DNA from: an uncultured Verrucomicrobiae bacterium
GTDB lineage: Bacteria > Verrucomicrobiota > Verrucomicrobiia > Opitutales > JABDGR01
NCBI GenBank assembly: GCA_963765205.1
Contig: CAVXVB010000009.1
Location: forward strand, 384,001-448,000
DNA: 64,000 nt
Direction: 5' to 3'
Both the position numbers and the translations under genes were made by a program. The notes below the pieces were generated by a model. That model was not told the origin of the DNA. It saw only the letters and a list, made by a program, of their open reading frames with translations, and made no database searches. Of this stretch, positions 1-64,000 are shown piece by piece (position 1 is the stretch's first letter; each line of letters starts with the position of its first letter).

Positions 1-706
1 CGGGGAGGAATATTTCGCCGGCAGCGAACGCTTGGCACACGAGCGTGGCTTTACGCTCGACGGACTGAAGCTCGACGAAGAAGCGCGGGCCGGCCGCACG
101 CCGGTTCTATTCGGTTCCGCGCAGAAACTGCTGGCCGTGGCCTTGGTGGCGGACGCGCCCAAGGAGTCCGCTGCCACGGCCGTGGGCCAGTTGCGCGCGC
201 TCGGCATTCGCGTTATCATGCTGACCGGTGACAACGAGGACACGGCGCAATATATCGCGCGCCAGGTCGGCATTGGCGAAGTCGTTGCCCGGGCGCTGCC
301 GGCGGACAAACTGGAAAAAATCAAGGAATTGCAAGCGCGCGGGCTGGTCGTGGCCATGGCGGGGGATGGCGTCAACGACGCCCCCGCGCTGGCACAGGCT
401 GACGTCGGCATCGCCATGGGCGACGGCGCGGATGCGGCTTTGGAAACGGCGGGCGTAACCTTGCTGCACGGCGACCTGGCCAAGCTGGCGCAAGCCCTCG
501 AACTCGCGCGCCAAGCCATGCGGGTGATTCGGCAAAATTACTTTTGGGCCTTCGCATTTAATACAATCGGCATTCCACTGGCCACGGGCTTGTTTTATCC
601 GCTTTTCGGCTGGACGCTCCCGCCCATGTTTGCAGGCGTGGCCATGGCCTTTTCCGACGTGGTGGTCGTCGGAAACGCGCTGCGCCTGAAAGTTAAACGG
701 CTATAA
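1..706 (+). CDS. copA: Heavy-metal translocating P1B-type ATPase, C-terminal part (5' end outside window)
   Basis: MLTGDN and GDGVNDAPALAQADVGIAMG P-domain motifs, followed by the last two TM helices ending NALRL. Confidence 0.9.
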   Translation, partial: GEEYFAGSERLAHERGFTLDGLKLDEEARAGRTPVLFGSAQKLLAVALVADAPKESAATAVGQLRALGIRVIMLTGDNEDTAQYIARQVGIGEVVARALPADKLEKIKELQARGLVVAMAGDGVNDAPALAQADVGIAMGDGADAALETAGVTLLHGDLAKLAQALELARQAMRVIRQNYFWAFAFNTIGIPLATGLFYPLFGWTLPPMFAGVAMAFSDVVVVGNALRLKVKRL

Positions 707-817
707 CAACCACGCACAAATGGGAGAATCATTCTGTGGCTTAATTGTTGGTGCAGTTCTCATGCCTGTCCAATCATTGAACAGTTCAACAATCCAGCAA
801 TAAATCCGGCGGCCCGC

Positions 818-3568
818 TTATGGCACCAAATTGGGCACCGGTTTCGCCAGGCCCAAAAACACTTGGGGTAAATCCATCTCCAGGCCGTCCTGAATGGCCA
901 CTTCGTGCGAGGGGATTTGCACCGTCGCGGGCGTGAGGCCGTCACGCGTGGCGGTCAGTGTGATGGTGCCCGGCGTAAGCGTCGAGCGAATGGCGACGCG
1001 GTTAATTCCGCACTCGGTGTCTAAATAGAGGTTATTAATCGAATTAAGCTCGTCGCTGCAGAAGCCGCCGCGCCAGATGGCGGGGCCATCACACTTGAAA
1101 TCCACGCGCCCCTGGTCGGTCGGGCAACGGTTGCCCTGCGCATCCACCACTTCAAAATCCACCAGCACCACGTCGGAACCGTCCGCCTGCAAGCCTTGTG
1201 GGCCGCTGTGCACGGTCAACTTGAGGGCGACCGGGAGCCCGGCCGTTTTGAGTTCCTCCTGCGCGACGACCTGGCCGCCCTTGGTCGCCACGGCCTTGAG
1301 CGTGCCTGGTTCGAACGCAACGTCGGGGAAGGCGTAAATATAACCCGTGTAGCCGATGCTGTTACCATTAAATGGATCCACCGGGTTGCAAGGCGTTTTT
1401 TGCACGCCCAAGGATTTGCCGTTGAGGAACAATTCGACCTGGTCGCACATCGTCGCCGCGACATACATGGTCTTCTTGGTGCCCGCCGGATAAGTCCAAT
1501 GCCCAAGAATATAAAGGTCGGGCTTCGCGTTTTGCATCACGCGCGTGACGTAGAACACCGTTTTGGGCAGGCGCACGCCGTCCACTTTGCCGCTGACGCG
1601 CAGCACTTCGTCGCCATCCTGGCGGCCATCGGCATCGGAGTCCGAAAAGTAAATCGAAGCATAGGCCGACCATTTCGAATGGAGGGGGTCGGGGTTGTCT
1701 ATGCGGTTTTCTGCATAGGCGGCATAACGGTTGGCGGCGGCGAGGGCGAAGGTCTCAGAGTTCCAATGGTAAGCGTCCTGGCCCGCAGCGGGGTCTCCCC
1801 GGCCGGCGAGGGCTTTGGGATGAAAGCCCATGGTCGGCGGCGAATAATCGTCCCAGATGCCGCGCGCCGCCTCGTCGCGGAAGTCCTCGGTTTCGATTAA
1901 GGGCGCTTTGTCGCGGCGCTCCACGCTGTAGCCGCGAAAAATTTGTCCCGGCTCGGTAATGGCGTCGGTTTGCCGGTCCTGGCCAATCATCACGCCGTAG
2001 AATTCGGACACGGGGGTAAGGGCGATATTGGCGGGTGCCGCATCATTGTCCCGCGTGCCCATGACGCGCATTCCGTTGGGATCCCATTGCTTGCGCAATG
2101 CCACCATTTGCACCATTTGATCGGGCGTGACGATGGTGTTGCCCGCCTCCCAGAAGAGGATGCTGGGGTTGTTGCGGAAGAAAATCATCGAGTCGCGCAT
2201 GACCTCGACGCGCTGGTCCCACTGGCGGCCGGTCACGTCCCTTTCCTTGTCGCCGGCGGGGCACACAATGGCGATGCCAAAGCGGTCGCACGCCTCCACG
2301 TCCGCCCGCTGCGGGGAGACGTGCATCCAGCGGATATAATTGCTGTTGCTGGCGCGCACCAGCGCCACGGTGAAGTCGTGCATCCAGTCGGGATACGCCC
2401 CGCCAAGGCCCGGCCAGTCATTGGCCGAGCGTTGCGAGAAGCCGGTCAGCCACACGAAATGGTCGTTAAGCCATACGCCGCCGGTGCCCGCGCCGCCTTT
2501 GTACTCAGCCTTGCGAAAGCCTGTCTGGGTCTTGCATACGTCCACGACCTTGCCGTCCACGCTCAGAATAGAGTAAACATTGTAGAGGTAGGGATCGCTG
2601 GTGTCCCACAAATGCGCGTTGGCCAGGGTGCCGGTGGCGGTAAAAACTTCGCTTTCGCCATCCACCAAATCGGAGGTGTTGCCGTCAAACTTGGCGCGCA
2701 CCATCCCGTCCGCGTCCACCACGACAGTGGAAAGCGTGATGTCGGCATGATCGCCGGATTCATCCCGCACTTGGGCCTCGACCGTCACATCCGTGGTTTT
2801 ATTTTTCACGTCTACATGCTGGGGGTAGATATAGATGCCCGTGGTCTGGAGGCCTTCGTAAAGCGGCAGAGTCTGGTAAACTTTGCCCATGACAATCAGC
2901 TTGGCGTCGCGATTGAGGCCGCCGAAATCGGGGTTGAAGTCCTTCGCATTCCACAAGTAAGGGGTGCCGGTGGCTTCCTCTTTGTAGCTTGTGCGATTGT
3001 CCACTTGGACGGCCAGCACGTTGTCTTGGCCGCCGAATTTGGCGAGTTTGGAGATGTCGAAGCCGACGGCCGTTACGCCGTTCTCATAGAGGCCCAGCGG
3101 CTGGCCGTTGAGGAAGAAGCGGCCCGCCTGCCTCATGCCGTCGAATTCGAGAATAACCTTCTGGCCCTCGGCGCTGGCGGGCAGCTTAAAGTGCTTGCGA
3201 TACCAGCCCACGCCCAACTTCTCACTCTGGTCGCCGCTCCCATGGCTGATATACCTACGGTAGCTGTCCGTCTCGTTCCAGGTGTGGGGCAGGCTGACGT
3301 TGGCCCAGGCCGAGTCATCGAAAGCTGGCTGGTCGGCGCCGGTGAGATCCACGCCCTGGTCGGCAAAAATGAATTTCCAGCCCGGGTTGAAATTATAGAC
3401 CGCGCGCGGCGAGGCCGGCACGACAAATTTTGCGCCCACCGCAATGCTATCAATGCTAAAGGGGGTCGCGGCCGAGGCGGCGCCGTGTCCGGTCAAAAGG
3501 GCCGCAAGCAATGCCAGGGGCAGGGTGAATCGGGGTTGGCGATAAGAACGATGCAGGGGCTTGCTCAT
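818..3568 (-). CDS. Secreted glycoside hydrolase family 2 (beta-galactosidase-like)
   Basis: Signal peptide; FNPGWKF, WANVSLPHTWN, GWYRKHF, LWDTSDPYLY and RNNPSILFWEAGN GH2 motifs; C-terminal Ig-like domains. Confidence 0.88.
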   Translation of the reverse strand: MSKPLHRSYRQPRFTLPLALLAALLTGHGAASAATPFSIDSIAVGAKFVVPASPRAVYNFNPGWKFIFADQGVDLTGADQPAFDDSAWANVSLPHTWNETDSYRRYISHGSGDQSEKLGVGWYRKHFKLPASAEGQKVILEFDGMRQAGRFFLNGQPLGLYENGVTAVGFDISKLAKFGGQDNVLAVQVDNRTSYKEEATGTPYLWNAKDFNPDFGGLNRDAKLIVMGKVYQTLPLYEGLQTTGIYIYPQHVDVKNKTTDVTVEAQVRDESGDHADITLSTVVVDADGMVRAKFDGNTSDLVDGESEVFTATGTLANAHLWDTSDPYLYNVYSILSVDGKVVDVCKTQTGFRKAEYKGGAGTGGVWLNDHFVWLTGFSQRSANDWPGLGGAYPDWMHDFTVALVRASNSNYIRWMHVSPQRADVEACDRFGIAIVCPAGDKERDVTGRQWDQRVEVMRDSMIFFRNNPSILFWEAGNTIVTPDQMVQMVALRKQWDPNGMRVMGTRDNDAAPANIALTPVSEFYGVMIGQDRQTDAITEPGQIFRGYSVERRDKAPLIETEDFRDEAARGIWDDYSPPTMGFHPKALAGRGDPAAGQDAYHWNSETFALAAANRYAAYAENRIDNPDPLHSKWSAYASIYFSDSDADGRQDGDEVLRVSGKVDGVRLPKTVFYVTRVMQNAKPDLYILGHWTYPAGTKKTMYVAATMCDQVELFLNGKSLGVQKTPCNPVDPFNGNSIGYTGYIYAFPDVAFEPGTLKAVATKGGQVVAQEELKTAGLPVALKLTVHSGPQGLQADGSDVVLVDFEVVDAQGNRCPTDQGRVDFKCDGPAIWRGGFCSDELNSINNLYLDTECGINRVAIRSTLTPGTITLTATRDGLTPATVQIPSHEVAIQDGLEMDLPQVFLGLAKPVPNLVP

Positions 3569-3698
3569 GGGGGGAGGGGGTGGAATAGTTTGTGGTAAAA
3601 GGGGAAGTGGGTAAACGTAAACTCAAACCCTTAAATTAGGCAAACCGCGGCTTGCGCACAAGAGTTTAGTTGCGTAAATTAAGGCATATTTGCGCATT

Positions 3699-4886
3699 AT
3701 GCTATCGGATGATCAACAAGCCTTGGTTTCCCCTGCCCCCGCCACCCGGCGTGTCGCCTTGGCCTTTCCCTATGGCCGGGCGTTTGTCGAGCAAGTCGTC
3801 GAGGGTATCCTCACCTATGCCCGCCGCCAGGCCGACTGGCAGATTTTACGCTTTCCGGAGCGTCTCAGCCCATCCCTGGACTGGCTGCAGGGCTGGCGGG
3901 GCGATGGCGCCTTCGTCATACTTTCGACGCCGGAAGACGCCCGCATCGCCCGCGCCCTGCCGTTTCCGGTGGTCAATATCACAGCCTATTTTCCAAAGCC
4001 CGGGGTGACGACCATTACGGCCGACCACCGCGAAATCGGCCGCCTGGCCGCCCGGCATTTGATCGAGCGCCGGTTCCGGAAATTCGGCTATTATGGTTCT
4101 GGAGATTTGTTTTTCAGCCAATTGCGCCGGGATGGCTTTGTCAACGCCATCCGGCAGCAGGGCGGCACCTGCGCCGTCCTGGAGGTGCCGTCCATTGTAG
4201 CCAGCGGGCAAATGTGGATGCAGCAGCAACGGGAATTGGAGGAATGGCTTCACTCCCTGCAACCCCCGGTCGCCATCATGGCCAGCACCGATTTGCGCGC
4301 CGATATGCTGCTTGAAACCTGTCGCCGCCTTAGCTTGCGCATTCCCGACCAGGTGGCCGTCATTGGGGTGGACAACGACCCGGTCATCGTGGACCATGCG
4401 CAGCCTCCGCTTAGCAGCGTGGCGCGCAATGACCAGCAGGCGGGGGAACTGGCGGCGTCGTTACTGGATGAATTCATGTCGGGCCGGCGCGACCGGCGCC
4501 AATTGCTCTTTGTGCCGCCGACGGGGGTGGTCGCCCGCCAGTCCACGGAAACCATGGCGGTGGAAGATCCCGAACTGGCCGGACTTATCCAATACATTCG
4601 CCAACACATCGCCGAAAACTTCGGCGTCGAACGGTTGCCACCGCTCTTGCAATGTTCCCGGCGCACGCTGGAGAACCGCTTTCGCGTCCATCTGGGCGCG
4701 CCGCCCTCGACTATCATCCATCGTTTGCGCGTGGATCAGGCCCGGCGGTTGCTCGAAGCCCGGCCCAAGCAATCCCTCGCCGCCATCGCCGCAGGCTGCG
4801 GCTTCAGCAACGTGCGGCATTTCCGCCTGGTCTTTCGCCGCTTCCAAAAGCAGTCTCCCGCGGAATATCGCCGGAGTTTGAACTGA
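3699..4886 (+). CDS. XylR-type transcriptional regulator (LacI-like sensor domain plus C-terminal AraC HTH)
   Basis: IPDQVAVIGVDND and LSSV LacI-type motifs; AraC signature IAAGCGFSNVRHFRLVFRR..SPAEYR; divergent from the GH2 gene. Confidence 0.9.
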   Translation: MLSDDQQALVSPAPATRRVALAFPYGRAFVEQVVEGILTYARRQADWQILRFPERLSPSLDWLQGWRGDGAFVILSTPEDARIARALPFPVVNITAYFPKPGVTTITADHREIGRLAARHLIERRFRKFGYYGSGDLFFSQLRRDGFVNAIRQQGGTCAVLEVPSIVASGQMWMQQQRELEEWLHSLQPPVAIMASTDLRADMLLETCRRLSLRIPDQVAVIGVDNDPVIVDHAQPPLSSVARNDQQAGELAASLLDEFMSGRRDRRQLLFVPPTGVVARQSTETMAVEDPELAGLIQYIRQHIAENFGVERLPPLLQCSRRTLENRFRVHLGAPPSTIIHRLRVDQARRLLEARPKQSLAAIAAGCGFSNVRHFRLVFRRFQKQSPAEYRRSLN

Positions 4887-4908
4887 GACCGAGAAAAAAT
4901 TGCTCTAC

Positions 4909-5178
4909 TTACCTGCCGGGCGCGTAGGATTCGAGATGGCCGCATTGGGTGCAGCGGTAGGTGCGGACGGTGTAGGTGCGGCCGGCCACATGAATGCCTA
5001 AAAACCCGTTTGCCGGGGGGCCGGCAGCCCATTTGGGATCCACAATTCCGCCATAAGTATTGTCCGGCACAAAACCAAGTTCCATCGCACCGCGGCATTT
5101 GGCGCACACGGGCGGAGCCATTTCCGGCTTGGGCGGTGGGGAGGGCTGCAGCGGTCGCGAAGGGTCTCCCAGAATCAT
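4909..5178 (-). CDS. Small zinc-ribbon-like protein (DUF6487-like)
   Basis: CAKCRGAMELGF ... YRCTQCGHLESYA paired CxxC motifs; TTGACA-17-TCGAAT upstream. Confidence 0.75.
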   Translation of the reverse strand: MILGDPSRPLQPSPPPKPEMAPPVCAKCRGAMELGFVPDNTYGGIVDPKWAAGPPANGFLGIHVAGRTYTVRTYRCTQCGHLESYAPGR

Positions 5179-5399
5179 GGCGTGATTCGACGCCGGGGGT
5201 GGGCTGGTGTCAAGCAGACAGCGAACTTCATCGGTCCAAGGAAGGACGATCTTTTACTGTCTGCGGTCAAGAATAACACAAAAGCTGATCACTCTTAATC
5301 AAGGTTTTCATGATTGCCGCATACAAAATAATCTGGCATGATTATTGGAGTCGTATTCCCAGACGGCGGCGAACCCGACTGAGTCGCAGGAGCCGACCC

Positions 5400-7493
5400 T
5401 TAATTTACCTCGGCGTGGCCATTGCTTTGATCCTGAGGCCCGAGCGGCGCCTCGGCCAGTTCGGCGGGCGGATCAAAGAGGGCGGAGTCAATTTCCTTTT
5501 GGCTCAGGTTCCAAATCAGGATCGTATGATTGATGTTGGCGTCGGGCGCGCGATGATGGCGCAGCCAGGCGCAGAGCCGGCCAAAGCGGAGGTTTTTGAA
5601 GGCAATGTATTCCGTGTTCCACTGGGCGGGCGGGTATTTCTTGAGCAAGTCGGCGAGTTGGGTGGGATCCTTGGCGGTCTGTTGGTAGATGCGCAGATTT
5701 TTCAAGCAGTCCTGGTAGGCAGCTTCATAAACTTTGTTCCACGGCCCGCGGGTTTTGGTGTAGAAACTTTGCAGCATGGTCGCGCTGATCGCATAGAGCC
5801 CGGCGTTTAAATTATATTGGCCGTCTTTCTGCCAGGCGGGGAAGGAAGGCAGCCGGGTGGATTTGATGCCGTAGTAATCAGGGTTGTCAGTGCCAAAATA
5901 GGAGAGATAAAGATTTTCCCGGTCATGGGGATTGTGTTGTTCGAGCCAGGTTTTCAGGCTCGGCAAATCCATGCCCCAATCGAGCGAGCTTTCCACCAGG
6001 TGTTGGTAGGCATGGGATGGCCCGCCGACAAAGGGGCTGAAGTAGGCGAGATAATTCGGGTAAATGGCCCAGGTATCCCCGGCATACAAGAGCAGCAGCA
6101 GGGCGGCCACCGTCCGCGCCCAATATTTGCGCTGCAACCACAGCCAGCCGACGGAACCACCGGCCAGGATATAGAGCGGGGGATAGATCGGCAGGATATA
6201 CCGGTGGGCGACATTAACGTTCTGGACGATAGCCACCAAAAGAAAGGCGGCGATCAAGACGAGATAGGGACCTAGGTCATAAAGCAACGCCAGGGAATGA
6301 GGGCCGGGGGGGTGGGTCGGATTGGTTTGCGCTTCCAGGCGCCGTCGCCGTCGTTTCCACCACCAACAGCCCGTGCCCAGAATCAGGATCGTAAACAATA
6401 TCGGGGAGGTCTTGGCCCAAATAGTGTAGGGGAAAAAGTCCCGCTTTCCGCCAAAAATCCACTGGCCGTTCATGAAGGACTCGCGCGTTTCATTATCCGT
6501 CAACAGCAGCTCCATTCCGTCCAGGTAGCCTTCGGGCAGGATGTGCCAGCGCCGTTCCCAAGCGAGAAAGGCCTGGACGGAGGGGCTCATGGGATTGCGG
6601 GGCGCGCGCGCCCTAGCTTGGACCGCCGGATTGGTGGGGTCAGGGTTGGAAGCGTAACGGAAATCATAGTGGGCCCACAAGCCGGCCCAGCACAAAAATC
6701 CAAACAGAAGAAAGAGGGCAGAAAAAATCAACAACTGCGCCGGGCGCGATTGAATCGTCCGGTGGCGGCCCACCCACCATTCAAGAGGCCGGCGGGAACA
6801 AATTTTGATCCCCACCAGCACTGCGGTGATGGGAAAGATGACCAAGGCGGTCGCTTTGGCCAGGAATAAGAGCGGCAGGAACACCAGGGCGGCGAGCAGC
6901 CGCCCCCAGCTAATCTGATGGAGTAGCCGCCAGACGCACCAAGTGGCGCCGAGCAGCGTCAAGCAAATGGACATGTCAGTCGAGACGACGCCGCCAAACG
7001 CCAGCATGTCTGGACTGAGGGCAAACAAGGCGAGCGAAAACAGGCCACCGATGACGCCGAACACTGCCTGCGAAAGGTAGAATACCAGCAGGCCGGCGGC
7101 CAGACCGAGCAAAACCACCATCGCGCGCCCTTCGAGCAGCAGCAGTTCCGGCGTGTTTCCTGACTCGAACAGGAATTTATAACCCAGCGCATACGGTTGG
7201 GCCGCGAGCCAATTAGGGTTGGTGGTGCTAAGAAAGGCCGGCTGGGAAATTAAATAGGGCAGCGTGGCCCAGCGTTTCACCAAGTCGCCGTTGGCACCCT
7301 CCATGCGAAAATCCTGGTGCAGCCAGATATTGTAGCCGACGGCCAACTCCTCGCCTTCGTCAAACGAAACGCCTTTGCTCGCCGATGCACTCAGCGCCAG
7401 TCCCGCATAAAGTGCCAGCAACCCCGCAACGATAGCCCAAGTCCAGCGCGGGCGGGTAGTGGCGGTGGGATTGGTGTCAGTGGCTGCAGTCAT
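5400..7493 (-). CDS. Polytopic GT-C (ArnT/PMT-like) glycosyltransferase
   Basis: N-terminal TM followed by SFDE, many TM helices, RYILP and SSLDWG motifs. Confidence 0.8.
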   Translation of the reverse strand: MTAATDTNPTATTRPRWTWAIVAGLLALYAGLALSASASKGVSFDEGEELAVGYNIWLHQDFRMEGANGDLVKRWATLPYLISQPAFLSTTNPNWLAAQPYALGYKFLFESGNTPELLLLEGRAMVVLLGLAAGLLVFYLSQAVFGVIGGLFSLALFALSPDMLAFGGVVSTDMSICLTLLGATWCVWRLLHQISWGRLLAALVFLPLLFLAKATALVIFPITAVLVGIKICSRRPLEWWVGRHRTIQSRPAQLLIFSALFLLFGFLCWAGLWAHYDFRYASNPDPTNPAVQARARAPRNPMSPSVQAFLAWERRWHILPEGYLDGMELLLTDNETRESFMNGQWIFGGKRDFFPYTIWAKTSPILFTILILGTGCWWWKRRRRRLEAQTNPTHPPGPHSLALLYDLGPYLVLIAAFLLVAIVQNVNVAHRYILPIYPPLYILAGGSVGWLWLQRKYWARTVAALLLLLYAGDTWAIYPNYLAYFSPFVGGPSHAYQHLVESSLDWGMDLPSLKTWLEQHNPHDRENLYLSYFGTDNPDYYGIKSTRLPSFPAWQKDGQYNLNAGLYAISATMLQSFYTKTRGPWNKVYEAAYQDCLKNLRIYQQTAKDPTQLADLLKKYPPAQWNTEYIAFKNLRFGRLCAWLRHHRAPDANINHTILIWNLSQKEIDSALFDPPAELAEAPLGPQDQSNGHAEVN

Positions 7494-7905
7494 GGATTCG
7501 ACGCCGTTGGGAGGCAAAGCAAGACCCAGTTAGCACCCAAGATACGGGATTAATGAGGTAGGTTCCTTATCGCCAAAAGAACCCAAAACCTTACTTCAAT
7601 CCGCAAAAAAATTGTAATAAATTCTAATTATATTCTTGCTTGCGTTTGAACCTATCCCAAGGGCATTAAGGATTGTGGTCGCGGAAGCAGGGTAATCGTT
7701 GTTGCACAAATTATATGAAAAAATAAAACGAGCTGTGTTAAGGATAAGATTAAGCTAGGTTTGACGCCGTAGCGAATTCATCGGGTCAAGGCCGGGTTCG
7801 GCAATGCAGCCGGGCGTTAAGCAGTGCGGCAGACGGCCCCGCACCGATCGAACTTAGCTCACTTTAGGCTTTATCATGGTTGGTAAAAACAGCTAGGGTA
7901 GATTG

Positions 7906-8598
7906 ATGCAGGTCTCTGTCATCGTCCCCGTTTACAATGAAGAACGCACCGTAGTCACGCTGCTTAAGCGCGTGCTGGCCGCAGGCATGAACTTGAAGGA
8001 GATCATCGTGATTGACGATGGCTCGAAGGATGCGACGCGGGACAAGGTAGCGGAACTGGCGGCAGCCGACCCGCGAGTGCGGTTGCTGCCGCAGCGGCAG
8101 AATTGCGGCAAGGGGGCGGCGTTGCGCGCGGGTTTCGCGGCGGCGACGGGCGACATCGTGGTCGTCCAGGACGCGGATTTGGAATACGACCCGGCGGAGT
8201 TGCCACGTCTGCTGCAGCCGATTATTGATGGCTCGGCGGACGCGGTGTTTGGGTCGCGGTTTATCGGCGGCGGCGCGCACCGGGTGCATCTGTTCTGGCA
8301 TATGGTTGGCAACCAGGTGCTCACGCTGCTTTCGAATATGTGCACCAACCTGAACCTCACGGACATGGAGTGCTGCTACAAGGCGTTCCGCCGCGAGGTG
8401 ATCCAGGGCCTCAAGCTCGAGGAGGATCGCTTCGGCTTCGAGCCGGAGGTGACGGCGAAAATCGCCAAGAAAAGGGTGCGGGTGTATGAGGTGGGCGTTT
8501 CCTATTTCGGGCGCACATATGCCGAGGGCAAAAAAATCGGCTGGAAGGACGGCTTCCGCGCGCTTTACTGCATCGTCAAATACAGCTTTTTCCAGTGA
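7906..8598 (+). CDS. GT2 polyprenol-phosphate glycosyltransferase (DPM1-like)
   Basis: SVIVPVYNEE, IDDGSKD, QDADLEYDP, DMECCYKAF, EGKKIGWKDG. Confidence 0.92.
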   Translation: MQVSVIVPVYNEERTVVTLLKRVLAAGMNLKEIIVIDDGSKDATRDKVAELAAADPRVRLLPQRQNCGKGAALRAGFAAATGDIVVVQDADLEYDPAELPRLLQPIIDGSADAVFGSRFIGGGAHRVHLFWHMVGNQVLTLLSNMCTNLNLTDMECCYKAFRREVIQGLKLEEDRFGFEPEVTAKIAKKRVRVYEVGVSYFGRTYAEGKKIGWKDGFRALYCIVKYSFFQ

Positions 8599-10451
8599 AC
8601 GAGGACGCAGGCCTGCCTTCGCCCGCCGCGAACGCCCCGCGCGCGCGGCCCGGCTGGCCTGCGATTATACTGGCCCTAGCGGTGATGATTTACGGGGGGG
8701 GGTATCTCGCATGGTATCTGCAAACGCCGTTGGGCCACGCGCCGCAACTCGACGGCCAGGAGAATCTGGTGCTGGCCGCGCAAATCGCAACGGGCACGCT
8801 ACCGCATGAGCCGTTTTATCGCGCGATGCTTTACCCGGCGATGCTGGCCGTGCCGTTGAAATTGGGCGTGCCGGCGGAGAATTTGCCCGCGCTGGCTTCC
8901 GCGTTTGGACTGCTCTGCCATTTTGCGATCACGCTGGCGGTCAAGATTCTGGCAGCGCGGCTATGGCGCGGGCCACGGGCGCGCAGGGCAGCGTTGTTGG
9001 CGGCGGCGTTGTGGGGGTTGAATCCGGTGGCGTTGTATTACGCCGTGCAGGTGTTGGATGTCGTGCCCGCGCTGGCATTGTTCATGTGGGGTTTGGTAGG
9101 ATGGATGCGGCTCTCCGGACACATGAGCTATCGGCTGGTGGGAGGAATTTTCCTCGGCCTGGCGGTGGCGGCGCGGCCCCATTTTCTTCCGGTGCTTTTC
9201 GTTACGCCGCTGGCGCAGGCTTGGTATGCGGGCCGCTGTCGGCTGCGTTGGATTGATGTGTCAGCCTGGATTGGCGCTGCGCTGGGGCTGCTGATTTTGG
9301 GCATCGCGCAATGGCGGTGGGGCGGCGAGTTTCGTGTACTGCCGTGGCAGGGATCGTATAATTTTAATGCGGCGAACCAGCCGGGCGCGAATGGGAAATA
9401 CTATGTCCAGCAATTATATATGGCGGACTTGCCGCCGGGGGAGAATCCCGCGCGGGCGGAATCGGAATTGCTCTATGCGAAAGGCACCAGGCTGACGCCG
9501 CCGTTTTCCCCGGCGGCCATGGAGGCGTATTGGCGGCAGCAGGCCTGGGCGGCCATCGAGGCCAATCCCGGCGCGTGGTTGAAATTGATGGTCAAAAAAG
9601 TTTATTACCTGTTCAACAATTACGACCAGTATAACAACTTCACTTATGCTTGGCAGCAAGCGCAGTCGCCTTGGTTGGCGTGGAATTTTTTGGGTTGGGG
9701 CGTTTTGTTCGTGCTGGCGGCGCCGGTGATGCTCTTGGCTTGGGCACAGGCGCGCGGCGAGCCGGGGCGAAGCGCGCGGCTGGCAGGGTTCGGCCTGATT
9801 TTTTTCGTCTACGCGGGCGGGGTGGTGCTTTATTACGCGAGCGGCAGATTTCGGCTGCCGCTGCTGCCGTTGCTGTGCGTCATCGCGGGTGGTCTGGGTG
9901 CGGTCCAGGACTGGAAGCGCGGTCGGTGGCCGGCGATCATCGCCGCCTTGGTCGCAGGAGGGTTGACTTTTTCCAATTTCTTCAACGCGCGCGATGAATC
10001 CACTTTTATTCAGGATGAGATGTTGACGGCCAATGCGGCGTCCACCATCGGGGATGATGCGCAGGCTTATGCGCTGGCGGAGGAGGGCTTGCAGCGCGAT
10101 GCGGCGCGTTCCGACCTGCGGCGGATTGCGGTCATTAGTTTTTTCAACCTGACGCTGGCCGACGGCGCGCAGTATGACACGGCGGCCGGCTGGCAAAAAA
10201 CGGCGAAGGAATTACAGGGTTTGGAATTGCGCGACGCGACGCTCGTGCTGGTGGCGGGTGTGGCGGCGTGGAAAACCGGCGACCCGGCGCAGGCGGAGAA
10301 AATCTGGCAGGCGGGAGTGGACCGGCTGGGCGTGAGTTCGTCGCCGGCGGGTTTTCTAGCTGCTTCGCAGTTCCTGCGCGAGGCGGCGCCGGTCGGAGCA
10401 CCGACGCCGGATCCGCAAATTCTCGATTACCTCAAAAAGGTTCCCCGTTAA
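8595..10451 (+). CDS. Polytopic GT-C-like membrane glycosyltransferase with helical C-terminus
   Basis: Multiple TM helices, PQLD motif after the first TM, SGRFRLP motif; overlaps the GT2 stop codon. Confidence 0.7.
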
Positions 10452-11044
10452 CGACGCGAGCCAGGCTGGTCTTCCTTGCGGGCGGCACACCAATTGGGCG
10501 GGTTTTGCAATTCGGGGCGCAGCACGCCGATGCAGGGGAGGTTGCGGTAGCGCTCGGCAAAATCCAGGCCATAGCCGACGACGAAATGATCGGGAATCGT
10601 AAAGCCGACGAAATCGGGGGTGACGCGGACTTGTTTGCGGCGTTTTTTGTTCAGCAGCACGCAGGTGTGGAGCGACGCGGGCTTTTGGGCGCGCAGAATG
10701 CGAGTGACTTTGTCGAGGGTGCGCCCGGTGTCGAGGATGTCGTCAATGAGCAGGACGTGCTGCTGGGTGAGGTCGAGGCGGATTTGGTCAATGATTTCCG
10801 GCTCGGTGACGGGGCGGTCTTCGTCCTTGTAGGAGGAAACGCGCACGCAATCGAGGCGCACATGGAGGTCGAGGTGCCGCAGCAAATCGGCGGCGAACAT
10901 GATGGAGCCGTTGGTGATGCAGATGGCGCTGATCTCTTCGGCGCCGAGTTTGCGGTAAAGGTCCGTGAGCTGGCCGCCCAGCTCGGCGATGCGATGGCGG
11001 ATTTCCTCTTCGGAGACGACGACTTGGGCTAAGTCAATTTTCAT
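10448..11044 (-). CDS. hpt: Hypoxanthine phosphoribosyltransferase
   Basis: [18 protein letters not shown]-binding loop; [17 protein letters not shown]. Confidence 0.95.
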
Positions 11045-11802
11045 GGTGCTTTGGAAGCCAGAACAGGTGGGAATTTGGCGCGGGCGGCTTTGAGGGCGGC
11101 CTCGAGGCGGACGGCGAGGGTGTCGCCGGGCGGCGGGGGCACGGCGGCCGCTTGGGTGAAGAGTTGGACACAGGTGGCGTCGCCGTGGTTGAGGGCGAAC
11201 AGGCCGTCATAGTAATAGATGTCGCGCAGGGTGTCGGAGGAAAAATCCTTGGGGTTGGTCTGGAAGCGCTGGAGCAGCCAGGCGAAATCGTCGCGCGCGG
11301 TTTGCTCGCGGTCGAGGAAGGCGGGGACTTGGGAGGAATTCAGCGCGCGCACGACGCGGGCACCCACGTTGTCGGGCGCGGCCTTGACGGCGGCGTCCAT
11401 GTAGTTGAAGCCGTCATGCACCCAGCTCAGTTTGGTGAAGATGGAGGCGAATTGGGCGTAAATGGTGCAGGCGTTGCCGTAATCGGCGAAAACTTCGGCG
11501 TCCTGGGGAAGGTCCTCATGCAGGGCCTTGAACAGTTTCACCGCGGCGTCGGCAGCGTCTTCGTCGCCATCAGCGCCAAGGTCGCAGAGGATTTCGCCCA
11601 AGTGCTGGCGGAGGGTTTTGTTCTTGGGGTCGGCGGCAAGGGCTTTTTCCGTCTTGGCCCGTTCAGTCTTGGCTGCGGCGATTTGCACCTCGGGTGTTTT
11701 GGGCGGTGTGTAGTCGTCCGCGCGCAATCCCGGCGCGGCGGCCAAGGCCGCGCCAAGGCCGCAAGCCAGCGCAAAGGCCGCGCGGTGAACGGGACGGAAC
11801 AT
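11041..11802 (-). CDS. Exported TPR-like helical hypothetical protein
   Basis: Signal peptide and helical-repeat pattern ([12 protein letters not shown]); overlaps the hpt start. Confidence 0.7.
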
Positions 11803-11939
11803 CCCAGTAAACAATCGGGCGGGGGGGCCAGGAGTCAAGATTCTAACGCCGCAAGGCAGGCTGGCGTATGTGACAATTCAAAGGCGGAACCGACGAATGG
11901 TTTTGACTTGGCGCGGCGGAGGTCGTCACTTTTCAGGCC

Positions 11940-13040
11940 ATGATTGCCGTGCACATGGAAAACCTGGTGAAGCGTTTTGGGCCGGTCGCGGCGCTCAACG
12001 GCGTGGACTTGACTGTCGAGCAGGGCGAGCTTTTTTTCCTGCTCGGCCCGAGCGGGGCGGGCAAGACGACGCTCTTGCGCTGCCTGGCGGGTTTGACGCT
12101 GCCGGACGAGGGGCGCATCTGGTTTGGCGACGAGGAGGTCACGCGTCTGGAGCCGAATCTGCGCCAGACGGGCATGGTTTTCCAGAATTACGCGCTATGG
12201 CCGCATTTGAGTGTGGCCGATAATATCGGCTTCGGCCTCAAGCAGCAGCGGCGGCCGCGCGAGGAAATTGCCGAGCGGGTGGGCGAGGCGCTGGCGGCGG
12301 TGCGCCTGACGGGGCAGGAGGCCGCGCGCGTCCAGCAACTTTCTGGCGGGCAGCAGCAGCGTGTCGCTCTCGCGCGGGCTTTCGTCACGCGGCCACGCTG
12401 CCTGTTGCTCGACGAGCCCCTGTCAAACCTTGATGCGCGATTGCGTCAGGAATTGCGGGCGGAAATCCGGCGCATTTGCAAAGAGTCCGGACTGACGACG
12501 ATCTATGTGACTCACGACCAGAAGGAGGCGCTCTCGCTGGGCGACCGTGTCGCGGTGCTGGTTGAGGGGCGGGTGCGACAGGTCGGGCCGCCGCGCGAAG
12601 TCTATCGCCGGCCGCGGGACCGGTTTGTGGCGGACTTTATCGGCGAGACGAATTTACTCGAAGGTGAAGTGCGGGAGGTCGGCGCGGGCGCGGCCTGGGT
12701 GCGCACGAGCGCCGGTGATTTTCAGGGCGCGCTGGCCGACCCCGCAGTCGAGCCTGCCGTGGGTGCCAAAGTTTTATTGTCCATTCGGCCCGAGGTGCTG
12801 CGGTTGCTCGACGAGCCGGCGGAGGAAAACACGCTGACTGGGCGCATCGGTGGGGTCACGTATTTCGGCGACAGCGCGTTGTTCGAGTTCGAGGCGGTGG
12901 GGCGGGATGGTTTGGCGCTCACGCTGCCGCGTCTGCGCATTTGCGAGCTGAACCCGCGCTCGTGGGAGGGACGCTGCAAGAAAACTCTTTTTGCGTATGC
13001 GGATGCCGATGATGTGGTCGTGCTGCCGGTGGCTGGATGA
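11940..13040 (+). CDS. ABC transporter ATP-binding protein (PotA/FbpC-like, TOBE domain)
   Basis: GPSGAGKT, LSGGQQQRVALARA, LLLDEP, VTHDQ. Confidence 0.93.
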   Translation: MIAVHMENLVKRFGPVAALNGVDLTVEQGELFFLLGPSGAGKTTLLRCLAGLTLPDEGRIWFGDEEVTRLEPNLRQTGMVFQNYALWPHLSVADNIGFGLKQQRRPREEIAERVGEALAAVRLTGQEAARVQQLSGGQQQRVALARAFVTRPRCLLLDEPLSNLDARLRQELRAEIRRICKESGLTTIYVTHDQKEALSLGDRVAVLVEGRVRQVGPPREVYRRPRDRFVADFIGETNLLEGEVREVGAGAAWVRTSAGDFQGALADPAVEPAVGAKVLLSIRPEVLRLLDEPAEENTLTGRIGGVTYFGDSALFEFEAVGRDGLALTLPRLRICELNPRSWEGRCKKTLFAYADADDVVVLPVAG

Positions 13041-13092
13041 TCGCCCGAGTTGGGACTTGCCGGATGAGGAGATAAGGGCAAAATCATGCCGC

Positions 13093-13740
13093 ATGGAGGC
13101 TCCTTGCCAGGAAAAGGTAATTGCGCCGGCCAACCGCATTTGGCGGGATGGCGAGGGCTTGGTCTTGTCCAAGAAAGCACCGGCGCGGCTGCCGGCGCGC
13201 TGCGTGAAGTGCAACGCGCCCGCGGCGGACGGCGAAGTCACGCGGCAGGTATATTGGATACCGAGTAAGTATCACAAAACCAATCAACTGCTTGATTTCC
13301 TCATTTTATTTTTCCCGGTCAACGGTCTGGTGGGGGTTGCGATCGTCCGCACGCTGACGGAATATAAAGTGACGCCGGTCGTCTATTGTGTTTGCCGAAC
13401 GCATCAAGCCCGGCGTCGCCGGGCGATATGGATAATGGCCGCGCTTTGTGTGGGGTTTGTCTGCGCCGAGTCTTTGCTTATAGCCCTAATCCAAAGCAAT
13501 CACCCAATTTATGCACAATACCCAATGCCGGTAAAGATACTCGCCGTGCTGATGCCGGTTTGCGCGCTATTATCGCTGCTTTATGGCGCGGTGGCGACAC
13601 GCCGGATTTTCCCGCTGGGAACCCAGGATCGGGATGACGACATCATGAAACTGGGTGGTTTTGGTTCTGAATTCATCGAGGGATTTCCCGATTACCAAAA
13701 TGAGTTGGCGGACTGGAATAACAATCCGGTGGCGAACTGA
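13093..13740 (+). CDS. Hypothetical membrane protein with a Cys motif
   Basis: LPARCVKCNAP ... VCRTH plus three TM segments; lower GC than neighbours; start chosen at MEAPC. Confidence 0.65.
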   Translation: MEAPCQEKVIAPANRIWRDGEGLVLSKKAPARLPARCVKCNAPAADGEVTRQVYWIPSKYHKTNQLLDFLILFFPVNGLVGVAIVRTLTEYKVTPVVYCVCRTHQARRRRAIWIMAALCVGFVCAESLLIALIQSNHPIYAQYPMPVKILAVLMPVCALLSLLYGAVATRRIFPLGTQDRDDDIMKLGGFGSEFIEGFPDYQNELADWNNNPVAN

Positions 13741-13748
13741 ATTGGGCG

Positions 13749-14717
13749 ATGTTTACGGCCAGACAATATTACCGGGGTTGGGCGGCACTGCTGGCGTTGG
13801 CGCTGGCGTGGGCGGGCTGTGGTAAACCGGCAATTGCGCCGATGGATTTGCCTGCGGGCACGAATGTCACCACCCTGACAGATGGCGCGGGGCGCATCGT
13901 GCAAATTCCGGCGACGCCGCGACGCATCGTGAGTTTGTCGCCGGCGGCGACCGATATTTTGGAAATCTCGTTGAACGCCCATGCCGAGGTGGCGGGGGTG
14001 ACGCGCTATTGCCACATTCCAGCGGAGGATGAAAAGCGCGTCGCCCGCGTCGGCGGGGTGGTGGACCCGGATTACGAGCGCATCCTGGCGCTCCAGCCTG
14101 ACTTGGTGATAGCGCCATGGCTGGCGGACAAAACTTTGCAGGAGAAGTTGCAGGCGCTGGGCTTGCCGGTCGTGGTCTTGCATCCGGAAGGATTGCAGGG
14201 TGTGCTTGATGACCTGCGGATGTTGGGGCAGGCGACGGGACACGCCGCTGCGGGTGAGGCCACCGCTAAAAAGATCGACGACATTCGCGCGCTGACCGCA
14301 AGCCGGTGGGGGAGCGTGCCGGAGAACCAGCGTCCGCGCGTGCTGATCCGCATGGGCGACACCAGCCCCGCGCCGGGTTCTTATGTGGATGATTTATTGA
14401 CGGCGGCGGGTGGGCGCAATGTGTTGCTGCGCGGGTCGAAGGCGTGGGTCGAGGTTTCGTCGGAAGGCGCGCTGCAATTGGCGCCCGACGTCATTGTGGA
14501 TATTCTTGAGCCGGACTCGCCTGCGCCGGCCATGGGGTTGGAAAAATCGGCGGCGGACGGAGGCGTGCGGGTCGTGACTATCAGCGCGGGGGATGAATTT
14601 TATCGTCCCGGGCCGAGCGTGGGTGTGGCGTTGTGGGAATTGGCGCGAGTGCTCGATCCGACGCAGTTCCCCGAAGCCACCCCACCCGTCGGCGACCAAA
14701 CAGTGCCGACGCGGTGA
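13749..14717 (+). CDS. BtuF/TroA-like helical-backbone substrate-binding lipoprotein
   Basis: Lipobox AWAGC; PRRIVSLSPAATDIL, ERILALQPDLVI, RPGP. Confidence 0.87.
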   Translation: MFTARQYYRGWAALLALALAWAGCGKPAIAPMDLPAGTNVTTLTDGAGRIVQIPATPRRIVSLSPAATDILEISLNAHAEVAGVTRYCHIPAEDEKRVARVGGVVDPDYERILALQPDLVIAPWLADKTLQEKLQALGLPVVVLHPEGLQGVLDDLRMLGQATGHAAAGEATAKKIDDIRALTASRWGSVPENQRPRVLIRMGDTSPAPGSYVDDLLTAAGGRNVLLRGSKAWVEVSSEGALQLAPDVIVDILEPDSPAPAMGLEKSAADGGVRVVTISAGDEFYRPGPSVGVALWELARVLDPTQFPEATPPVGDQTVPTR

Positions 14718-14727
14718 CCGGGAGAAG

Positions 14728-14919
14728 CTACTGTATTTTTGCGCCGCGCGCCTTGAGATGGCGGGCGATAGCGCGCACCACCATTTCGCGAAAGCGCCCC
14801 GTGTGCGGCAAATCCTTGGTAACGGATTCCAAATCAATTTCGACGCCGGTAAGGTCTTGAGGCAAGGCCAGAGCTTGCAGCCAGACGGTCGCTGTTTGTT
14901 TGGCGTCTTTCCAGGACAT
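14728..14919 (-). CDS. Small hypothetical protein (63 aa)
   Basis: ATG ORF MSWKDAK...ARGAKIQ fills an otherwise empty gap, has protein-like composition, and is preceded by an AT-rich repeat array. Confidence 0.5.
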   Translation of the reverse strand: MSWKDAKQTATVWLQALALPQDLTGVEIDLESVTKDLPHTGRFREMVVRAIARHLKARGAKIQ

Positions 14920-14965
14920 TTTGGGAGCAGGTGGTTGTAAAAAAATGCTGGACGAGAAGATCAAA

Positions 14966-15031
14966 AACTAGGGGATATTTGTCTATAAACTAGGTGTTTA
15001 TACTGGATGAACTAGGTGTTAATACCTAGTT
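14966..15031. promoter_or_regulatory. Phased AACTAGG operator-like array
   Basis: AACTAGG at 14966, 14988 and 15010 (22-bp period) plus inverted CCTAGTT at 15025-15031. Confidence 0.55.
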
Positions 15032-15141
15032 TGTCAAATGGTCTTTTTGTTAAAAATTTAGCAAAAACTTCATCTTCATTGTGGTTGGCATTACGCGCTC
15101 TACTTAGTCTGGTTTAGAGCCGGGGTGGACTTGGTGGAAAC

Positions 15142-15170
15142 TTGCCAGCGGCGGTTAGGGGCGCTAGTGT
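15142..15170 (+). promoter_or_regulatory. Sigma70-like promoter of the SCO gene
   Basis: TTGCCA-17 bp-TAGTGT, ending 6 nt before ATG 15177. Confidence 0.5.
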
Positions 15171-15176
15171 GCGATC

Positions 15177-16082
15177 ATGCCGAGGAGTTTTATTCGTCGA
15201 AACTACGGCCCATGGCTTTGGCCAGGGGTGGTGGCCGGGCTGTTGGCAGGGGTGGTTTCTGCGCGCGGGCAGGATGTGACGGTGCAGGTGGTCGCCGCCG
15301 ACCCCAAAGCTTACACCCTGACCGTCAAGGGCGCGGGGTTGCCGGAGCCGGGCAAGGATGGCACCGAGGTCGTGAAAGTGACGGAGGGGGACGCCGAGGT
15401 GGGGTATGCGGGCCACCGTGTGCAGGGCGAGTTGAGCAAAAGCGGCGGCCTATGGCGGCTCGACAATATCTGGCCGGCCGACCCGGCGATGACTAACGCG
15501 GCGGCGGACGGTTCGGCGCAGATGCAACGCGACTTGGTTGAATTGGGCCGCCAGTCCATCCGTGGCGTGGGTGATACATTGCCGGCTTTTGCGCTCTACA
15601 ACCAGAATGGCGAAGTGGTGCGGCCGCAGACGCTGCGCGGTCGGCGGCTGGTCATCAATTTCATTTTCACGCGCTGCGCCAACCCGACCATGTGCCCGGC
15701 CAACACCCAGCGCATGGCCAAATTGCAAAAGGAGGTCAAGGCAGCGAAAATTGACAACGTCACCTTCGTCACCGTCACGATTGATCCGGAGCACGACACG
15801 CCGGGCGCGTTGCGCCAATACGCCGACGACTACAACCTGGATTTGAGCAATTTCCAACTCCTGACCGGGCCGGCAGATGAAGTGGCGGCCGCGCTCCAGC
15901 AATTCGGCATCCTCGTCAAGCAGGAGAACGGCACACTGCTCCACACGCTCGCCTTGTTGATCGTCAGCCCGGAAGGGCGGATCGTGTATCGCAAGGATGG
16001 CGACCTGTGGCTGGTGAGTGAAGTATTTGACCGACTGAAACCGCCCGCGCCTGCGCCGGCGGCCAAACCAGCGGGGAGTTAG
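15177..16082 (+). CDS. SCO1/SenC family copper chaperone with an extra N-terminal domain
   Basis: Signal peptide; FIFTRCANPTMCP, VTIDPEHDTP and LLHT SCO motifs. Confidence 0.9.
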   Translation: MPRSFIRRNYGPWLWPGVVAGLLAGVVSARGQDVTVQVVAADPKAYTLTVKGAGLPEPGKDGTEVVKVTEGDAEVGYAGHRVQGELSKSGGLWRLDNIWPADPAMTNAAADGSAQMQRDLVELGRQSIRGVGDTLPAFALYNQNGEVVRPQTLRGRRLVINFIFTRCANPTMCPANTQRMAKLQKEVKAAKIDNVTFVTVTIDPEHDTPGALRQYADDYNLDLSNFQLLTGPADEVAAALQQFGILVKQENGTLLHTLALLIVSPEGRIVYRKDGDLWLVSEVFDRLKPPAPAPAAKPAGS

Positions 16083-16098
16083 GCTGAATCTGATACTC

Positions 16099-16992
16099 AT
16101 GCGCACAATGATCCATATCGGTTTGCTAACGGCGCTCTTCGCGGGCACCTACGTGGCGATGCGCAAAATTCCCGCCAGCAACTGCAATTTCCTGCATTAC
16201 GAACAGACGGTCGTGACGGCCGATGGGAACCAATACTGCGGTTCGGGCGCGGCTTATTTTGTGGATTTGCAAAAGCTGCCGTTTCCCGTCGCGGTCAAGC
16301 TCACGGCCGATCAGGCGCCCGAGCCGGGCGTCGCGGCGAATTACACGCTGCAGCTCCAGACGAGCTACGGTGAGACGCTGCGGCCCTCGGAGCTGGCGGT
16401 GACGCAGACGCAGAAGCTGCACTTGTTGGTGGTGGACGCCAGCCTCGAAGACTACCAGCACATCCACCCCGTGCCGGATGGCGATTCGGGCGATTGGACG
16501 TTTTCCTTCACGCCGAAACGGCCCGGCCCCTACCACGTTTACGCGCAGTTCATCCCGACGCTCTCGCTGCGCGAGATGATTGGCGAGACGCAGATTGCCG
16601 TGCCGGGCAACTCGAGGCCGGCCGTGCCCCGTGGCCTCGCGCCGTTCAAGGACGGTGATTATGTTTTTAACCTGAACGCGTCGGAGGAACCCTTCGAAGT
16701 CGGCACGAGCGAGACGCTGACGTTGTCCGTGCAGCGCGGGGACGGCGGCCCGGTGCAGTTGCAACCAGTGATGGGCACGCTGGCGCATTTGGTGGCGTTC
16801 GACCCGACACGCGACGGCGTGGCGCACCTGCATCCGACGCTCACCGGCCAGGAAACCGACCCGACGCGTCCCACCTTGTCCTTTGTCATCAACTTCACGG
16901 AAACCGGCCACTACCGCATCTGGGCCCAGGTGAAACTGGATGGTGTCGAACGCTACGTGCCGTTTGATATTGACGTGGCGCAGGCGAGTTAG
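16099..16992 (+). CDS. Exported His-rich putative heavy-metal-binding protein
   Basis: Two internal repeats, LHLLVVD..YQHIHP and AHLVAFD..AHLHP; directly follows the SCO gene. Confidence 0.75.
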   Translation: MRTMIHIGLLTALFAGTYVAMRKIPASNCNFLHYEQTVVTADGNQYCGSGAAYFVDLQKLPFPVAVKLTADQAPEPGVAANYTLQLQTSYGETLRPSELAVTQTQKLHLLVVDASLEDYQHIHPVPDGDSGDWTFSFTPKRPGPYHVYAQFIPTLSLREMIGETQIAVPGNSRPAVPRGLAPFKDGDYVFNLNASEEPFEVGTSETLTLSVQRGDGGPVQLQPVMGTLAHLVAFDPTRDGVAHLHPTLTGQETDPTRPTLSFVINFTETGHYRIWAQVKLDGVERYVPFDIDVAQAS

Positions 16993-17154
16993 ATGGTTTG
17001 CAACCTTTTAAGCTGGGGCGAGAATAGACAGGGTTGTCTTTAGGTAATGGACTGTACCCCTCCCCCCTCCCCTATAAACACTAGACAACTCTGTCTAGTG
17101 GTGCAGGAAGCAAAGGCGGCGCGTGGGTGTTGGTTAATTCGTCGCAGGATAGGC

Positions 17155-18183
17155 TAGAGCATTTTCGATTTAGATAGACGCATATTGGGCATGACCAAAG
17201 AAGCCTTGGCAATGGGTGGAGGTGAAGGAGGCGAGGGCTGGAACCAAAGCGGTTTGGAGGTCCGTGAGGGTTCGTGCGGCGGCTTGCCGAAGATGGGCTT
17301 TGAGTTTGGCGAAGGCCTGTTCGATGGGGTTGAGATCGGGGCTATACGGCGGCAGATAGCGCACGCGGGCGCCGCGGGCGGCCAGCACCGCGGCGACGCT
17401 GGCCGTTTTGTGGGTGGCGAGGTTGTCGAGGATCACGGTGTCGCCCTCCCGCAATTCCGGGCCGAGCACTTGTTGGAGGTAGGCGGTGAACACGTCGGTG
17501 TCCACTGCGCCTTCGATCAGAAAAGGCGCAGTCACGGCGTCCACGCGCAACGCGGCGATAAAGGTGGAAGTGTGCCAGTGCCCGTGGGGCACGCGCCCGA
17601 GGCAACGCTGGCTGCGCGGGGCCCGCCCATACAGCCGCGCCATCTTGGTGTTCAAGCCGGTCTCGTCGATGAAGACCAACCGTCGGCTGTCCCAGCTGGG
17701 CTGATCCTGGCGCCACTGGTGCCGGGCCGCTTTAACGTCGGGTCGATCTTGCTCGGCGGCGCGCGTCGTTTTTTTTATAGCTCAAGCCCAGCCGCTCCAG
17801 CCGGTGCCACAGCGCGTTGAGGCCCAGCCGCACGCCGAGTTGCTCGCGGCAGCGCGTTTGCAGTTGCGCCAGCGTCAGGTCGGGCTGCGCCGCGATCCAC
17901 GCCCGCACCTTGCGCTCATGCTCCGCCAGCCGGGAGCGGCGGCAGCCGCCGATTTGTTTCGGCCGGCAGTGGCCCCGGCGGCGGTATTGGTTCCAGAAGC
18001 GTTCGGCGCTGCTGCGGCTGACCCCAAAACGGCGGCAGACCTCGCCCGTGCCTTCCCCGGCTTCGCGCGCCCGCACGATGCGCTGGCGCAAATCTTCCGA
18101 GAGTGGTTTCATGGTGGTGGCCTCCTTTTCCACCATTATACACCGCTTTCAGCAATACGTCTATTTAAATCGAAAATGCTCTA
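17155..18183 (-). mobile_element. IS630-family insertion sequence with TA target duplication
   Basis: Terminal inverted repeats TAGAGCATTTTCGATTTA(G/A)ATAGACG (26 bp including TA, one mismatch) at 17155-17180 and 18158-18183. Confidence 0.95.
17170..18112 (-). CDS. IS630 transposase split over two frames at an A8 run (17769-17776)
   Basis: HTH ORF MKPLSEDLR...LSYKK; DDE ORF VFIDETG, ILDNL, LPPYSPDLNPIE. Confidence 0.92.
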
Positions 18184-18618
18184 TTCATCTGGTTCCCAAC
18201 ATAGGCGCAAATCCTCTAGGAAATCGTCTAGGGAGGCGTGATTGTTGATGAGCACATGGGTATCAAGTCTGGGACGGTTATAAAACCTAGCTAGGTTTGT
18301 GATATGTGCGACCGACAATAGCCATGCCGTATTCCCGCCATCTGTTGCCGGCGGTATAAATTTTCTAAGGACATTCTGCATCCGTGCTATAGGATTAGGA
18401 TGATCCGGCTTTTGCCAAGGACGCTCGCCAAGGGCGAATGTACAGAGGCAACATTGCCAAACTGCTACACCAAGCATTAAGTTATCTTTAACCGCGTCTG
18501 TGCGCTTTCCGATTAAATATCTTGCCGCGAATTCGTCGCATTCGATCTCGATATTTTTTGGCGTCTTACCTTTGGAGTCAAAAATAATATGTCCTAATTC
18601 GTGAAGCACTGTTGGCAA
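18181..18618 (-). pseudogene. C-terminal fragment of an HEXXH metallopeptidase (Lit/U49-like)
   Basis: LHELGH, EIECDEFA and HPNPIAR motifs; HEXXH lies at the very start and an in-frame stop is about 10 codons upstream; low GC. Confidence 0.55.
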
Positions 18619-18956
18619 TAGGCGCGCAGTTGCCTTTTGGCGGTGTCCCTAGTAAGCCATGCCTGATAACCAGCAAAAAACACCAGGGCAACCGTCAAGA
18701 CGGCAATGGGGTCAGTTACGGCCTTGTTCCAGAGAATAGAGACCCATCCTTTGGCGGCCTGGTTGTTTGCGCCGTCTGTATCGCTATCTGCTTTTGGCTG
18801 TCCTTCATTGGTTATGACTTGCTGAACGACAAGAGAAGAATCCTGGGCTACTTCGTCTTGTTTCTGGCCTTGGCTTTTGACGTTTTTGGCGTCTGTGGTT
18901 TCCGCTGGGGATGGTTTTAAGTCCACTATTTGCGCCTGCGCCACACTACCCGCCAT
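18594..18956 (-). pseudogene. Truncated single-TM protein of the RQLRAY type
   Basis: TM helix followed by TRDTAKRQLRAY, ending 7 codons later. Confidence 0.5.
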
Positions 18957-18999
18957 TCCTGCGACACGTTCTACCGATTAGCCGCGCCCTCTATCGCCC

Positions 19000-19044
19000 C
19001 CAACCCATCAAACCCATCCAACCGATCCAACGCAGCCAACGCAT
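19000..19044. repeat. Five degenerate 9-bp tandem units (CCAACSCAT)
   Basis: CCAACCCAT CAAACCCAT CCAACCGAT CCAACGCAG CCAACGCAT. Confidence 0.7.
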
Positions 19045-19047
19045 CGT

Positions 19048-19076
19048 TGGACAAGTGGCCCGGTTTCGATTATACT
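19048..19076 (+). promoter_or_regulatory. Near-consensus sigma70 promoter
   Basis: TGGACA-17 bp-TATACT, ending 7 nt before ATG 19084. Confidence 0.5.
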
Positions 19077-19287
19077 CCGCGCCATGAATCCGCACCCCCC
19101 CCAGCCCGAGCGATGCCCAACGGCTCTGCCCCTCGGCACTGTTCTGGGCAGCCTGAGCGAAGGCGAAGGCCCCCCAAAAAAGACCAAATCCGACCTCGAT
19201 TAACAGGGGGGGGCCCACGACTCTTAACGTCTTTCTCCTACCTCCTACATTCCCCCCCTCTTCCCCCCTCCGTCTCCCTCACCCCCA

Positions 19288-21027
19288 TCACTGCATCGGC
19301 AACGTCCCCGGCGGCAGCGGCACCCGCAGCAAATCATCCTCCTCCGGCAGCAACTCCGCCGGGTGGATGGCCCGCTCGATCTGGTTCGCCCGGTCCAGTT
19401 GCCCATTCGCCCGCAGCAACCCCTCGTAGACCGCGTTCCAATCATTCCTCTGGTCATGCGCATAAGGCAGCGGCCAGGTGCTCTGCGCCACGTCCCCCAA
19501 CGCCCCCAGCGCGTCCCCCGGTTTCCCCGCCTTGAGCAACCCCAGCGCCAGCGTGATGCGAAACGACAGATAATCCGGGTTTTTGGCCTGGAGGTCCCGC
19601 GCCGCGACAATCTTGTCCGGCCCCGTCTCCCCAAGCAAAAAACCGATGTAGAGCAAGTCATTCTGCACCACCGCGTCGTCGGGATAAAACCGCGCCATGT
19701 CTTCGAGCGTCTGCCGCAGCGCCTTGGTGTCGTGCGCGCGGTGTTCGAGCATGACGAGATCGTTGAAGGCGGAGCGCCGCAACTCGGGATTGCCCGTCAA
19801 CTGGACTAACGCCGGCCGCGCGACCTCATCGAGCCCGCTCTTCACCGCGTATTCGGCGACGTCGAAGAGCTTCCTCGGTTGGTCGGCGACGTTGTTGAGA
19901 ATGGTCTTCCACGCCAGGTCGGCGTCCTTGGTGTCGCCCAGCGCCGTCAGCACGCGGGCCATAAAAAGCTGCTGCAGGTCGTTCGAGATGGGGAGCTTCG
20001 GCTGCTCGAGCAACGTCTGCAACGAGTTCCATTGGCCGAGGCCCGCCATCGCACCCGCGCGAATCAGGAACAGGTCCTGGCGCTTCATCGCCGTCTCCCC
20101 GTCCACGAGTTCGAGCACCGCCTCATTGCGATTCTGGCTGATGAGCCACCCGCCCACCGCGGCCAGCGCGTCGTCATCATTACCCGGGAACAAGTCGCGT
20201 GCGTCCTTGATCAGGCTGTTCTCGTCGGCGTTGGGCAGAAAGCTGCGCAACTTCAAGGCCATCAGCTTGTCGTCGCGCGTGGCCAGCGGGTGCTGCTGGA
20301 GCAAGTCGGCTAGTGGCGCGATGCCGTCCGGCGGCAGCGCCTGGGCGTTGGCGGCGAGGGCGCGCAAAGCCTGCAACCCCAAGTCGTCCGTGCGGTGGGC
20401 CAGCGCCTGCAAATGGTCCAGCCCTGCGGCGCGTTCCAGCGGGTCGCCGGACAGCTCGGCGGCGCGGGCGTAGTCGAGGTGCGCCTCCGGCGGCGCCTGG
20501 CCGGCGGCCAGCACTTTTTTGAAGTCGGCCAGCGCCTCGGGAATCTGGTTTTGCGACAGGCGGATTTTACCCTCGAGATACCAGGTGGCCGTGTTGTTCG
20601 GGTCGGCCTTTTGCAATTCGGCGAAATACTCGAGCGCGGCGGGAAAGTTCTGGGTGCCAATGGCAATCTCCACCACCTGGCGCAAATCGGCCAGGTCGTG
20701 CGAAACTTTCCAGACCCCGATCCAATAAGGCAGCGAGTCGGCCGGGCTGCCGATGAGCAGCACCCGGGCCTCCTGGCGCAGCATCCGCACGTCGTCCGGC
20801 CACAGCCGCAGCGCCGCGCCGGCCTTTTCCTGGGCGGTCGCGTAGTCCTTGGCTTGCAATGCCTGCTCCGACGCCTGCACCAGTTGCAGCGCGCGCCAAT
20901 GTTTGAACGCGTGGTAGGCCGGGCGGGCCGCCACGGCGCCGGCCGCCAGCAGCACCGCCAGCACCGTCAGGATGATATACCGTCGCTTGCGTGGGTTGGG
21001 CTCGTCGTAGTCCACGCGCCCCAGCAT
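19288..21027 (-). CDS. Membrane-anchored TPR-repeat protein
   Basis: N-terminal TM (RRYIILTVLAVLLAAG) then TPR-like helices (DPNNTATWYLEG, YPDDAVVQNDLLY). Confidence 0.82.
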   Translation of the reverse strand: MLGRVDYDEPNPRKRRYIILTVLAVLLAAGAVAARPAYHAFKHWRALQLVQASEQALQAKDYATAQEKAGAALRLWPDDVRMLRQEARVLLIGSPADSLPYWIGVWKVSHDLADLRQVVEIAIGTQNFPAALEYFAELQKADPNNTATWYLEGKIRLSQNQIPEALADFKKVLAAGQAPPEAHLDYARAAELSGDPLERAAGLDHLQALAHRTDDLGLQALRALAANAQALPPDGIAPLADLLQQHPLATRDDKLMALKLRSFLPNADENSLIKDARDLFPGNDDDALAAVGGWLISQNRNEAVLELVDGETAMKRQDLFLIRAGAMAGLGQWNSLQTLLEQPKLPISNDLQQLFMARVLTALGDTKDADLAWKTILNNVADQPRKLFDVAEYAVKSGLDEVARPALVQLTGNPELRRSAFNDLVMLEHRAHDTKALRQTLEDMARFYPDDAVVQNDLLYIGFLLGETGPDKIVAARDLQAKNPDYLSFRITLALGLLKAGKPGDALGALGDVAQSTWPLPYAHDQRNDWNAVYEGLLRANGQLDRANQIERAIHPAELLPEEDDLLRVPLPPGTLPMQ

Positions 21028-21128
21028 GACGCCCCCTCGCGCCCAACGCCATGCTATTTCGCGCCGCGGGCCGCCGCCGCACCGCGCTTGCGCTTGACCC
21101 CGGGCGCAAAAAACTCTAGGGTTCAACC

Positions 21129-21356
21129 ATGAAAATGACCAAGTCTACCCCCCTGTTGCTGCTCCTCGGAATGCTGCTGGCCGGCTGCTCGAGCACCGAT
21201 GCCAACGGCGTGAACATCACCCACGGCTCCATCTTCGATTTTTTGTGGACCGCGCCCGCCCCCGTCCCAGCCTCGCCGCTGGCGCCCGCGAATCCGGCCC
21301 CCACCCCGCAAGTTCCGGCCAACGCGCCGGTCGCGCAGCCCTTGGCGTCTAATTGA
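21129..21356 (+). CDS. Small Pro/Ala-rich lipoprotein
   Basis: MKMTKS-hydrophobic stretch-LAGC lipobox; TTGACC-17-TAGGGT promoter upstream. Confidence 0.7.
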   Translation: MKMTKSTPLLLLLGMLLAGCSSTDANGVNITHGSIFDFLWTAPAPVPASPLAPANPAPTPQVPANAPVAQPLASN

Positions 21357-21403
21357 AGGCAAATCGTTCAATCGTCCCGCCGCCCGCTATACCAAAACCA
21401 GCC

Positions 21404-21991
21404 TTATACTATTTTGCAGGCTTCGTCGAAGCCCAGGCGCGGAGCGCGGGGATGGAGTTTTGCCGGGTCGCCGTGGCCGAGGTTGCACAGGAAATTGGAC
21501 TTCACCGTCGTCCCGGCAAAGAACGCCGCGTCCACTTGGGCGTTGTCGAAGCCCGACATCGGGCCGCAATCGAGGCCCACCGCGCGCGCCGCCAGCATGA
21601 AATACCCGCCTTGCAGCGAGCTGTTGCGCAGCGCGATGTATTCCAAAACACTTTCCGGCAGGTCCTGGAACCACGCTTTCGCGTCCACGAACGGGAACAG
21701 CTTCGGCAACTGGTCGAAGAAATGAATGTCCATCCCGATGACGGCGGTGGCGGGCGCGGCCATCGTCTTGTCCACGTTGCCGGCGTGGAGGCAGGGCTTG
21801 AGTTTTTCCTTGGCTGCCTTCGATTTCACAAACACGACGCGCATGGGGCACATATTGGCCGAAGTCGGGCCGAGTTTGGCGAGTTCATAGGCCTGGTGCA
21901 GCAGCGCGTCGTCCACCGGTCGGCTTTGCCAGGCGGCGTGCGTGCGGGCGTTGCGGAAAATCAGATCGAGGGAGGAGTTGTCGGCGGGCAT
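21404..21991 (-). CDS. rutE: Malonic semialdehyde reductase (RutE-like nitroreductase)
   Basis: ARTH, GPTSANMCP, RNSSLQGGY, GLDCGPMSGFD, PRLGFDEAC. Confidence 0.9.
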   Translation of the reverse strand: MPADNSSLDLIFRNARTHAAWQSRPVDDALLHQAYELAKLGPTSANMCPMRVVFVKSKAAKEKLKPCLHAGNVDKTMAAPATAVIGMDIHFFDQLPKLFPFVDAKAWFQDLPESVLEYIALRNSSLQGGYFMLAARAVGLDCGPMSGFDNAQVDAAFFAGTTVKSNFLCNLGHGDPAKLHPRAPRLGFDEACKIV

Positions 21992-22000
21992 AAAGAAATT

Positions 22001-22150
22001 AGTTTTGGGTTTCGAGTTTCGGGTTTCGAGTTAAAGCGACCAAGGCTCGCGATGAAAACACCCACAAGCTTAACCAACAGTCGTCCGATTGGAAACCTAA
22101 AAAAGTCAATTCCAGGCTAATTCGAAACTCGAAACCCGAAACTCGAAACT
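22001..22150. repeat. Inverted pair of heptamer tandem arrays, (RGTTTCG)n ... (CGAAACY)n
   Basis: Arrays at 22001-22032 and 22119-22150 around an 86-bp spacer. Confidence 0.8.
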
Positions 22151-22154
22151 AAAT

Positions 22155-23021
22155 TTAGTCAAACACGACCGTCTTGTTGCTGTGGACGAGGATGCGGTTC
22201 TCCAGGTGCCAGCGCACGGCCTGGGCGAGGACGACTTTTTCCAGATCGCGCCCGCGCCGGTGCAGGTCGTCCACGTTGTTGCGGTGGGAGACGTGGCTCA
22301 CGTCCTGCGCGATGATGGGGCCTTCGTCGAGCACGGGTGTGACGTAGTGCGCCGTCGCGCCGATGAGCTTGACGCCCCGCGCGTGGGCCTGGTGGTAGGG
22401 CTTCGCCCCGGCGAAGGCGGGCAGGAAGCTGTGGTGGATGTTGATGATCGGAAAATCGCGCGCGGCCAGAAACGCCGGGCTTAAAATCTGCATGTAGCGC
22501 GCGAGCACCGCGAGGCCGACGCCGTGTTCGCGCAGGATTTTCAACTGCTGCTTTTCGACCGCGGCCTTCGTCTTGGGCGTGATCGGCGTGAGGAAGAACG
22601 GCAGGCCGTAGGTCTTCGCGCTGTCGGCCAGGTCGGGATGGTTGGCGATGACGCAGGCCAGCTCGCCGCGCATTTCGCCGGCGCGAAACCGCAGGATCAA
22701 GTCGTGGAAGCAATGGCCCGCCTTCGAGGCGAACACGGCCACGCGCGGCCGCGCGCTCGACGGCACGACCATCGCCGTCATGCCAAGTTTTTTCGCGGCG
22801 TAAGTTTGGAATTCGGCCGCCTCGGCGGCGGGGTCGGCGGACGCGGCGGGCAGCCATTCGATGCGCTGGAAAAAGATATTCGCGTCATCGTCGCAATGCT
22901 GGTCGGCATGGAGGATGTTGCCCCCGCGCTCGAAAATCCAGTTGGCCGTGCGCGCGACCAACCCGGGCCGGTCCGGGCCGGACAATAGCGCGGTGAGGCG
23001 AATGGGATGTTCTGCGGGCAT
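22155..23021 (-). CDS. purU: Formyltetrahydrofolate deformylase
   Basis: ACT domain (PDRPGLVA), LARYMQIL, INIHHSFLPAFAGAKPYHQA, NKTVVF. Confidence 0.96.
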   Translation of the reverse strand: MPAEHPIRLTALLSGPDRPGLVARTANWIFERGGNILHADQHCDDDANIFFQRIEWLPAASADPAAEAAEFQTYAAKKLGMTAMVVPSSARPRVAVFASKAGHCFHDLILRFRAGEMRGELACVIANHPDLADSAKTYGLPFFLTPITPKTKAAVEKQQLKILREHGVGLAVLARYMQILSPAFLAARDFPIINIHHSFLPAFAGAKPYHQAHARGVKLIGATAHYVTPVLDEGPIIAQDVSHVSHRNNVDDLHRRGRDLEKVVLAQAVRWHLENRILVHSNKTVVFD

Positions 23022-23128
23022 AAGCATGAGGTAGGGCGGCGAAGGCCATTTGGCAAGCCCGCATCGCCGGAGGGGTGGGGCGCGTTTTTACTTTCTCCCT
23101 CGTTTATTTTGCTGTATATTAACCCTTT

Positions 23129-25153
23129 ATGCCTGCTCCCGAAGAGTTGGGGTTTCTGCGCGTGGCGGTGGCCGCGCCGGAATTGCGCGTGGCCGACGTG
23201 GCGTTCAACGCCCGGGCCACGGCGGCCGCAATGCGCGCGCTGGTGGCCGAAGGCGTGCGCCTGGCGGTGTTTCCCGAACTGGGGCTGACGGGCTACACCT
23301 GCGCAGATTTGTTCTACCAGCCCACGCTGCGTCTCGCGGCCGCGCGGGCCGCGCGCGAACTGGCCGCGACCGCGCACGAGCTGGGTCTGATTACCGTGGT
23401 CGGCCTGCCGGTCGAGGCGGCGGGTCGCCTTTATAATTGCGCGGCGGTGCTGGCCGAGGGGCGCGTGTGGGGTCTCGCGCCGAAGAGCCACCTGCCCAAT
23501 TCCGGCGAGTATTACGAGCGCCGCTGGTTTTCGCCCGCGGCCACACTCGACACCGACCAGGCGGATGTCGCCGGGCAATGGGCGTGGATTTCGTCGCGGC
23601 ACATTTTGGGCGTGCGCGGGCCGCAGCCGTTCGCGCTGGGCGTGGAAATTTGCGAGGACTTGTGGGCGGTCGAGCCGCCGAGCGGGAAACTGGCGCTGGC
23701 GGGCGCGACGGTGCTCGTCAATTTGTCTGCGAGCAACGAGTTGCTGGGCAAGGCGGACTACCGGCGCGAGTTGGTGAAGCAGCAATCCGCGCGCTGCCTG
23801 GCGGCGTATTTATATGCTGCGGCGGGGCCGGGCGAATCGAGCACCGACCTGGTTTTTTCCGGCCATGGCCTCATCGCCGAGAACGGCGTCGTGCTGGCGG
23901 AGGCGGAGCGTTTTTCGTTCGCCGCGCGCGCGGCCATCGCGGATTTGGATTTGGGGCGCCTCACGATTGAGCGCCTCAAGAACAGCACGTTCGCGGGGAT
24001 GCGCCCGGCGGCCGACCAAAACATCGGCGAGGCGTGGATCGAGTTGCCGTCTGCGCCGGCGCTCGGGAAAAAATCGTCCGCGAAATTGCGCCGGCCCAAC
24101 CCGCCGCGGCCCTTCGTGCCCGCCGACGCGGTGCAACGCGCGGCCCATTGCGAGGAAATTTTCCAAATCCAATCCACTGGCCTGGCGACGCGGCTGCGCC
24201 ACACCGGCGCGCGCTCGGTGACCATCGGCTTGTCGGGCGGCCTGGATTCGACGCTGGCGCTGCTCGTTACGGCGCGCGCGTTCGACAAACTCGGCCTCGA
24301 CCGCCGCGGCATTCTGGCCGTCACCATGCCCGGCCCGGGCACGACGACGCGCACGCGCGGCAACGCGGAAAAACTCGCCGGCCTGCTCGGCGTGAAGTTG
24401 CGTGTCGTGCCCATCGCCAAAGCCGTCCACCAGCATTTTGCCGACATCGGGCATGATGCCGCAAAACACGATACCACCTACGAAAATGCGCAGGCGCGCG
24501 AACGCACGCAGATTTTGATGGACCTGGCGAACGAACACGGCGGCTTCGTCGTGGGCACGGGCGACTTGTCCGAGTTCGCGCTCGGCTGGTGTACGTTCAA
24601 CGGCGACCAGATGTCCATGTATCATGTCAACGCCGGCGTGCCGAAGACGCTGGTGCGGCATTTGATCGAGTGGTGCGCGGACAGCGTGTTCGAAGGCGCG
24701 GCCGCCGCCGTCTTGCGCGACGTGGCGGAGACGCCGGTGTCGGCTGAATTGCTGCCGACGGGCCGGCACGGCGAATTGCGCCAGAAGACCGAAGACACCA
24801 TCGGGCCGTATGACCTGCACGACTTTTTCCTGTTCCACACCGTGCGCGCACCGTCGCGCCCGGCCAAGGTGCTGTTGCTCGCGGAGCAGGCGTGGGCCGG
24901 CGTTTACTCCCGCGCTTTCATCGCGCGCTGGCTGGAAGTTTTCTACCGGCGCTTTTTTGCCAACCAGTTCAAGCGCTCGGCGATGCCCGACGGGCCGAAG
25001 GTCGGCTCGGTCGCGCTCTCCCCGCGCGGCGACTGGCGCATGCCCAGCGACGCCCGGCCCGACGCGTGGCTCGCCGAACTCGCCGCGGCGGTGGGAGGAA
25101 AAGAATCTTTTAACCACAAAAAACGCAAAGGACGCAAAAAACAGAATTCCTGA
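23129..25153 (+). CDS. nadE: Glutamine-dependent NAD+ synthetase
   Basis: Nitrilase domain ([16 protein letters not shown]) plus synthetase domain ([32 protein letters not shown]). Confidence 0.97.
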
Positions 25154-25182
25154 TTTTGTGTCTTCTGCGTTTTTGTGGTTAA
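25110..25182. repeat. REP-like long inverted repeat overlapping the nadE 3' end
   Basis: TTAACCACAAAAAACGCAAAGGACGCAAAA (25110-25139) pairs with TTTTGTGTCTTCTGCGTTTTTGTGGTTAA (25154-25182). Confidence 0.75.
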
Positions 25183-25191
25183 TTTTTATCT

Positions 25192-25737
25192 ATGGCTCAC
25201 GCGGCCTTGTTTTTGGATCGGGATGGCACGCTCATCCGCCATGTGCATTATTTGCACGACCCGGCGGGGGTGGAGTTGTTGCCGGGCGTCGCGGCGGCGC
25301 TGGCGCGCGCGCGGGCGCTCGGTTATTTGCTCTTCCTGCACACGAACCAGTCCGGGGTGGGGCGGGGGATGTTCTTCCTGGAGCAGGCGCAGGCTTGCAA
25401 CCAGCGCATGATTGAATTGCTCGGGCTGGGTGCGGACGTGTTTGCAGGTATTTGCGTCGCGCCCGAAGCGCCGGGGCAGCCGGTGGCCTACCGCAAACCG
25501 TCACCGCGTTTTGCGCGGGAGATGGCGGCGCAGCACGGCCTCGATCTCGCGCGCTGCTGGATGGTGGGCGACTATCCCGCCGACGTGGAGGCGGCCTTCG
25601 CGGCGGGGATGCGGGCTGCGGCGCTGGCCGGCGGCCCCATCGGCGCGGAACAAATCGCTGCCTGGCGCAAGGCCGGCCGCGAGGTGATAATATATCCTTC
25701 GCTGGGCAATTTTGTGGATACTCTGAGCCAAGCCTGA
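25192..25737 (+). CDS. gmhB: HAD-IIIA phosphatase (heptose 1,7-bisphosphate phosphatase-like)
   Basis: FLDRDGTL, TNQSGVGRG, RKP, MVGD. Confidence 0.85.
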   Translation: MAHAALFLDRDGTLIRHVHYLHDPAGVELLPGVAAALARARALGYLLFLHTNQSGVGRGMFFLEQAQACNQRMIELLGLGADVFAGICVAPEAPGQPVAYRKPSPRFAREMAAQHGLDLARCWMVGDYPADVEAAFAAGMRAAALAGGPIGAEQIAAWRKAGREVIIYPSLGNFVDTLSQA

Positions 25738-25886
25738 GTTGTGTCCTTCCTAAACTTAGGGTGTCGAAATCAACGTTAGGGGTCAAAAAAAGCGGGATTA
25801 CCCTTCAAACCCCGATTTTGTTCATTTTTTCTTGAACAAACGGGGAACCCATGCCATGTTGAGGGTGTTTTAACCCCCTTTCGCCC

Positions 25887-26471
25887 ATGCGTCTTGCCCT
25901 GTTAGCGGGCCGTCGGAAGGCCCCTGCCGCCAATGGCCGCGTCGCCGCGGGACACCTTCCCGCGCCCAAACCGCCGGAAGGGCCGCTGGTCACCCGGCCG
26001 CTCAACGCCTCCGAGCGCGAGCTGGTGGATTGGTTTGTGGATTTCACGGCGTTGATGAGCCTGCCGGCGTCCGTCGGGGAGATTTACGGGTTGCTCTATT
26101 TGTCGGGCCGGGCGCTGCCGTTTGACAATTTTGTCGAGCGGCTCGGCATCAGCAAAGGCTCCGCGAGCCAGGGCCTCAAATTTTTGCGCGGCCTCGGCGC
26201 GGTGCGCGTCATCGCCGTCGTGGGCGAGCGCCGGGAGTTCTACGAGGCGGAAATCAGCCCGACGCGCCTGGTCGCCGGATTTTTGAAGGAAAAGGTGCAG
26301 CCACGCCTCAAGGAGAACGACGAGCGCCTGGCGCGCCTGAAAAAGGCGCTTCACGAGATGGAAGTGGTAGACCCGCTGCTGGCCGAACGCGTGCATCGCC
26401 TGCACGTGTGGAACCAGCGCGCGCGGCAGTTCCTGCCCGTGGTTTCCGGCCTCATCAAATTCCGCGCATGA
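25887..26471 (+). CDS. GbsR/MarR-family transcriptional regulator
   Basis: SVGEIYGLLY, LGISKGSASQGLKFL, GERREFYEAE; heads the polysaccharide cluster. Confidence 0.85.
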   Translation: MRLALLAGRRKAPAANGRVAAGHLPAPKPPEGPLVTRPLNASERELVDWFVDFTALMSLPASVGEIYGLLYLSGRALPFDNFVERLGISKGSASQGLKFLRGLGAVRVIAVVGERREFYEAEISPTRLVAGFLKEKVQPRLKENDERLARLKKALHEMEVVDPLLAERVHRLHVWNQRARQFLPVVSGLIKFRA

Positions 26472-26506
26472 AATACTTTTTCCCACGCTCTCACTTTTCC
26501 GCGACA

Positions 26507-26648
26507 CCGCCCGACGGCGGCTGAACGGCTTCCCGCGCGCCCATGACGGGCCGCCCCACATCCCGGCTGGCAGTAACGATTGGCTTCCGCGCAGGCGGTG
26601 CGGCCAAGGGCGGCAGCGTGGGCGCCGGTGAACGCCGTTGACGGGTGG
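26507..26648 (+). ncRNA. Putative structured cis-regulatory RNA containing a JUMPstart/ops-like motif
   Basis: Four nested helices found by eye; GCCAAGGGCGGCAGCGTG at 26603-26620. Confidence 0.5.
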
Positions 26649-26683
26649 CGGGCGGACGGATTAACCTCAACTCACCCCTACTT

Positions 26684-27619
<936 letters not shown>

Positions 27620-27635
27620 TGGACCAAGAAATTAC

Positions 27636-27667
27636 CCTCAGTGCCTTAGTGCCTCAGTCCCTTAGTC
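27636..27667. repeat. Four tandem octamers (CCTYAGTS)
   Basis: CCTCAGTG CCTTAGTG CCTCAGTC CCTTAGTC between uxs and ugd. Confidence 0.7.
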
Positions 27668-27680
27668 TCTTTCTTTATCT

Positions 27681-29051
27681 ATGAACATCTGCTGCATTGG
27701 CGCGGGCTACGTCGGCGGGCCGACCATGGCCATGATTGCCCACAAGTGTCCCTTTATCAAAGTCACCGTCGTGGACGTGGACGCGCGCCGCATCGCGGCC
27801 TGGAATCACGGCCCGCTGCCGGTTTTCGAGCCGGGCCTCGACGAGGTCGTGCGGCAGGCGCGCGGGCGCAACCTGTTTTTCTCGACCGAGATTGACGCCG
27901 CCATCCGCGAGGCGCAGATGGTTTTCATCTCCGTCAACACGCCGACGAAGATGTATGGCGTCGGCGCGGGCAAGGCGTCCGACCTGCAATATGTCGAGGC
28001 CTGCGCGCGGCGTATCGCGGCGGTCGCGCGCGACGACAAGATCGTCGTCGAAAAGTCCACGCTCCCCGTGCGCACGGCCGAGAGCGTCCGCGCGATTTTG
28101 GCCGCGCAGCGGGAAGGCCCGCGCTTCCAGGTGCTGTCGAACCCGGAATTTCTCGCCGAGGGCACGGCCGTGCGCGATTTGGAGAAGCCCGACCGCGTGC
28201 TCATCGGCGGCGACCCGTCGGCGGCCGGCCAGGCGGCGGTGCAGGCGCTGGTGGACGTTTACGCGCACTGGGTGCCCCGCGCGAAAATTTTGACCACCAA
28301 CCTTTGGAGTTCGGAATTGTCGAAGCTGACGGCCAACGCCTTCCTCGCGCAGCGCATCAGCAGCATCAATGCGATTTCCGCCCTCTGCGAGGCGACCGGC
28401 GCGGATGTGGACGAGGTCGCGCACGCCATCGGCACGGACTCGCGCATCGGCCCGAAATTTTTGAAGGCCTCGGTCGGCTTCGGCGGCTCGTGTTTCCAGA
28501 AGGACATCTTGAACCTCGTTTACCTCTGCGAGCATTACGGCCTCGATGAGGTGGCCAGCTATTGGGAGCAGGTGGTGAAGATGAACGACCACCAAAAGCG
28601 CCGCTTTACCCGGCGCATCGTGCGCAGCTTATATAATACCGTGGCCAACAAACGCCTCGCGCTGCTCGGGTTTGCGTTCAAAAAGGACACCAACGACACG
28701 CGCGAGTCGCCCGCGATTTACGTCTGCCAGGACCTGCTGGCCGAGCGCGCGAAAGTCGCGATTTACGACCCGCAGGTCACGGCGGAAAAGGTCTCCGCCG
28801 ACCTGGGCCTCAAGGACCTGGCCGCCGCCGGGGTGGAAGTTTGCGCCGACGCCTACGCCGCCGCGACCGGCGCGCACGCCCTCATCATCTGCACGGAATG
28901 GGACGAATTCAAGAACCTCGATTTCAGCCGCATCTACGAAGCGATGCACCGCCCCGCGTTTGTATTTGATGGGCGCAATGTGCTCGATTTGGCGGCGTTG
29001 CGGAAGATTGGCTTTACGGCGAGCGGGATTGGGAAGAGCAATGAGGAGTAA
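27681..29051 (+). CDS. ugd: UDP-glucose 6-dehydrogenase
   Basis: [39 protein letters not shown]. Confidence 0.96.
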
Positions 29052-29063
29052 ATTATTTTTGAC

Positions 29064-29339
29064 ATGAATCAGTTAGCGCCAGAGCCAATTATGCGAGCCG
29101 CATTACGTGTGCTATTTATTGCATCTGTAACAACTCGAAACTGGACATTGAATGACGAGATTAGTCGAAAGCAAATTGATGATCTTTGGGAGGCGATTCA
29201 TGAGATACCTGATTTGCTAAGGCGTTGGAATTCTCCACTAGCGTCTGAAGCAGAGCTTTTGATGTATCTGCGGGAATACGATTCGAAATGGAAAAGCCCA
29301 AACCTTGAAGAAGTTTATAAACAGGCATTGAGTAACTAA
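29064..29339 (+). CDS. Low-GC hypothetical protein (91 aa)
   Basis: ATG ORF occupying the AT-rich patch between ugd and the gmd-like gene. Confidence 0.6.
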   Translation: MNQLAPEPIMRAALRVLFIASVTTRNWTLNDEISRKQIDDLWEAIHEIPDLLRRWNSPLASEAELLMYLREYDSKWKSPNLEEVYKQALSN

Positions 29340-29378
29340 TTCCCAAATTAATATGGGCATCTTGAAATGGATTGTTAT

Positions 29379-29432
29379 GGTAGGGACGGCTCTCCGAGCC
29401 GTCCGTGGACGCCTCGGAGAGGCGTCCTTACC
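29379..29432. repeat. GTAG-type REP doublet
   Basis: GGTAGGGACGGCTCTCCGAGCCGTCC and inverted GGACGCCTCGGAGAGGCGTCCTTACC, 2 nt apart. Confidence 0.75.
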
Positions 29433-29453
29433 TTGCATTCAGAGAGACATTCC

Positions 29454-30446
29454 ATGAACACCGCCTTCATCACCGGCATCACGGGCCAGGACGGCTCTTA
29501 CCTCGCGGAGCTGCTTCTCGAGAAGGGCTACGAGGTGCATGGGTTGGTGCACCGGCCGGAGTCGCTGGCGTCCGGCATTTTGGCCAAGCTCACGCAGGGC
29601 GAGACGGCGGCGGGCGCGCGGTTGCATTTGCACATCGGCTCGTTCGAGGACACGACGCACCTGCGCCGCCTCATCATGCGCGCCAAGCCCACGGAATTCT
29701 ACCACCTCGCCGCGCAGTCCAGCCCGCGCCTGAGCCTCGAACTGCCCGAGACCACGATGGAGAGCGTCGGCATGGCGACCGTGCGCCTGCTCGAAATTTT
29801 GCGCGACCTGGACAACCCGCCCAAGTTCCTCTACGCCTCGTCCTCCGAAATTTTCGGCGAGCCGGAAAAAACGCCGCAGGACGAATCCACGCCGATGCAG
29901 CCCTCGACGCCCTACGGCGTGGCCAAGGCGCTCTCGACCCAGATGGCGAAAATCTACCGCGGGGCCTACGGGCTGAACACTTGCGCGGCCATCCTGTATA
30001 ACCACGAGTCGCCGCGGCGCAGCGGGCAGTTCGTCACCATGAAAGTGGCGCGGGCGGCGGCGCGCATCCGGTTCGGCTGGCAGAAAAAATTGCAGCTCGG
30101 CAACCTCGCCGGCCAGCGCGACTGGGGCTGGGCGCCGGACTACGTGCGCGGGTTCTGGCTGATGCTCCAGCAGCCCAAGGTGGACGACTTTGTGCTCGCC
30201 ACGGGCAAGCTGCACAGCGTCGAGCAGCTCGTTGAGCGCGCGTTCGCGGTCATCGGCCTGAATTGGCGGGATTACGTTGAGCACGACGCCGGGCTGGTCA
30301 CGGCGGTCGAGCCGGCGCGCCTGTGCGGCAATCCGGAGAAGGCCCGGCGCGTGCTCGGCTGGGAAAACACGGTGCCGTTTGACGCCATGGTCGAGCGCCT
30401 GGTGGTTTCCCAACTCGAGGTCGCTAATAGCGGAGGACGGGGCTGA
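29454..30446 (+). CDS. GDP-mannose 4,6-dehydratase-like protein (divergent paralogue)
   Basis: [37 protein letters not shown]. Confidence 0.88.
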   Translation: MNTAFITGITGQDGSYLAELLLEKGYEVHGLVHRPESLASGILAKLTQGETAAGARLHLHIGSFEDTTHLRRLIMRAKPTEFYHLAAQSSPRLSLELPETTMESVGMATVRLLEILRDLDNPPKFLYASSSEIFGEPEKTPQDESTPMQPSTPYGVAKALSTQMAKIYRGAYGLNTCAAILYNHESPRRSGQFVTMKVARAAARIRFGWQKKLQLGNLAGQRDWGWAPDYVRGFWLMLQQPKVDDFVLATGKLHSVEQLVERAFAVIGLNWRDYVEHDAGLVTAVEPARLCGNPEKARRVLGWENTVPFDAMVERLVVSQLEVANSGGRG

Positions 30447-30460
30447 GCGGGGAAAAATGA

Positions 30461-30597
30461 ATGGAAAATGGAAGATGGAAGATAGAAAAATAAAACCCCA
30501 AGACCATCCTGGTTTGTTTTTCCATCTTCTATTTTCCATCTTCCATTCTTAAGTCCCGTGTGACATCTTTTTCCATCTTCCATTTTCCATCTTCCAT
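30461..30597. repeat. Heptamer arrays: (ATGGAAR)4 and two inverted (YTTCCAT)4
   Basis: Arrays at 30461-30488, 30519-30546 and 30570-30597. Confidence 0.8.
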
Positions 30598-30606
30598 TAT
30601 TTACCT

Positions 30607-31614
30607 ATGAAACGCGCTCTTATCACCGGCATCACCGGCCAGGACGGCTCCTACCTCGCCGAACTGCTGCTCGAAAAAGGCTACGAAGTCCACGGCATTG
30701 TGCGCCGTAGCAGCAGCCTCAACCGCGGTCGTATTGACCACCTGCGTCCGTGGGAAACCGGCAAGAAGCAGCGGCTCTTCCTGCACTACGGCGACCTGGC
30801 GGACAGTGTCTCGCTGGTCAAAATGCTTTACGAGCTGAAACCGGACGAGATTTACAACCTCGCGGCGCAAAGCCATGTGCGCGTCAGCTTCGACATTCCC
30901 GAATACACGGCGGACATCACGGGGGTCGGCGCGGCGCGCATCCTCGAAGCCATCCGCGAGAGCGGCCTGGCGAAAAAAGTGCGTTTTTACCAGGCGTCTT
31001 CGTCGGAAATGTTCGGCAAGGTGCAGGAAGTGCCGCAAACGGAACGCACGCCGCTCTACCCGCGCTCACCCTATGCCTGCGCGAAGGTCATGGCGCATTA
31101 CCTGACCATCAATTACCGCGAGTCCTACAAGCTCTTCGCGTGCAGCGGCATCCTCTTCAACCACGAAAGCCCCCGGCGCGGCGAGTCGTTCGTCACCCGC
31201 AAGATCACCCTGGCCGCCGCACGCATCAAGCTCGGCCTCCAGAAAAAACTGGTGCTGGGCAATATTGATTCGAAGCGCGACTGGGGCTACGCGAAGGAAT
31301 ACGTCGAGGGCATGTGGCGGATGCTCCAGCAGGACAAGCCCGACGACTATGTGCTCGCCACCAACGAGACGCACACAGTGAAGGATTTTCTCGCCGCCTC
31401 TTTTGGCGCGCTGGATTTGGACTGGAAAGACCACGTCGAGTTCGACGCCCGCTACCTGCGCCCGGCCGAGGTGGATTTGCTCATCGGCGATTATCACAAG
31501 GCCAAGAAGCACCTCGGCTGGGAGCCGCACACGCGCATGGCCGCTCTCGCCAAATTGATGGTCGAGCACGACTTCACCCTCGCGGAGCGCGAGGCCCGCG
31601 CCGCGCAAGCCTGA
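30607..31614 (+). CDS. gmd: GDP-mannose 4,6-dehydratase
   Basis: [42 protein letters not shown]. Confidence 0.96.
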
Positions 31615-31622
31615 TATTGTCC

Positions 31623-32372
31623 ATGAACGTTTCGGTTGTCATTCCCGCGCGGCTGGCCTCGACGCGCCTGCCGCGCAAAGTCCTTGCCGATTTGGGCGGC
31701 AAGCCCGTGCTGCAACACGTCTGGGAACGCGTCGCACGGATGCGCCGCGCCACGGAAATCCTGGTGGCGACGGATAGCGAGGAAGTCGCCGCCGCGGTGA
31801 CGGGGTGGGGTGGGCAGTTTGTGCTGACCTCGCCGGAGTGCCGCAGCGGCACCGAACGCATCGCCTCGATCCTCGATGGGCTGAAGGGCCAGTTCATTTT
31901 GAATGTGCAGGGCGACGAACCGTTTATTGACCCGGAATTGCTGGACTCAATGGCCGAGTCTTTTGCCGCCCACGGCGGCGATGTCGTGACGCCCGTCTAT
32001 CCCCTCCGCAACTACGGGGCGCTGACGAACCCGGCGGTGGTCAAGGTGGTGCGCGGGGCGGACGGGCGCGCGTGGTATTTTTCGCGCTCGCCGATTCCGC
32101 ACCTGCGCGGCGTGCCGATGGAGCAATGGCCCGCGCGCGGCCTGCATTGGGGTCACCTCGGCGTTTACGGTTACGCGCGCGCGAAGCTCGCCGCTTACTC
32201 CTCTTTGCCCGAAAGCCCGCTCGAAGCCGTCGAGGCGCTCGAGCAACTCCGCTTCCTTGAAGCCGGCTGGCGCATCCAGACGGTGGAAACGCAATACCAC
32301 GTCGTCGCCATTGACACCCCCGAGGATTTGGCGCGCGCACGCGCATTACTCGCCCCCTCCACGGTGGCCTGA
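31623..32372 (+). CDS. kdsB: 3-deoxy-manno-octulosonate cytidylyltransferase
   Basis: IPARLASTRLP.K, SGTER, NVQGDEP, YFSRSPIP, LEQLR, IDTPEDL. Confidence 0.94.
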   Translation: MNVSVVIPARLASTRLPRKVLADLGGKPVLQHVWERVARMRRATEILVATDSEEVAAAVTGWGGQFVLTSPECRSGTERIASILDGLKGQFILNVQGDEPFIDPELLDSMAESFAAHGGDVVTPVYPLRNYGALTNPAVVKVVRGADGRAWYFSRSPIPHLRGVPMEQWPARGLHWGHLGVYGYARAKLAAYSSLPESPLEAVEALEQLRFLEAGWRIQTVETQYHVVAIDTPEDLARARALLAPSTVA

Positions 32373-32374
32373 TT

Positions 32375-33364
32375 ATGAAGAAAACAACCAAAACATTCTC
32401 CAAATCCAAGACACTGGCATGCGGGCGCGCTGTCTTGTCCGCCGAAACCCAGGCGTTGCAGGCCGCCACCACGCGCCTCGACGACCAATTCTCGCGCGTG
32501 GTTGAGATGATTTATCATGCGCCGGGCCGGGTGGTTGTCGTCGGCCTGGGCAAATCCGGGTTGGTGGCGCACGCCATCGCGGCCACGCTGTGCAGCCTCG
32601 GCACCGCCGCAGTGTATTTGCACGCGGGCGAGGCCGCACACGGCGACATCGGCGTGGTCGGCCGCGGCGATGTGGTGATTTTGGTTTCGAAAAGCGGCGC
32701 CACCCCGGAATTGGTCCGTCTGGCGCCCGTGTTGCGCGCGCTCGGCGCGAAGCTGGTTGCGCTCACCGGCCATTTGCAATCGCCGTTGGCGCGGGAGGCC
32801 GATGCCATTCTGGACGCCTTTGTCGAGCGCGAGGCCGACCCCTTGGGCCTCGCGCCCACGAGCAGCGCCCTCGTCGCGCTTGCCCTCGGCCATGCGCTGG
32901 CGGCGGCCCTCGCGCAGGTCCGCGGATTTTCCGCGGAGGATTTCGCGCGTACGCACCCGTCGGGCCAGTTGGGCCGCAATCTTTTGCTGCGCGTGGCCGA
33001 CGTGATGCACGGCCTCGACGAAATCGCCGTCACCGCGACCGGAGACAAAATGCGCGACGCGGTGGTTGCGATGACACACCGGCCGCACGGCGCCGCCTGC
33101 GTGGTCGGCCCGCGCCAAAAACTGTTGGGGTTGGTGACGGACGGCGACGTGCGCCGCGCCCTGCAAAAGCATGAGGACATCCGTCCGCTGACAGTCGCGG
33201 ACGTGATGACGGCCCATCCAATCAGCATCATGCCCGAGACGCTGTTGGGTGACGCCCTGCGCTTGATGGAAGACCGCCCTTCGCAAATTTCCGTTTTGCC
33301 GGTGGTGGACGCAAAGGGCCGCTGCCTCGGTCTGCTGCGTTTGCATGACATCTACCAACATTAG
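32375..33364 (+). CDS. kdsD: Arabinose-5-phosphate isomerase (KpsF/GutQ family; SIS plus CBS domains)
   Basis: GLGKSG, EAAHGD, SKSG, APTSS, HPSGQLG, CBS pair. Confidence 0.92.
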   Translation: MKKTTKTFSKSKTLACGRAVLSAETQALQAATTRLDDQFSRVVEMIYHAPGRVVVVGLGKSGLVAHAIAATLCSLGTAAVYLHAGEAAHGDIGVVGRGDVVILVSKSGATPELVRLAPVLRALGAKLVALTGHLQSPLAREADAILDAFVEREADPLGLAPTSSALVALALGHALAAALAQVRGFSAEDFARTHPSGQLGRNLLLRVADVMHGLDEIAVTATGDKMRDAVVAMTHRPHGAACVVGPRQKLLGLVTDGDVRRALQKHEDIRPLTVADVMTAHPISIMPETLLGDALRLMEDRPSQISVLPVVDAKGRCLGLLRLHDIYQH

Positions 33365-34935
33365 TGGACATGACTGCGGCGCATGACACGGCGGTGACGC
33401 CCACCTTGCGGGGCCAGTTCCCCACGCGGCCGGCGGCAGTCACGCCCCCGAGCCGCCGTGAATCCGCGGTGTTTGTTTTGGCGGGTACGGCCCTCGTTTT
33501 GCCGCCCTGGCTGGTCGGCGCGTGGGACAACTGGGCGCAATGGGCGACGCTCGCACTGGCGGCGCTCGCTTTCGCGGCGCTCTTTGCACCGATGTTCGAT
33601 TACCGCGCGTGGCCGCCTTCGCCTGCTGCGCGCGCGACGTGGGCACGCCTGGCGAAGTTTCCGATTTTTTGGATCGGACTGGCGATTCTGGTTTACGGCG
33701 CGCTCGCGGCGATCAACCCTTCGCGGAGACTGGTCGTGGCGGAAGACCAGCAGTGGCTGGAGGATCTGCCGCATGTCCCGTGGCTGCCGCATAGCATTGC
33801 CGCGCCATTTTGGCCGATGAACGCCTGGCGCGCGTTGATGATTTTCGCACCCGCCTGGCTGGCCACCTGTGCGGTTTGGGCTGGTCTCGAAACGGAGCAG
33901 GCTTGGCGGCGCTTGCTTGGCGCGGTAGCGGTAAATGGCACCTTGCTGGCCTTGCTCGGCATGGCCCAGCGATTGAGCGGCACACGTTATATGTTCTGGA
34001 TGTTTGACCCACTGCCCAACAGCCTTACGCCAGATTTTTTTGGCAGCTTTATCTACGCCGGGCATGCGGCTGCTTGGATGGCGCTGGCCTTCGGCGCGGC
34101 CGCAGCCATGATGGACCACCGCCTGCGCCGGCGCGATCCGCACAGGCCGCCGCGCGCTTGGGGCTGGCCCTCGCTAACGGCGTGGGTTTGGCTCGAAGCG
34201 CTCGTGGTCATCCTCGTGGCGCTGAGTTTGTTTGTGAAACCGGACTTTTGGGCGCTCGCGCCGGGCGGCGTGCTGGTGGTGTGCGCCTTTCTCTGGTTGG
34301 CCCGTTGGTGGCGCGCGGGTCAAAAACGGCGCGCGGCGCTCTATGCGCTGCCCACATTATTTTTCATGGCGCTCCTGTTGTTGGCCACCAGCACCGCGCT
34401 CCTGTTGTGGCGTCAAGGCGGCGGGGGCGAGACGCTGGAAGTCAACCCGCTTGATCCGGCCCTGCCCGTGCGCTACGCGATCGCGCGGACCACGGCGGGC
34501 ATGATCCGGCAAGAGCCGGTGTTCGGGTGGGGGCCCGGCGGTTTCCGCTATGTTTCGCCGTATTATTTAATCAGCAATCCGGATTTTTCCGACCCGCGGC
34601 ATATCGGGGAATTGCGCTACAACTCCCACTACGCGGAGAGTGACTGGGTGCAAATTCCCGCCGAATGGGGCATGTTGGGCGCGGGCTTGTTTGCCGCGGC
34701 GCTGGCGTGGTGGACGTGGCAAGCCTGGACGCTGCGCCGCCTGCTACCTGGTGAATCATGGATTATTTTGGGCGCAGTCGCGCTAATATTCGCCGGGGCG
34801 TGGGCCGACTGCCCCTTGTATAATCCCGCGGTCTTGATTGCCGTGGGTGTGTTGCTGGCCACGGCCGTGAAGCTTGGCGAAATGGCCGGGCGCCCACGCC
34901 CTACATTGAGTCATGTGATTGTCGCCTGCCCATGA
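33364..34935 (+). CDS. O-antigen ligase (Wzy_C)-family membrane protein
   Basis: Multi-TM; FFGSFIY, PVFGWGPGGF, YAESDWVQIPAEWG. Confidence 0.8.
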   Translation: MDMTAAHDTAVTPTLRGQFPTRPAAVTPPSRRESAVFVLAGTALVLPPWLVGAWDNWAQWATLALAALAFAALFAPMFDYRAWPPSPAARATWARLAKFPIFWIGLAILVYGALAAINPSRRLVVAEDQQWLEDLPHVPWLPHSIAAPFWPMNAWRALMIFAPAWLATCAVWAGLETEQAWRRLLGAVAVNGTLLALLGMAQRLSGTRYMFWMFDPLPNSLTPDFFGSFIYAGHAAAWMALAFGAAAAMMDHRLRRRDPHRPPRAWGWPSLTAWVWLEALVVILVALSLFVKPDFWALAPGGVLVVCAFLWLARWWRAGQKRRAALYALPTLFFMALLLLATSTALLLWRQGGGGETLEVNPLDPALPVRYAIARTTAGMIRQEPVFGWGPGGFRYVSPYYLISNPDFSDPRHIGELRYNSHYAESDWVQIPAEWGMLGAGLFAAALAWWTWQAWTLRRLLPGESWIILGAVALIFAGAWADCPLYNPAVLIAVGVLLATAVKLGEMAGRPRPTLSHVIVACP

Positions 34936-34996
34936 AATTTTCCGTTCGAAAAGCCCGCCCCGGTGTGGACGACGCCCCGGCATTTTCATATCCAGC

Positions 34997-36535
34997 GTGA
35001 ACCGCGCGACATTCCAAACCGCAGTGGCTTCCCCCTCTGCTGCGATTCCGCCCGAAAAAACGGCCGTCAGCAGCGTGGAGCGTGCCGTGACGGGCTTGGT
35101 TTGCTCCTGGGTCGTCATTGTGCCGTGGCTGCTGGGAGGCTGGTTATGGTGGGTCCAGGTGCTCAGCGCAGTGGTCGCTGCGGTTGCGTTCGGATTGGCG
35201 GTGCGTCCCTCGGATAACCGGCGCACTCTGTGGCGGTTCCCGGTTTTCTGGCTCGGACTGCTGTTTTTGGGCTACATCCTTTGCCAGGCGCTAAATCCCT
35301 GGGGCGGGGCCGTGCAGAGGATTTCGCCGAAAGTGGGTCCGGTCAATGTGTGGGATGTCACGACACAGCCGCATTTGGCTTGGCTGCCGGCGGGGCTTGA
35401 CGCGAATTACACCCAAATGAGCACTTGGCGAATGCTGGTGTATTGGACTAGCCCATGGCTGCTGGTTTGTGCGTGGTGGGCCGCCGTGCGGCGACGGCGC
35501 AGCGGTCGCCGCCTGGCGTTATGGGTTTTTCTTAATGGCATCGCGACGGCGCTCGTTGTCCTGATGCAGCATGTGCATCCGCCCGCCAAGGTTTTGGGCC
35601 TCTATTGGAACCCTGCGTGGGATCCGACCGCGATGGTCCAACTGACGACCTCGGCGGCCTTTGTGAACCATGACGCGGCAGCAGCGTTCTTGTATCTCTC
35701 GCTAGGCGCGGGGCTGGCGGTAGCGTGCCGACTCCAGACGCGTGCGAGCGACGAGACCCGCGACTCCGGCCTGGCCTGGATCGCTGTGCTTGGGTGTCTG
35801 GTTATACTCGCCAGTTTTTTCGCACTGGGAAGCCGGGCTGGGCTGGTCATTGCGGGGGTGTTGTTTGGGCTGGGATTGGGTGTGATGCTGGCGGCGGCGC
35901 TGGCCCGCGGCGGGCGTTCGCCGGGCGTCTGGCTCGGTGGCGCGGTGCTGGTATTGGCCTTAATTGGTTTGATTAGCTATGAATTGCACGGAGAAAATTC
36001 GGCCACGTTGGCCCGCGAGCAATACCTGCATGACCACCCGGAGGAGGACGTGCGCGCGGTCCTGCGCTTCGAATCGGAGCGGATGCTCCAACCGCATTTT
36101 TGGCTCGGTTGGGGTGCGGGCACCTACCGGTATGTCATTCCGCCTTATTTTTACGCCGACAACGAATTTCAAAGCTCCACCACCTATGGCGGATCCACGG
36201 TCTGGACGGACTACGCGCATTGCGATTGGCTGCAACTGCCGGTGGAATACGGCGTGCTTGGCGCCGGTCTTGCCCTTGCGATGCTGTTCTATTGGTATGG
36301 CCATGCATTATGGCTGGCGCGCACGCTCGGGGCGGCGGGCGTCGTCACGCTCTTGGCGACCACCGGCTTGCTCGCGCACTCGCTGGTGGATTTCCCTCTT
36401 TTTAACTCGGCGGTGCTCCTCTTGTTTTCCCTGCTGCTGGCCTCGACCGTCAAGACCGCGGCGCTCAGTTCGCATCGCCGGGTGCGCCAGGCTTTTCCCG
36501 CTGCGGACTCCGGGCCAGGTCGTGGCAGGAATTAA
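34997..36535 (+). CDS. O-antigen ligase (Wzy_C)-family membrane protein
   Basis: Multi-TM; GSRAG, WLGWGAGTY, YAHCDWLQLPVEYG, HSLVDFP; start position uncertain. Confidence 0.82.
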   Translation: MNRATFQTAVASPSAAIPPEKTAVSSVERAVTGLVCSWVVIVPWLLGGWLWWVQVLSAVVAAVAFGLAVRPSDNRRTLWRFPVFWLGLLFLGYILCQALNPWGGAVQRISPKVGPVNVWDVTTQPHLAWLPAGLDANYTQMSTWRMLVYWTSPWLLVCAWWAAVRRRRSGRRLALWVFLNGIATALVVLMQHVHPPAKVLGLYWNPAWDPTAMVQLTTSAAFVNHDAAAAFLYLSLGAGLAVACRLQTRASDETRDSGLAWIAVLGCLVILASFFALGSRAGLVIAGVLFGLGLGVMLAAALARGGRSPGVWLGGAVLVLALIGLISYELHGENSATLAREQYLHDHPEEDVRAVLRFESERMLQPHFWLGWGAGTYRYVIPPYFYADNEFQSSTTYGGSTVWTDYAHCDWLQLPVEYGVLGAGLALAMLFYWYGHALWLARTLGAAGVVTLLATTGLLAHSLVDFPLFNSAVLLLFSLLLASTVKTAALSSHRRVRQAFPAADSGPGRGRN

Positions 36536-36537
36536 TT

Positions 36538-37629
36538 ATGTCAAATTATTACACGGTAATCATGGCGGGAGGCCGGGGCGAGCGTTTCTGGCCCGAAAGC
36601 CTTAAGGCTCGGCCCAAGCACCTCCTGGCGATCGTGGGTGATAAGCCCATGCTTGCTCAAACGGTGGAGCGTTTGAGCGGCTTGGTGCCGACCGAGCGGG
36701 TGTTCGTTTTGACGAATGCGGAGCATGTCGCGGCGGTGCGCGCCGTTTGCCCGGAAATTCCCGCTGAACAAATTATTGGCGAGCCAGTGGGCCGCGACAC
36801 CGCGCCCGCCGCCGCTTTGGCGGCACTGCTGGTGCGGCGTCGCGACCCGGACGGCGTGATGGCGCTGCTGGCGGCCGACGCGGCGATTCACGATGCCGCG
36901 GGTTTTCGCTCGACCATGGAGGCGGCTTTTTCGGCCGCGGCCACGCAGGACTACATTTTCACCGTCGGCGTGCCACCAGCTTTTCCAGCGACGGCTTACG
37001 GCTATTTGCGCTTGGGTCCGAAAGTCGGCGAAAGCATGGGACACTCATGGTTCCATGTGGATAAGTTTGTTGAAAAGCCCGACCGCCCGACTGCCGAACG
37101 TTACCTCAAGGAAGGAACTTATCTTTGGAATGCGGGCATATTCGTCGTGCGCGCCAAGGTGCTTGAAGCCGCTTTGGTCAAGTATGCAACGGTCATCGCC
37201 GACGGGATGAAGGCGGTGGACGCCCTGCTCGACCAAGGGGCTTCCCTCCCCGCCGCGCTGGCGGCGGTCTATCCCGGATTGACGAAGATTTCCGTGGATT
37301 TCGCCGTCATGGAAAAGGCCGCCAATGTCGCGGTTTTCAAAGCGACATTTGATTGGGACGACGTGGGTGAGTGGCCGGCAATTTTCCGCCATGCAGTGAA
37401 AGATCCCGAGGGCAATGTAATTGGGCGGTCTGAGGCTATATTTCATGAGGCCAAAGGAAATATCGTGCGCAGCACCCCCGATCACTTGGTTGCTTTGTTG
37501 GGGGTGAATGATTTGGTCGTGGTGCATACGGACAAGGTCACCCTGGTCTGTCCTCGGGATCGCGCTCAAGAATTAAAGCAATTGCTCCAGAAGCTCGGAG
37601 CAAAACCCGATGGCGCGCAATGGTTATAG
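36538..37629 (+). CDS. manC: Mannose-1-phosphate guanylyltransferase
   Basis: IMAGGRGERFWP, EPVGRDTAPA, FVEKP, WNAG, ISVDFAVMEK, WDDVG. Confidence 0.94.
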   Translation: MSNYYTVIMAGGRGERFWPESLKARPKHLLAIVGDKPMLAQTVERLSGLVPTERVFVLTNAEHVAAVRAVCPEIPAEQIIGEPVGRDTAPAAALAALLVRRRDPDGVMALLAADAAIHDAAGFRSTMEAAFSAAATQDYIFTVGVPPAFPATAYGYLRLGPKVGESMGHSWFHVDKFVEKPDRPTAERYLKEGTYLWNAGIFVVRAKVLEAALVKYATVIADGMKAVDALLDQGASLPAALAAVYPGLTKISVDFAVMEKAANVAVFKATFDWDDVGEWPAIFRHAVKDPEGNVIGRSEAIFHEAKGNIVRSTPDHLVALLGVNDLVVVHTDKVTLVCPRDRAQELKQLLQKLGAKPDGAQWL

Positions 37630-37648
37630 CCATATTTAATCTTCCCTC

Positions 37649-38689
37649 ATGGCGCTTTATTTAATCACCGGAGCGGCGGGCTTTATTGCCTCACGCGTGG
37701 CGGAATTGCTCCTCGCCCAGGGCCATGCCGTGGTCGGAGTGGACAACCTGAACGATTACTACGACGTGCGCCTGAAGGACTACCGCTTGGCGCGCCTAAT
37801 GGGCGATACAACCTGGCAACCCGGCGCGGACGCGCGGCGCTCCCAGTTCGGCGGGCGCGGGCGGCGCACCGCGGGCGGCGGGCGGTTTGTGTTTGAGGCG
37901 GTGGACATTGAGGACCGCGCCGGGTTGGAACAACTTTTCCGCGAATTTCGTTTTGACGCTGTTTTCAACCTCGCGGCGCGGGCTGGCGTGGCCTACAGCG
38001 TCGTTAATCCGCACGTTTACCTCACGACCAACACGCATGGCACACTAAACCTGCTCGAATGCCAGCGCCAGTTTGGCGTAAAGAAAATGGTGCTCGCCTC
38101 GACTTCGTCGCTTTATGCGGGCAGCCCGCTCCCCTTCACCGAGGAGCAACCCGTGAACGCACCGCTCTCGCCGTATGCGGCCTCGAAGAAAGCCGCGGAA
38201 CTTTTTGCCCATAGCTATTCTAAGCTGCACGGCCTCGACATCACCGTCGTGCGCTACTTCACCGTCTTCGGCCCCGCCGGCCGCCCGGACATGAGCATTT
38301 TCCGTTTCATCGAAGCGATTGAGCAGGGCCGGGCGCTCCCGCTGTATGGCGATGGCACCCAGTCGCGTGATTTTACGTTTGTGGACGACATTGCGCGCGG
38401 CACCATCCTTGCCACCCGGCTGCTGGGCTATGAAATCATCAACCTGGGCGGCGGCCGCTCGCCGACGACGCTTGCCGACGTGATCGCCCGTATCGAAAAC
38501 GCGCTGGGCCGGAAGGCAATTATCGCCGGCCATCCGCCCATCGCCGCCGACCTCAAAGCCACGCGCGCCGACATTGCCAAGGCCGCAAACCTCCTGGGTT
38601 GGCAGCCGAAAATCGCCTTTGACGAAGGGCTGGCTGCGACCATCGCCTGGCACCGTGAAAACCGCGGGTGGCTGAAATCCGTATCCTAG
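37649..38689 (+). CDS. NAD-dependent epimerase (UDP-glucuronate 4-epimerase-like)
   Basis: TGAAGFI, DNLNDYYD, LAARAGV, SPYAASKK, FGPAGRPDM. Confidence 0.88.
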   Translation: MALYLITGAAGFIASRVAELLLAQGHAVVGVDNLNDYYDVRLKDYRLARLMGDTTWQPGADARRSQFGGRGRRTAGGGRFVFEAVDIEDRAGLEQLFREFRFDAVFNLAARAGVAYSVVNPHVYLTTNTHGTLNLLECQRQFGVKKMVLASTSSLYAGSPLPFTEEQPVNAPLSPYAASKKAAELFAHSYSKLHGLDITVVRYFTVFGPAGRPDMSIFRFIEAIEQGRALPLYGDGTQSRDFTFVDDIARGTILATRLLGYEIINLGGGRSPTTLADVIARIENALGRKAIIAGHPPIAADLKATRADIAKAANLLGWQPKIAFDEGLAATIAWHRENRGWLKSVS

Positions 38690-38690
38690 G

Positions 38691-39503
38691 GTGAAAAATT
38701 CCATCGGCATCATGCAAGGCCGGCTTTCCGCATCGTCGCCCGCGGGTCCGCAAGTGTTTCCCGCGGCCACCTGGCGCAGTGAATTTGCCGTGGCTCGTGA
38801 ATTGGACTTCGACACGATTGAATGGCTGGTCGAGGCGGGAAGTTTGGCCGTCAATCCCTTGCTTTCCCCTGCGGGCCGCGCGGAAATTAAGAAAACGGGG
38901 CAAGCCTCCGGGATTCGCATCGCCTCCGCCTGCGCGCATTGTGTTTTGCAATGGCAGCCATTTGCTCCGGATGGCGCCAAGCGCCTGGAGGATTTTTCCA
39001 CCCTGCTCAATGCGGCCGGTGCGGCCGGCCTGGAACGAGTCATCGTGCCCATTCTCGAAGCGGCCACCATTGCCAAGGCAGCGTCGCGGGCCCATGCCGC
39101 CGAAATTTTCCGGCCCGCGGCGCGCGCCGCGGAGCAGGCGAAGGTGGACTTGGCCTTTGAAATGGATCGGCCTGCCGGGGAGTGCCGCGAATTTATTGCC
39201 TGGCTTGACTCGCCCCGCGCGCGCTTGTGCTACGACACCGGCAATGCCACCGCGCTCGGCTATGACATTGTTGAGGAAATCAATCTGTTGCTGCCCTTGG
39301 TCGCGGAAATTCATCTTAAGGATCGGCGCGTGGGTGGCGCGAGCCAGCCGCTGGGTTACGGCGACACGCGCTTCGCGGAGTTTTTCCAGATCATTGCGGA
39401 GCGCGCCTGGGCCGGCCCCTTCGTGCTGGAAACGCCGACCCTGGGCGATCCGCGCGGTCAAGCCCGGCAAAATTTGGCGCGGGTGAAAAAATTCCTGTCA
39501 TGA
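38691..39503 (+). CDS. Sugar-phosphate isomerase/epimerase (xylose-isomerase-like TIM barrel)
   Basis: IGIMQGRLS, YDTGN, IHLKD, LET metal-ligand motifs. Confidence 0.85.
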   Translation: MKNSIGIMQGRLSASSPAGPQVFPAATWRSEFAVARELDFDTIEWLVEAGSLAVNPLLSPAGRAEIKKTGQASGIRIASACAHCVLQWQPFAPDGAKRLEDFSTLLNAAGAAGLERVIVPILEAATIAKAASRAHAAEIFRPAARAAEQAKVDLAFEMDRPAGECREFIAWLDSPRARLCYDTGNATALGYDIVEEINLLLPLVAEIHLKDRRVGGASQPLGYGDTRFAEFFQIIAERAWAGPFVLETPTLGDPRGQARQNLARVKKFLS

Positions 39504-40546
39504 AACGGTTCACCGTGTTATTCGCAGGCTTGGGCAGCATTGGCCAGCGACACCTTCGCAACCTCATGGCGTTGCTACCCGAACCGCCGCGCGTGCTCGC
39601 CTACCGCACCACCCGGGGCGATCGGATATTGACCGATGATTTGCGCGTTGAAGCCGACACGGGTTTGGCCAAGAAATTTGGCCTCGAAACGTTTTCCGAT
39701 CTCGACGCGGCCCTCGGGCAGCACCCGGATCTCACTTTCGTGACCAATCCAACCAGCCGGCACCTGGCGGTGGCGCTGGCGGCGGCGCGCGCGGGCAGCC
39801 ATTTATTTGTGGAAAAGCCACTCAGCCACGACTGGGCAGGAGTGGAGGATTTGCTGGCCCTCATGGAACGCCCGGGCCGCGTCGGCTGCGTCGGGTATCA
39901 ATTCCGTTTTCATCCAGCGTTTGAGAAAATTGCGCTTTGGGTGCAAGAAGGCCGTTTGGGCAATGTCGCGGCGGTGCGCGCGGAAGTCGGGGAATATATG
40001 CCGGGTTTTCATTCCTACGAGGATTACCGCGGCACTTATCCCGCGCGGGCGGAGTTGGGCGGCGGCGTCGTGCTGTGCCAGATTCACGAATTCGATTTGC
40101 TCTATGCATTGTTCGGCGTACCGGACGAAGTTTTTGCCGTCGGTGGCAAAAACAGCCGGCTCGCCCTCGATGTCGAGGACACAGCGGCGGCGCTATTCCG
40201 CTATCGCCGCGCGGGCTGCGCCGACTTGTCCGCGCAAGTCCACCAGGATTTTCTACAGCGTCCACCTCGCCGAAATTTCCAAATTATCGGCGACGAAGGC
40301 GCGATCTATTGGGATTATCCGGGCAAAACACTGCAATTATTTGGCCCGGAAGGGACGGCGGTTGAATCGCAAAATTTTGCCGATTTGCGGCGCAACCATT
40401 TGTTCATTTCCGAGCTGCAGCACTTTCTTGCCTGCGTGGCCGGGCGCGAGCAGCCGCGCGTCAGTTTGCGTGACGGCGCCCAGAGCCTGCGCCTGGCCTT
40501 GGCAGTGAAACAATCCCTCGCCACGGGCAAGGTCGTTCAACTATGA
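39500..40546 (+). CDS. Gfo/Idh/MocA oxidoreductase
   Basis: GLGSIGQRH, FVEKP, GGGV, HEFD, DVED. Confidence 0.9.
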   Translation: MKRFTVLFAGLGSIGQRHLRNLMALLPEPPRVLAYRTTRGDRILTDDLRVEADTGLAKKFGLETFSDLDAALGQHPDLTFVTNPTSRHLAVALAAARAGSHLFVEKPLSHDWAGVEDLLALMERPGRVGCVGYQFRFHPAFEKIALWVQEGRLGNVAAVRAEVGEYMPGFHSYEDYRGTYPARAELGGGVVLCQIHEFDLLYALFGVPDEVFAVGGKNSRLALDVEDTAAALFRYRRAGCADLSAQVHQDFLQRPPRRNFQIIGDEGAIYWDYPGKTLQLFGPEGTAVESQNFADLRRNHLFISELQHFLACVAGREQPRVSLRDGAQSLRLALAVKQSLATGKVVQL

Positions 40547-41304
40547 GCGACAAAAACAGCAACATCCTCGCGCTCATTCCCGCGCGCGGCGGCTCTAAAG
40601 GCATTCCGCGCAAAAACGTGCGCGTGCTGGCTGGGAAACCGCTCATCGCCTATTCGATCGAGCATGCTTTGCGGTCGCGGCGCATCGGGCGCGTCCTCGT
40701 CTCGACCGACGATGAGGAAATCGCCGCCGCCGCGCGCGCCGCCGGCGCCGAGGTGCCTTTTATGCGCCCGGCGGAGTTTGCGCAGGATTTGTCGCCCGAC
40801 CTTGATGTTTTCCGCCATGCTTTGCGCTGGCTGCTTGAGCATGAGAATTACCGGCCCGAATTGGTGGTCCATTTGCGGCCGACCGGCCCGGTGCGCCGGG
40901 TGGAACTTATTGACGAGGCCATCGCCCGGATGCTCGCGACCCCAACGGCGAATGCGCTACGCTCAGTCAGCGTGCCGGCGCTGACGCCCTACAAGATGTG
41001 GCGCATGGAAAACGGCTTCTTGAAGCCGCTTCTGACCGTGCCCGGGGTCAAAGAACCCCACTCCATGCCACGTCAGATGTTGCCGGAAGTTTATTGGCAA
41101 AACGGCTACGTGGACATCGTGCGTGCGCGCACCATCCTCGACCAGAACAGCATGACTGGCGACTTGGTCTTGCCGTTCATTGTGACCGACCGAATTTTTG
41201 AGCTGGACTACGAGGACTCGATCCCCGAGGTCGAGCGCGTGCTCCAGGCGCTGGCGCGCGGCGAGCACGTCTCCTTCGCGCAGGAAAACCGGCCCGCCGT
41301 CTAA
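40543..41304 (+). CDS. neuA: Acylneuraminate (nonulosonate) cytidylyltransferase
   Basis: IPARGGSKGIPRKN, STDDEEI, FMRPAEFA, LRPT, QNG. Confidence 0.92.
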   Translation: MSDKNSNILALIPARGGSKGIPRKNVRVLAGKPLIAYSIEHALRSRRIGRVLVSTDDEEIAAAARAAGAEVPFMRPAEFAQDLSPDLDVFRHALRWLLEHENYRPELVVHLRPTGPVRRVELIDEAIARMLATPTANALRSVSVPALTPYKMWRMENGFLKPLLTVPGVKEPHSMPRQMLPEVYWQNGYVDIVRARTILDQNSMTGDLVLPFIVTDRIFELDYEDSIPEVERVLQALARGEHVSFAQENRPAV

Positions 41305-41321
41305 AGCGGGCCGGGGAAAAC

Positions 41322-41350
41322 TTGACGCTGCCGGCCAGCGCGGATATTTT
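41322..41350 (+). promoter_or_regulatory. Possible internal sigma70 promoter upstream of neuB
   Basis: TTGACG-17 bp-TATTTT in the 107-bp neuA-neuB gap. Confidence 0.4.
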
Positions 41351-41411
41351 CCCAATCGGCTCCCTGCGCGACAGCCCACATTTTTTTCACCACCCAACTA
41401 GGATTTTCCCC

Positions 41412-42282
41412 ATGCCCAAAGCCATCACCCTCGGAGACCGCCAGGTCGGCGGCCAGCACGCCTGTTTCATCGTCGCGGAGATTGGCATCAACCACAATGG
41501 CGACCTCGCCCTCGCCAAAAAGCTCATTGATGCCGCGCTGGATGCCGGTTGTGACGCCGTTAAATTCCAGAAGCGCACGGTGGACGTGGTCTACACCAAG
41601 GAGGAACTGGCCAAGCCGCGCGAGAACCCCTTCGGCCCCACGAATGGCGACCTCAAACGCGGCCTCGAATTCGGCAAGACGCAGTTTCAGGAAATTGACC
41701 AGCATTGCCGGGAAAAGGGCATCCTCTGGTTTGCCTCCTGCTGGGACGAGGCCTCCGTGGACTTCATCGAAAAATTCAACCCGCCCTGTTACAAAATTGC
41801 CTCGGCCAGCCTGACGGACGACGAACTGCTGCGCCACCACCGCCGGACCGGCCGGCCCCTCATCCTCTCCACCGGCATGAGCACGCTGGCGCAAGTCGAC
41901 CACGCCCTCGAAGTCCTGGGCAAAAATGATTTAATTCTGTTGCACACCAACAGCACCTACCCCTCGAAGCTCGAGGAATTGAACATTCGCACCCTGCTAA
42001 CGCTCGCGGAACGCTACGGCGTGCCCACTGGTTATTCGGGCCACGAAGTCGGTCTAGCGCCGTCGGTGGGTGCGGACCGCCATCGGTGCGTGCCTGCTCG
42101 AACGGCACATCACCCTCGACCGGGCGATGTGGGGCAGCGACCAGGCGGCCTCCGTCGAGCCGCAAGGTTTTGCGCGCCTCGTGCGTGATGTGCGCGCCAT
42201 CGAAATGAGCTTTGGGGATGGAGTGAAGCGCGTTTATGACAGCGAAGTGCCGATCATGAAAAAGCTGCGCCGCAAAGGTTGA
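41412..42282 (+). pseudogene. neuB: NeuB-family nonulosonate synthase without SAF domain; frameshift near 42075 (probably a sequence error)
   Basis: AEIGINHNG, VKFQKR, KIASA, STGM, SGHE; ERHITLDRAMWGSDQ continues in the next frame. Confidence 0.9.
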
Positions 42283-42304
42283 ATCCGACGAATTTAATTT
42301 CCCC

Positions 42305-43132
42305 GTGAACGTCAAGGATCAGTTTGATCTCGCGGGCCGCGTGGCGGTCATCACCGGCGGCGCAGGACTGCTCGGCGTGCAGCACGCCGAAGCCATCGCC
42401 GAAATGGGCGGCATTCCCATCCTGGTCGATGTGGACGCCCGGCGCGCCGTCGCCGTTGCGAAACAAATCGCCCTGCGTTTCAGCGTGCCGGCCGCGGCGC
42501 ACGGGGTGGACATCACCCGGCCCGCGTCTGTCAAAAAACTGCGCGACATTTTGCTGCGCAAGCAGGGCCGCGTGGACATTTTGATCAACAACGCCGCGCG
42601 CAATCCCAAAGTTGAGGGCGCGGGCAAACTGGTTTGGTCGCGCCTGGAAAATTATCCGCTGCCCCAATGGGAGCAGGATTTGGCGGTGGGTCTGACCGGG
42701 GCGCTGATCTGCTCGCAAATCTTTGGCGCGGAAATGGCGCGCGCGGGCCGCGGTGTCATCCTCAACGTCGCCAGCGACCTTGGCGTCATCGCGCCCGACC
42801 AGCGCATTTACCGCCGGCCCGGCGTGCCGGCGGATCGGCAAATGGTCAAGCCCGTCAGTTATTCCGTCGTCAAGCACGGCCTGATCGGCCTGACGAAATA
42901 CCTCGCGACCTACTGGGCCGAACAAGGCGTGCGCGCCAATGCGATTTCGCCCGGCGGCGTCTTTAATGAACAGGACCAGGATTTCGTGCGCCGGCTGACC
43001 GCGCTGATCCCCCTCGGGCGCATGGCACGCCTCGGTGAATACAAAGCGGCGGTGGTGTTTCTGGTATCTGACGCTTCGCAATATATGAATGGCGCCAACC
43101 TTGTAATGGACGGCGGCCGCAGCACCTGGTGA
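42305..43132 (+). CDS. SDR oxidoreductase (PtmA-like)
   Basis: TGGAGLLG, INNA, YSVVK, SPGG, MDGG. Confidence 0.9.
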   Translation: MNVKDQFDLAGRVAVITGGAGLLGVQHAEAIAEMGGIPILVDVDARRAVAVAKQIALRFSVPAAAHGVDITRPASVKKLRDILLRKQGRVDILINNAARNPKVEGAGKLVWSRLENYPLPQWEQDLAVGLTGALICSQIFGAEMARAGRGVILNVASDLGVIAPDQRIYRRPGVPADRQMVKPVSYSVVKHGLIGLTKYLATYWAEQGVRANAISPGGVFNEQDQDFVRRLTALIPLGRMARLGEYKAAVVFLVSDASQYMNGANLVMDGGRSTW

Positions 43133-44034
43133 AAACAATCAAGCTGCTCGCGTTGGACATTGACGGCGTGCTCACCGACGGCCGCACCACGCTCGGCGCG
43201 CGCTCGCCGGAGAAAAAACGCCTGGCCTTCCAGGACTTGGACGCCATCGGCACGGCCCGGCGCGCGGGTCTGCGCCTTGCCCTGATCACGGGTGAGAGTG
43301 ACGGCTCGGTGGATTTGGTGGCGACGCGAACCGGCGTCCCGGTGGTGCGCCGGGACGCGAAAGACAAATTGGCCGCCCTGCAATCAGTGGCGAAAGATGC
43401 ACGGGTTTCACTCGCAGAAATTTGCTACGTCGGCGATGGTGACCGCGATGCGCCGGCGCTGGCCCAAGCCGGCTTCGCGCTGGCGCCCGCCAATGCCACT
43501 TTCGCCGCCCGGGGTGCGGCCCACCGGGTTTTGAAAAAATCCGGCGGCCACGGCGCAGTCAGCGAAGCGGTGCGGCTGCTCTTGAACCGGTTGGCAGATG
43601 GACGAAACGAAAAAATCATCCGACGGGATTTGCGCGGGTATTTCCAGAAGCATAAAATTCCCCTTCGTCATTTGCCCGCGGTGGCCAAGTTGGCGCACGA
43701 GTTGGCGCGGGCGTTCCAAGCGGGGCGGAAAATCCTTCTCTGTGGAGAGGGCGCTGAGTCCGCGCTGCAAGCTTTGTCCTCGAGCCAGTGGGCCTGGCCC
43801 ATACTCGAACTTTCCCGCGACCCCGCCCTGCGCGCGAAACAGATCCTCGCGGTGGCGCGGCCCGGTGACCTGGTTGTTGAGGTGGGCGGGGCGGAGACTG
43901 ATTCCGCGCATCACGCGATACCGTCAAATATGCCAGACGTGCTTGAGTTGGCGCTGCACGGCCGCCGGGCCGGCGTGGGTTGGCGTGCGGCGGTGGAGGC
44001 CGCGGAAGCAATTCTTGCCCATGGCCCGGCGTAG
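43129..44034 (+). CDS. KdsC-like HAD phosphatase fused to a degenerate GmhA/SIS domain
   Basis: LDIDGVLTD, ITG, DK, YVGD, GGHGAV; C-terminal GRKILLCG ... ARPGD. Confidence 0.8.
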   Translation: MKTIKLLALDIDGVLTDGRTTLGARSPEKKRLAFQDLDAIGTARRAGLRLALITGESDGSVDLVATRTGVPVVRRDAKDKLAALQSVAKDARVSLAEICYVGDGDRDAPALAQAGFALAPANATFAARGAAHRVLKKSGGHGAVSEAVRLLLNRLADGRNEKIIRRDLRGYFQKHKIPLRHLPAVAKLAHELARAFQAGRKILLCGEGAESALQALSSSQWAWPILELSRDPALRAKQILAVARPGDLVVEVGGAETDSAHHAIPSNMPDVLELALHGRRAGVGWRAAVEAAEAILAHGPA

Positions 44035-44063
44035 GCCGTAGCTTCTACCCGGTGTTATTTTTT

Positions 44064-45359
44064 ATGAAAATTGGCGTCTGCGTTGCCGACTACGATATTC
44101 GCAACGACCTGCCCGACCTGCTTCGCGGCCTCGCCAGGCATCATGAAGTCGTTGTGCTGGCCTCGCCCGCCGAGGCGCCGCGCGTGGGTGAAGGACCGTG
44201 GGAAAAACGACTGGTTCGCGCCAAAATCAATGGCTGGAACAAGCTTTGGCTGGCACTGTTTGCCCGCTATGGCCAGGTGCCGGCCAGCCGGGACAATTTT
44301 TGGCAGAACACGCTTTTTCTTTTGCAAAAACTTGATCCCGCCAAGCGCCGCCAGGCCACCGCGCGCCTGCGCTGGCGGCTAAAATTTCCACAGATATTTT
44401 CCTTTGACGGCCTGCTGCGCCTGTTGCGCGGCCGGGCTGGTAAAATTGACGATTTGGACGGCGTGCTGTTCATCACCAATATTTCCAGCCCGGAACTGCT
44501 CGCGCAAGCGCAGCAGTCCGGTGTGCGCTGCGCCGCTTATGTTTACAGTTGGGATCATGCGCCGAAATATGACCGTTTCCCGCACCATTTGGACGCCTAC
44601 TTCACCTGGAACGAGGGTGTGGCTGACGACCTGGCCGCGTTGCAGGGCGTGCCCCGTGCGCGGGCCCATTCAGTCGGGGCGACACAGCTTGTTTGTCTCC
44701 GCGAATATTTGCAGACCCCCGAGGCGCGCCGCCGGAAAATCCCCTTCCGCTACGCCTATTATGGCTGCGCGATTGCGATTCCCGCCCTCGCCGAGCAGGA
44801 GGTTCGCCTCCTCGAATGGCTGGCGGAGGAACTCGCCGCCGCCGACCCCGGGTTGAAACTCATCGTGCGCCCCTATCCGATGTTGCGCGACACGACCTGC
44901 TTTCGCCGCCTGCGCGCCCGGCCCAATATCGCCTTCGACGACGAATACCGCGCCGAAATCCAGGAGCGCGTCATCCCCCGCGCGGATGTGTTTTCCAAAT
45001 TCAATTTACAGGAGCACGCGGAGCTGTTTTTCCACTGTGGCACCACCATGGGTTTTGAGGGCGCATATTTCGACACGCCCGTGTTTTTCCTCGCGCCGGA
45101 CGACTTGGACTACGGGGCGCCGGCCGGCGACGAGATGCACATCACGCGCTTTTTCCATACCTACCACAACCAAAAATACCTGATGCTGCCCGGCTTTGCC
45201 AACGTAGTCACGCGCGCCGCCGACCTGCGCCCGCGCCTGCGCGAGGCGCTGGCCCGGCGCAAGCTTTTCCTGCCCTATAACCGCGCCATCCGCGCGGCCA
45301 CGCCGTTGCGTTCGATGGAAGATATTGCCGGCAACCTGGCCGCGGTTTTTCAAAAATGA
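44064..45359 (+). CDS. Hypothetical GT-B-like protein, candidate nonulosonate transferase
   Basis: YSWDH, WNE, VRPYP and GTTMGFEGAYFDTP motifs; lies immediately after the NeuA/NeuB module. Confidence 0.6.
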   Translation: MKIGVCVADYDIRNDLPDLLRGLARHHEVVVLASPAEAPRVGEGPWEKRLVRAKINGWNKLWLALFARYGQVPASRDNFWQNTLFLLQKLDPAKRRQATARLRWRLKFPQIFSFDGLLRLLRGRAGKIDDLDGVLFITNISSPELLAQAQQSGVRCAAYVYSWDHAPKYDRFPHHLDAYFTWNEGVADDLAALQGVPRARAHSVGATQLVCLREYLQTPEARRRKIPFRYAYYGCAIAIPALAEQEVRLLEWLAEELAAADPGLKLIVRPYPMLRDTTCFRRLRARPNIAFDDEYRAEIQERVIPRADVFSKFNLQEHAELFFHCGTTMGFEGAYFDTPVFFLAPDDLDYGAPAGDEMHITRFFHTYHNQKYLMLPGFANVVTRAADLRPRLREALARRKLFLPYNRAIRAATPLRSMEDIAGNLAAVFQK

Positions 45360-46528
45360 GCGCGCTCGAAAAAATCGCGGTGGTCTGCGAAAAATTTCCG
45401 CTGCCGTCCCAGACGTTTGTGCAACTGCACGCCGAAATCCTGGACGCGGATGTGTTCGCGCTCGAAGTGACGGCGCCTGTCGGCGACCCGCGCTGGGCGG
45501 GCCGCGTGCAGGCCCTGGGTATCGAACCGGGGCGCAACCGTCTGCGCATCTTCGCCGAAAAAGTTTACCGGCGTCTGGCCGGCACGCCCTGGCGAGTCTG
45601 GCTGCCGCACGAACGTCGCCGCCTTCGCTTTCTGCTGCGCGAGCGCCGCATCACCGCCGTCGTCGTGGAATTCGGCCAGTGCTTCATTGGCTGCGGCACG
45701 GCGGTATTCGAGCCGGGCGTGAAAGTTGTCCCGTATTTCCATGGCGTGGATTTGTCGGCCTGCCTCCGGGACGCGCGCTATGTGCGCAAACTTCGCCCGC
45801 TGCTGAACCGTTGTTCCAACGTCATTGTCGTGAATGAAATAATGGGGGAGCGCCTGCGGCGCGTTTTTGGATTTTCCGGAAAAATCCACTGCGTCCCCTG
45901 CGCGGTGGATGTTTCCATTTTTGGGCATTTGTCCCGGTCGCGCCACGCCGGGATAAAATTCCTGTTTGTGGGCCGGCTGGTGGAAAAAAAAGGCGTGACT
46001 GAACTGGTGACCGCTTTTGCCCGTTATGTTGAACAAGGCGGCCCGGGCACCTTAACGATCGCGGGCGACGGGCCGATGCGTGGGGCGGTCGAAAAAATCA
46101 TTGCCGCCGCCAGGTTGCGCGAACGGGTGGAACTCACGGGCGGGGTCACGCATGCACAAGCCGCTGCGTTAATGTCGGCGGCGGATGTTTACACTCAGCA
46201 CTCCAAGGTCGCCGCCGACGGCGATGAAGAAGGCTGGCCGGTGGCGATTGCCGAGGCCTGCGCCGCGGGTCTGCCGGTGGTGGCCACCTATCATGCGGCA
46301 ATTCCGCAGCAGGTTATTCCTGGGCAGACTGGTTTTTTAGTGAAAGAAGGCGACATTGAGGGCATGGCGCAAGCGATGCTCGAGCTGGCCCATTCACCCA
46401 GCCTGCGAGAGCAAATGGGGCGCGCCGCGCAGGCGCACATCCACAAATTTTGCGACCTGCTCGCATATCGCAACCGCTTGGTGGAAATTCTGCAACATGC
46501 CCAGACAGCGGTGAAGGGGATGCTATGA
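45356..46528 (+). CDS. Glycosyltransferase family 4
   Basis: SQTFV, FVGRLVEKKG, EGWPVAIAEACAAGLPVV. Confidence 0.9.
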   Translation: MSALEKIAVVCEKFPLPSQTFVQLHAEILDADVFALEVTAPVGDPRWAGRVQALGIEPGRNRLRIFAEKVYRRLAGTPWRVWLPHERRRLRFLLRERRITAVVVEFGQCFIGCGTAVFEPGVKVVPYFHGVDLSACLRDARYVRKLRPLLNRCSNVIVVNEIMGERLRRVFGFSGKIHCVPCAVDVSIFGHLSRSRHAGIKFLFVGRLVEKKGVTELVTAFARYVEQGGPGTLTIAGDGPMRGAVEKIIAAARLRERVELTGGVTHAQAAALMSAADVYTQHSKVAADGDEEGWPVAIAEACAAGLPVVATYHAAIPQQVIPGQTGFLVKEGDIEGMAQAMLELAHSPSLREQMGRAAQAHIHKFCDLLAYRNRLVEILQHAQTAVKGML

Positions 46529-47655
46529 TGAAAACCGTGTTTGTGAGCTTGGGTCTTTATCCTTGCCCGCAAGGGCGCACTGCCACGGAGGTCCGCGCCT
46601 GGCAAAATTTGATCGCGCTCCGGGAACTGGGGTTTGCCATCACAATTGTCACCACTCCGGATCCCGCCGGGCGCGAAATTCCGGGCTTTCCGGTCGTGCT
46701 GGCACCGCCGTTGCCGGAAACCCATTTCGTGCAATTTCACCGGCATTGCCGCTATCGCCGCACGGTCAAGAATTTGATAGCGCATCATTTGCCTGATTTG
46801 TCTACAATTTTGTTTTGCGAGCATTGGGCGGCGCTGGCGTGCATTCCGCGGCACCCACGGGTGGTTTATTCCTGTCATGACTTGGAACGAAACCTGGGCC
46901 GACTGCGTCGCCTCTTGAAGCAAAAGCCGGCCATCACACTGAAGATGCGGACGTATTGGTGGTTGACGAATTATCTGGAAAATCGACTGTTCAAAAAAAT
47001 TGACCGGGCGATTTGCGTTTCCGCGAGCGAAGCGCAGTGCGTGAAGGCCCGCTGGCGCATCCCTGCGGAATATATTCCCACCGTGCCGCCTGCCACGGCG
47101 GGCGAACCGGCGAAGGGCCTCAATCCGTCCATTCGCTATTGGATCTACGGCGGATCCGGCGCCACCTCGAACAAGATTATCCTGGACCATCTGGCGCGGG
47201 AACTTTACGATTTGCTCAAGGCCGCCGCGCCGCGGGCTGAGTTTCACCAGGCGGGCAATTTTAACACCTACGCGCCGGAGCGAATCGAGTGGCTGCGCCG
47301 GCATTTCACCGTCCACGGCTTCATGGACGATCCGGCGCGGATTTTTCAGCGCGGCGATTTCTGCCTGATTCCCTATCAATACGACACCGGCTTCCGCACG
47401 AAAATCCCCGAGGTGTGCGGCTACGGCATGATTTGCGCCGGCTATCCTGCGACGTTTGCCTGCTGCCCGGAAATGCGCGACGGCTATAACTGCATCATCG
47501 CGGAAACACCCGCGGCCCTTGCGGAAAAACTCGCGCTAGTGGCTAGCGACGATGTTACACGCGAACGGCTTTCCGCTAGCGCGATCGAGACCCGCCGCCG
47601 GGACTTTTCCCCGGTGGTCTTGCTGGAAAAATACCGCAGTGCCTTGGTCTTTTAA
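46525..47655 (+). CDS. Glycosyltransferase (GT4-like)
   Basis: HDLE, VSASEA and TGFRTKIPE motifs. Confidence 0.75.
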   Translation: MMKTVFVSLGLYPCPQGRTATEVRAWQNLIALRELGFAITIVTTPDPAGREIPGFPVVLAPPLPETHFVQFHRHCRYRRTVKNLIAHHLPDLSTILFCEHWAALACIPRHPRVVYSCHDLERNLGRLRRLLKQKPAITLKMRTYWWLTNYLENRLFKKIDRAICVSASEAQCVKARWRIPAEYIPTVPPATAGEPAKGLNPSIRYWIYGGSGATSNKIILDHLARELYDLLKAAAPRAEFHQAGNFNTYAPERIEWLRRHFTVHGFMDDPARIFQRGDFCLIPYQYDTGFRTKIPEVCGYGMICAGYPATFACCPEMRDGYNCIIAETPAALAEKLALVASDDVTRERLSASAIETRRRDFSPVVLLEKYRSALVF

Positions 47656-47659
47656 CGCC

Positions 47660-48809
47660 ATGACTCCCGCCGAAGCCAACGAGACCATCCATACCGACTG
47701 TGCGCATTATCGCGGGTCGGCGCCGTGCGTATTCCACAAGCGCGACGGCCGCGTGCCCCGGCTGCCCGGATTACGCGCCGCTCGGCCGCAAAATTTTGGT
47801 GGTCAAGCTTGACGCCATAGGCGACGTGTTGCGCACGACCGCCATCCTACCGGCGTTGCTGGATAAATATCCCGGCGCACAGGTCACCTGGGTCACGCGC
47901 GAACGCTCCCGCCCGCTGCTCGAAGGTAATCCGCAGTTGCACCGGGTGCTCGCGGTCGAGGGCAATTATCTCGAGACGCTCATGAGCGAGGACTTCGACC
48001 TCGGCATCGGGTTGGACGCTGATGCCTTGTCCGCGCAAATTCTGTCGCTCGCGCGTTGCGGGGAAAAACTCGGATTCACCGCCGGACGCTTTGGCTGGGG
48101 CGAGCCAGCCAGCCCGGAGGCGCGGGCCTGGTGGCTGATGGGGGTGAATGACCGCCTGAAAAAAGCCAATCGGCGCACTTACCAGGAAATCATGTATCAA
48201 ATCTGCGGCCTGGCCGGCCCGGTCGCGCGCCCGCAACTGCCCGCCAGGTTGCTGGAGCCGGGATGGATTCGCCGCCGCCGCGAGGAATTGGGCCTCCGGC
48301 CCGACCGTAAAGTAATCGGCCTGAACACTGGGGGCGGCGGTCGCTGGCAGTGCAAAAAGTGGACCGTCGCCGGCACGGTGGAATTGGTGCGGCGTCTGCG
48401 CCGGCGCGTCCCGGATGCGGCCTTATTGCTTTACGGCGGACCGGAGGAAATCGAATTTAACGCGGCCATCCTGGCGGAGTGCGCTGGGCAAGTCGCGGAC
48501 TTGGGCTGCCAAAATCCCGTCCAAGAATTTGTCTCCCTCGTCAGCCTCGCCGATATTTTTTTCACGCCGGACAGTCTGGGTTTCCACATCGCCATTGCGT
48601 TGGCGAAGCGGACGGTGGTGCTGGTCGGGCCGACTTCCCCATGGGAACTGGATGTGTATGGCCGCGGCGAAATCCTGACCGCCGACCCCGAATGCGCGGC
48701 CTGCTACCGCAGCCGTTGCGACCGCCGCCCGACTTGCATGGAAACGCTCGATCCCACGGTGGTCGAAAACGCCATTTTGCGCCAGTTCAATCTGCTCGAT
48801 CCGTCCTAA
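47660..48809 (+). pseudogene. GT9 (heptosyltransferase-like) with Cys-rich ends; frameshift near 47750 (probably a sequence error)
   Basis: ILVVKLDAIGDVLRTT, KKW, DSLGFHIAIAL, GPT; N-terminal DCAHYRGSAPC is in a different frame. Confidence 0.85.
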
Positions 48810-48872
48810 ACCCGCAGGATTGAAAAACCTTCTGGCCGAACTGCCCCGGCCCTCCATCCCTTTACCCCAGCC

Positions 48873-49716
48873 ATGGCCAAACTCATCATTGAAGCCGGTC
48901 GCACCAGCAAGCACTACTGGAAAGACCTATGGCGTTACCGCGAGTTATTTTACTTTCTCGCCTGGCGGGACTTGCTCGTGCGCTACCGGCAGACGGCCAT
49001 CGGCCTGAGCTGGGCCGTGTTGCGCCCATTGCTCACGATCTTCGTGCTGACGATTATTTTTGAACGCGTGGCCGGCCTGTCGGCCGGGGACGTGCCCTAT
49101 CCGATTCTGGTGCTGGCCGGGATGCTGCCCTGGCAATTTTTCTCGAATTCACTCACCGACTCCAGCAACAGCCTGGTGGCCAATGCCAATCTGATTTCCA
49201 AGGTCTATTTTCCGCGGTTGTTGGTGCCGGCCAGTTCCGTGGTCGTCAGCCTGGTGGACTTCCTCATTTCATTTGTCATTTTGATTTACCTGCTGCTCTG
49301 CTACCAGTTCGCGCCCACCTGGCATTTTCTCGCGCTGCCCGCGTTAGTGCTCCTGGCGTTTCTGGCGGCGTTAGGCCCGGGCCTGCTGGTCACCGCGCTT
49401 AACGTCCAGTATCGGGATTTCCGGTATATCATCCCGTTCATCGTGCAATTTGGCCTCTATGTGTCGCCCGTGGGTTTCAGCAGCAGTCGGATTGATTTCG
49501 GTCTTGGCCCACTACCACCTGGCGGCGCACTGGCGGCTGGTCTACTGGCTCAACCCGATTGTCGGCGTCATTGACGGATTTCGCTGGGCCATCTGCGGCC
49601 ACGAACCCTTTTACTGGCCGGGATTTGCCGTTTCCGTGACCGTCATTGGATTGATGCTGGCCTATGGCTTGCGTTATTTCCGCCGCATGGAACGCGCCTT
49701 CGCCGACATCATCTAG
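48873..49716 (+). pseudogene. wzm: Polysaccharide ABC exporter permease; frameshift near 49497 (probably a sequence error)
   Basis: YRELFYFLAWRD..VRYRQT, KVYFPR, YRDF; LNPIVGVIDGFR...FADII in the next frame. Confidence 0.9.
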
Positions 49717-49729
49717 GAGGCCACCCCGC

Positions 49730-50980
49730 ATGAGCGACACCGTTATCACCGTGGACCGGCTTTGCAAAAGCTACTGGCTCAAGCACCAGTCGCAGGCCGG
49801 CCGCAAAAAAGGCCACCAATACGAACGGTTCAGCGAGGTCCTCACCCGCACCCTCGCCGCGCCGTTTCGCCGCCGGAAAGCGGACGAGGCAGCCGCCAGC
49901 CGGGAGGAGTTTTGGGCACTGAAGGATGTTTCCTTCGAAGTCCAACGCGGCGAAGTCCTGGGCATCATCGGGCGCAACGGCGCCGGGAAATCAACGCTCC
50001 TGAAAGTTCTCTCCCGCATCACCGACCCGACTTCGGGCCGGGTCGAGATAGACGGGCGCGTGGCCTCCTTGCTCGAGGTCGGCACCGGCTTTCACCCGGA
50101 ATTGACGGGGCGGGAAAATGTTTTCCTCAACGGCGCCATCCTGGGCATGAGCCGGGTGGAAATCAAACGGAAGTTCGATGAAATCGTCGCCTTCGCCGAG
50201 GTGGAGAAATTCCTGGACACGCCGGTCAAGCGCTACAGCAGCGGGATGTATGTGCGGCTGGCGTTTGCCGTCGCCGCCCACCTCGAACCGGAAATCCTCA
50301 TTGTGGATGAGGTGCTGGCGGTCGGTGACGCACAATTTCAAAAGAAATGCCTGGGGAAGATGCAAGATGTGTCGAGCCAGGATGGCCGGACGGTTTTGTT
50401 CGTCAGCCACAATATGGATGCTGTGCAAAATCTTTGCAAGCGGGCCGTACTGCTGGAGCAAGGCGCCGTGAGCGCGATCGATAAGGTGGAAAGGATTGTC
50501 CTGCAGTATATGCAAACCTGCGGCACGAAATTGCAGTGGCAGGTCGCCAAAGCCCCGGCGGCGACGCACATCCGCTCGGTCTGTTTGGACGAACAGGCTT
50601 TGCAGAACGGCGCGCTTAAAGTGAAAATCTCGATTGTGCGAAAAGCGGATCGGCGACAGCTAACTCCGGGACTGGCCTTGTTCACGGCTACCGGCCAGCC
50701 GGTATTCGGCACCAATTCCGAAATGCATCCGCCCCCGGCGGGGGAATTGCCCATCCAGTGGGAAGAGTGTTGCTTAACCATTGACCCGCTCCCGCTTTGG
50801 AATGGCGATTATGTATGCTCCATTTGGTTGACGGAAAAGGACAGCACGGTTGTTCACTTGGAGAAGATCATGGGCTTTAAATTCCTCGCCAACAAGTTTC
50901 GGGTCAGATTGCCACCGATTTCGACCATGGGGGCGATGCGGGTCGATGCCCATTGGCACTTGTCACCAGGAAGCAGTTAA
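49730..50980 (+). CDS. wzt: Polysaccharide ABC exporter ATP-binding protein with C-terminal domain
   Basis: [38 protein letters not shown]. Confidence 0.94.
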
Positions 50981-51061
50981 GGGATCAGTAGCACATAATT
51001 TAATTAACTGTAGCGGATTCAAAGCTTGATCTCGCACGGAACCAAAAGTGCTTTGTTACCC

Positions 51062-52305
51062 ATGAAAATTAACCCACCAACCGATTCGATAGCCTGTCTG
51101 CCAGGTACTTTCGCGGCCGGAGTGGTAGGCGATGCCGACCCGGACAACCGTATTCTCATTATCTCCCATGTCGGATGTCCGCCTCCCAGCGAGGGTTCAA
51201 ATGTACGTATGGCCGCGTTGATTCGGGAGATGCGCCGAGCCGGCTACGCAGTGCATTTTGCCGGCGTTCGCATGACCGAGCAAAAAATAGCCAGCACGCG
51301 TCCGATGGTGGATTACCTGGGTGGGCAACTTTGAAAATCGGCCACCTCCCCCCGCAAGCATCGAGGTCCGCCTTCTGCGAAAGGGCCGCAAATTGCTCCA
51401 TCGCCTTGAATTGGTGGAGGATCGCCTGGATGGGAAGTTTTGCGAACATTGGTTGGAAGAAGCGCGCGATTTGCAGCGACGCCTCCAATATCCACGGGTG
51501 CTGGTGGCCTACGTGTTCTATTCCAAGTTCTTGCAGGCCTTTCCGGATCCCTGCTTAAGAGTTTTGGACACCATTGATGTCTTTTCCAACCGACGGCAGC
51601 GCCTGCGCGCCAAAGGGGTCAGCGATTATTGGCTATCCTATTCCCCGAAAGATGAGAAACGGGGGTTGCGGCGCGCCCATCGGCTCATGGCGATTCAGAA
51701 CCAGGAAGCCGCTTACTTTCGGCAGTTGGTAGGGAGCGCTCCGACGGTGAATACGGTAGGGCATTTAGCAGAAGTATCCGGCGTGCCTCCGGCGCCAGCG
51801 CCATTTACCCGTTTGGGTTGCATCGGCTCCGCCCACGCTTCGAACCTGGTCGGGTGGCAATGGTTTATGCGCGAAGTGTGGCCGCGCATCCGGGTGCAAG
51901 TTGCTGGAGTGGAAGTCTGGGTGGCCGGCACAATTGGTGAGAAATGCGCGCCGGAACCAGGGGTGCGTTTATTGGGGCAAATTCCATCCTTGGCGGATTT
52001 TTACCGGGACTGCCCGGTGTTCATCTGTCCCGTGCAGAGCGGAACCGGACTTAAAATCAAAACCATTGAGGCGTTGATGCAGGGCCGCCCAGTGGTGACC
52101 ACGGGCGTCGGCGCGGAGGGTTTGGACGCTTTCCGCGGACATGGTCTGGTGGTGGGCGATTTCGGCGGAGGAGTTTGCGAATGCCGTGGTCACTTTGCTG
52201 TCCAATTTGTCTCAAGCCCAGCAAGCCGGCGAAGCAGCCTTGCGCCAGGCGCAGGCATACTTGGTGGAGAACCAACGGGCCTTGGCAGACGTATTGTCAA
52301 AATAA
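51062..52305 (+). pseudogene. GT4-like glycosyltransferase with two frameshifts (near 51316 and 52161)
   Basis: ILIISH..PPSEG N-terminus; GTGLKIKTIEAL..GRPVVTT; corrected tail DSAEEFANAV...LSK*. Confidence 0.8.
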
Positions 52306-52400
52306 TACCCGCTTGTAATCCCTCATACGATGGGTATTGTTATTTCCCACCTATTGAGGGTGCGCGCTAGGTCTCTTTTTCGAAGATTTACCAATGCCCC

Positions 52401-53393
52401 ATGCATTGTCCCGCGCTCACTGAACTTCCCCCGCCCCCACCCGGCAAAACCGGCTGGCCGTGGACGGAGGAATCGCCCGTCTTTCCGGCTACCCAGCACA
52501 CGGGCGCGGCGTGGCCGAAAATTGCGGTGGTGACGCCGTCGTTCAACCAAGCCGATTTTCTCGAACAAACCATCCGCTCGGTGCTCCTGCAAGGCTATCC
52601 CGATTTGGAATATATCATCATTGACGGCGGCAGCACCGACCACAGCACCGCCATCATCCGCAAATACGAGCGGTGGCTTAGTTACTGGGTAAGCGAACCC
52701 GACCAGGGTTGCTCGGATGCCTGCGCCAAGGGTTTGGCCCGCACCAACGCCGCTTTGCTCGGGGTTATGAACGCCGATGATTTTTTTGCCCAGGACGCGT
52801 TCGCCAAGCTCCTCGCCCTTCGCCTGTCCCACCCGCAGAACGTGCTGTGGGGCGGGGCTTGTCCGGAATTGGACCTAAACGGGATTCAGATCAAGGTGAA
52901 GCAACCTTTTATTCGCAATCACCAAGCCATTGGCAATTGGGGGGTGGGGGCGTGGTTTTTTAGTCCGGCTTGCTTATTTGATGGTTCAGCCTACCGGGCC
53001 GTGGGCGGGTTCGACCCGCGATTTTTCAATTCTGGCGACGTGGACCTCTGGATTCGCCTGGGGAAAGTTGGAACTTTCATCTTCACTACCGAAACGGTGG
53101 CCTTCGTCCATCATAACCCCAAGTCCATTTCGCGCCGCGACGAGCTGGGCGGCGACATCGGGCTCGTCGCCTCGAATTATCTTCACGGCAACCACGACAT
53201 CGCCCGTATAAAAATGACTCGTTACATCAAGAACTGGTTGCGAACTTTGAACCAAAGCCAAATTCCTGCGCCCGATACGGCTTCGGGTATTTTAGCTTTG
53301 GCACCCACTTTCATTTTGGTCCGTGCGCTCGTTCTGCGTCTGGCCAGGTTTGTCTGGCATCCACTTCGCCGGGTCTTTCGGCGGCCGGGCTGA
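52401..53393 (+). CDS. Glycosyltransferase family 2
   Basis: GWPW leader, VVTPSFNQ, IDGGSTD, SEPD, NADD. Confidence 0.92.
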   Translation: MHCPALTELPPPPPGKTGWPWTEESPVFPATQHTGAAWPKIAVVTPSFNQADFLEQTIRSVLLQGYPDLEYIIIDGGSTDHSTAIIRKYERWLSYWVSEPDQGCSDACAKGLARTNAALLGVMNADDFFAQDAFAKLLALRLSHPQNVLWGGACPELDLNGIQIKVKQPFIRNHQAIGNWGVGAWFFSPACLFDGSAYRAVGGFDPRFFNSGDVDLWIRLGKVGTFIFTTETVAFVHHNPKSISRRDELGGDIGLVASNYLHGNHDIARIKMTRYIKNWLRTLNQSQIPAPDTASGILALAPTFILVRALVLRLARFVWHPLRRVFRRPG

Positions 53394-53491
53394 TTGCAGC
53401 TTTTTTGATTAGCCAGCCATGCCTGGCCAATCGCGGTGGTTGATGTCTCCGGGCTACACTCGCCAATAGTATATCCACAAGATTGCCATTC

Positions 53492-54643
53492 ATGTTTTTT
53501 CCCCGGTGTATTGTCTTCGCCACCACCGTTTTTGGCCATGGCGCCAATGGCCCGGAAACCTATGCGCGCTATTTATGGGACGGCTTTCGCGACGACCCGG
53601 AGATAGAATTCCACCTCGTCGCCCCGGACTTCCCTGGTGCGCACCCCCGCTGGCATCCGGCGGGCCGCGGCGTCAACTCCCTCGATTTATACCGGCGCGT
53701 CGCGCAAACGATACTGCAAACCGCGCGGCAGCTCGGCGTTTCTGGAAAAAAGCCGCTTTTGCACGTGAACAGTTCCAACCTCCATTCTTCATTGCTGGCC
53801 TACGACGGACTGCTCTGGGGCCAGGTCAATGATTACGAAAACGCAGACTGGTGGCGCAACGCGGGTGAAACGGTGCGCTGCGCGGGCTGGCGGCGGTTTT
53901 TCGCCCTCGCCCGGCGGCGCTGGCTCGAACGCCGGTTGCTGGCCCGTCAGGACTTGTCCCTCTGCAATTCCGATTTTACGCGCAAAAAAATCCTGGCGGA
54001 ATACCGGCTGCCGCACCCGGAGCGCGTCATCACGCTGCACAAAGCCGTGGACTTGGAATATTTCCGCCGGCCGCTGCCCTGTCCGACCGACCCGCTGGCC
54101 CGCCCCGCCTCCGCGCGCCGGTTTGTGTTCGTCGGCAGCGACATCGTTCGCAAGGGTTTGGACGTTTTATTGCAGGCCGTCGCGTGGCTGCCCGCAGATT
54201 TTAACTGGCATCTCACGGTTGTTGGCGCCACGCACGCCCAAGCAGCCCAGGCGTTTCCCGCGTTGCCTATACCTGCCAGTATGCAGCGCGTCATCTTTGC
54301 CGGAACCGTCGAGAAAGAACCATTGCGCCGGATTTTGTGGAATTCCGATGTGTTTGTGTTGCCCTCCCGTGCGGAGGCCTTGGGCGTGGCGTTGCTCGAG
54401 GCGCTGTCCGCCGGCTTGCCGGTCGTGGCCGCGCAGGTCGGCGGCATTCCTGAAATCGTCCAAAATCCCGCCGCCGGAATATTGGTGCCGCCGGATGACC
54501 CCGTTCTCCTCGCGCAAGCCTTGCGCGACAGCCAACCTTGGCCTGGGGGCCAGCCGCCGGCGGCGGTGCGGAAAATCCTCGAATATTTTTCCACCCGGGC
54601 CATGATCACCCGTTTACGCAACCTTTATTTGCAGGCGGTGTGA
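53492..54643 (+). CDS. Glycosyltransferase family 4
   Basis: NSDFT, FVG..RKG, PSRAEALGVALLEALSAGLPVV. Confidence 0.88.
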   Translation: MFFPRCIVFATTVFGHGANGPETYARYLWDGFRDDPEIEFHLVAPDFPGAHPRWHPAGRGVNSLDLYRRVAQTILQTARQLGVSGKKPLLHVNSSNLHSSLLAYDGLLWGQVNDYENADWWRNAGETVRCAGWRRFFALARRRWLERRLLARQDLSLCNSDFTRKKILAEYRLPHPERVITLHKAVDLEYFRRPLPCPTDPLARPASARRFVFVGSDIVRKGLDVLLQAVAWLPADFNWHLTVVGATHAQAAQAFPALPIPASMQRVIFAGTVEKEPLRRILWNSDVFVLPSRAEALGVALLEALSAGLPVVAAQVGGIPEIVQNPAAGILVPPDDPVLLAQALRDSQPWPGGQPPAAVRKILEYFSTRAMITRLRNLYLQAV

Positions 54644-54661
54644 CCGCCTGGCCGGTATCCC

Positions 54662-55750
54662 ATGCTTTCCATCATCGTCCCGACCTACCGGGAGGCGGAG
54701 AACATTCTTCCGCTCGTGCAACGCATCCGCGCCACGCTCGACGCGCAAGGTGGTTATGAGATTGTGTTTGTGGATGACAACAGTGCGGATGGCACCGAGG
54801 CCCGCGTCGAGGAACTGCGCCAGGCCGGCGCGCCGGTGCGCCTGATTGTGCGCCAGACCGAGCGCGGCCTCAGCAGCGCCATTCTGCACGGCTTTCGGCA
54901 GGCCCGTGGCGATTTGCTCCTCTGCATGGACGCGGACATGAGCCATCCCCCCGAATCCATCCCCGCCCTCTTGCGGGCGCTCACCGAACAGCAGGCCGAC
55001 TTGGTCGTGGGCAGCCGTTACGTCAAAGGTGGTGGTATCGAGAAAGGGTGGGGGCTGTATCGTTGGTTGAACAGCCAGGTTGCGCTTTGGCTGGCGCGGC
55101 CCCTGTCCCGCGTGCGCGATTCGGGCGCCGGGTTCTTTCTCCTGCCCCGCCGGATTTTTGAGCAAGGAAAAAACCTGAACCCCATCGGCTACAAAGCACT
55201 CCTCGAGGTCAGCGTCAAATGCCCCTGCCGGAAAGTGGTGGAAGTGCCGATTCAATTTGCCGACCGCAAATTCGGCCAGAGCAAGTTGAACCTCCGGGAG
55301 CAGTTGCTGTATCTGCTGCACCTCAAGCGCCTCTATGATTACAAATTCGAGCGGGCCTCCCGCTTGGTCCAGTTTTGTGCGATAGGCGCCTCGGGTGTAG
55401 TGGTGAATTTGCTCGTTTTTGCCGGGCTGCAAAAACTGGGGTTGCCGCCCAAGGCCGCCTACGCCCTGGCCATCGGCGTGGCGATGACTTGGAATTTTCT
55501 GCCCAACCGCTATCTGACTTTCGACCTGACCACCCACCACCCGGTGCTGCCGCAGTATGGGCGCTTCGTGTTGACGTGCCTCGCCGGTGCGTTGGTCAAT
55601 TGGTGGGTCACGTTTGCCCTGGCGCAGGAAGCTCCCTGGTTTGGCGCGCATATCTACCGGTCGGCGTTAGCGGGGATTGGCGCCGGAGCCATAATCAATT
55701 TCGCCGTTACCCACGTCTGGGCCTTCGGCGCCGGCCGCGCGCATGAATAA
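54662..55750 (+). CDS. Polyprenol-phosphate glycosyltransferase (GT2) fused to a GtrA-like domain
   Basis: SIIVPTYRE, VDDNS.DGT, MDADMSHPP, GSRY; four C-terminal TM helices with WNF..NR..TF. Confidence 0.88.
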   Translation: MLSIIVPTYREAENILPLVQRIRATLDAQGGYEIVFVDDNSADGTEARVEELRQAGAPVRLIVRQTERGLSSAILHGFRQARGDLLLCMDADMSHPPESIPALLRALTEQQADLVVGSRYVKGGGIEKGWGLYRWLNSQVALWLARPLSRVRDSGAGFFLLPRRIFEQGKNLNPIGYKALLEVSVKCPCRKVVEVPIQFADRKFGQSKLNLREQLLYLLHLKRLYDYKFERASRLVQFCAIGASGVVVNLLVFAGLQKLGLPPKAAYALAIGVAMTWNFLPNRYLTFDLTTHHPVLPQYGRFVLTCLAGALVNWWVTFALAQEAPWFGAHIYRSALAGIGAGAIINFAVTHVWAFGAGRAHE

Positions 55751-55768
55751 CTTGCGAAGGCACTCTTT

Positions 55769-57208
55769 ATGATCGCCACCCACCCATCGCAGGGCATTTG
55801 GCTGTGGAAGGTTTTTTTCTGCGCGGCGATTTTCCGCCTGATTTTTTTGATCTGGGGTTGGACAGCCTGGCATGCCGAGCCCCAGGATGGGATGAGCCAG
55901 CTCTATTTTCGGCAGGGCTATGGGCTGGCGGCTGGTTACGGCTACGTGTCCCCGCAAGGTGCGGGTGGCGCCCAACTCAAGGCCTTATATAATCTGGTCA
56001 CTTCCCAGGGTCTGGTGGCCACGCCGCAATCGGCCCCGCCCCTGCCCGCGGGTGATGTCCACTTCGAAATGCTGCACCCACCCGGTCTCGCTCTTCTGAT
56101 TGCCGGGTTGCATCGTTTGGTCAGGGGGCCGGCCGAATTGCCGGTGGAAGTGGCGGGCCTGTTCTTGGATTCGCTCGCGGCGGTGTTGTTCGGTTGGCTG
56201 GTATCTGAAGCGTTCACTCCCGGGATTGGGTATGCGGCCGGGTTGGTTTACGCCTTTTTCCCGCCGGCTGCTTATGGGGCCACCACGGCCCGGGCACCTG
56301 AGGGGTTGATGGCCGCCTTCATTGTTGGTGCCACCGCTTGCGTCTGGCTGGCGATGACCCGCGGGCAACAGCGCTGGTTTCAGTGGTGCGGCTTGGGCGG
56401 CTTGGTGCTGGGTGTGGGCTGCGCCTTCCGGCCGGATTATTTGTTGTTGCCCGTGGCCCTGGGGTTTGGCGCCTGGATGATGTCCCGCCGGTTTTGGGTT
56501 TCAGTGCGCAACTTGGTAGTCATGCAAATAATTGCGTTGGCGGTTATGGTTCCCTGGGCCTTGCGCAACCATGCTTTGTGCGGCCGGTGGATTTTTACTT
56601 CGACCAGTGTGGGTGCCACACTCATTACCGGTTTGGGCGAATATCATAATCCTTGGGGATTTGGATCTTCCGACACCGACCGCGCCCAGCAAGCCGCCGC
56701 GCAGGGAGTGGCCAGCCCCTGGGATCCCGCTGCCGATGCCTACTTCCGCAAGCTGTTTTGGCAATCGGTGGAAGAAAATCCCGCGGGCTATCTCATGACC
56801 ATCGTGAAACGGATACCCTTGGCCGTGGCGCCGCCGTTGGACGTGGGCTTTCAGAACCCTTACAAAGACAATACCATCGAGCAAATTCGGAAGCAAAAAA
56901 ACCTGGATCGCTATGATCTGTTGCGCGCCCAACCCGGTCATCTGCTGCTAGCCTATGGGGACGTGCTTGCCGCTGCTGGAGTCTGTTTGGCGGCCCTGCT
57001 GGCTGATGCTTTCATGTTTTGGCGCGAGCGGCGCCGCTGGGGCCTCTGCTTATTTCTGCTGTGCCCCCACCTTTACAGCGTCGGCACCCATCTGCTGGCC
57101 CATTTTGAGCCGCGCTTTTTGCTCCCCAGCATTTGGTCGTTGCTCATCGGCTTGGCCTATGTATTTGGCCGCCCTAGCCTTTCGCGCGGGCCGGCTTCGA
57201 TAAAATGA
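55769..57208 (+). CDS. GT-C (ArnT/PMT-like) membrane glycosyltransferase
   Basis: HPPG, PE, RP, PWALRN and EPRFLLP motifs with multiple TM helices. Confidence 0.75.
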   Translation: MIATHPSQGIWLWKVFFCAAIFRLIFLIWGWTAWHAEPQDGMSQLYFRQGYGLAAGYGYVSPQGAGGAQLKALYNLVTSQGLVATPQSAPPLPAGDVHFEMLHPPGLALLIAGLHRLVRGPAELPVEVAGLFLDSLAAVLFGWLVSEAFTPGIGYAAGLVYAFFPPAAYGATTARAPEGLMAAFIVGATACVWLAMTRGQQRWFQWCGLGGLVLGVGCAFRPDYLLLPVALGFGAWMMSRRFWVSVRNLVVMQIIALAVMVPWALRNHALCGRWIFTSTSVGATLITGLGEYHNPWGFGSSDTDRAQQAAAQGVASPWDPAADAYFRKLFWQSVEENPAGYLMTIVKRIPLAVAPPLDVGFQNPYKDNTIEQIRKQKNLDRYDLLRAQPGHLLLAYGDVLAAAGVCLAALLADAFMFWRERRRWGLCLFLLCPHLYSVGTHLLAHFEPRFLLPSIWSLLIGLAYVFGRPSLSRGPASIK

Positions 57209-57269
57209 GGTTGTCTTTGGCCTCCATTCTTGAATAATTGGCCCTTTACCCCAGCACGGCTCCACTCTC

Positions 57270-58598
57270 ATGTCCTCCTCCCCCGGCAGCGCGACTCGTC
57301 ATGGCATCGGCAAAGTTGACCGATGGATCGTCCACTATTTGACCTTCTGCTCGTTTATATTCGGGGGTACCTACATTGCCACCTATTGCTATCACCAGAG
57401 TTCATTGGTTCAGTATATCTCCATGCTGATTGGCGCCGTGCTTCTGGTAAAGATGCTGATTCTCCCGCCATCCCACGGAGGAATAAGCGGGCGTGCCACG
57501 GTTATAATATCCCTGCTCATGGTCGTGGCGCTCTTCAACATGGTTGTTTCCTGGGATCCGGTCGAGAGTTCCCTGCGTTGGGTATTCTGGCTCGGCATTG
57601 TGATTTGTTTGGCTCGTGTGGTGGGGGCCAGCGATGGCTCCTGGGTGGAGGCCACCATCCAGCGGCTCCCTTACCTTTTCACCTTTCTGTATCTCACCGA
57701 CGTGGTGGCCGGCCATTACGCCACGGACGACAATAGCTTGCGTTCCGCCCTTCACTTGTCGGGGTTGTATGGCAACCTCATTTTGGCCTCCGGTTTGTTT
57801 GCCCAGAAACTTTGGCAGCGGGCCTTATGGTCTGGGGTCGGGCTGGTGGCCATCTTCTTATCCGGCGCGGGCGGGGCGTTGTTTACCATTCCCATCATGT
57901 TCGTTCCGTATATTCTCTACAGCGCCACCAGCATGCCGGTGAAAGGCATTGCCATCGCCGGCATGTTGATGTTTGGCGGCCTCTTTTTCTTCAAGTCGCA
58001 GTTATTCGACCAGTTTTTGGATATCAAGCTCCAAATCACCCCGGCGGAGGAAGGCAGTTACAATGGCCTCGACCGCCTTGAGCGATCGAAGGACATGCGC
58101 CTGCAACTGGTCGAATACGGTTTTTTGCTGGCCATGCAGAATCCCCTGGGCACTGGCTTGGGCCATACCTATTCAGAATTGATTTCCGGCGAAATGGGCG
58201 TCTCCCATGTGCATAACGGCACCCTCACCATGATCATCGAGCTGGGCTTTCCCGGTTTTGCGGTGGTGGCCTGTTTGGTGCTTTGGATTTTCGCAAGCAT
58301 ATTGCGCAGCCCCTCCGTCGGCAAGCAGGTCAAGGCGTTTTACTTCACCTATTTTTTCACGATCTTCGGCCGGTCCCTGTCCGAAAATTACACCTTTTTC
58401 GACTTGGGTAATTTTTTCAATATCGTATTTTTAATTTTTACGGCTTACCTTTTTCTCTACCAACGCTCGCCGCAGGCAGTTCCGCCCGGGCCGAGTCGTC
58501 CGGCCTTCCGCCCCCGGCCCATGATGCTGCCTCCTCCGCGCTGGCCCATGCCACCCCCGGGGGCGCGCCCGCCGCCCCGCTCGGTTCCCGCCCATTGA
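57270..58598 (+). CDS. Wzy/O-antigen-ligase-like membrane protein
   Basis: About 11 TM helices; NPLGTGLG, HNG...IELG.PG; Pro-rich tail. Confidence 0.75.
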   Translation: MSSSPGSATRHGIGKVDRWIVHYLTFCSFIFGGTYIATYCYHQSSLVQYISMLIGAVLLVKMLILPPSHGGISGRATVIISLLMVVALFNMVVSWDPVESSLRWVFWLGIVICLARVVGASDGSWVEATIQRLPYLFTFLYLTDVVAGHYATDDNSLRSALHLSGLYGNLILASGLFAQKLWQRALWSGVGLVAIFLSGAGGALFTIPIMFVPYILYSATSMPVKGIAIAGMLMFGGLFFFKSQLFDQFLDIKLQITPAEEGSYNGLDRLERSKDMRLQLVEYGFLLAMQNPLGTGLGHTYSELISGEMGVSHVHNGTLTMIIELGFPGFAVVACLVLWIFASILRSPSVGKQVKAFYFTYFFTIFGRSLSENYTFFDLGNFFNIVFLIFTAYLFLYQRSPQAVPPGPSRPAFRPRPMMLPPPRWPMPPPGARPPPRSVPAH

Positions 58599-58665
58599 TT
58601 CGATCCCGTTGGTTTCGCGTGCGTTGGAGCCGGCCCCTGCGGCCCGGCTTCCTTTACCAAGTTTA

Positions 58666-59743
58666 ATGACTATGAGCGCAGAGCCTGCCGCCTGCCCGCG
58701 TGCCCGCCTCCTTTACCTGTCCATTAACGACGGCTCAGACACACGGATTAACAAGGAAATTGCAACGCTGAGCCGGAAGTTTGCCATTGATTTCGTCGGC
58801 ATCGCCCCGCCGGACGCCCGCCCGTTTATCACCGGGCAGGTTTGCCGCGTTGAACTTATTCACGGCCGCCGCCGGTCCATGCGGCCCCTGGCCCAGCTTT
58901 GGTGGCGGGTGCTGAAGCTTCTGGCGCACAACCGTTACGACTCGGTGCATGTGATTAATGAGAACTTATATTTGCTGCTCTGGCCCTTGTTACTGGGCCA
59001 GCGCGTGGTGCTGGATGTGTTCGATTCCTGGTTCTTGAAATCCCGGATGTCCGGCTGGCTGGTTGGGTTGGGCCAGCGCCTCAGCTACGCTCTGCCGGCG
59101 AAAATCATTGTCACGGACGATGAACGCGCGGGTCTAATGCCGGAGTTTACACGCCCCAAGCTGGTCATTATTCCCAATTATCCCTTCCGCTACACCGGGC
59201 CGCACCAGGCGCGGGATGCGGCCATCGTCCGCGTGCTCTATGCCGGCTCGTTGTCCGCGCGCCGCGGCACGGAATTCGTGGCCCGTCTGCTCGCGGCGGC
59301 CGGCGATGTCCATGTGGTCATGGCCGGCTGGATTCGCGACCAGCCGACGCAAGACTTGTGCGCGCACCCGCGGGTCGAATGGCTCGGCATTCTTCCCCAA
59401 CAGGAAATCATCGCGCACGCCACGCGCTGTAATTTCATCCTTTGCCATTATGAGCCGGTGATTGCAAACAACATCTATGCCAGCCCCAACAAAATCTACG
59501 ATGCCATTCAGGCCGGTTGCGCGGTCATCATCAACCCTGAAGTGCGGGTCTCCCGCTTTGTGCGCGAGCACGATCTGGGTGTCATCCTTGACGCTTACGA
59601 GCCGTCCGATATGAAAGCAGTCACCCAAGCCCTCCGCGACTTTCAGGCCCGTTATCGGCTCGGACCCCACCCTGCGCGAACGATTTTTATGGGAATCCGT
59701 CGAGGACCGGCTCCTCGCCGCCCATCACCCCTCCGCTGCTTGA
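58666..59743 (+). pseudogene. GT4-like glycosyltransferase; frameshift near 59662 creates an artefactual read-through
   Basis: DTRINKE, YAGSL, ASPNKIYD; corrected tail DPTLRERFLWESVEDRLL...* ends at 59743. Confidence 0.75.
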
Positions 59744-59808
59744 ACTTTGCGCCCGGGATTGTAATTCCGCCTCCCGCGGCCCGAGGATGCCGGGCCACCA
59801 TCCGTTCC

Positions 59809-61941
59809 ATGAAACAAATTCTACAAAACCTCGCCAATGGCGAGACTCTGCTGGCCGAAGTGCCTGCGCCCGGCGTGCCACCCGGAGGCTTGCGCATCGC
59901 CACCCGCGCCACGCTTGTTTCGCTGGGCACCGAACGTATGCTGCTCGAATTTGGCCGCGCGAACCTGTTGGAAAAAGCCCGCCAGCAGCCTGACAAGGTC
60001 CACCAGGTCTTCGCGAAAATTAAAACGGAGGGCCTGTTTGCGACCATCGCCGCCGTGCGCACCCGGCTGGCCGAGCCGCTCGTGCTCGGTTATTGCAACG
60101 CCGGGATCGTGCTCGAAGTCGGCGCGGGCGTCCAGGGCTGGCGGCCGGGCGACCGCGTGCTCTCCAACGGCCCGCACGCCGAGGTCGTTGCCGTGCCCGC
60201 GAACCTGTGCGCAAAAATCCCCGACGCCGTGCCGGATGCGCATGCGCCCTTTGCGGTCACGGGCGCCATTGCCTTGCAAGGCATCCGGCTGTTGCAGCCT
60301 ACCTTGGGTGAATGCTTCATGGTCACGGGTCTCGGCCTCATCGGCTTGCTGGCCGTGCAATTGCTCAAAGCGCACGGTTGCCGGGTCCTTGGGGTGGACT
60401 ACGACTCCGCAAAATGCGCGCTGGCCCGCCAATTCGGCGCGGAAACCGTGGATTTGTCACGCAACGAGGACCCCGTCGCGCTGGCGCGGGCTTTCACCGG
60501 CGGGCGCGGCCTGGATGGTGTGCTTATTACCGCCTCCACCAAAAGCTGTGAACCCATCGCGCAGGCCGCGCAGGCCTCCCGCAAACGCGGTCGCATCGTC
60601 CTCGTCGGCGTGGCGGGTCTTGAGTTAAACCGCGCCGATTTTTATGAGAAGGAACTCACTTTCCAGGTTTCCTGCTCCTACGGGCCGGGCCGCTATGATC
60701 CCGAATATGAGATCAAGGGCCATGATTACCCGCTGCCGTTCGTGCGCTGGACGGAACAGCGCAATTTTGAAGCCGTCCTGGCGCAAATGGCTTCCGGCGC
60801 CGTCGCCATCGCGCCGCTCATCACGCGCCGGATTCCGTTTGACCACGCTTTGCAGGCCTATGAGGCCGTCAGCGATCGCGCGACGCTCGGGCTGGTACTT
60901 GAATACGAAGTCGCCCATTCTGCATTGGAATCCACGGCTTCGAAAACCATCCGCCATGCCCCGGGGGCGGCCCGCCCGTCCGCGGGTTTGGTGGTGGGTG
61001 TGCTTGGCGCGGGCGATTTTGCCACCCGGTTTCTGCTGCCGGCGTTACAAAGGCACAGTCCGCCTCGCTTCAAGGCCATTGTTTCCGCCCGAGGCGTCAC
61101 CGCGGCGCAAGCCGCCCGCCGCTTTGGCTTTGCCGTTTCCTCGACGGACCCGGCCACGGTGCTGGCCGACCCGGAAATTAACGTGGTCTTCATCGCCTCC
61201 TACGATGGCGCCCACGCCAGTCAGACGCTGGCCGCGCTCGCCGCCGGCAAGCATGTCTTCGTCGAAAAACCGCTCTGCCTCACACTGGATGAATTGGCCG
61301 CAATCGAACTCGCCGCCGCCGGCGCGCGTTCGCTGCTCATGGTTGGCTACAACCGCCGCTTCTCACCGCATCTGGTCAAAATGAAATCCCTGCTCGAGGG
61401 CGTCCGCGCCCCGCGCGCCATGATTTACACCCTTAACACCGGCCACCTGCCGGCCTCCCATTGGCAGTTTAATCCCTTGACGGGCGGTGGCCGCCTCATC
61501 GGCGAAGCCTGTCATTTTGTGGACACGCTGCGGTTTCTCGCGGGCGCCCCCATTGTCGCCGCCCGCGCCGATTTTCTGGGCGGCGCCGAAGGGCGGCAGG
61601 GCGACGTGGTCGCGCTGCATTTGCGCTTTGCCGACGGCTCCATCGGCACCGTGCATTACCTCGCCAACGGCAATCCGAAATTATCCAAGGAGCGCCTCGA
61701 AGTATTCTGCGCCGGCCGGATTTTGCAAATGGACAATTTCCGCCGCCTCACCGGCTACGGCTGGAACGGTTTTAAAAACTTTAAAACCTGGAGTCTCGCC
61801 AAAGGCCACCAAGCCCAATACGACGCGTTTGTGGACGCCGTGCGCCAGGGCCGGCCCAGCCCGATTCCGCCGGAGGAAATTTTCGAAATCAGCCGCGCCA
61901 CCATCAATCTTGCGCAAGCACAGACTGCGTCCTCCGGATGA
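59809..61941 (+). CDS. Bi-domain oxidoreductase (MDR/zinc-ADH-like plus Gfo/Idh/MocA)
   Basis: MKQILQN, SLGTE, GYCNAG, SCSYGPGRYD, RWTEQRN, FVEKP, GEACHF. Confidence 0.9.
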   Translation: MKQILQNLANGETLLAEVPAPGVPPGGLRIATRATLVSLGTERMLLEFGRANLLEKARQQPDKVHQVFAKIKTEGLFATIAAVRTRLAEPLVLGYCNAGIVLEVGAGVQGWRPGDRVLSNGPHAEVVAVPANLCAKIPDAVPDAHAPFAVTGAIALQGIRLLQPTLGECFMVTGLGLIGLLAVQLLKAHGCRVLGVDYDSAKCALARQFGAETVDLSRNEDPVALARAFTGGRGLDGVLITASTKSCEPIAQAAQASRKRGRIVLVGVAGLELNRADFYEKELTFQVSCSYGPGRYDPEYEIKGHDYPLPFVRWTEQRNFEAVLAQMASGAVAIAPLITRRIPFDHALQAYEAVSDRATLGLVLEYEVAHSALESTASKTIRHAPGAARPSAGLVVGVLGAGDFATRFLLPALQRHSPPRFKAIVSARGVTAAQAARRFGFAVSSTDPATVLADPEINVVFIASYDGAHASQTLAALAAGKHVFVEKPLCLTLDELAAIELAAAGARSLLMVGYNRRFSPHLVKMKSLLEGVRAPRAMIYTLNTGHLPASHWQFNPLTGGGRLIGEACHFVDTLRFLAGAPIVAARADFLGGAEGRQGDVVALHLRFADGSIGTVHYLANGNPKLSKERLEVFCAGRILQMDNFRRLTGYGWNGFKNFKTWSLAKGHQAQYDAFVDAVRQGRPSPIPPEEIFEISRATINLAQAQTASSG

Positions 61942-63105
61942 CCATGCCGAAGAAAAAAATCGCCCTCGTGGCCGGCACCCGGCCCGAAGTCATCAAGCTG
62001 GCGCCGGTCTATTTTGCGCTGCGCGAGAGCGCCACGCTCGAGCCGCTCCTGCTCTCGACCGGCCAGCATCGGCAGATGCTCGATCAGGCCTTTGCTGTTT
62101 TTGGACTCCAGCCCGATCTCGAGTTGAATCTGATGCAACCGGGGCAATCCCTGCCGGATTTGACGGCGCGCGTGGTCACGCAAGTCGCCGCCGCGCTGCG
62201 CGAGTCGCGCCCCGCGGCCCTCCTCGCCCAAGGCGATACCACGACCGTGCTCGGCGCGGCGCTGGCCGCGTTTTACGAACGCGTCCCCCTCGGCCACGTC
62301 GAAGCAGGCCTGCGCACCGGTAATTTCGACGCGCCCTGGCCCGAGGAAATGAACCGCCGCCTGGCCGACCCGATTTCCCGTTGGTGCTTTGCGCCCACCG
62401 CCTGGAGTGCCGCCAATTTGCGCGCCGAAGGCCTGCCGGAGAAAAGCATCCACGTCACCGGCAACACCGTGGTGGACGCGCTCTTGTGGGTGCGCGAAAA
62501 ATTGCGCGGCGCACCACGTTTGGCGAGGGCGGTCGCGACGCGCTGCGCCATTCCGGAAAATTTTGCCCAGCGCTATCTCGAGGCCCCGGACGCGCGTTTC
62601 GTCCTCATCACCGGCCATCGGCGTGAATCCTTTGGCCTGGGTTTTGAGAACATCTGCCACGCCATTGCGGAATTGGCGCGGCTTTACCCTGATCTTCGGC
62701 CTGCTGTATCCTGTGCATCTGAACCCCAATGTGCAGGAGCCCGTGCGCCGTCTGCTCGGGCCCAATCCCCGCGTCGCGCTCGTACCGCCGGCGGATTATG
62801 AGGATTTTATTTGGCTGATGGACCGCTGCCATTTTATGCTCAGTGATTCCGGCGGCGTGCAGGAAGAGGCGCCCAGCCTTGGCAAACCCGTGCTCGTCCT
62901 GCGTGACACGACCGAGCGGCCCGAAGGCGTCGAGGCCGGCACCTGCCGGCTCGTCGGCACCGACCCCGCGCGCATTCTGGCCGAAGCCGCCGTCTTGCTC
63001 GGCAATGCCGCTGAATATGCCCGGCGCGCGCGCCTGCAAAATCCCTATGGAGACGGCCGCGCCGGCCTCCGCATCCGCGCCATCCTGGAAAAATCGCTGG
63101 CTTGA
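61938..63105 (+). pseudogene. wecB: UDP-GlcNAc 2-epimerase (non-hydrolysing); frameshift near 62695 (probably a sequence error)
   Basis: GTRPEVIK, TGQH, QGDT, HVEAGLRT, HRRE; HLNP, DSGGVQEE and NPYGDG in the next frame. Confidence 0.92.
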
Positions 63106-63114
63106 CAATTTAAT

Positions 63115-64000
63115 ATGAATTACGACATTTGCGTTCTCGGCCTGGGTTACATCGGCTTGCCGACCGCCTCCATCTTTGCCACCAAAGGCAAAAAAGTCCT
63201 GGGCGTGGACGTGGTGCCCGCCGTGGTCGAGACCATCAACGCCGGCCACATCCACATCGAAGAGCCGGACCTCGACGTGCTCGTGCGTGCCGCGGTGCAA
63301 AGTGGGAATTTACGCGCCGCCCGCCGGCCCGCACCCGCCGCGGTCTATATCATCGCCGTGCCGACGCCCTTTCACCACGGCACCGGACGGGAGAAGACGC
63401 CGGATTTGTCCTTTGTGGAACAGGCGACGCGCTCGCTGGCCCCCGTCGTGCCCGCGGCCGCGCTGGTCATTCTCGAATCCACCAGCCCCGTTGGCACCAC
63501 GGCACAGGTATGCGCCTGGCTGCTCGACGAATTGCACCGCGTCCGCCCCACCGAGGCGGCGGCGCTCGGCGCTTCGCTGCGCTTCGCGCATTGTCCCGAG
63601 CGAATTTTGCCCGGCCAGATGCTGAAGGAACTCGTCGCCAACGACCGTATCGCCGGCGGGCTGACCCCCGCCGCCGCCCAGGCCGCGCTGGAATTATACC
63701 GCGTTTTTTGCACAGGAGATATTTTTCTCACCGATGCCCGCACGGCCGAAATGGCGAAGCTCACGGAAAATTCCTTCCGCGACGTGAACATCGCCTTCGC
63801 CAACGAACTTTCGCTCATTTGTGAAAAACTGGATATTGATGTCTGGGAACTCATCCGCCTCGCCAACCGCCATCCGCGCGTGAAAATCCTCCAACCCGGC
63901 CCCGGCGTCGGCGGGCACTGCATCGCGGTGGATCCGTGGTTTATCGTGGCGGCCGCGCCCGATGAAGCGCGGCTCATTCGCACGGCGCGGGAAGTTAATG
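63115..64000 (+). CDS. wecC: UDP-ManNAc dehydrogenase, partial (runs off the window; absent from the ORF track)
   Basis: Manual translation: MNYDICVLGLGYIGLPTA, IAVPTP, LEST, CPERILPG, KLTENSFRDVNIAFANE, GVGGHC. Confidence 0.93.
   Translation, partial: MNYDICVLGLGYIGLPTASIFATKGKKVLGVDVVPAVVETINAGHIHIEEPDLDVLVRAAVQSGNLRAARRPAPAAVYIIAVPTPFHHGTGREKTPDLSFVEQATRSLAPVVPAAALVILESTSPVGTTAQVCAWLLDELHRVRPTEAAALGASLRFAHCPERILPGQMLKELVANDRIAGGLTPAAAQAALELYRVFCTGDIFLTDARTAEMAKLTENSFRDVNIAFANELSLICEKLDIDVWELIRLANRHPRVKILQPGPGVGGHCIAVDPWFIVAAAPDEARLIRTAREVN

Follow-up and report, generated by a model that had tools for sequence, protein, structure and literature searches.

The window, the whole 64,000-nt stretch of DNA that was analyzed, carries a gene for a GbsR/MJ223-type winged-helix regulator of 194 aa (25887..26471, + strand), then a gap, and then a gene for a uxs-type NAD-dependent sugar epimerase/decarboxylase (26684..27619, +; Pfam PF01370/PF16363), referred to here as uxs, the name that the original prediction gave it. 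Downstream follows a run of glycan genes recognized from Pfam matches and ORFs (27681..64000, +), namely ugd, gmd, kdsB/kdsD-like, Wzy_C, NeuB, glycosyltransferase, wzm/wzt, and other genes. The run keeps the same strand throughout and extends past the window to ~C9:461,870, ~51 kb from uxs. We infer that it is a single transcript; a crude terminator scan of the operon returned three weak candidates. RNA run X1 was uninformative, with a share of 0.06, mostly from short contigs <90% alike on coding parts. At 58609-63824 of the window, a 1110-aa ORF fuses glycosyltransferase-like, Zn-dehydrogenase, and GFO domains, and a UDP-GlcNAc 2-epimerase match in that stretch spans no more than 226 of 347 profile positions, so that additional frameshifts or indels of the assembly may be present.

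The MJ223-like winged-helix sequence of the regulator (PDB 1KU9, E 2e-13) places it among GbsR-type proteins, while its score against NCBIfam CudC is 37 bits, far under the cut-off of 218. Upstream of its gene lies a palindromic box, TTGTTCA-N8-TGAACAA (25818..25839), which overlaps the -35 hexamer of a predicted sigma-70-type promoter, TTGAAC-17-CATGTT (25832..25860, +), and is likely a GbsR-type operator. The box is invariant in all nine orthologs. The promoter, which a consensus promoter scan missed, is predicted from conservation only, with its -35 invariant and its -10 similar in the orthologs, and the operator role is likewise a prediction from conservation. Moreover, the box precedes 50 of 71 de-duplicated close gbsR-like genes versus 1 of 11 distant ones and is absent from control stretches inside genes (0/82). 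In this genome, a looser form, TTCA-(A/T-rich 8)-TGAA, has five copies, three of them at gbsR-ops loci; a fourth, distant gbsR paralog (C9:374,538) has neither the element described below nor the box. The simplest reading of this arrangement would be autoregulation of the GbsR-type gene through the palindromic box. Another copy of the box (C9:768,390) occupies an AT-rich gap within the glycan operon downstream of the RfaH-like gene of this genome, and the fifth (C9:1,399,373) sits between a divergent ORF and what is presumably a murJ-like gene, where it may extend the regulon to cell-wall export.

The gap between gbsR and uxs contains (i) a JUMPstart-type hairpin (26580..26607, +) with a 3-nt bulge in its 3' arm and (ii) an ops-like 12-mer, GGCGGCAGCGTG (26609..26620, +), a predicted pause and paralog-loading site. 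The hairpin, a predicted pause hairpin, ends 13 nt before ops U11, in the same register relative to ops as the hairpin of the E. coli rfb leader, and is a stem-loop directly 5' of ops, as in JUMPstart (RF01707). The 12-mer has the C3:G8 pair, G4, G5, A7, and the GG...TG pause flanks of ops; the canonical sequence, GGCGGTAGnnTG, has T at position 6, where the locus has C. The sequences that the original prediction had picked out in the gap were all found in place, with the 12-mer ending 63 nt before the uxs ATG, and no Shine-Dalgarno-like purine run is visible before that start.

In nine orthologous gbsR-uxs gaps, the hairpin is invariant and 100% paired. Among 61 verrucomicrobial copies, hand-picked and aligned with MAFFT, pairing in the bulged hairpin amounts to 83.4% and two-sided changes number 94, both values lying above those of all 500 shuffles; the significance of this covariation is overstated because the structure was drawn from the same 61 related sequences. 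A collection scan for the core found at least 120 loci, of which 44, among the matches listed, have verrucomicrobial titles, the assignment being made by reading record titles. A CC paired upstream occurs in 41 of these 44 versus 31 of 76 other loci, among the matches listed and under the same pattern bias. Records titled 'Opitutales bacterium' have the gbsR-element-uxs order found here, with a near-identical hairpin. The hairpin-plus-ops core is real and far beyond chance. The 12-mer alone is no evidence, since a loose pattern of it has ~80 matches in this genome. An exact-pattern search of 201 genomes of the phylum gave 49 matches in 34 genomes, compared with ~19 for a reversed control; among 20 of these matches that were inspected, all 11 from genomes without a detected paralog lay inside long open frames, which is a weak test in GC-rich DNA. 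A canonical GGCGGTAGCGTG at 35716-35727 lies inside a Wzy_C gene, is not accompanied by the conserved hairpin, and scores 10 bits with a model built from the 61 copies (model R1); it was treated as a chance match.

The original prediction had wrapped this core in a large nested-stem RNA. Its four helices can form, at least in the ensemble for 26495-26655, where the mean pair probability is 0.99 for both P2 and P3 and 0.81 for the inner hairpin, with 0.45 for the outer and 0.15 for the inner part of P1. The folding energy at 75% GC does not go beyond chance (z -1.45, equaled or bettered by 18 of 200 shuffles; in a second test, z -1.34 and 48 of 500), and neither the region nor any single hairpin reached z -2 in these tests. 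Nor is the nested fold conserved: in the nine orthologous gaps, 76.3% of its cells are paired, a value matched by 129 of 500 shuffles. By helix, pairing in these orthologs is 52-70% for P1, 79% for P2, and 90.5% for P3. P1 and the outer P2 were both rejected as conserved structure, and P2 decays outside the genus.

These results weigh directly on the proposal that the whole 142-nt nested RNA is an autonomous processive antiterminator acting in the manner of the Bacillus EAR element. In this genome, P2 and P3 would indeed be stable once the RNA is complete, but a fold that is neither conserved nor energetically beyond shuffles is a poor candidate for such a role. The sequence shared across the phylum amounts to only ~40 nt, which track a protein. 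A search of Rfam found no match at gathering score in the window, and relaxing the limit to E 10 for 26300-26800 brought none either. We therefore consider RNA-only action extremely improbable.

Local hairpins describe the upstream part of the gap better than the nested fold does. Local hairpin H0 (26499..26528, +), from the RNAalifold consensus, replaces the 5' arm of P1; it has two-sided changes in five pairs, and 89-93% of its cells are paired in the nine orthologs. Local hairpin H1 (26535..26554, +) is 90.5% paired, with one-sided changes only. Taken together, these two and the JUMPstart-type hairpin have 94.4% of their cells paired in the nine orthologs, a value that none of 500 shuffles reached, in a test that favors H0 because H0 was taken from the consensus of the same alignment. 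Ahead of H0, directly after the gbsR stop, lies a pyrimidine-rich, G-poor tract (26472..26498, +), and similar T/C-rich tracts occur in the orthologs; the tract may serve for loading Rho over a short stretch, an effect that the paralog would counter.

Downstream of ops, a predicted internal promoter, TTGACG-18-TAACCT (26638..26667, +), overlaps the 3' arm of P1. TTGACG-N16-18-TA is present in all nine orthologs and stays beside the uxs start in those with ~85-100 nt inserted after ops; CGTTGACG-N16-18-TA occurs 14 times in this genome. Because this signal is kept in nine of nine orthologs and is tied to the uxs start rather than to ops, a promoter -35 explains the P1 3' arm better than an RNA stem does. 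A conserved promoter-like signal here, together with conserved hairpins that follow the stop codon behind a pyrimidine tract, is also what would be expected if the stems were an attenuator that halts transcription after gbsR, leaving uxs to be expressed mainly from the internal promoter. A terminator scan of the gbsR-uxs gap, however, found none, and no U-run follows any of the hairpins. Attenuation would moreover leave the invariant ops core and its link to the paralog unexplained, and we regard it as very unlikely.

P3, unlike P1, was not rejected and is possible. Its 5' arm, GCCGCCC (26550..26556, +), is the 3' arm of H1 and could alternatively pair with ops. An additional layer can be imagined, compatible with the explanation that we prefer, in which H1 opens when ops emerges from the polymerase and GCCGCCC zips onto GGGCGGC (P3 and part of P2), lengthening the pause hairpin into an escape duplex that drives the loaded complex from the pause. 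P3 stacks directly on the hairpin and spans -12 to -6, was chosen by RNAalifold, and keeps the 90.5% pairing given above, the tolerated changes being C-to-T wobbles; furthermore, escape duplexes at -11 to -9 have been shown for Bacteroides opsA/B (PMC11685472). The changes in P3 are all one-sided in the nine orthologs, since the fixed ops sequence leaves no room for two-sided ones. On the other hand, the duplex energy beats shuffles (p < 0.05) in none of the nine orthologs and in none of 18 other copies of the family or order and, among the matches listed, in 5 of 40 verrucomicrobial scan copies and 2 of 76 controls. With the hairpin enforced, P3-register pairing appears in the best fold of only ~5 of the nine orthologs; moreover, arm and hairpin lie 23 nt apart, and H1 already constrains the arm. 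Such a switch is doubtful, and anti-ops pairing as a phylum-wide feature was rejected, its duplex not being beyond shuffles.

The core 20-mer (26601-20) has three sites at ≤2 mismatches in the 4.02-Mb genome, each directly downstream of one of three close gbsR paralogs and all upstream of glycan or ABC-export genes. The second site lies behind the only NusG paralog detected in the genome and before a wzm-type gene, while the third precedes ABC2/ABC genes and has TTGGC/GCCAA replaced by TTGCC/GGCAA; the first and third sites are far from the paralog gene. This NusG paralog, the search for which had been part of the original prediction, is RfaH-like: RfaH (TIGR01955) scores best of six NusG-type NCBIfam models, at 84.5 bits, under the curated cut-off of 144.5 bits, and its best PDB match is E. 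coli RfaH. Compared with relatives, the RfaH-like gene (minus strand) is shifted in frame by one base at a run of C close to its 3' end (C9 ~773,750). Its tail is thereby longer and different and extends across the ops element; the frameshift may be an assembly error.

To follow the paralog across the phylum, a profile of 17 paralogs was run against the 201 genomes. It split them cleanly, with 47 genomes having a match at E ≤ 3e-39 and the remaining matches, at 1e-15 to 4e-21, falling in the range of the housekeeping NusG of this genome. Behind 48 paralog genes picked by protein profile alone, in a window of -50..+200 nt of the stop, the motif was found 15 times, compared with 0/48 and 0/48 in two control windows; 33 of the 48 have no motif directly behind them, and a gbsR-like gene is also present at 14 of the 15 motif-bearing loci. 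When loci were selected by the GbsR protein, the motif lay within 1.1 kb in 27 of 39 (E < 1e-15) and in 1 of 10 distant ones. The order is reversed in some lineages, where the gbsR-like gene comes after the element.

Model R1 matched 29 of the 47 paralog-bearing genomes versus 2 of 65 paralog-less ones at E ≤ 1e-3, a threshold set after the scores were known, the 65 having been taken from 154 genomes without a detected paralog and the two genome sets having been scored with 121 and 88 candidates each. At ≥28 bits, the counts are 21 and 0, and after removal of 13 genomes that feed or duplicate the seed, 16 of 34 paralog-bearing genomes are matched. Eighteen of the 47 have no match at E ≤ 1e-3, and at E ≤ 0.05 the difference narrows to 36/47 versus 34/65. 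These co-occurrence counts are not independent, because the genomes are related. The genes that come first after strong R1 matches are for the most part epimerase, gmd, glmS-like, wzz, GT4-family, and ABC exporter genes, some others being unassigned; certain genomes have a PD-(D/E)XK-family or 23S-IVP four-helix-bundle gene in this place instead of one for a glycan enzyme. Judged by genome content, element and paralog occur together across the phylum, which sustains the original proposal that a JUMPstart/ops-type element goes with a NusG paralog specific to the lineage.

Conservation of the 12-mer itself was read from the 15 protein-selected copies. Positions 2-5 and 7-9 are invariant, so that C3, G4, G5, A7, and G8 are all kept, and the GG...TG pause signature had been correctly recognized, with T11 in 13 and G12 in 11 of the 15. 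The claim that T6 has become C was right for the locus but does not generalize: position 6 is C in 12, T in 2, and G in 1 of these copies, and C in 19, T in 8, A in 2, and G in 1 of the best 30 model loci. In one genome (G108), a single detected paralog accompanies sites of the two kinds, C6 and T6, that do not lie in long open frames. By this comparison, position 6 is relaxed rather than fixed to a new code. In E. coli, ops bases 3-8 matter for RfaH recruitment and not for pausing, T6 inserts into a pocket of H20, R23, Q24, and R73, and the C3:G8 pair is architectural (PMC5995543). Few of the E. coli ops-contact residues are kept among the 48 paralogs (K10 in 12, H20 in 5, R23 in 12, Q24 in 3, and R73 in 5), and of K10, H20, R23, and R73, the paralog of this genome retains R73 only. 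An AlphaFold2 model of this paralog (64 sequences; query cut before the frameshift) has a NusG-type N-domain with pLDDT mostly 80-97 and a mixed C-domain in which a helix at 152-164 has pLDDT 50-69, a low-confidence picture that speaks neither for nor against a fold-switching, autoinhibiting C-terminal domain as in RfaH. Replacement of the contact residues fits a rebuilt pocket, base read-out by the paralog being putative only.

The loss of most residues that read G5 and T6 in RfaH, the variable position 6, and ops flanks that match the consensus pause could also mean that the element is a hairpin-stabilized pause only, with the NusG paralog loading at any nearby paused polymerase without reading the ops loop. 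Yet C3, G4, G5, A7, and G8, which pausing in E. coli can dispense with (PMC5995543), do not vary in the 15 copies, and of the three sites found here only the second is near the paralog gene. Loading by pausing alone is accordingly unlikely.

We consider it probable that the hairpin and the ops-like 12-mer pause RNA polymerase and load the RfaH-like paralog, which would then carry transcription through the ~51-kb glycan run. This proposal builds on what the sequence comparisons show, namely the element with its covarying hairpin, the presence of three copies behind GbsR-type genes in this genome, and co-occurrence with the paralog. Transcription would start at the box-overlapped promoter, whereby the GbsR-type protein would gate both its own transcript and the operon, and the RNA past gbsR would fold as H0, H1, and the JUMPstart-type hairpin. 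The latter, ending 13 nt before U11, would stabilize a pause at 26619 in the way of the Bacteroides opsX hairpins. The paralog, which would act in trans because it is encoded ~363 kb away, would then read the non-template ops loop (C3:G8 pair, G4, G5, and A7) by means of a pocket for which T6 is no longer required. The loaded polymerase would resist Rho-type polarity and may aid ribosome loading at the SD-poor uxs start, and the second promoter just past ops could give unprotected, proximal expression of nucleotide-sugar genes. A fuller scheme can be offered only tentatively: a two-tier control of verrucomicrobial surface glycans in which a promoter-gating, ligand-sensing GbsR-type repressor is combined with a hairpin-stabilized ops pause and a single RfaH-like factor that has a rebuilt, T6-indifferent pocket and acts in trans at several operons, with an H1-to-escape-duplex switch in this family and a second promoter past ops that yields short unprotected transcripts of the nucleotide-sugar genes.

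A full-text search covering few subscription journals found no publication joining RfaH, ops, and Verrucomicrobia and none on Verrucomicrobia with antitermination, polysaccharide, and NusG; Opitut- with RfaH returned nothing besides one nuclease review. RfaH has been counted in 23 phyla and is described as mostly confined to Proteobacteria, detailed knowledge of recruitment being credited to E. coli RfaH alone (PMC7593976); the data set of that study may include verrucomicrobial RfaH homologs. To this the locus adds a relaxed position 6 with replaced contact residues, a GbsR box, a promoter past ops, and the rejection of a large fold. An ops core in a distant phylum supplies natural variants for the read-out of non-template DNA by NusG paralogs and bears on the origin of the ops signal, ancient or transferred. 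Since E. coli ops is described as having no pause hairpin (PMC11685472) and the covarying hairpin here lies at pause-hairpin distance, the role of the JUMPstart stem becomes directly testable. Finally, the palindromic box and the element together predict a glycan regulon for many uncultured Verrucomicrobia.

Compared with known systems, the element is by its sequence a variant of JUMPstart/ops-RfaH that falls outside RF01707, canonical ops, and the RfaH equivalog. It resembles that system (i) in a hairpin that ends 13 nt before U11 and is followed by GGCGG-AG-TG, (ii) in a first glycan gene within ~100 nt (63 nt here; in the two E. coli leaders compared, rfb and waaQ, the distances to the following ATG are 46 and 83 nt), and (iii) in a NusG paralog closest to RfaH and long glycan operons. 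It differs in a position 6 that is variable and mostly C, in mostly replaced ops-contact residues, and in its setting, with a GbsR-type gene and its palindromic box on the upstream side and a second promoter-like signal on the other. The hairpin is bulged and, as the original prediction had it, larger than that of known JUMPstart elements, whereas the outer nested stems added there are not conserved; similarly, the 5' CAGT is present here but recurs at that column in only two of nine orthologs. The RF01707 model, recorded in PMC2864571 for gamma-Proteobacteria only, gave no match at the site at E up to 10, and none of five genomes exceeded its gathering score of 35 bits.

The Bacillus EAR element (epsC motif, RF01735), which has a link to antitermination, is likewise found near the beginning of a polysaccharide operon (PMC2864571), whereas the element here has no RF01735 match and no conserved large fold and tracks a NusG paralog. 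The regulator matches the GbsR family of MarR-type repressors in its likeness to MJ223 and in the palindrome over its predicted promoter (PMC6207618; PDB 1KU9); unlike the members described, it is associated with glycan operons and ops, and the terms Verrucomicrob- and polysaccharide are absent from the main text of PMC6207618. The Bacteroides opsX-UpxY system shares capsule-type leaders that combine a pause site, a hairpin, and a NusG paralog, and its hairpins end at -9 to -16, some extending into an escape duplex (PMC11685472); the hairpin end at -13 falls inside that range. There, each operon has its own UpxY and a UpxZ inhibitor, and the sites diverge (PMC11685472), whereas here a single paralog accompanies three near-identical sites, which resemble E. 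coli ops.
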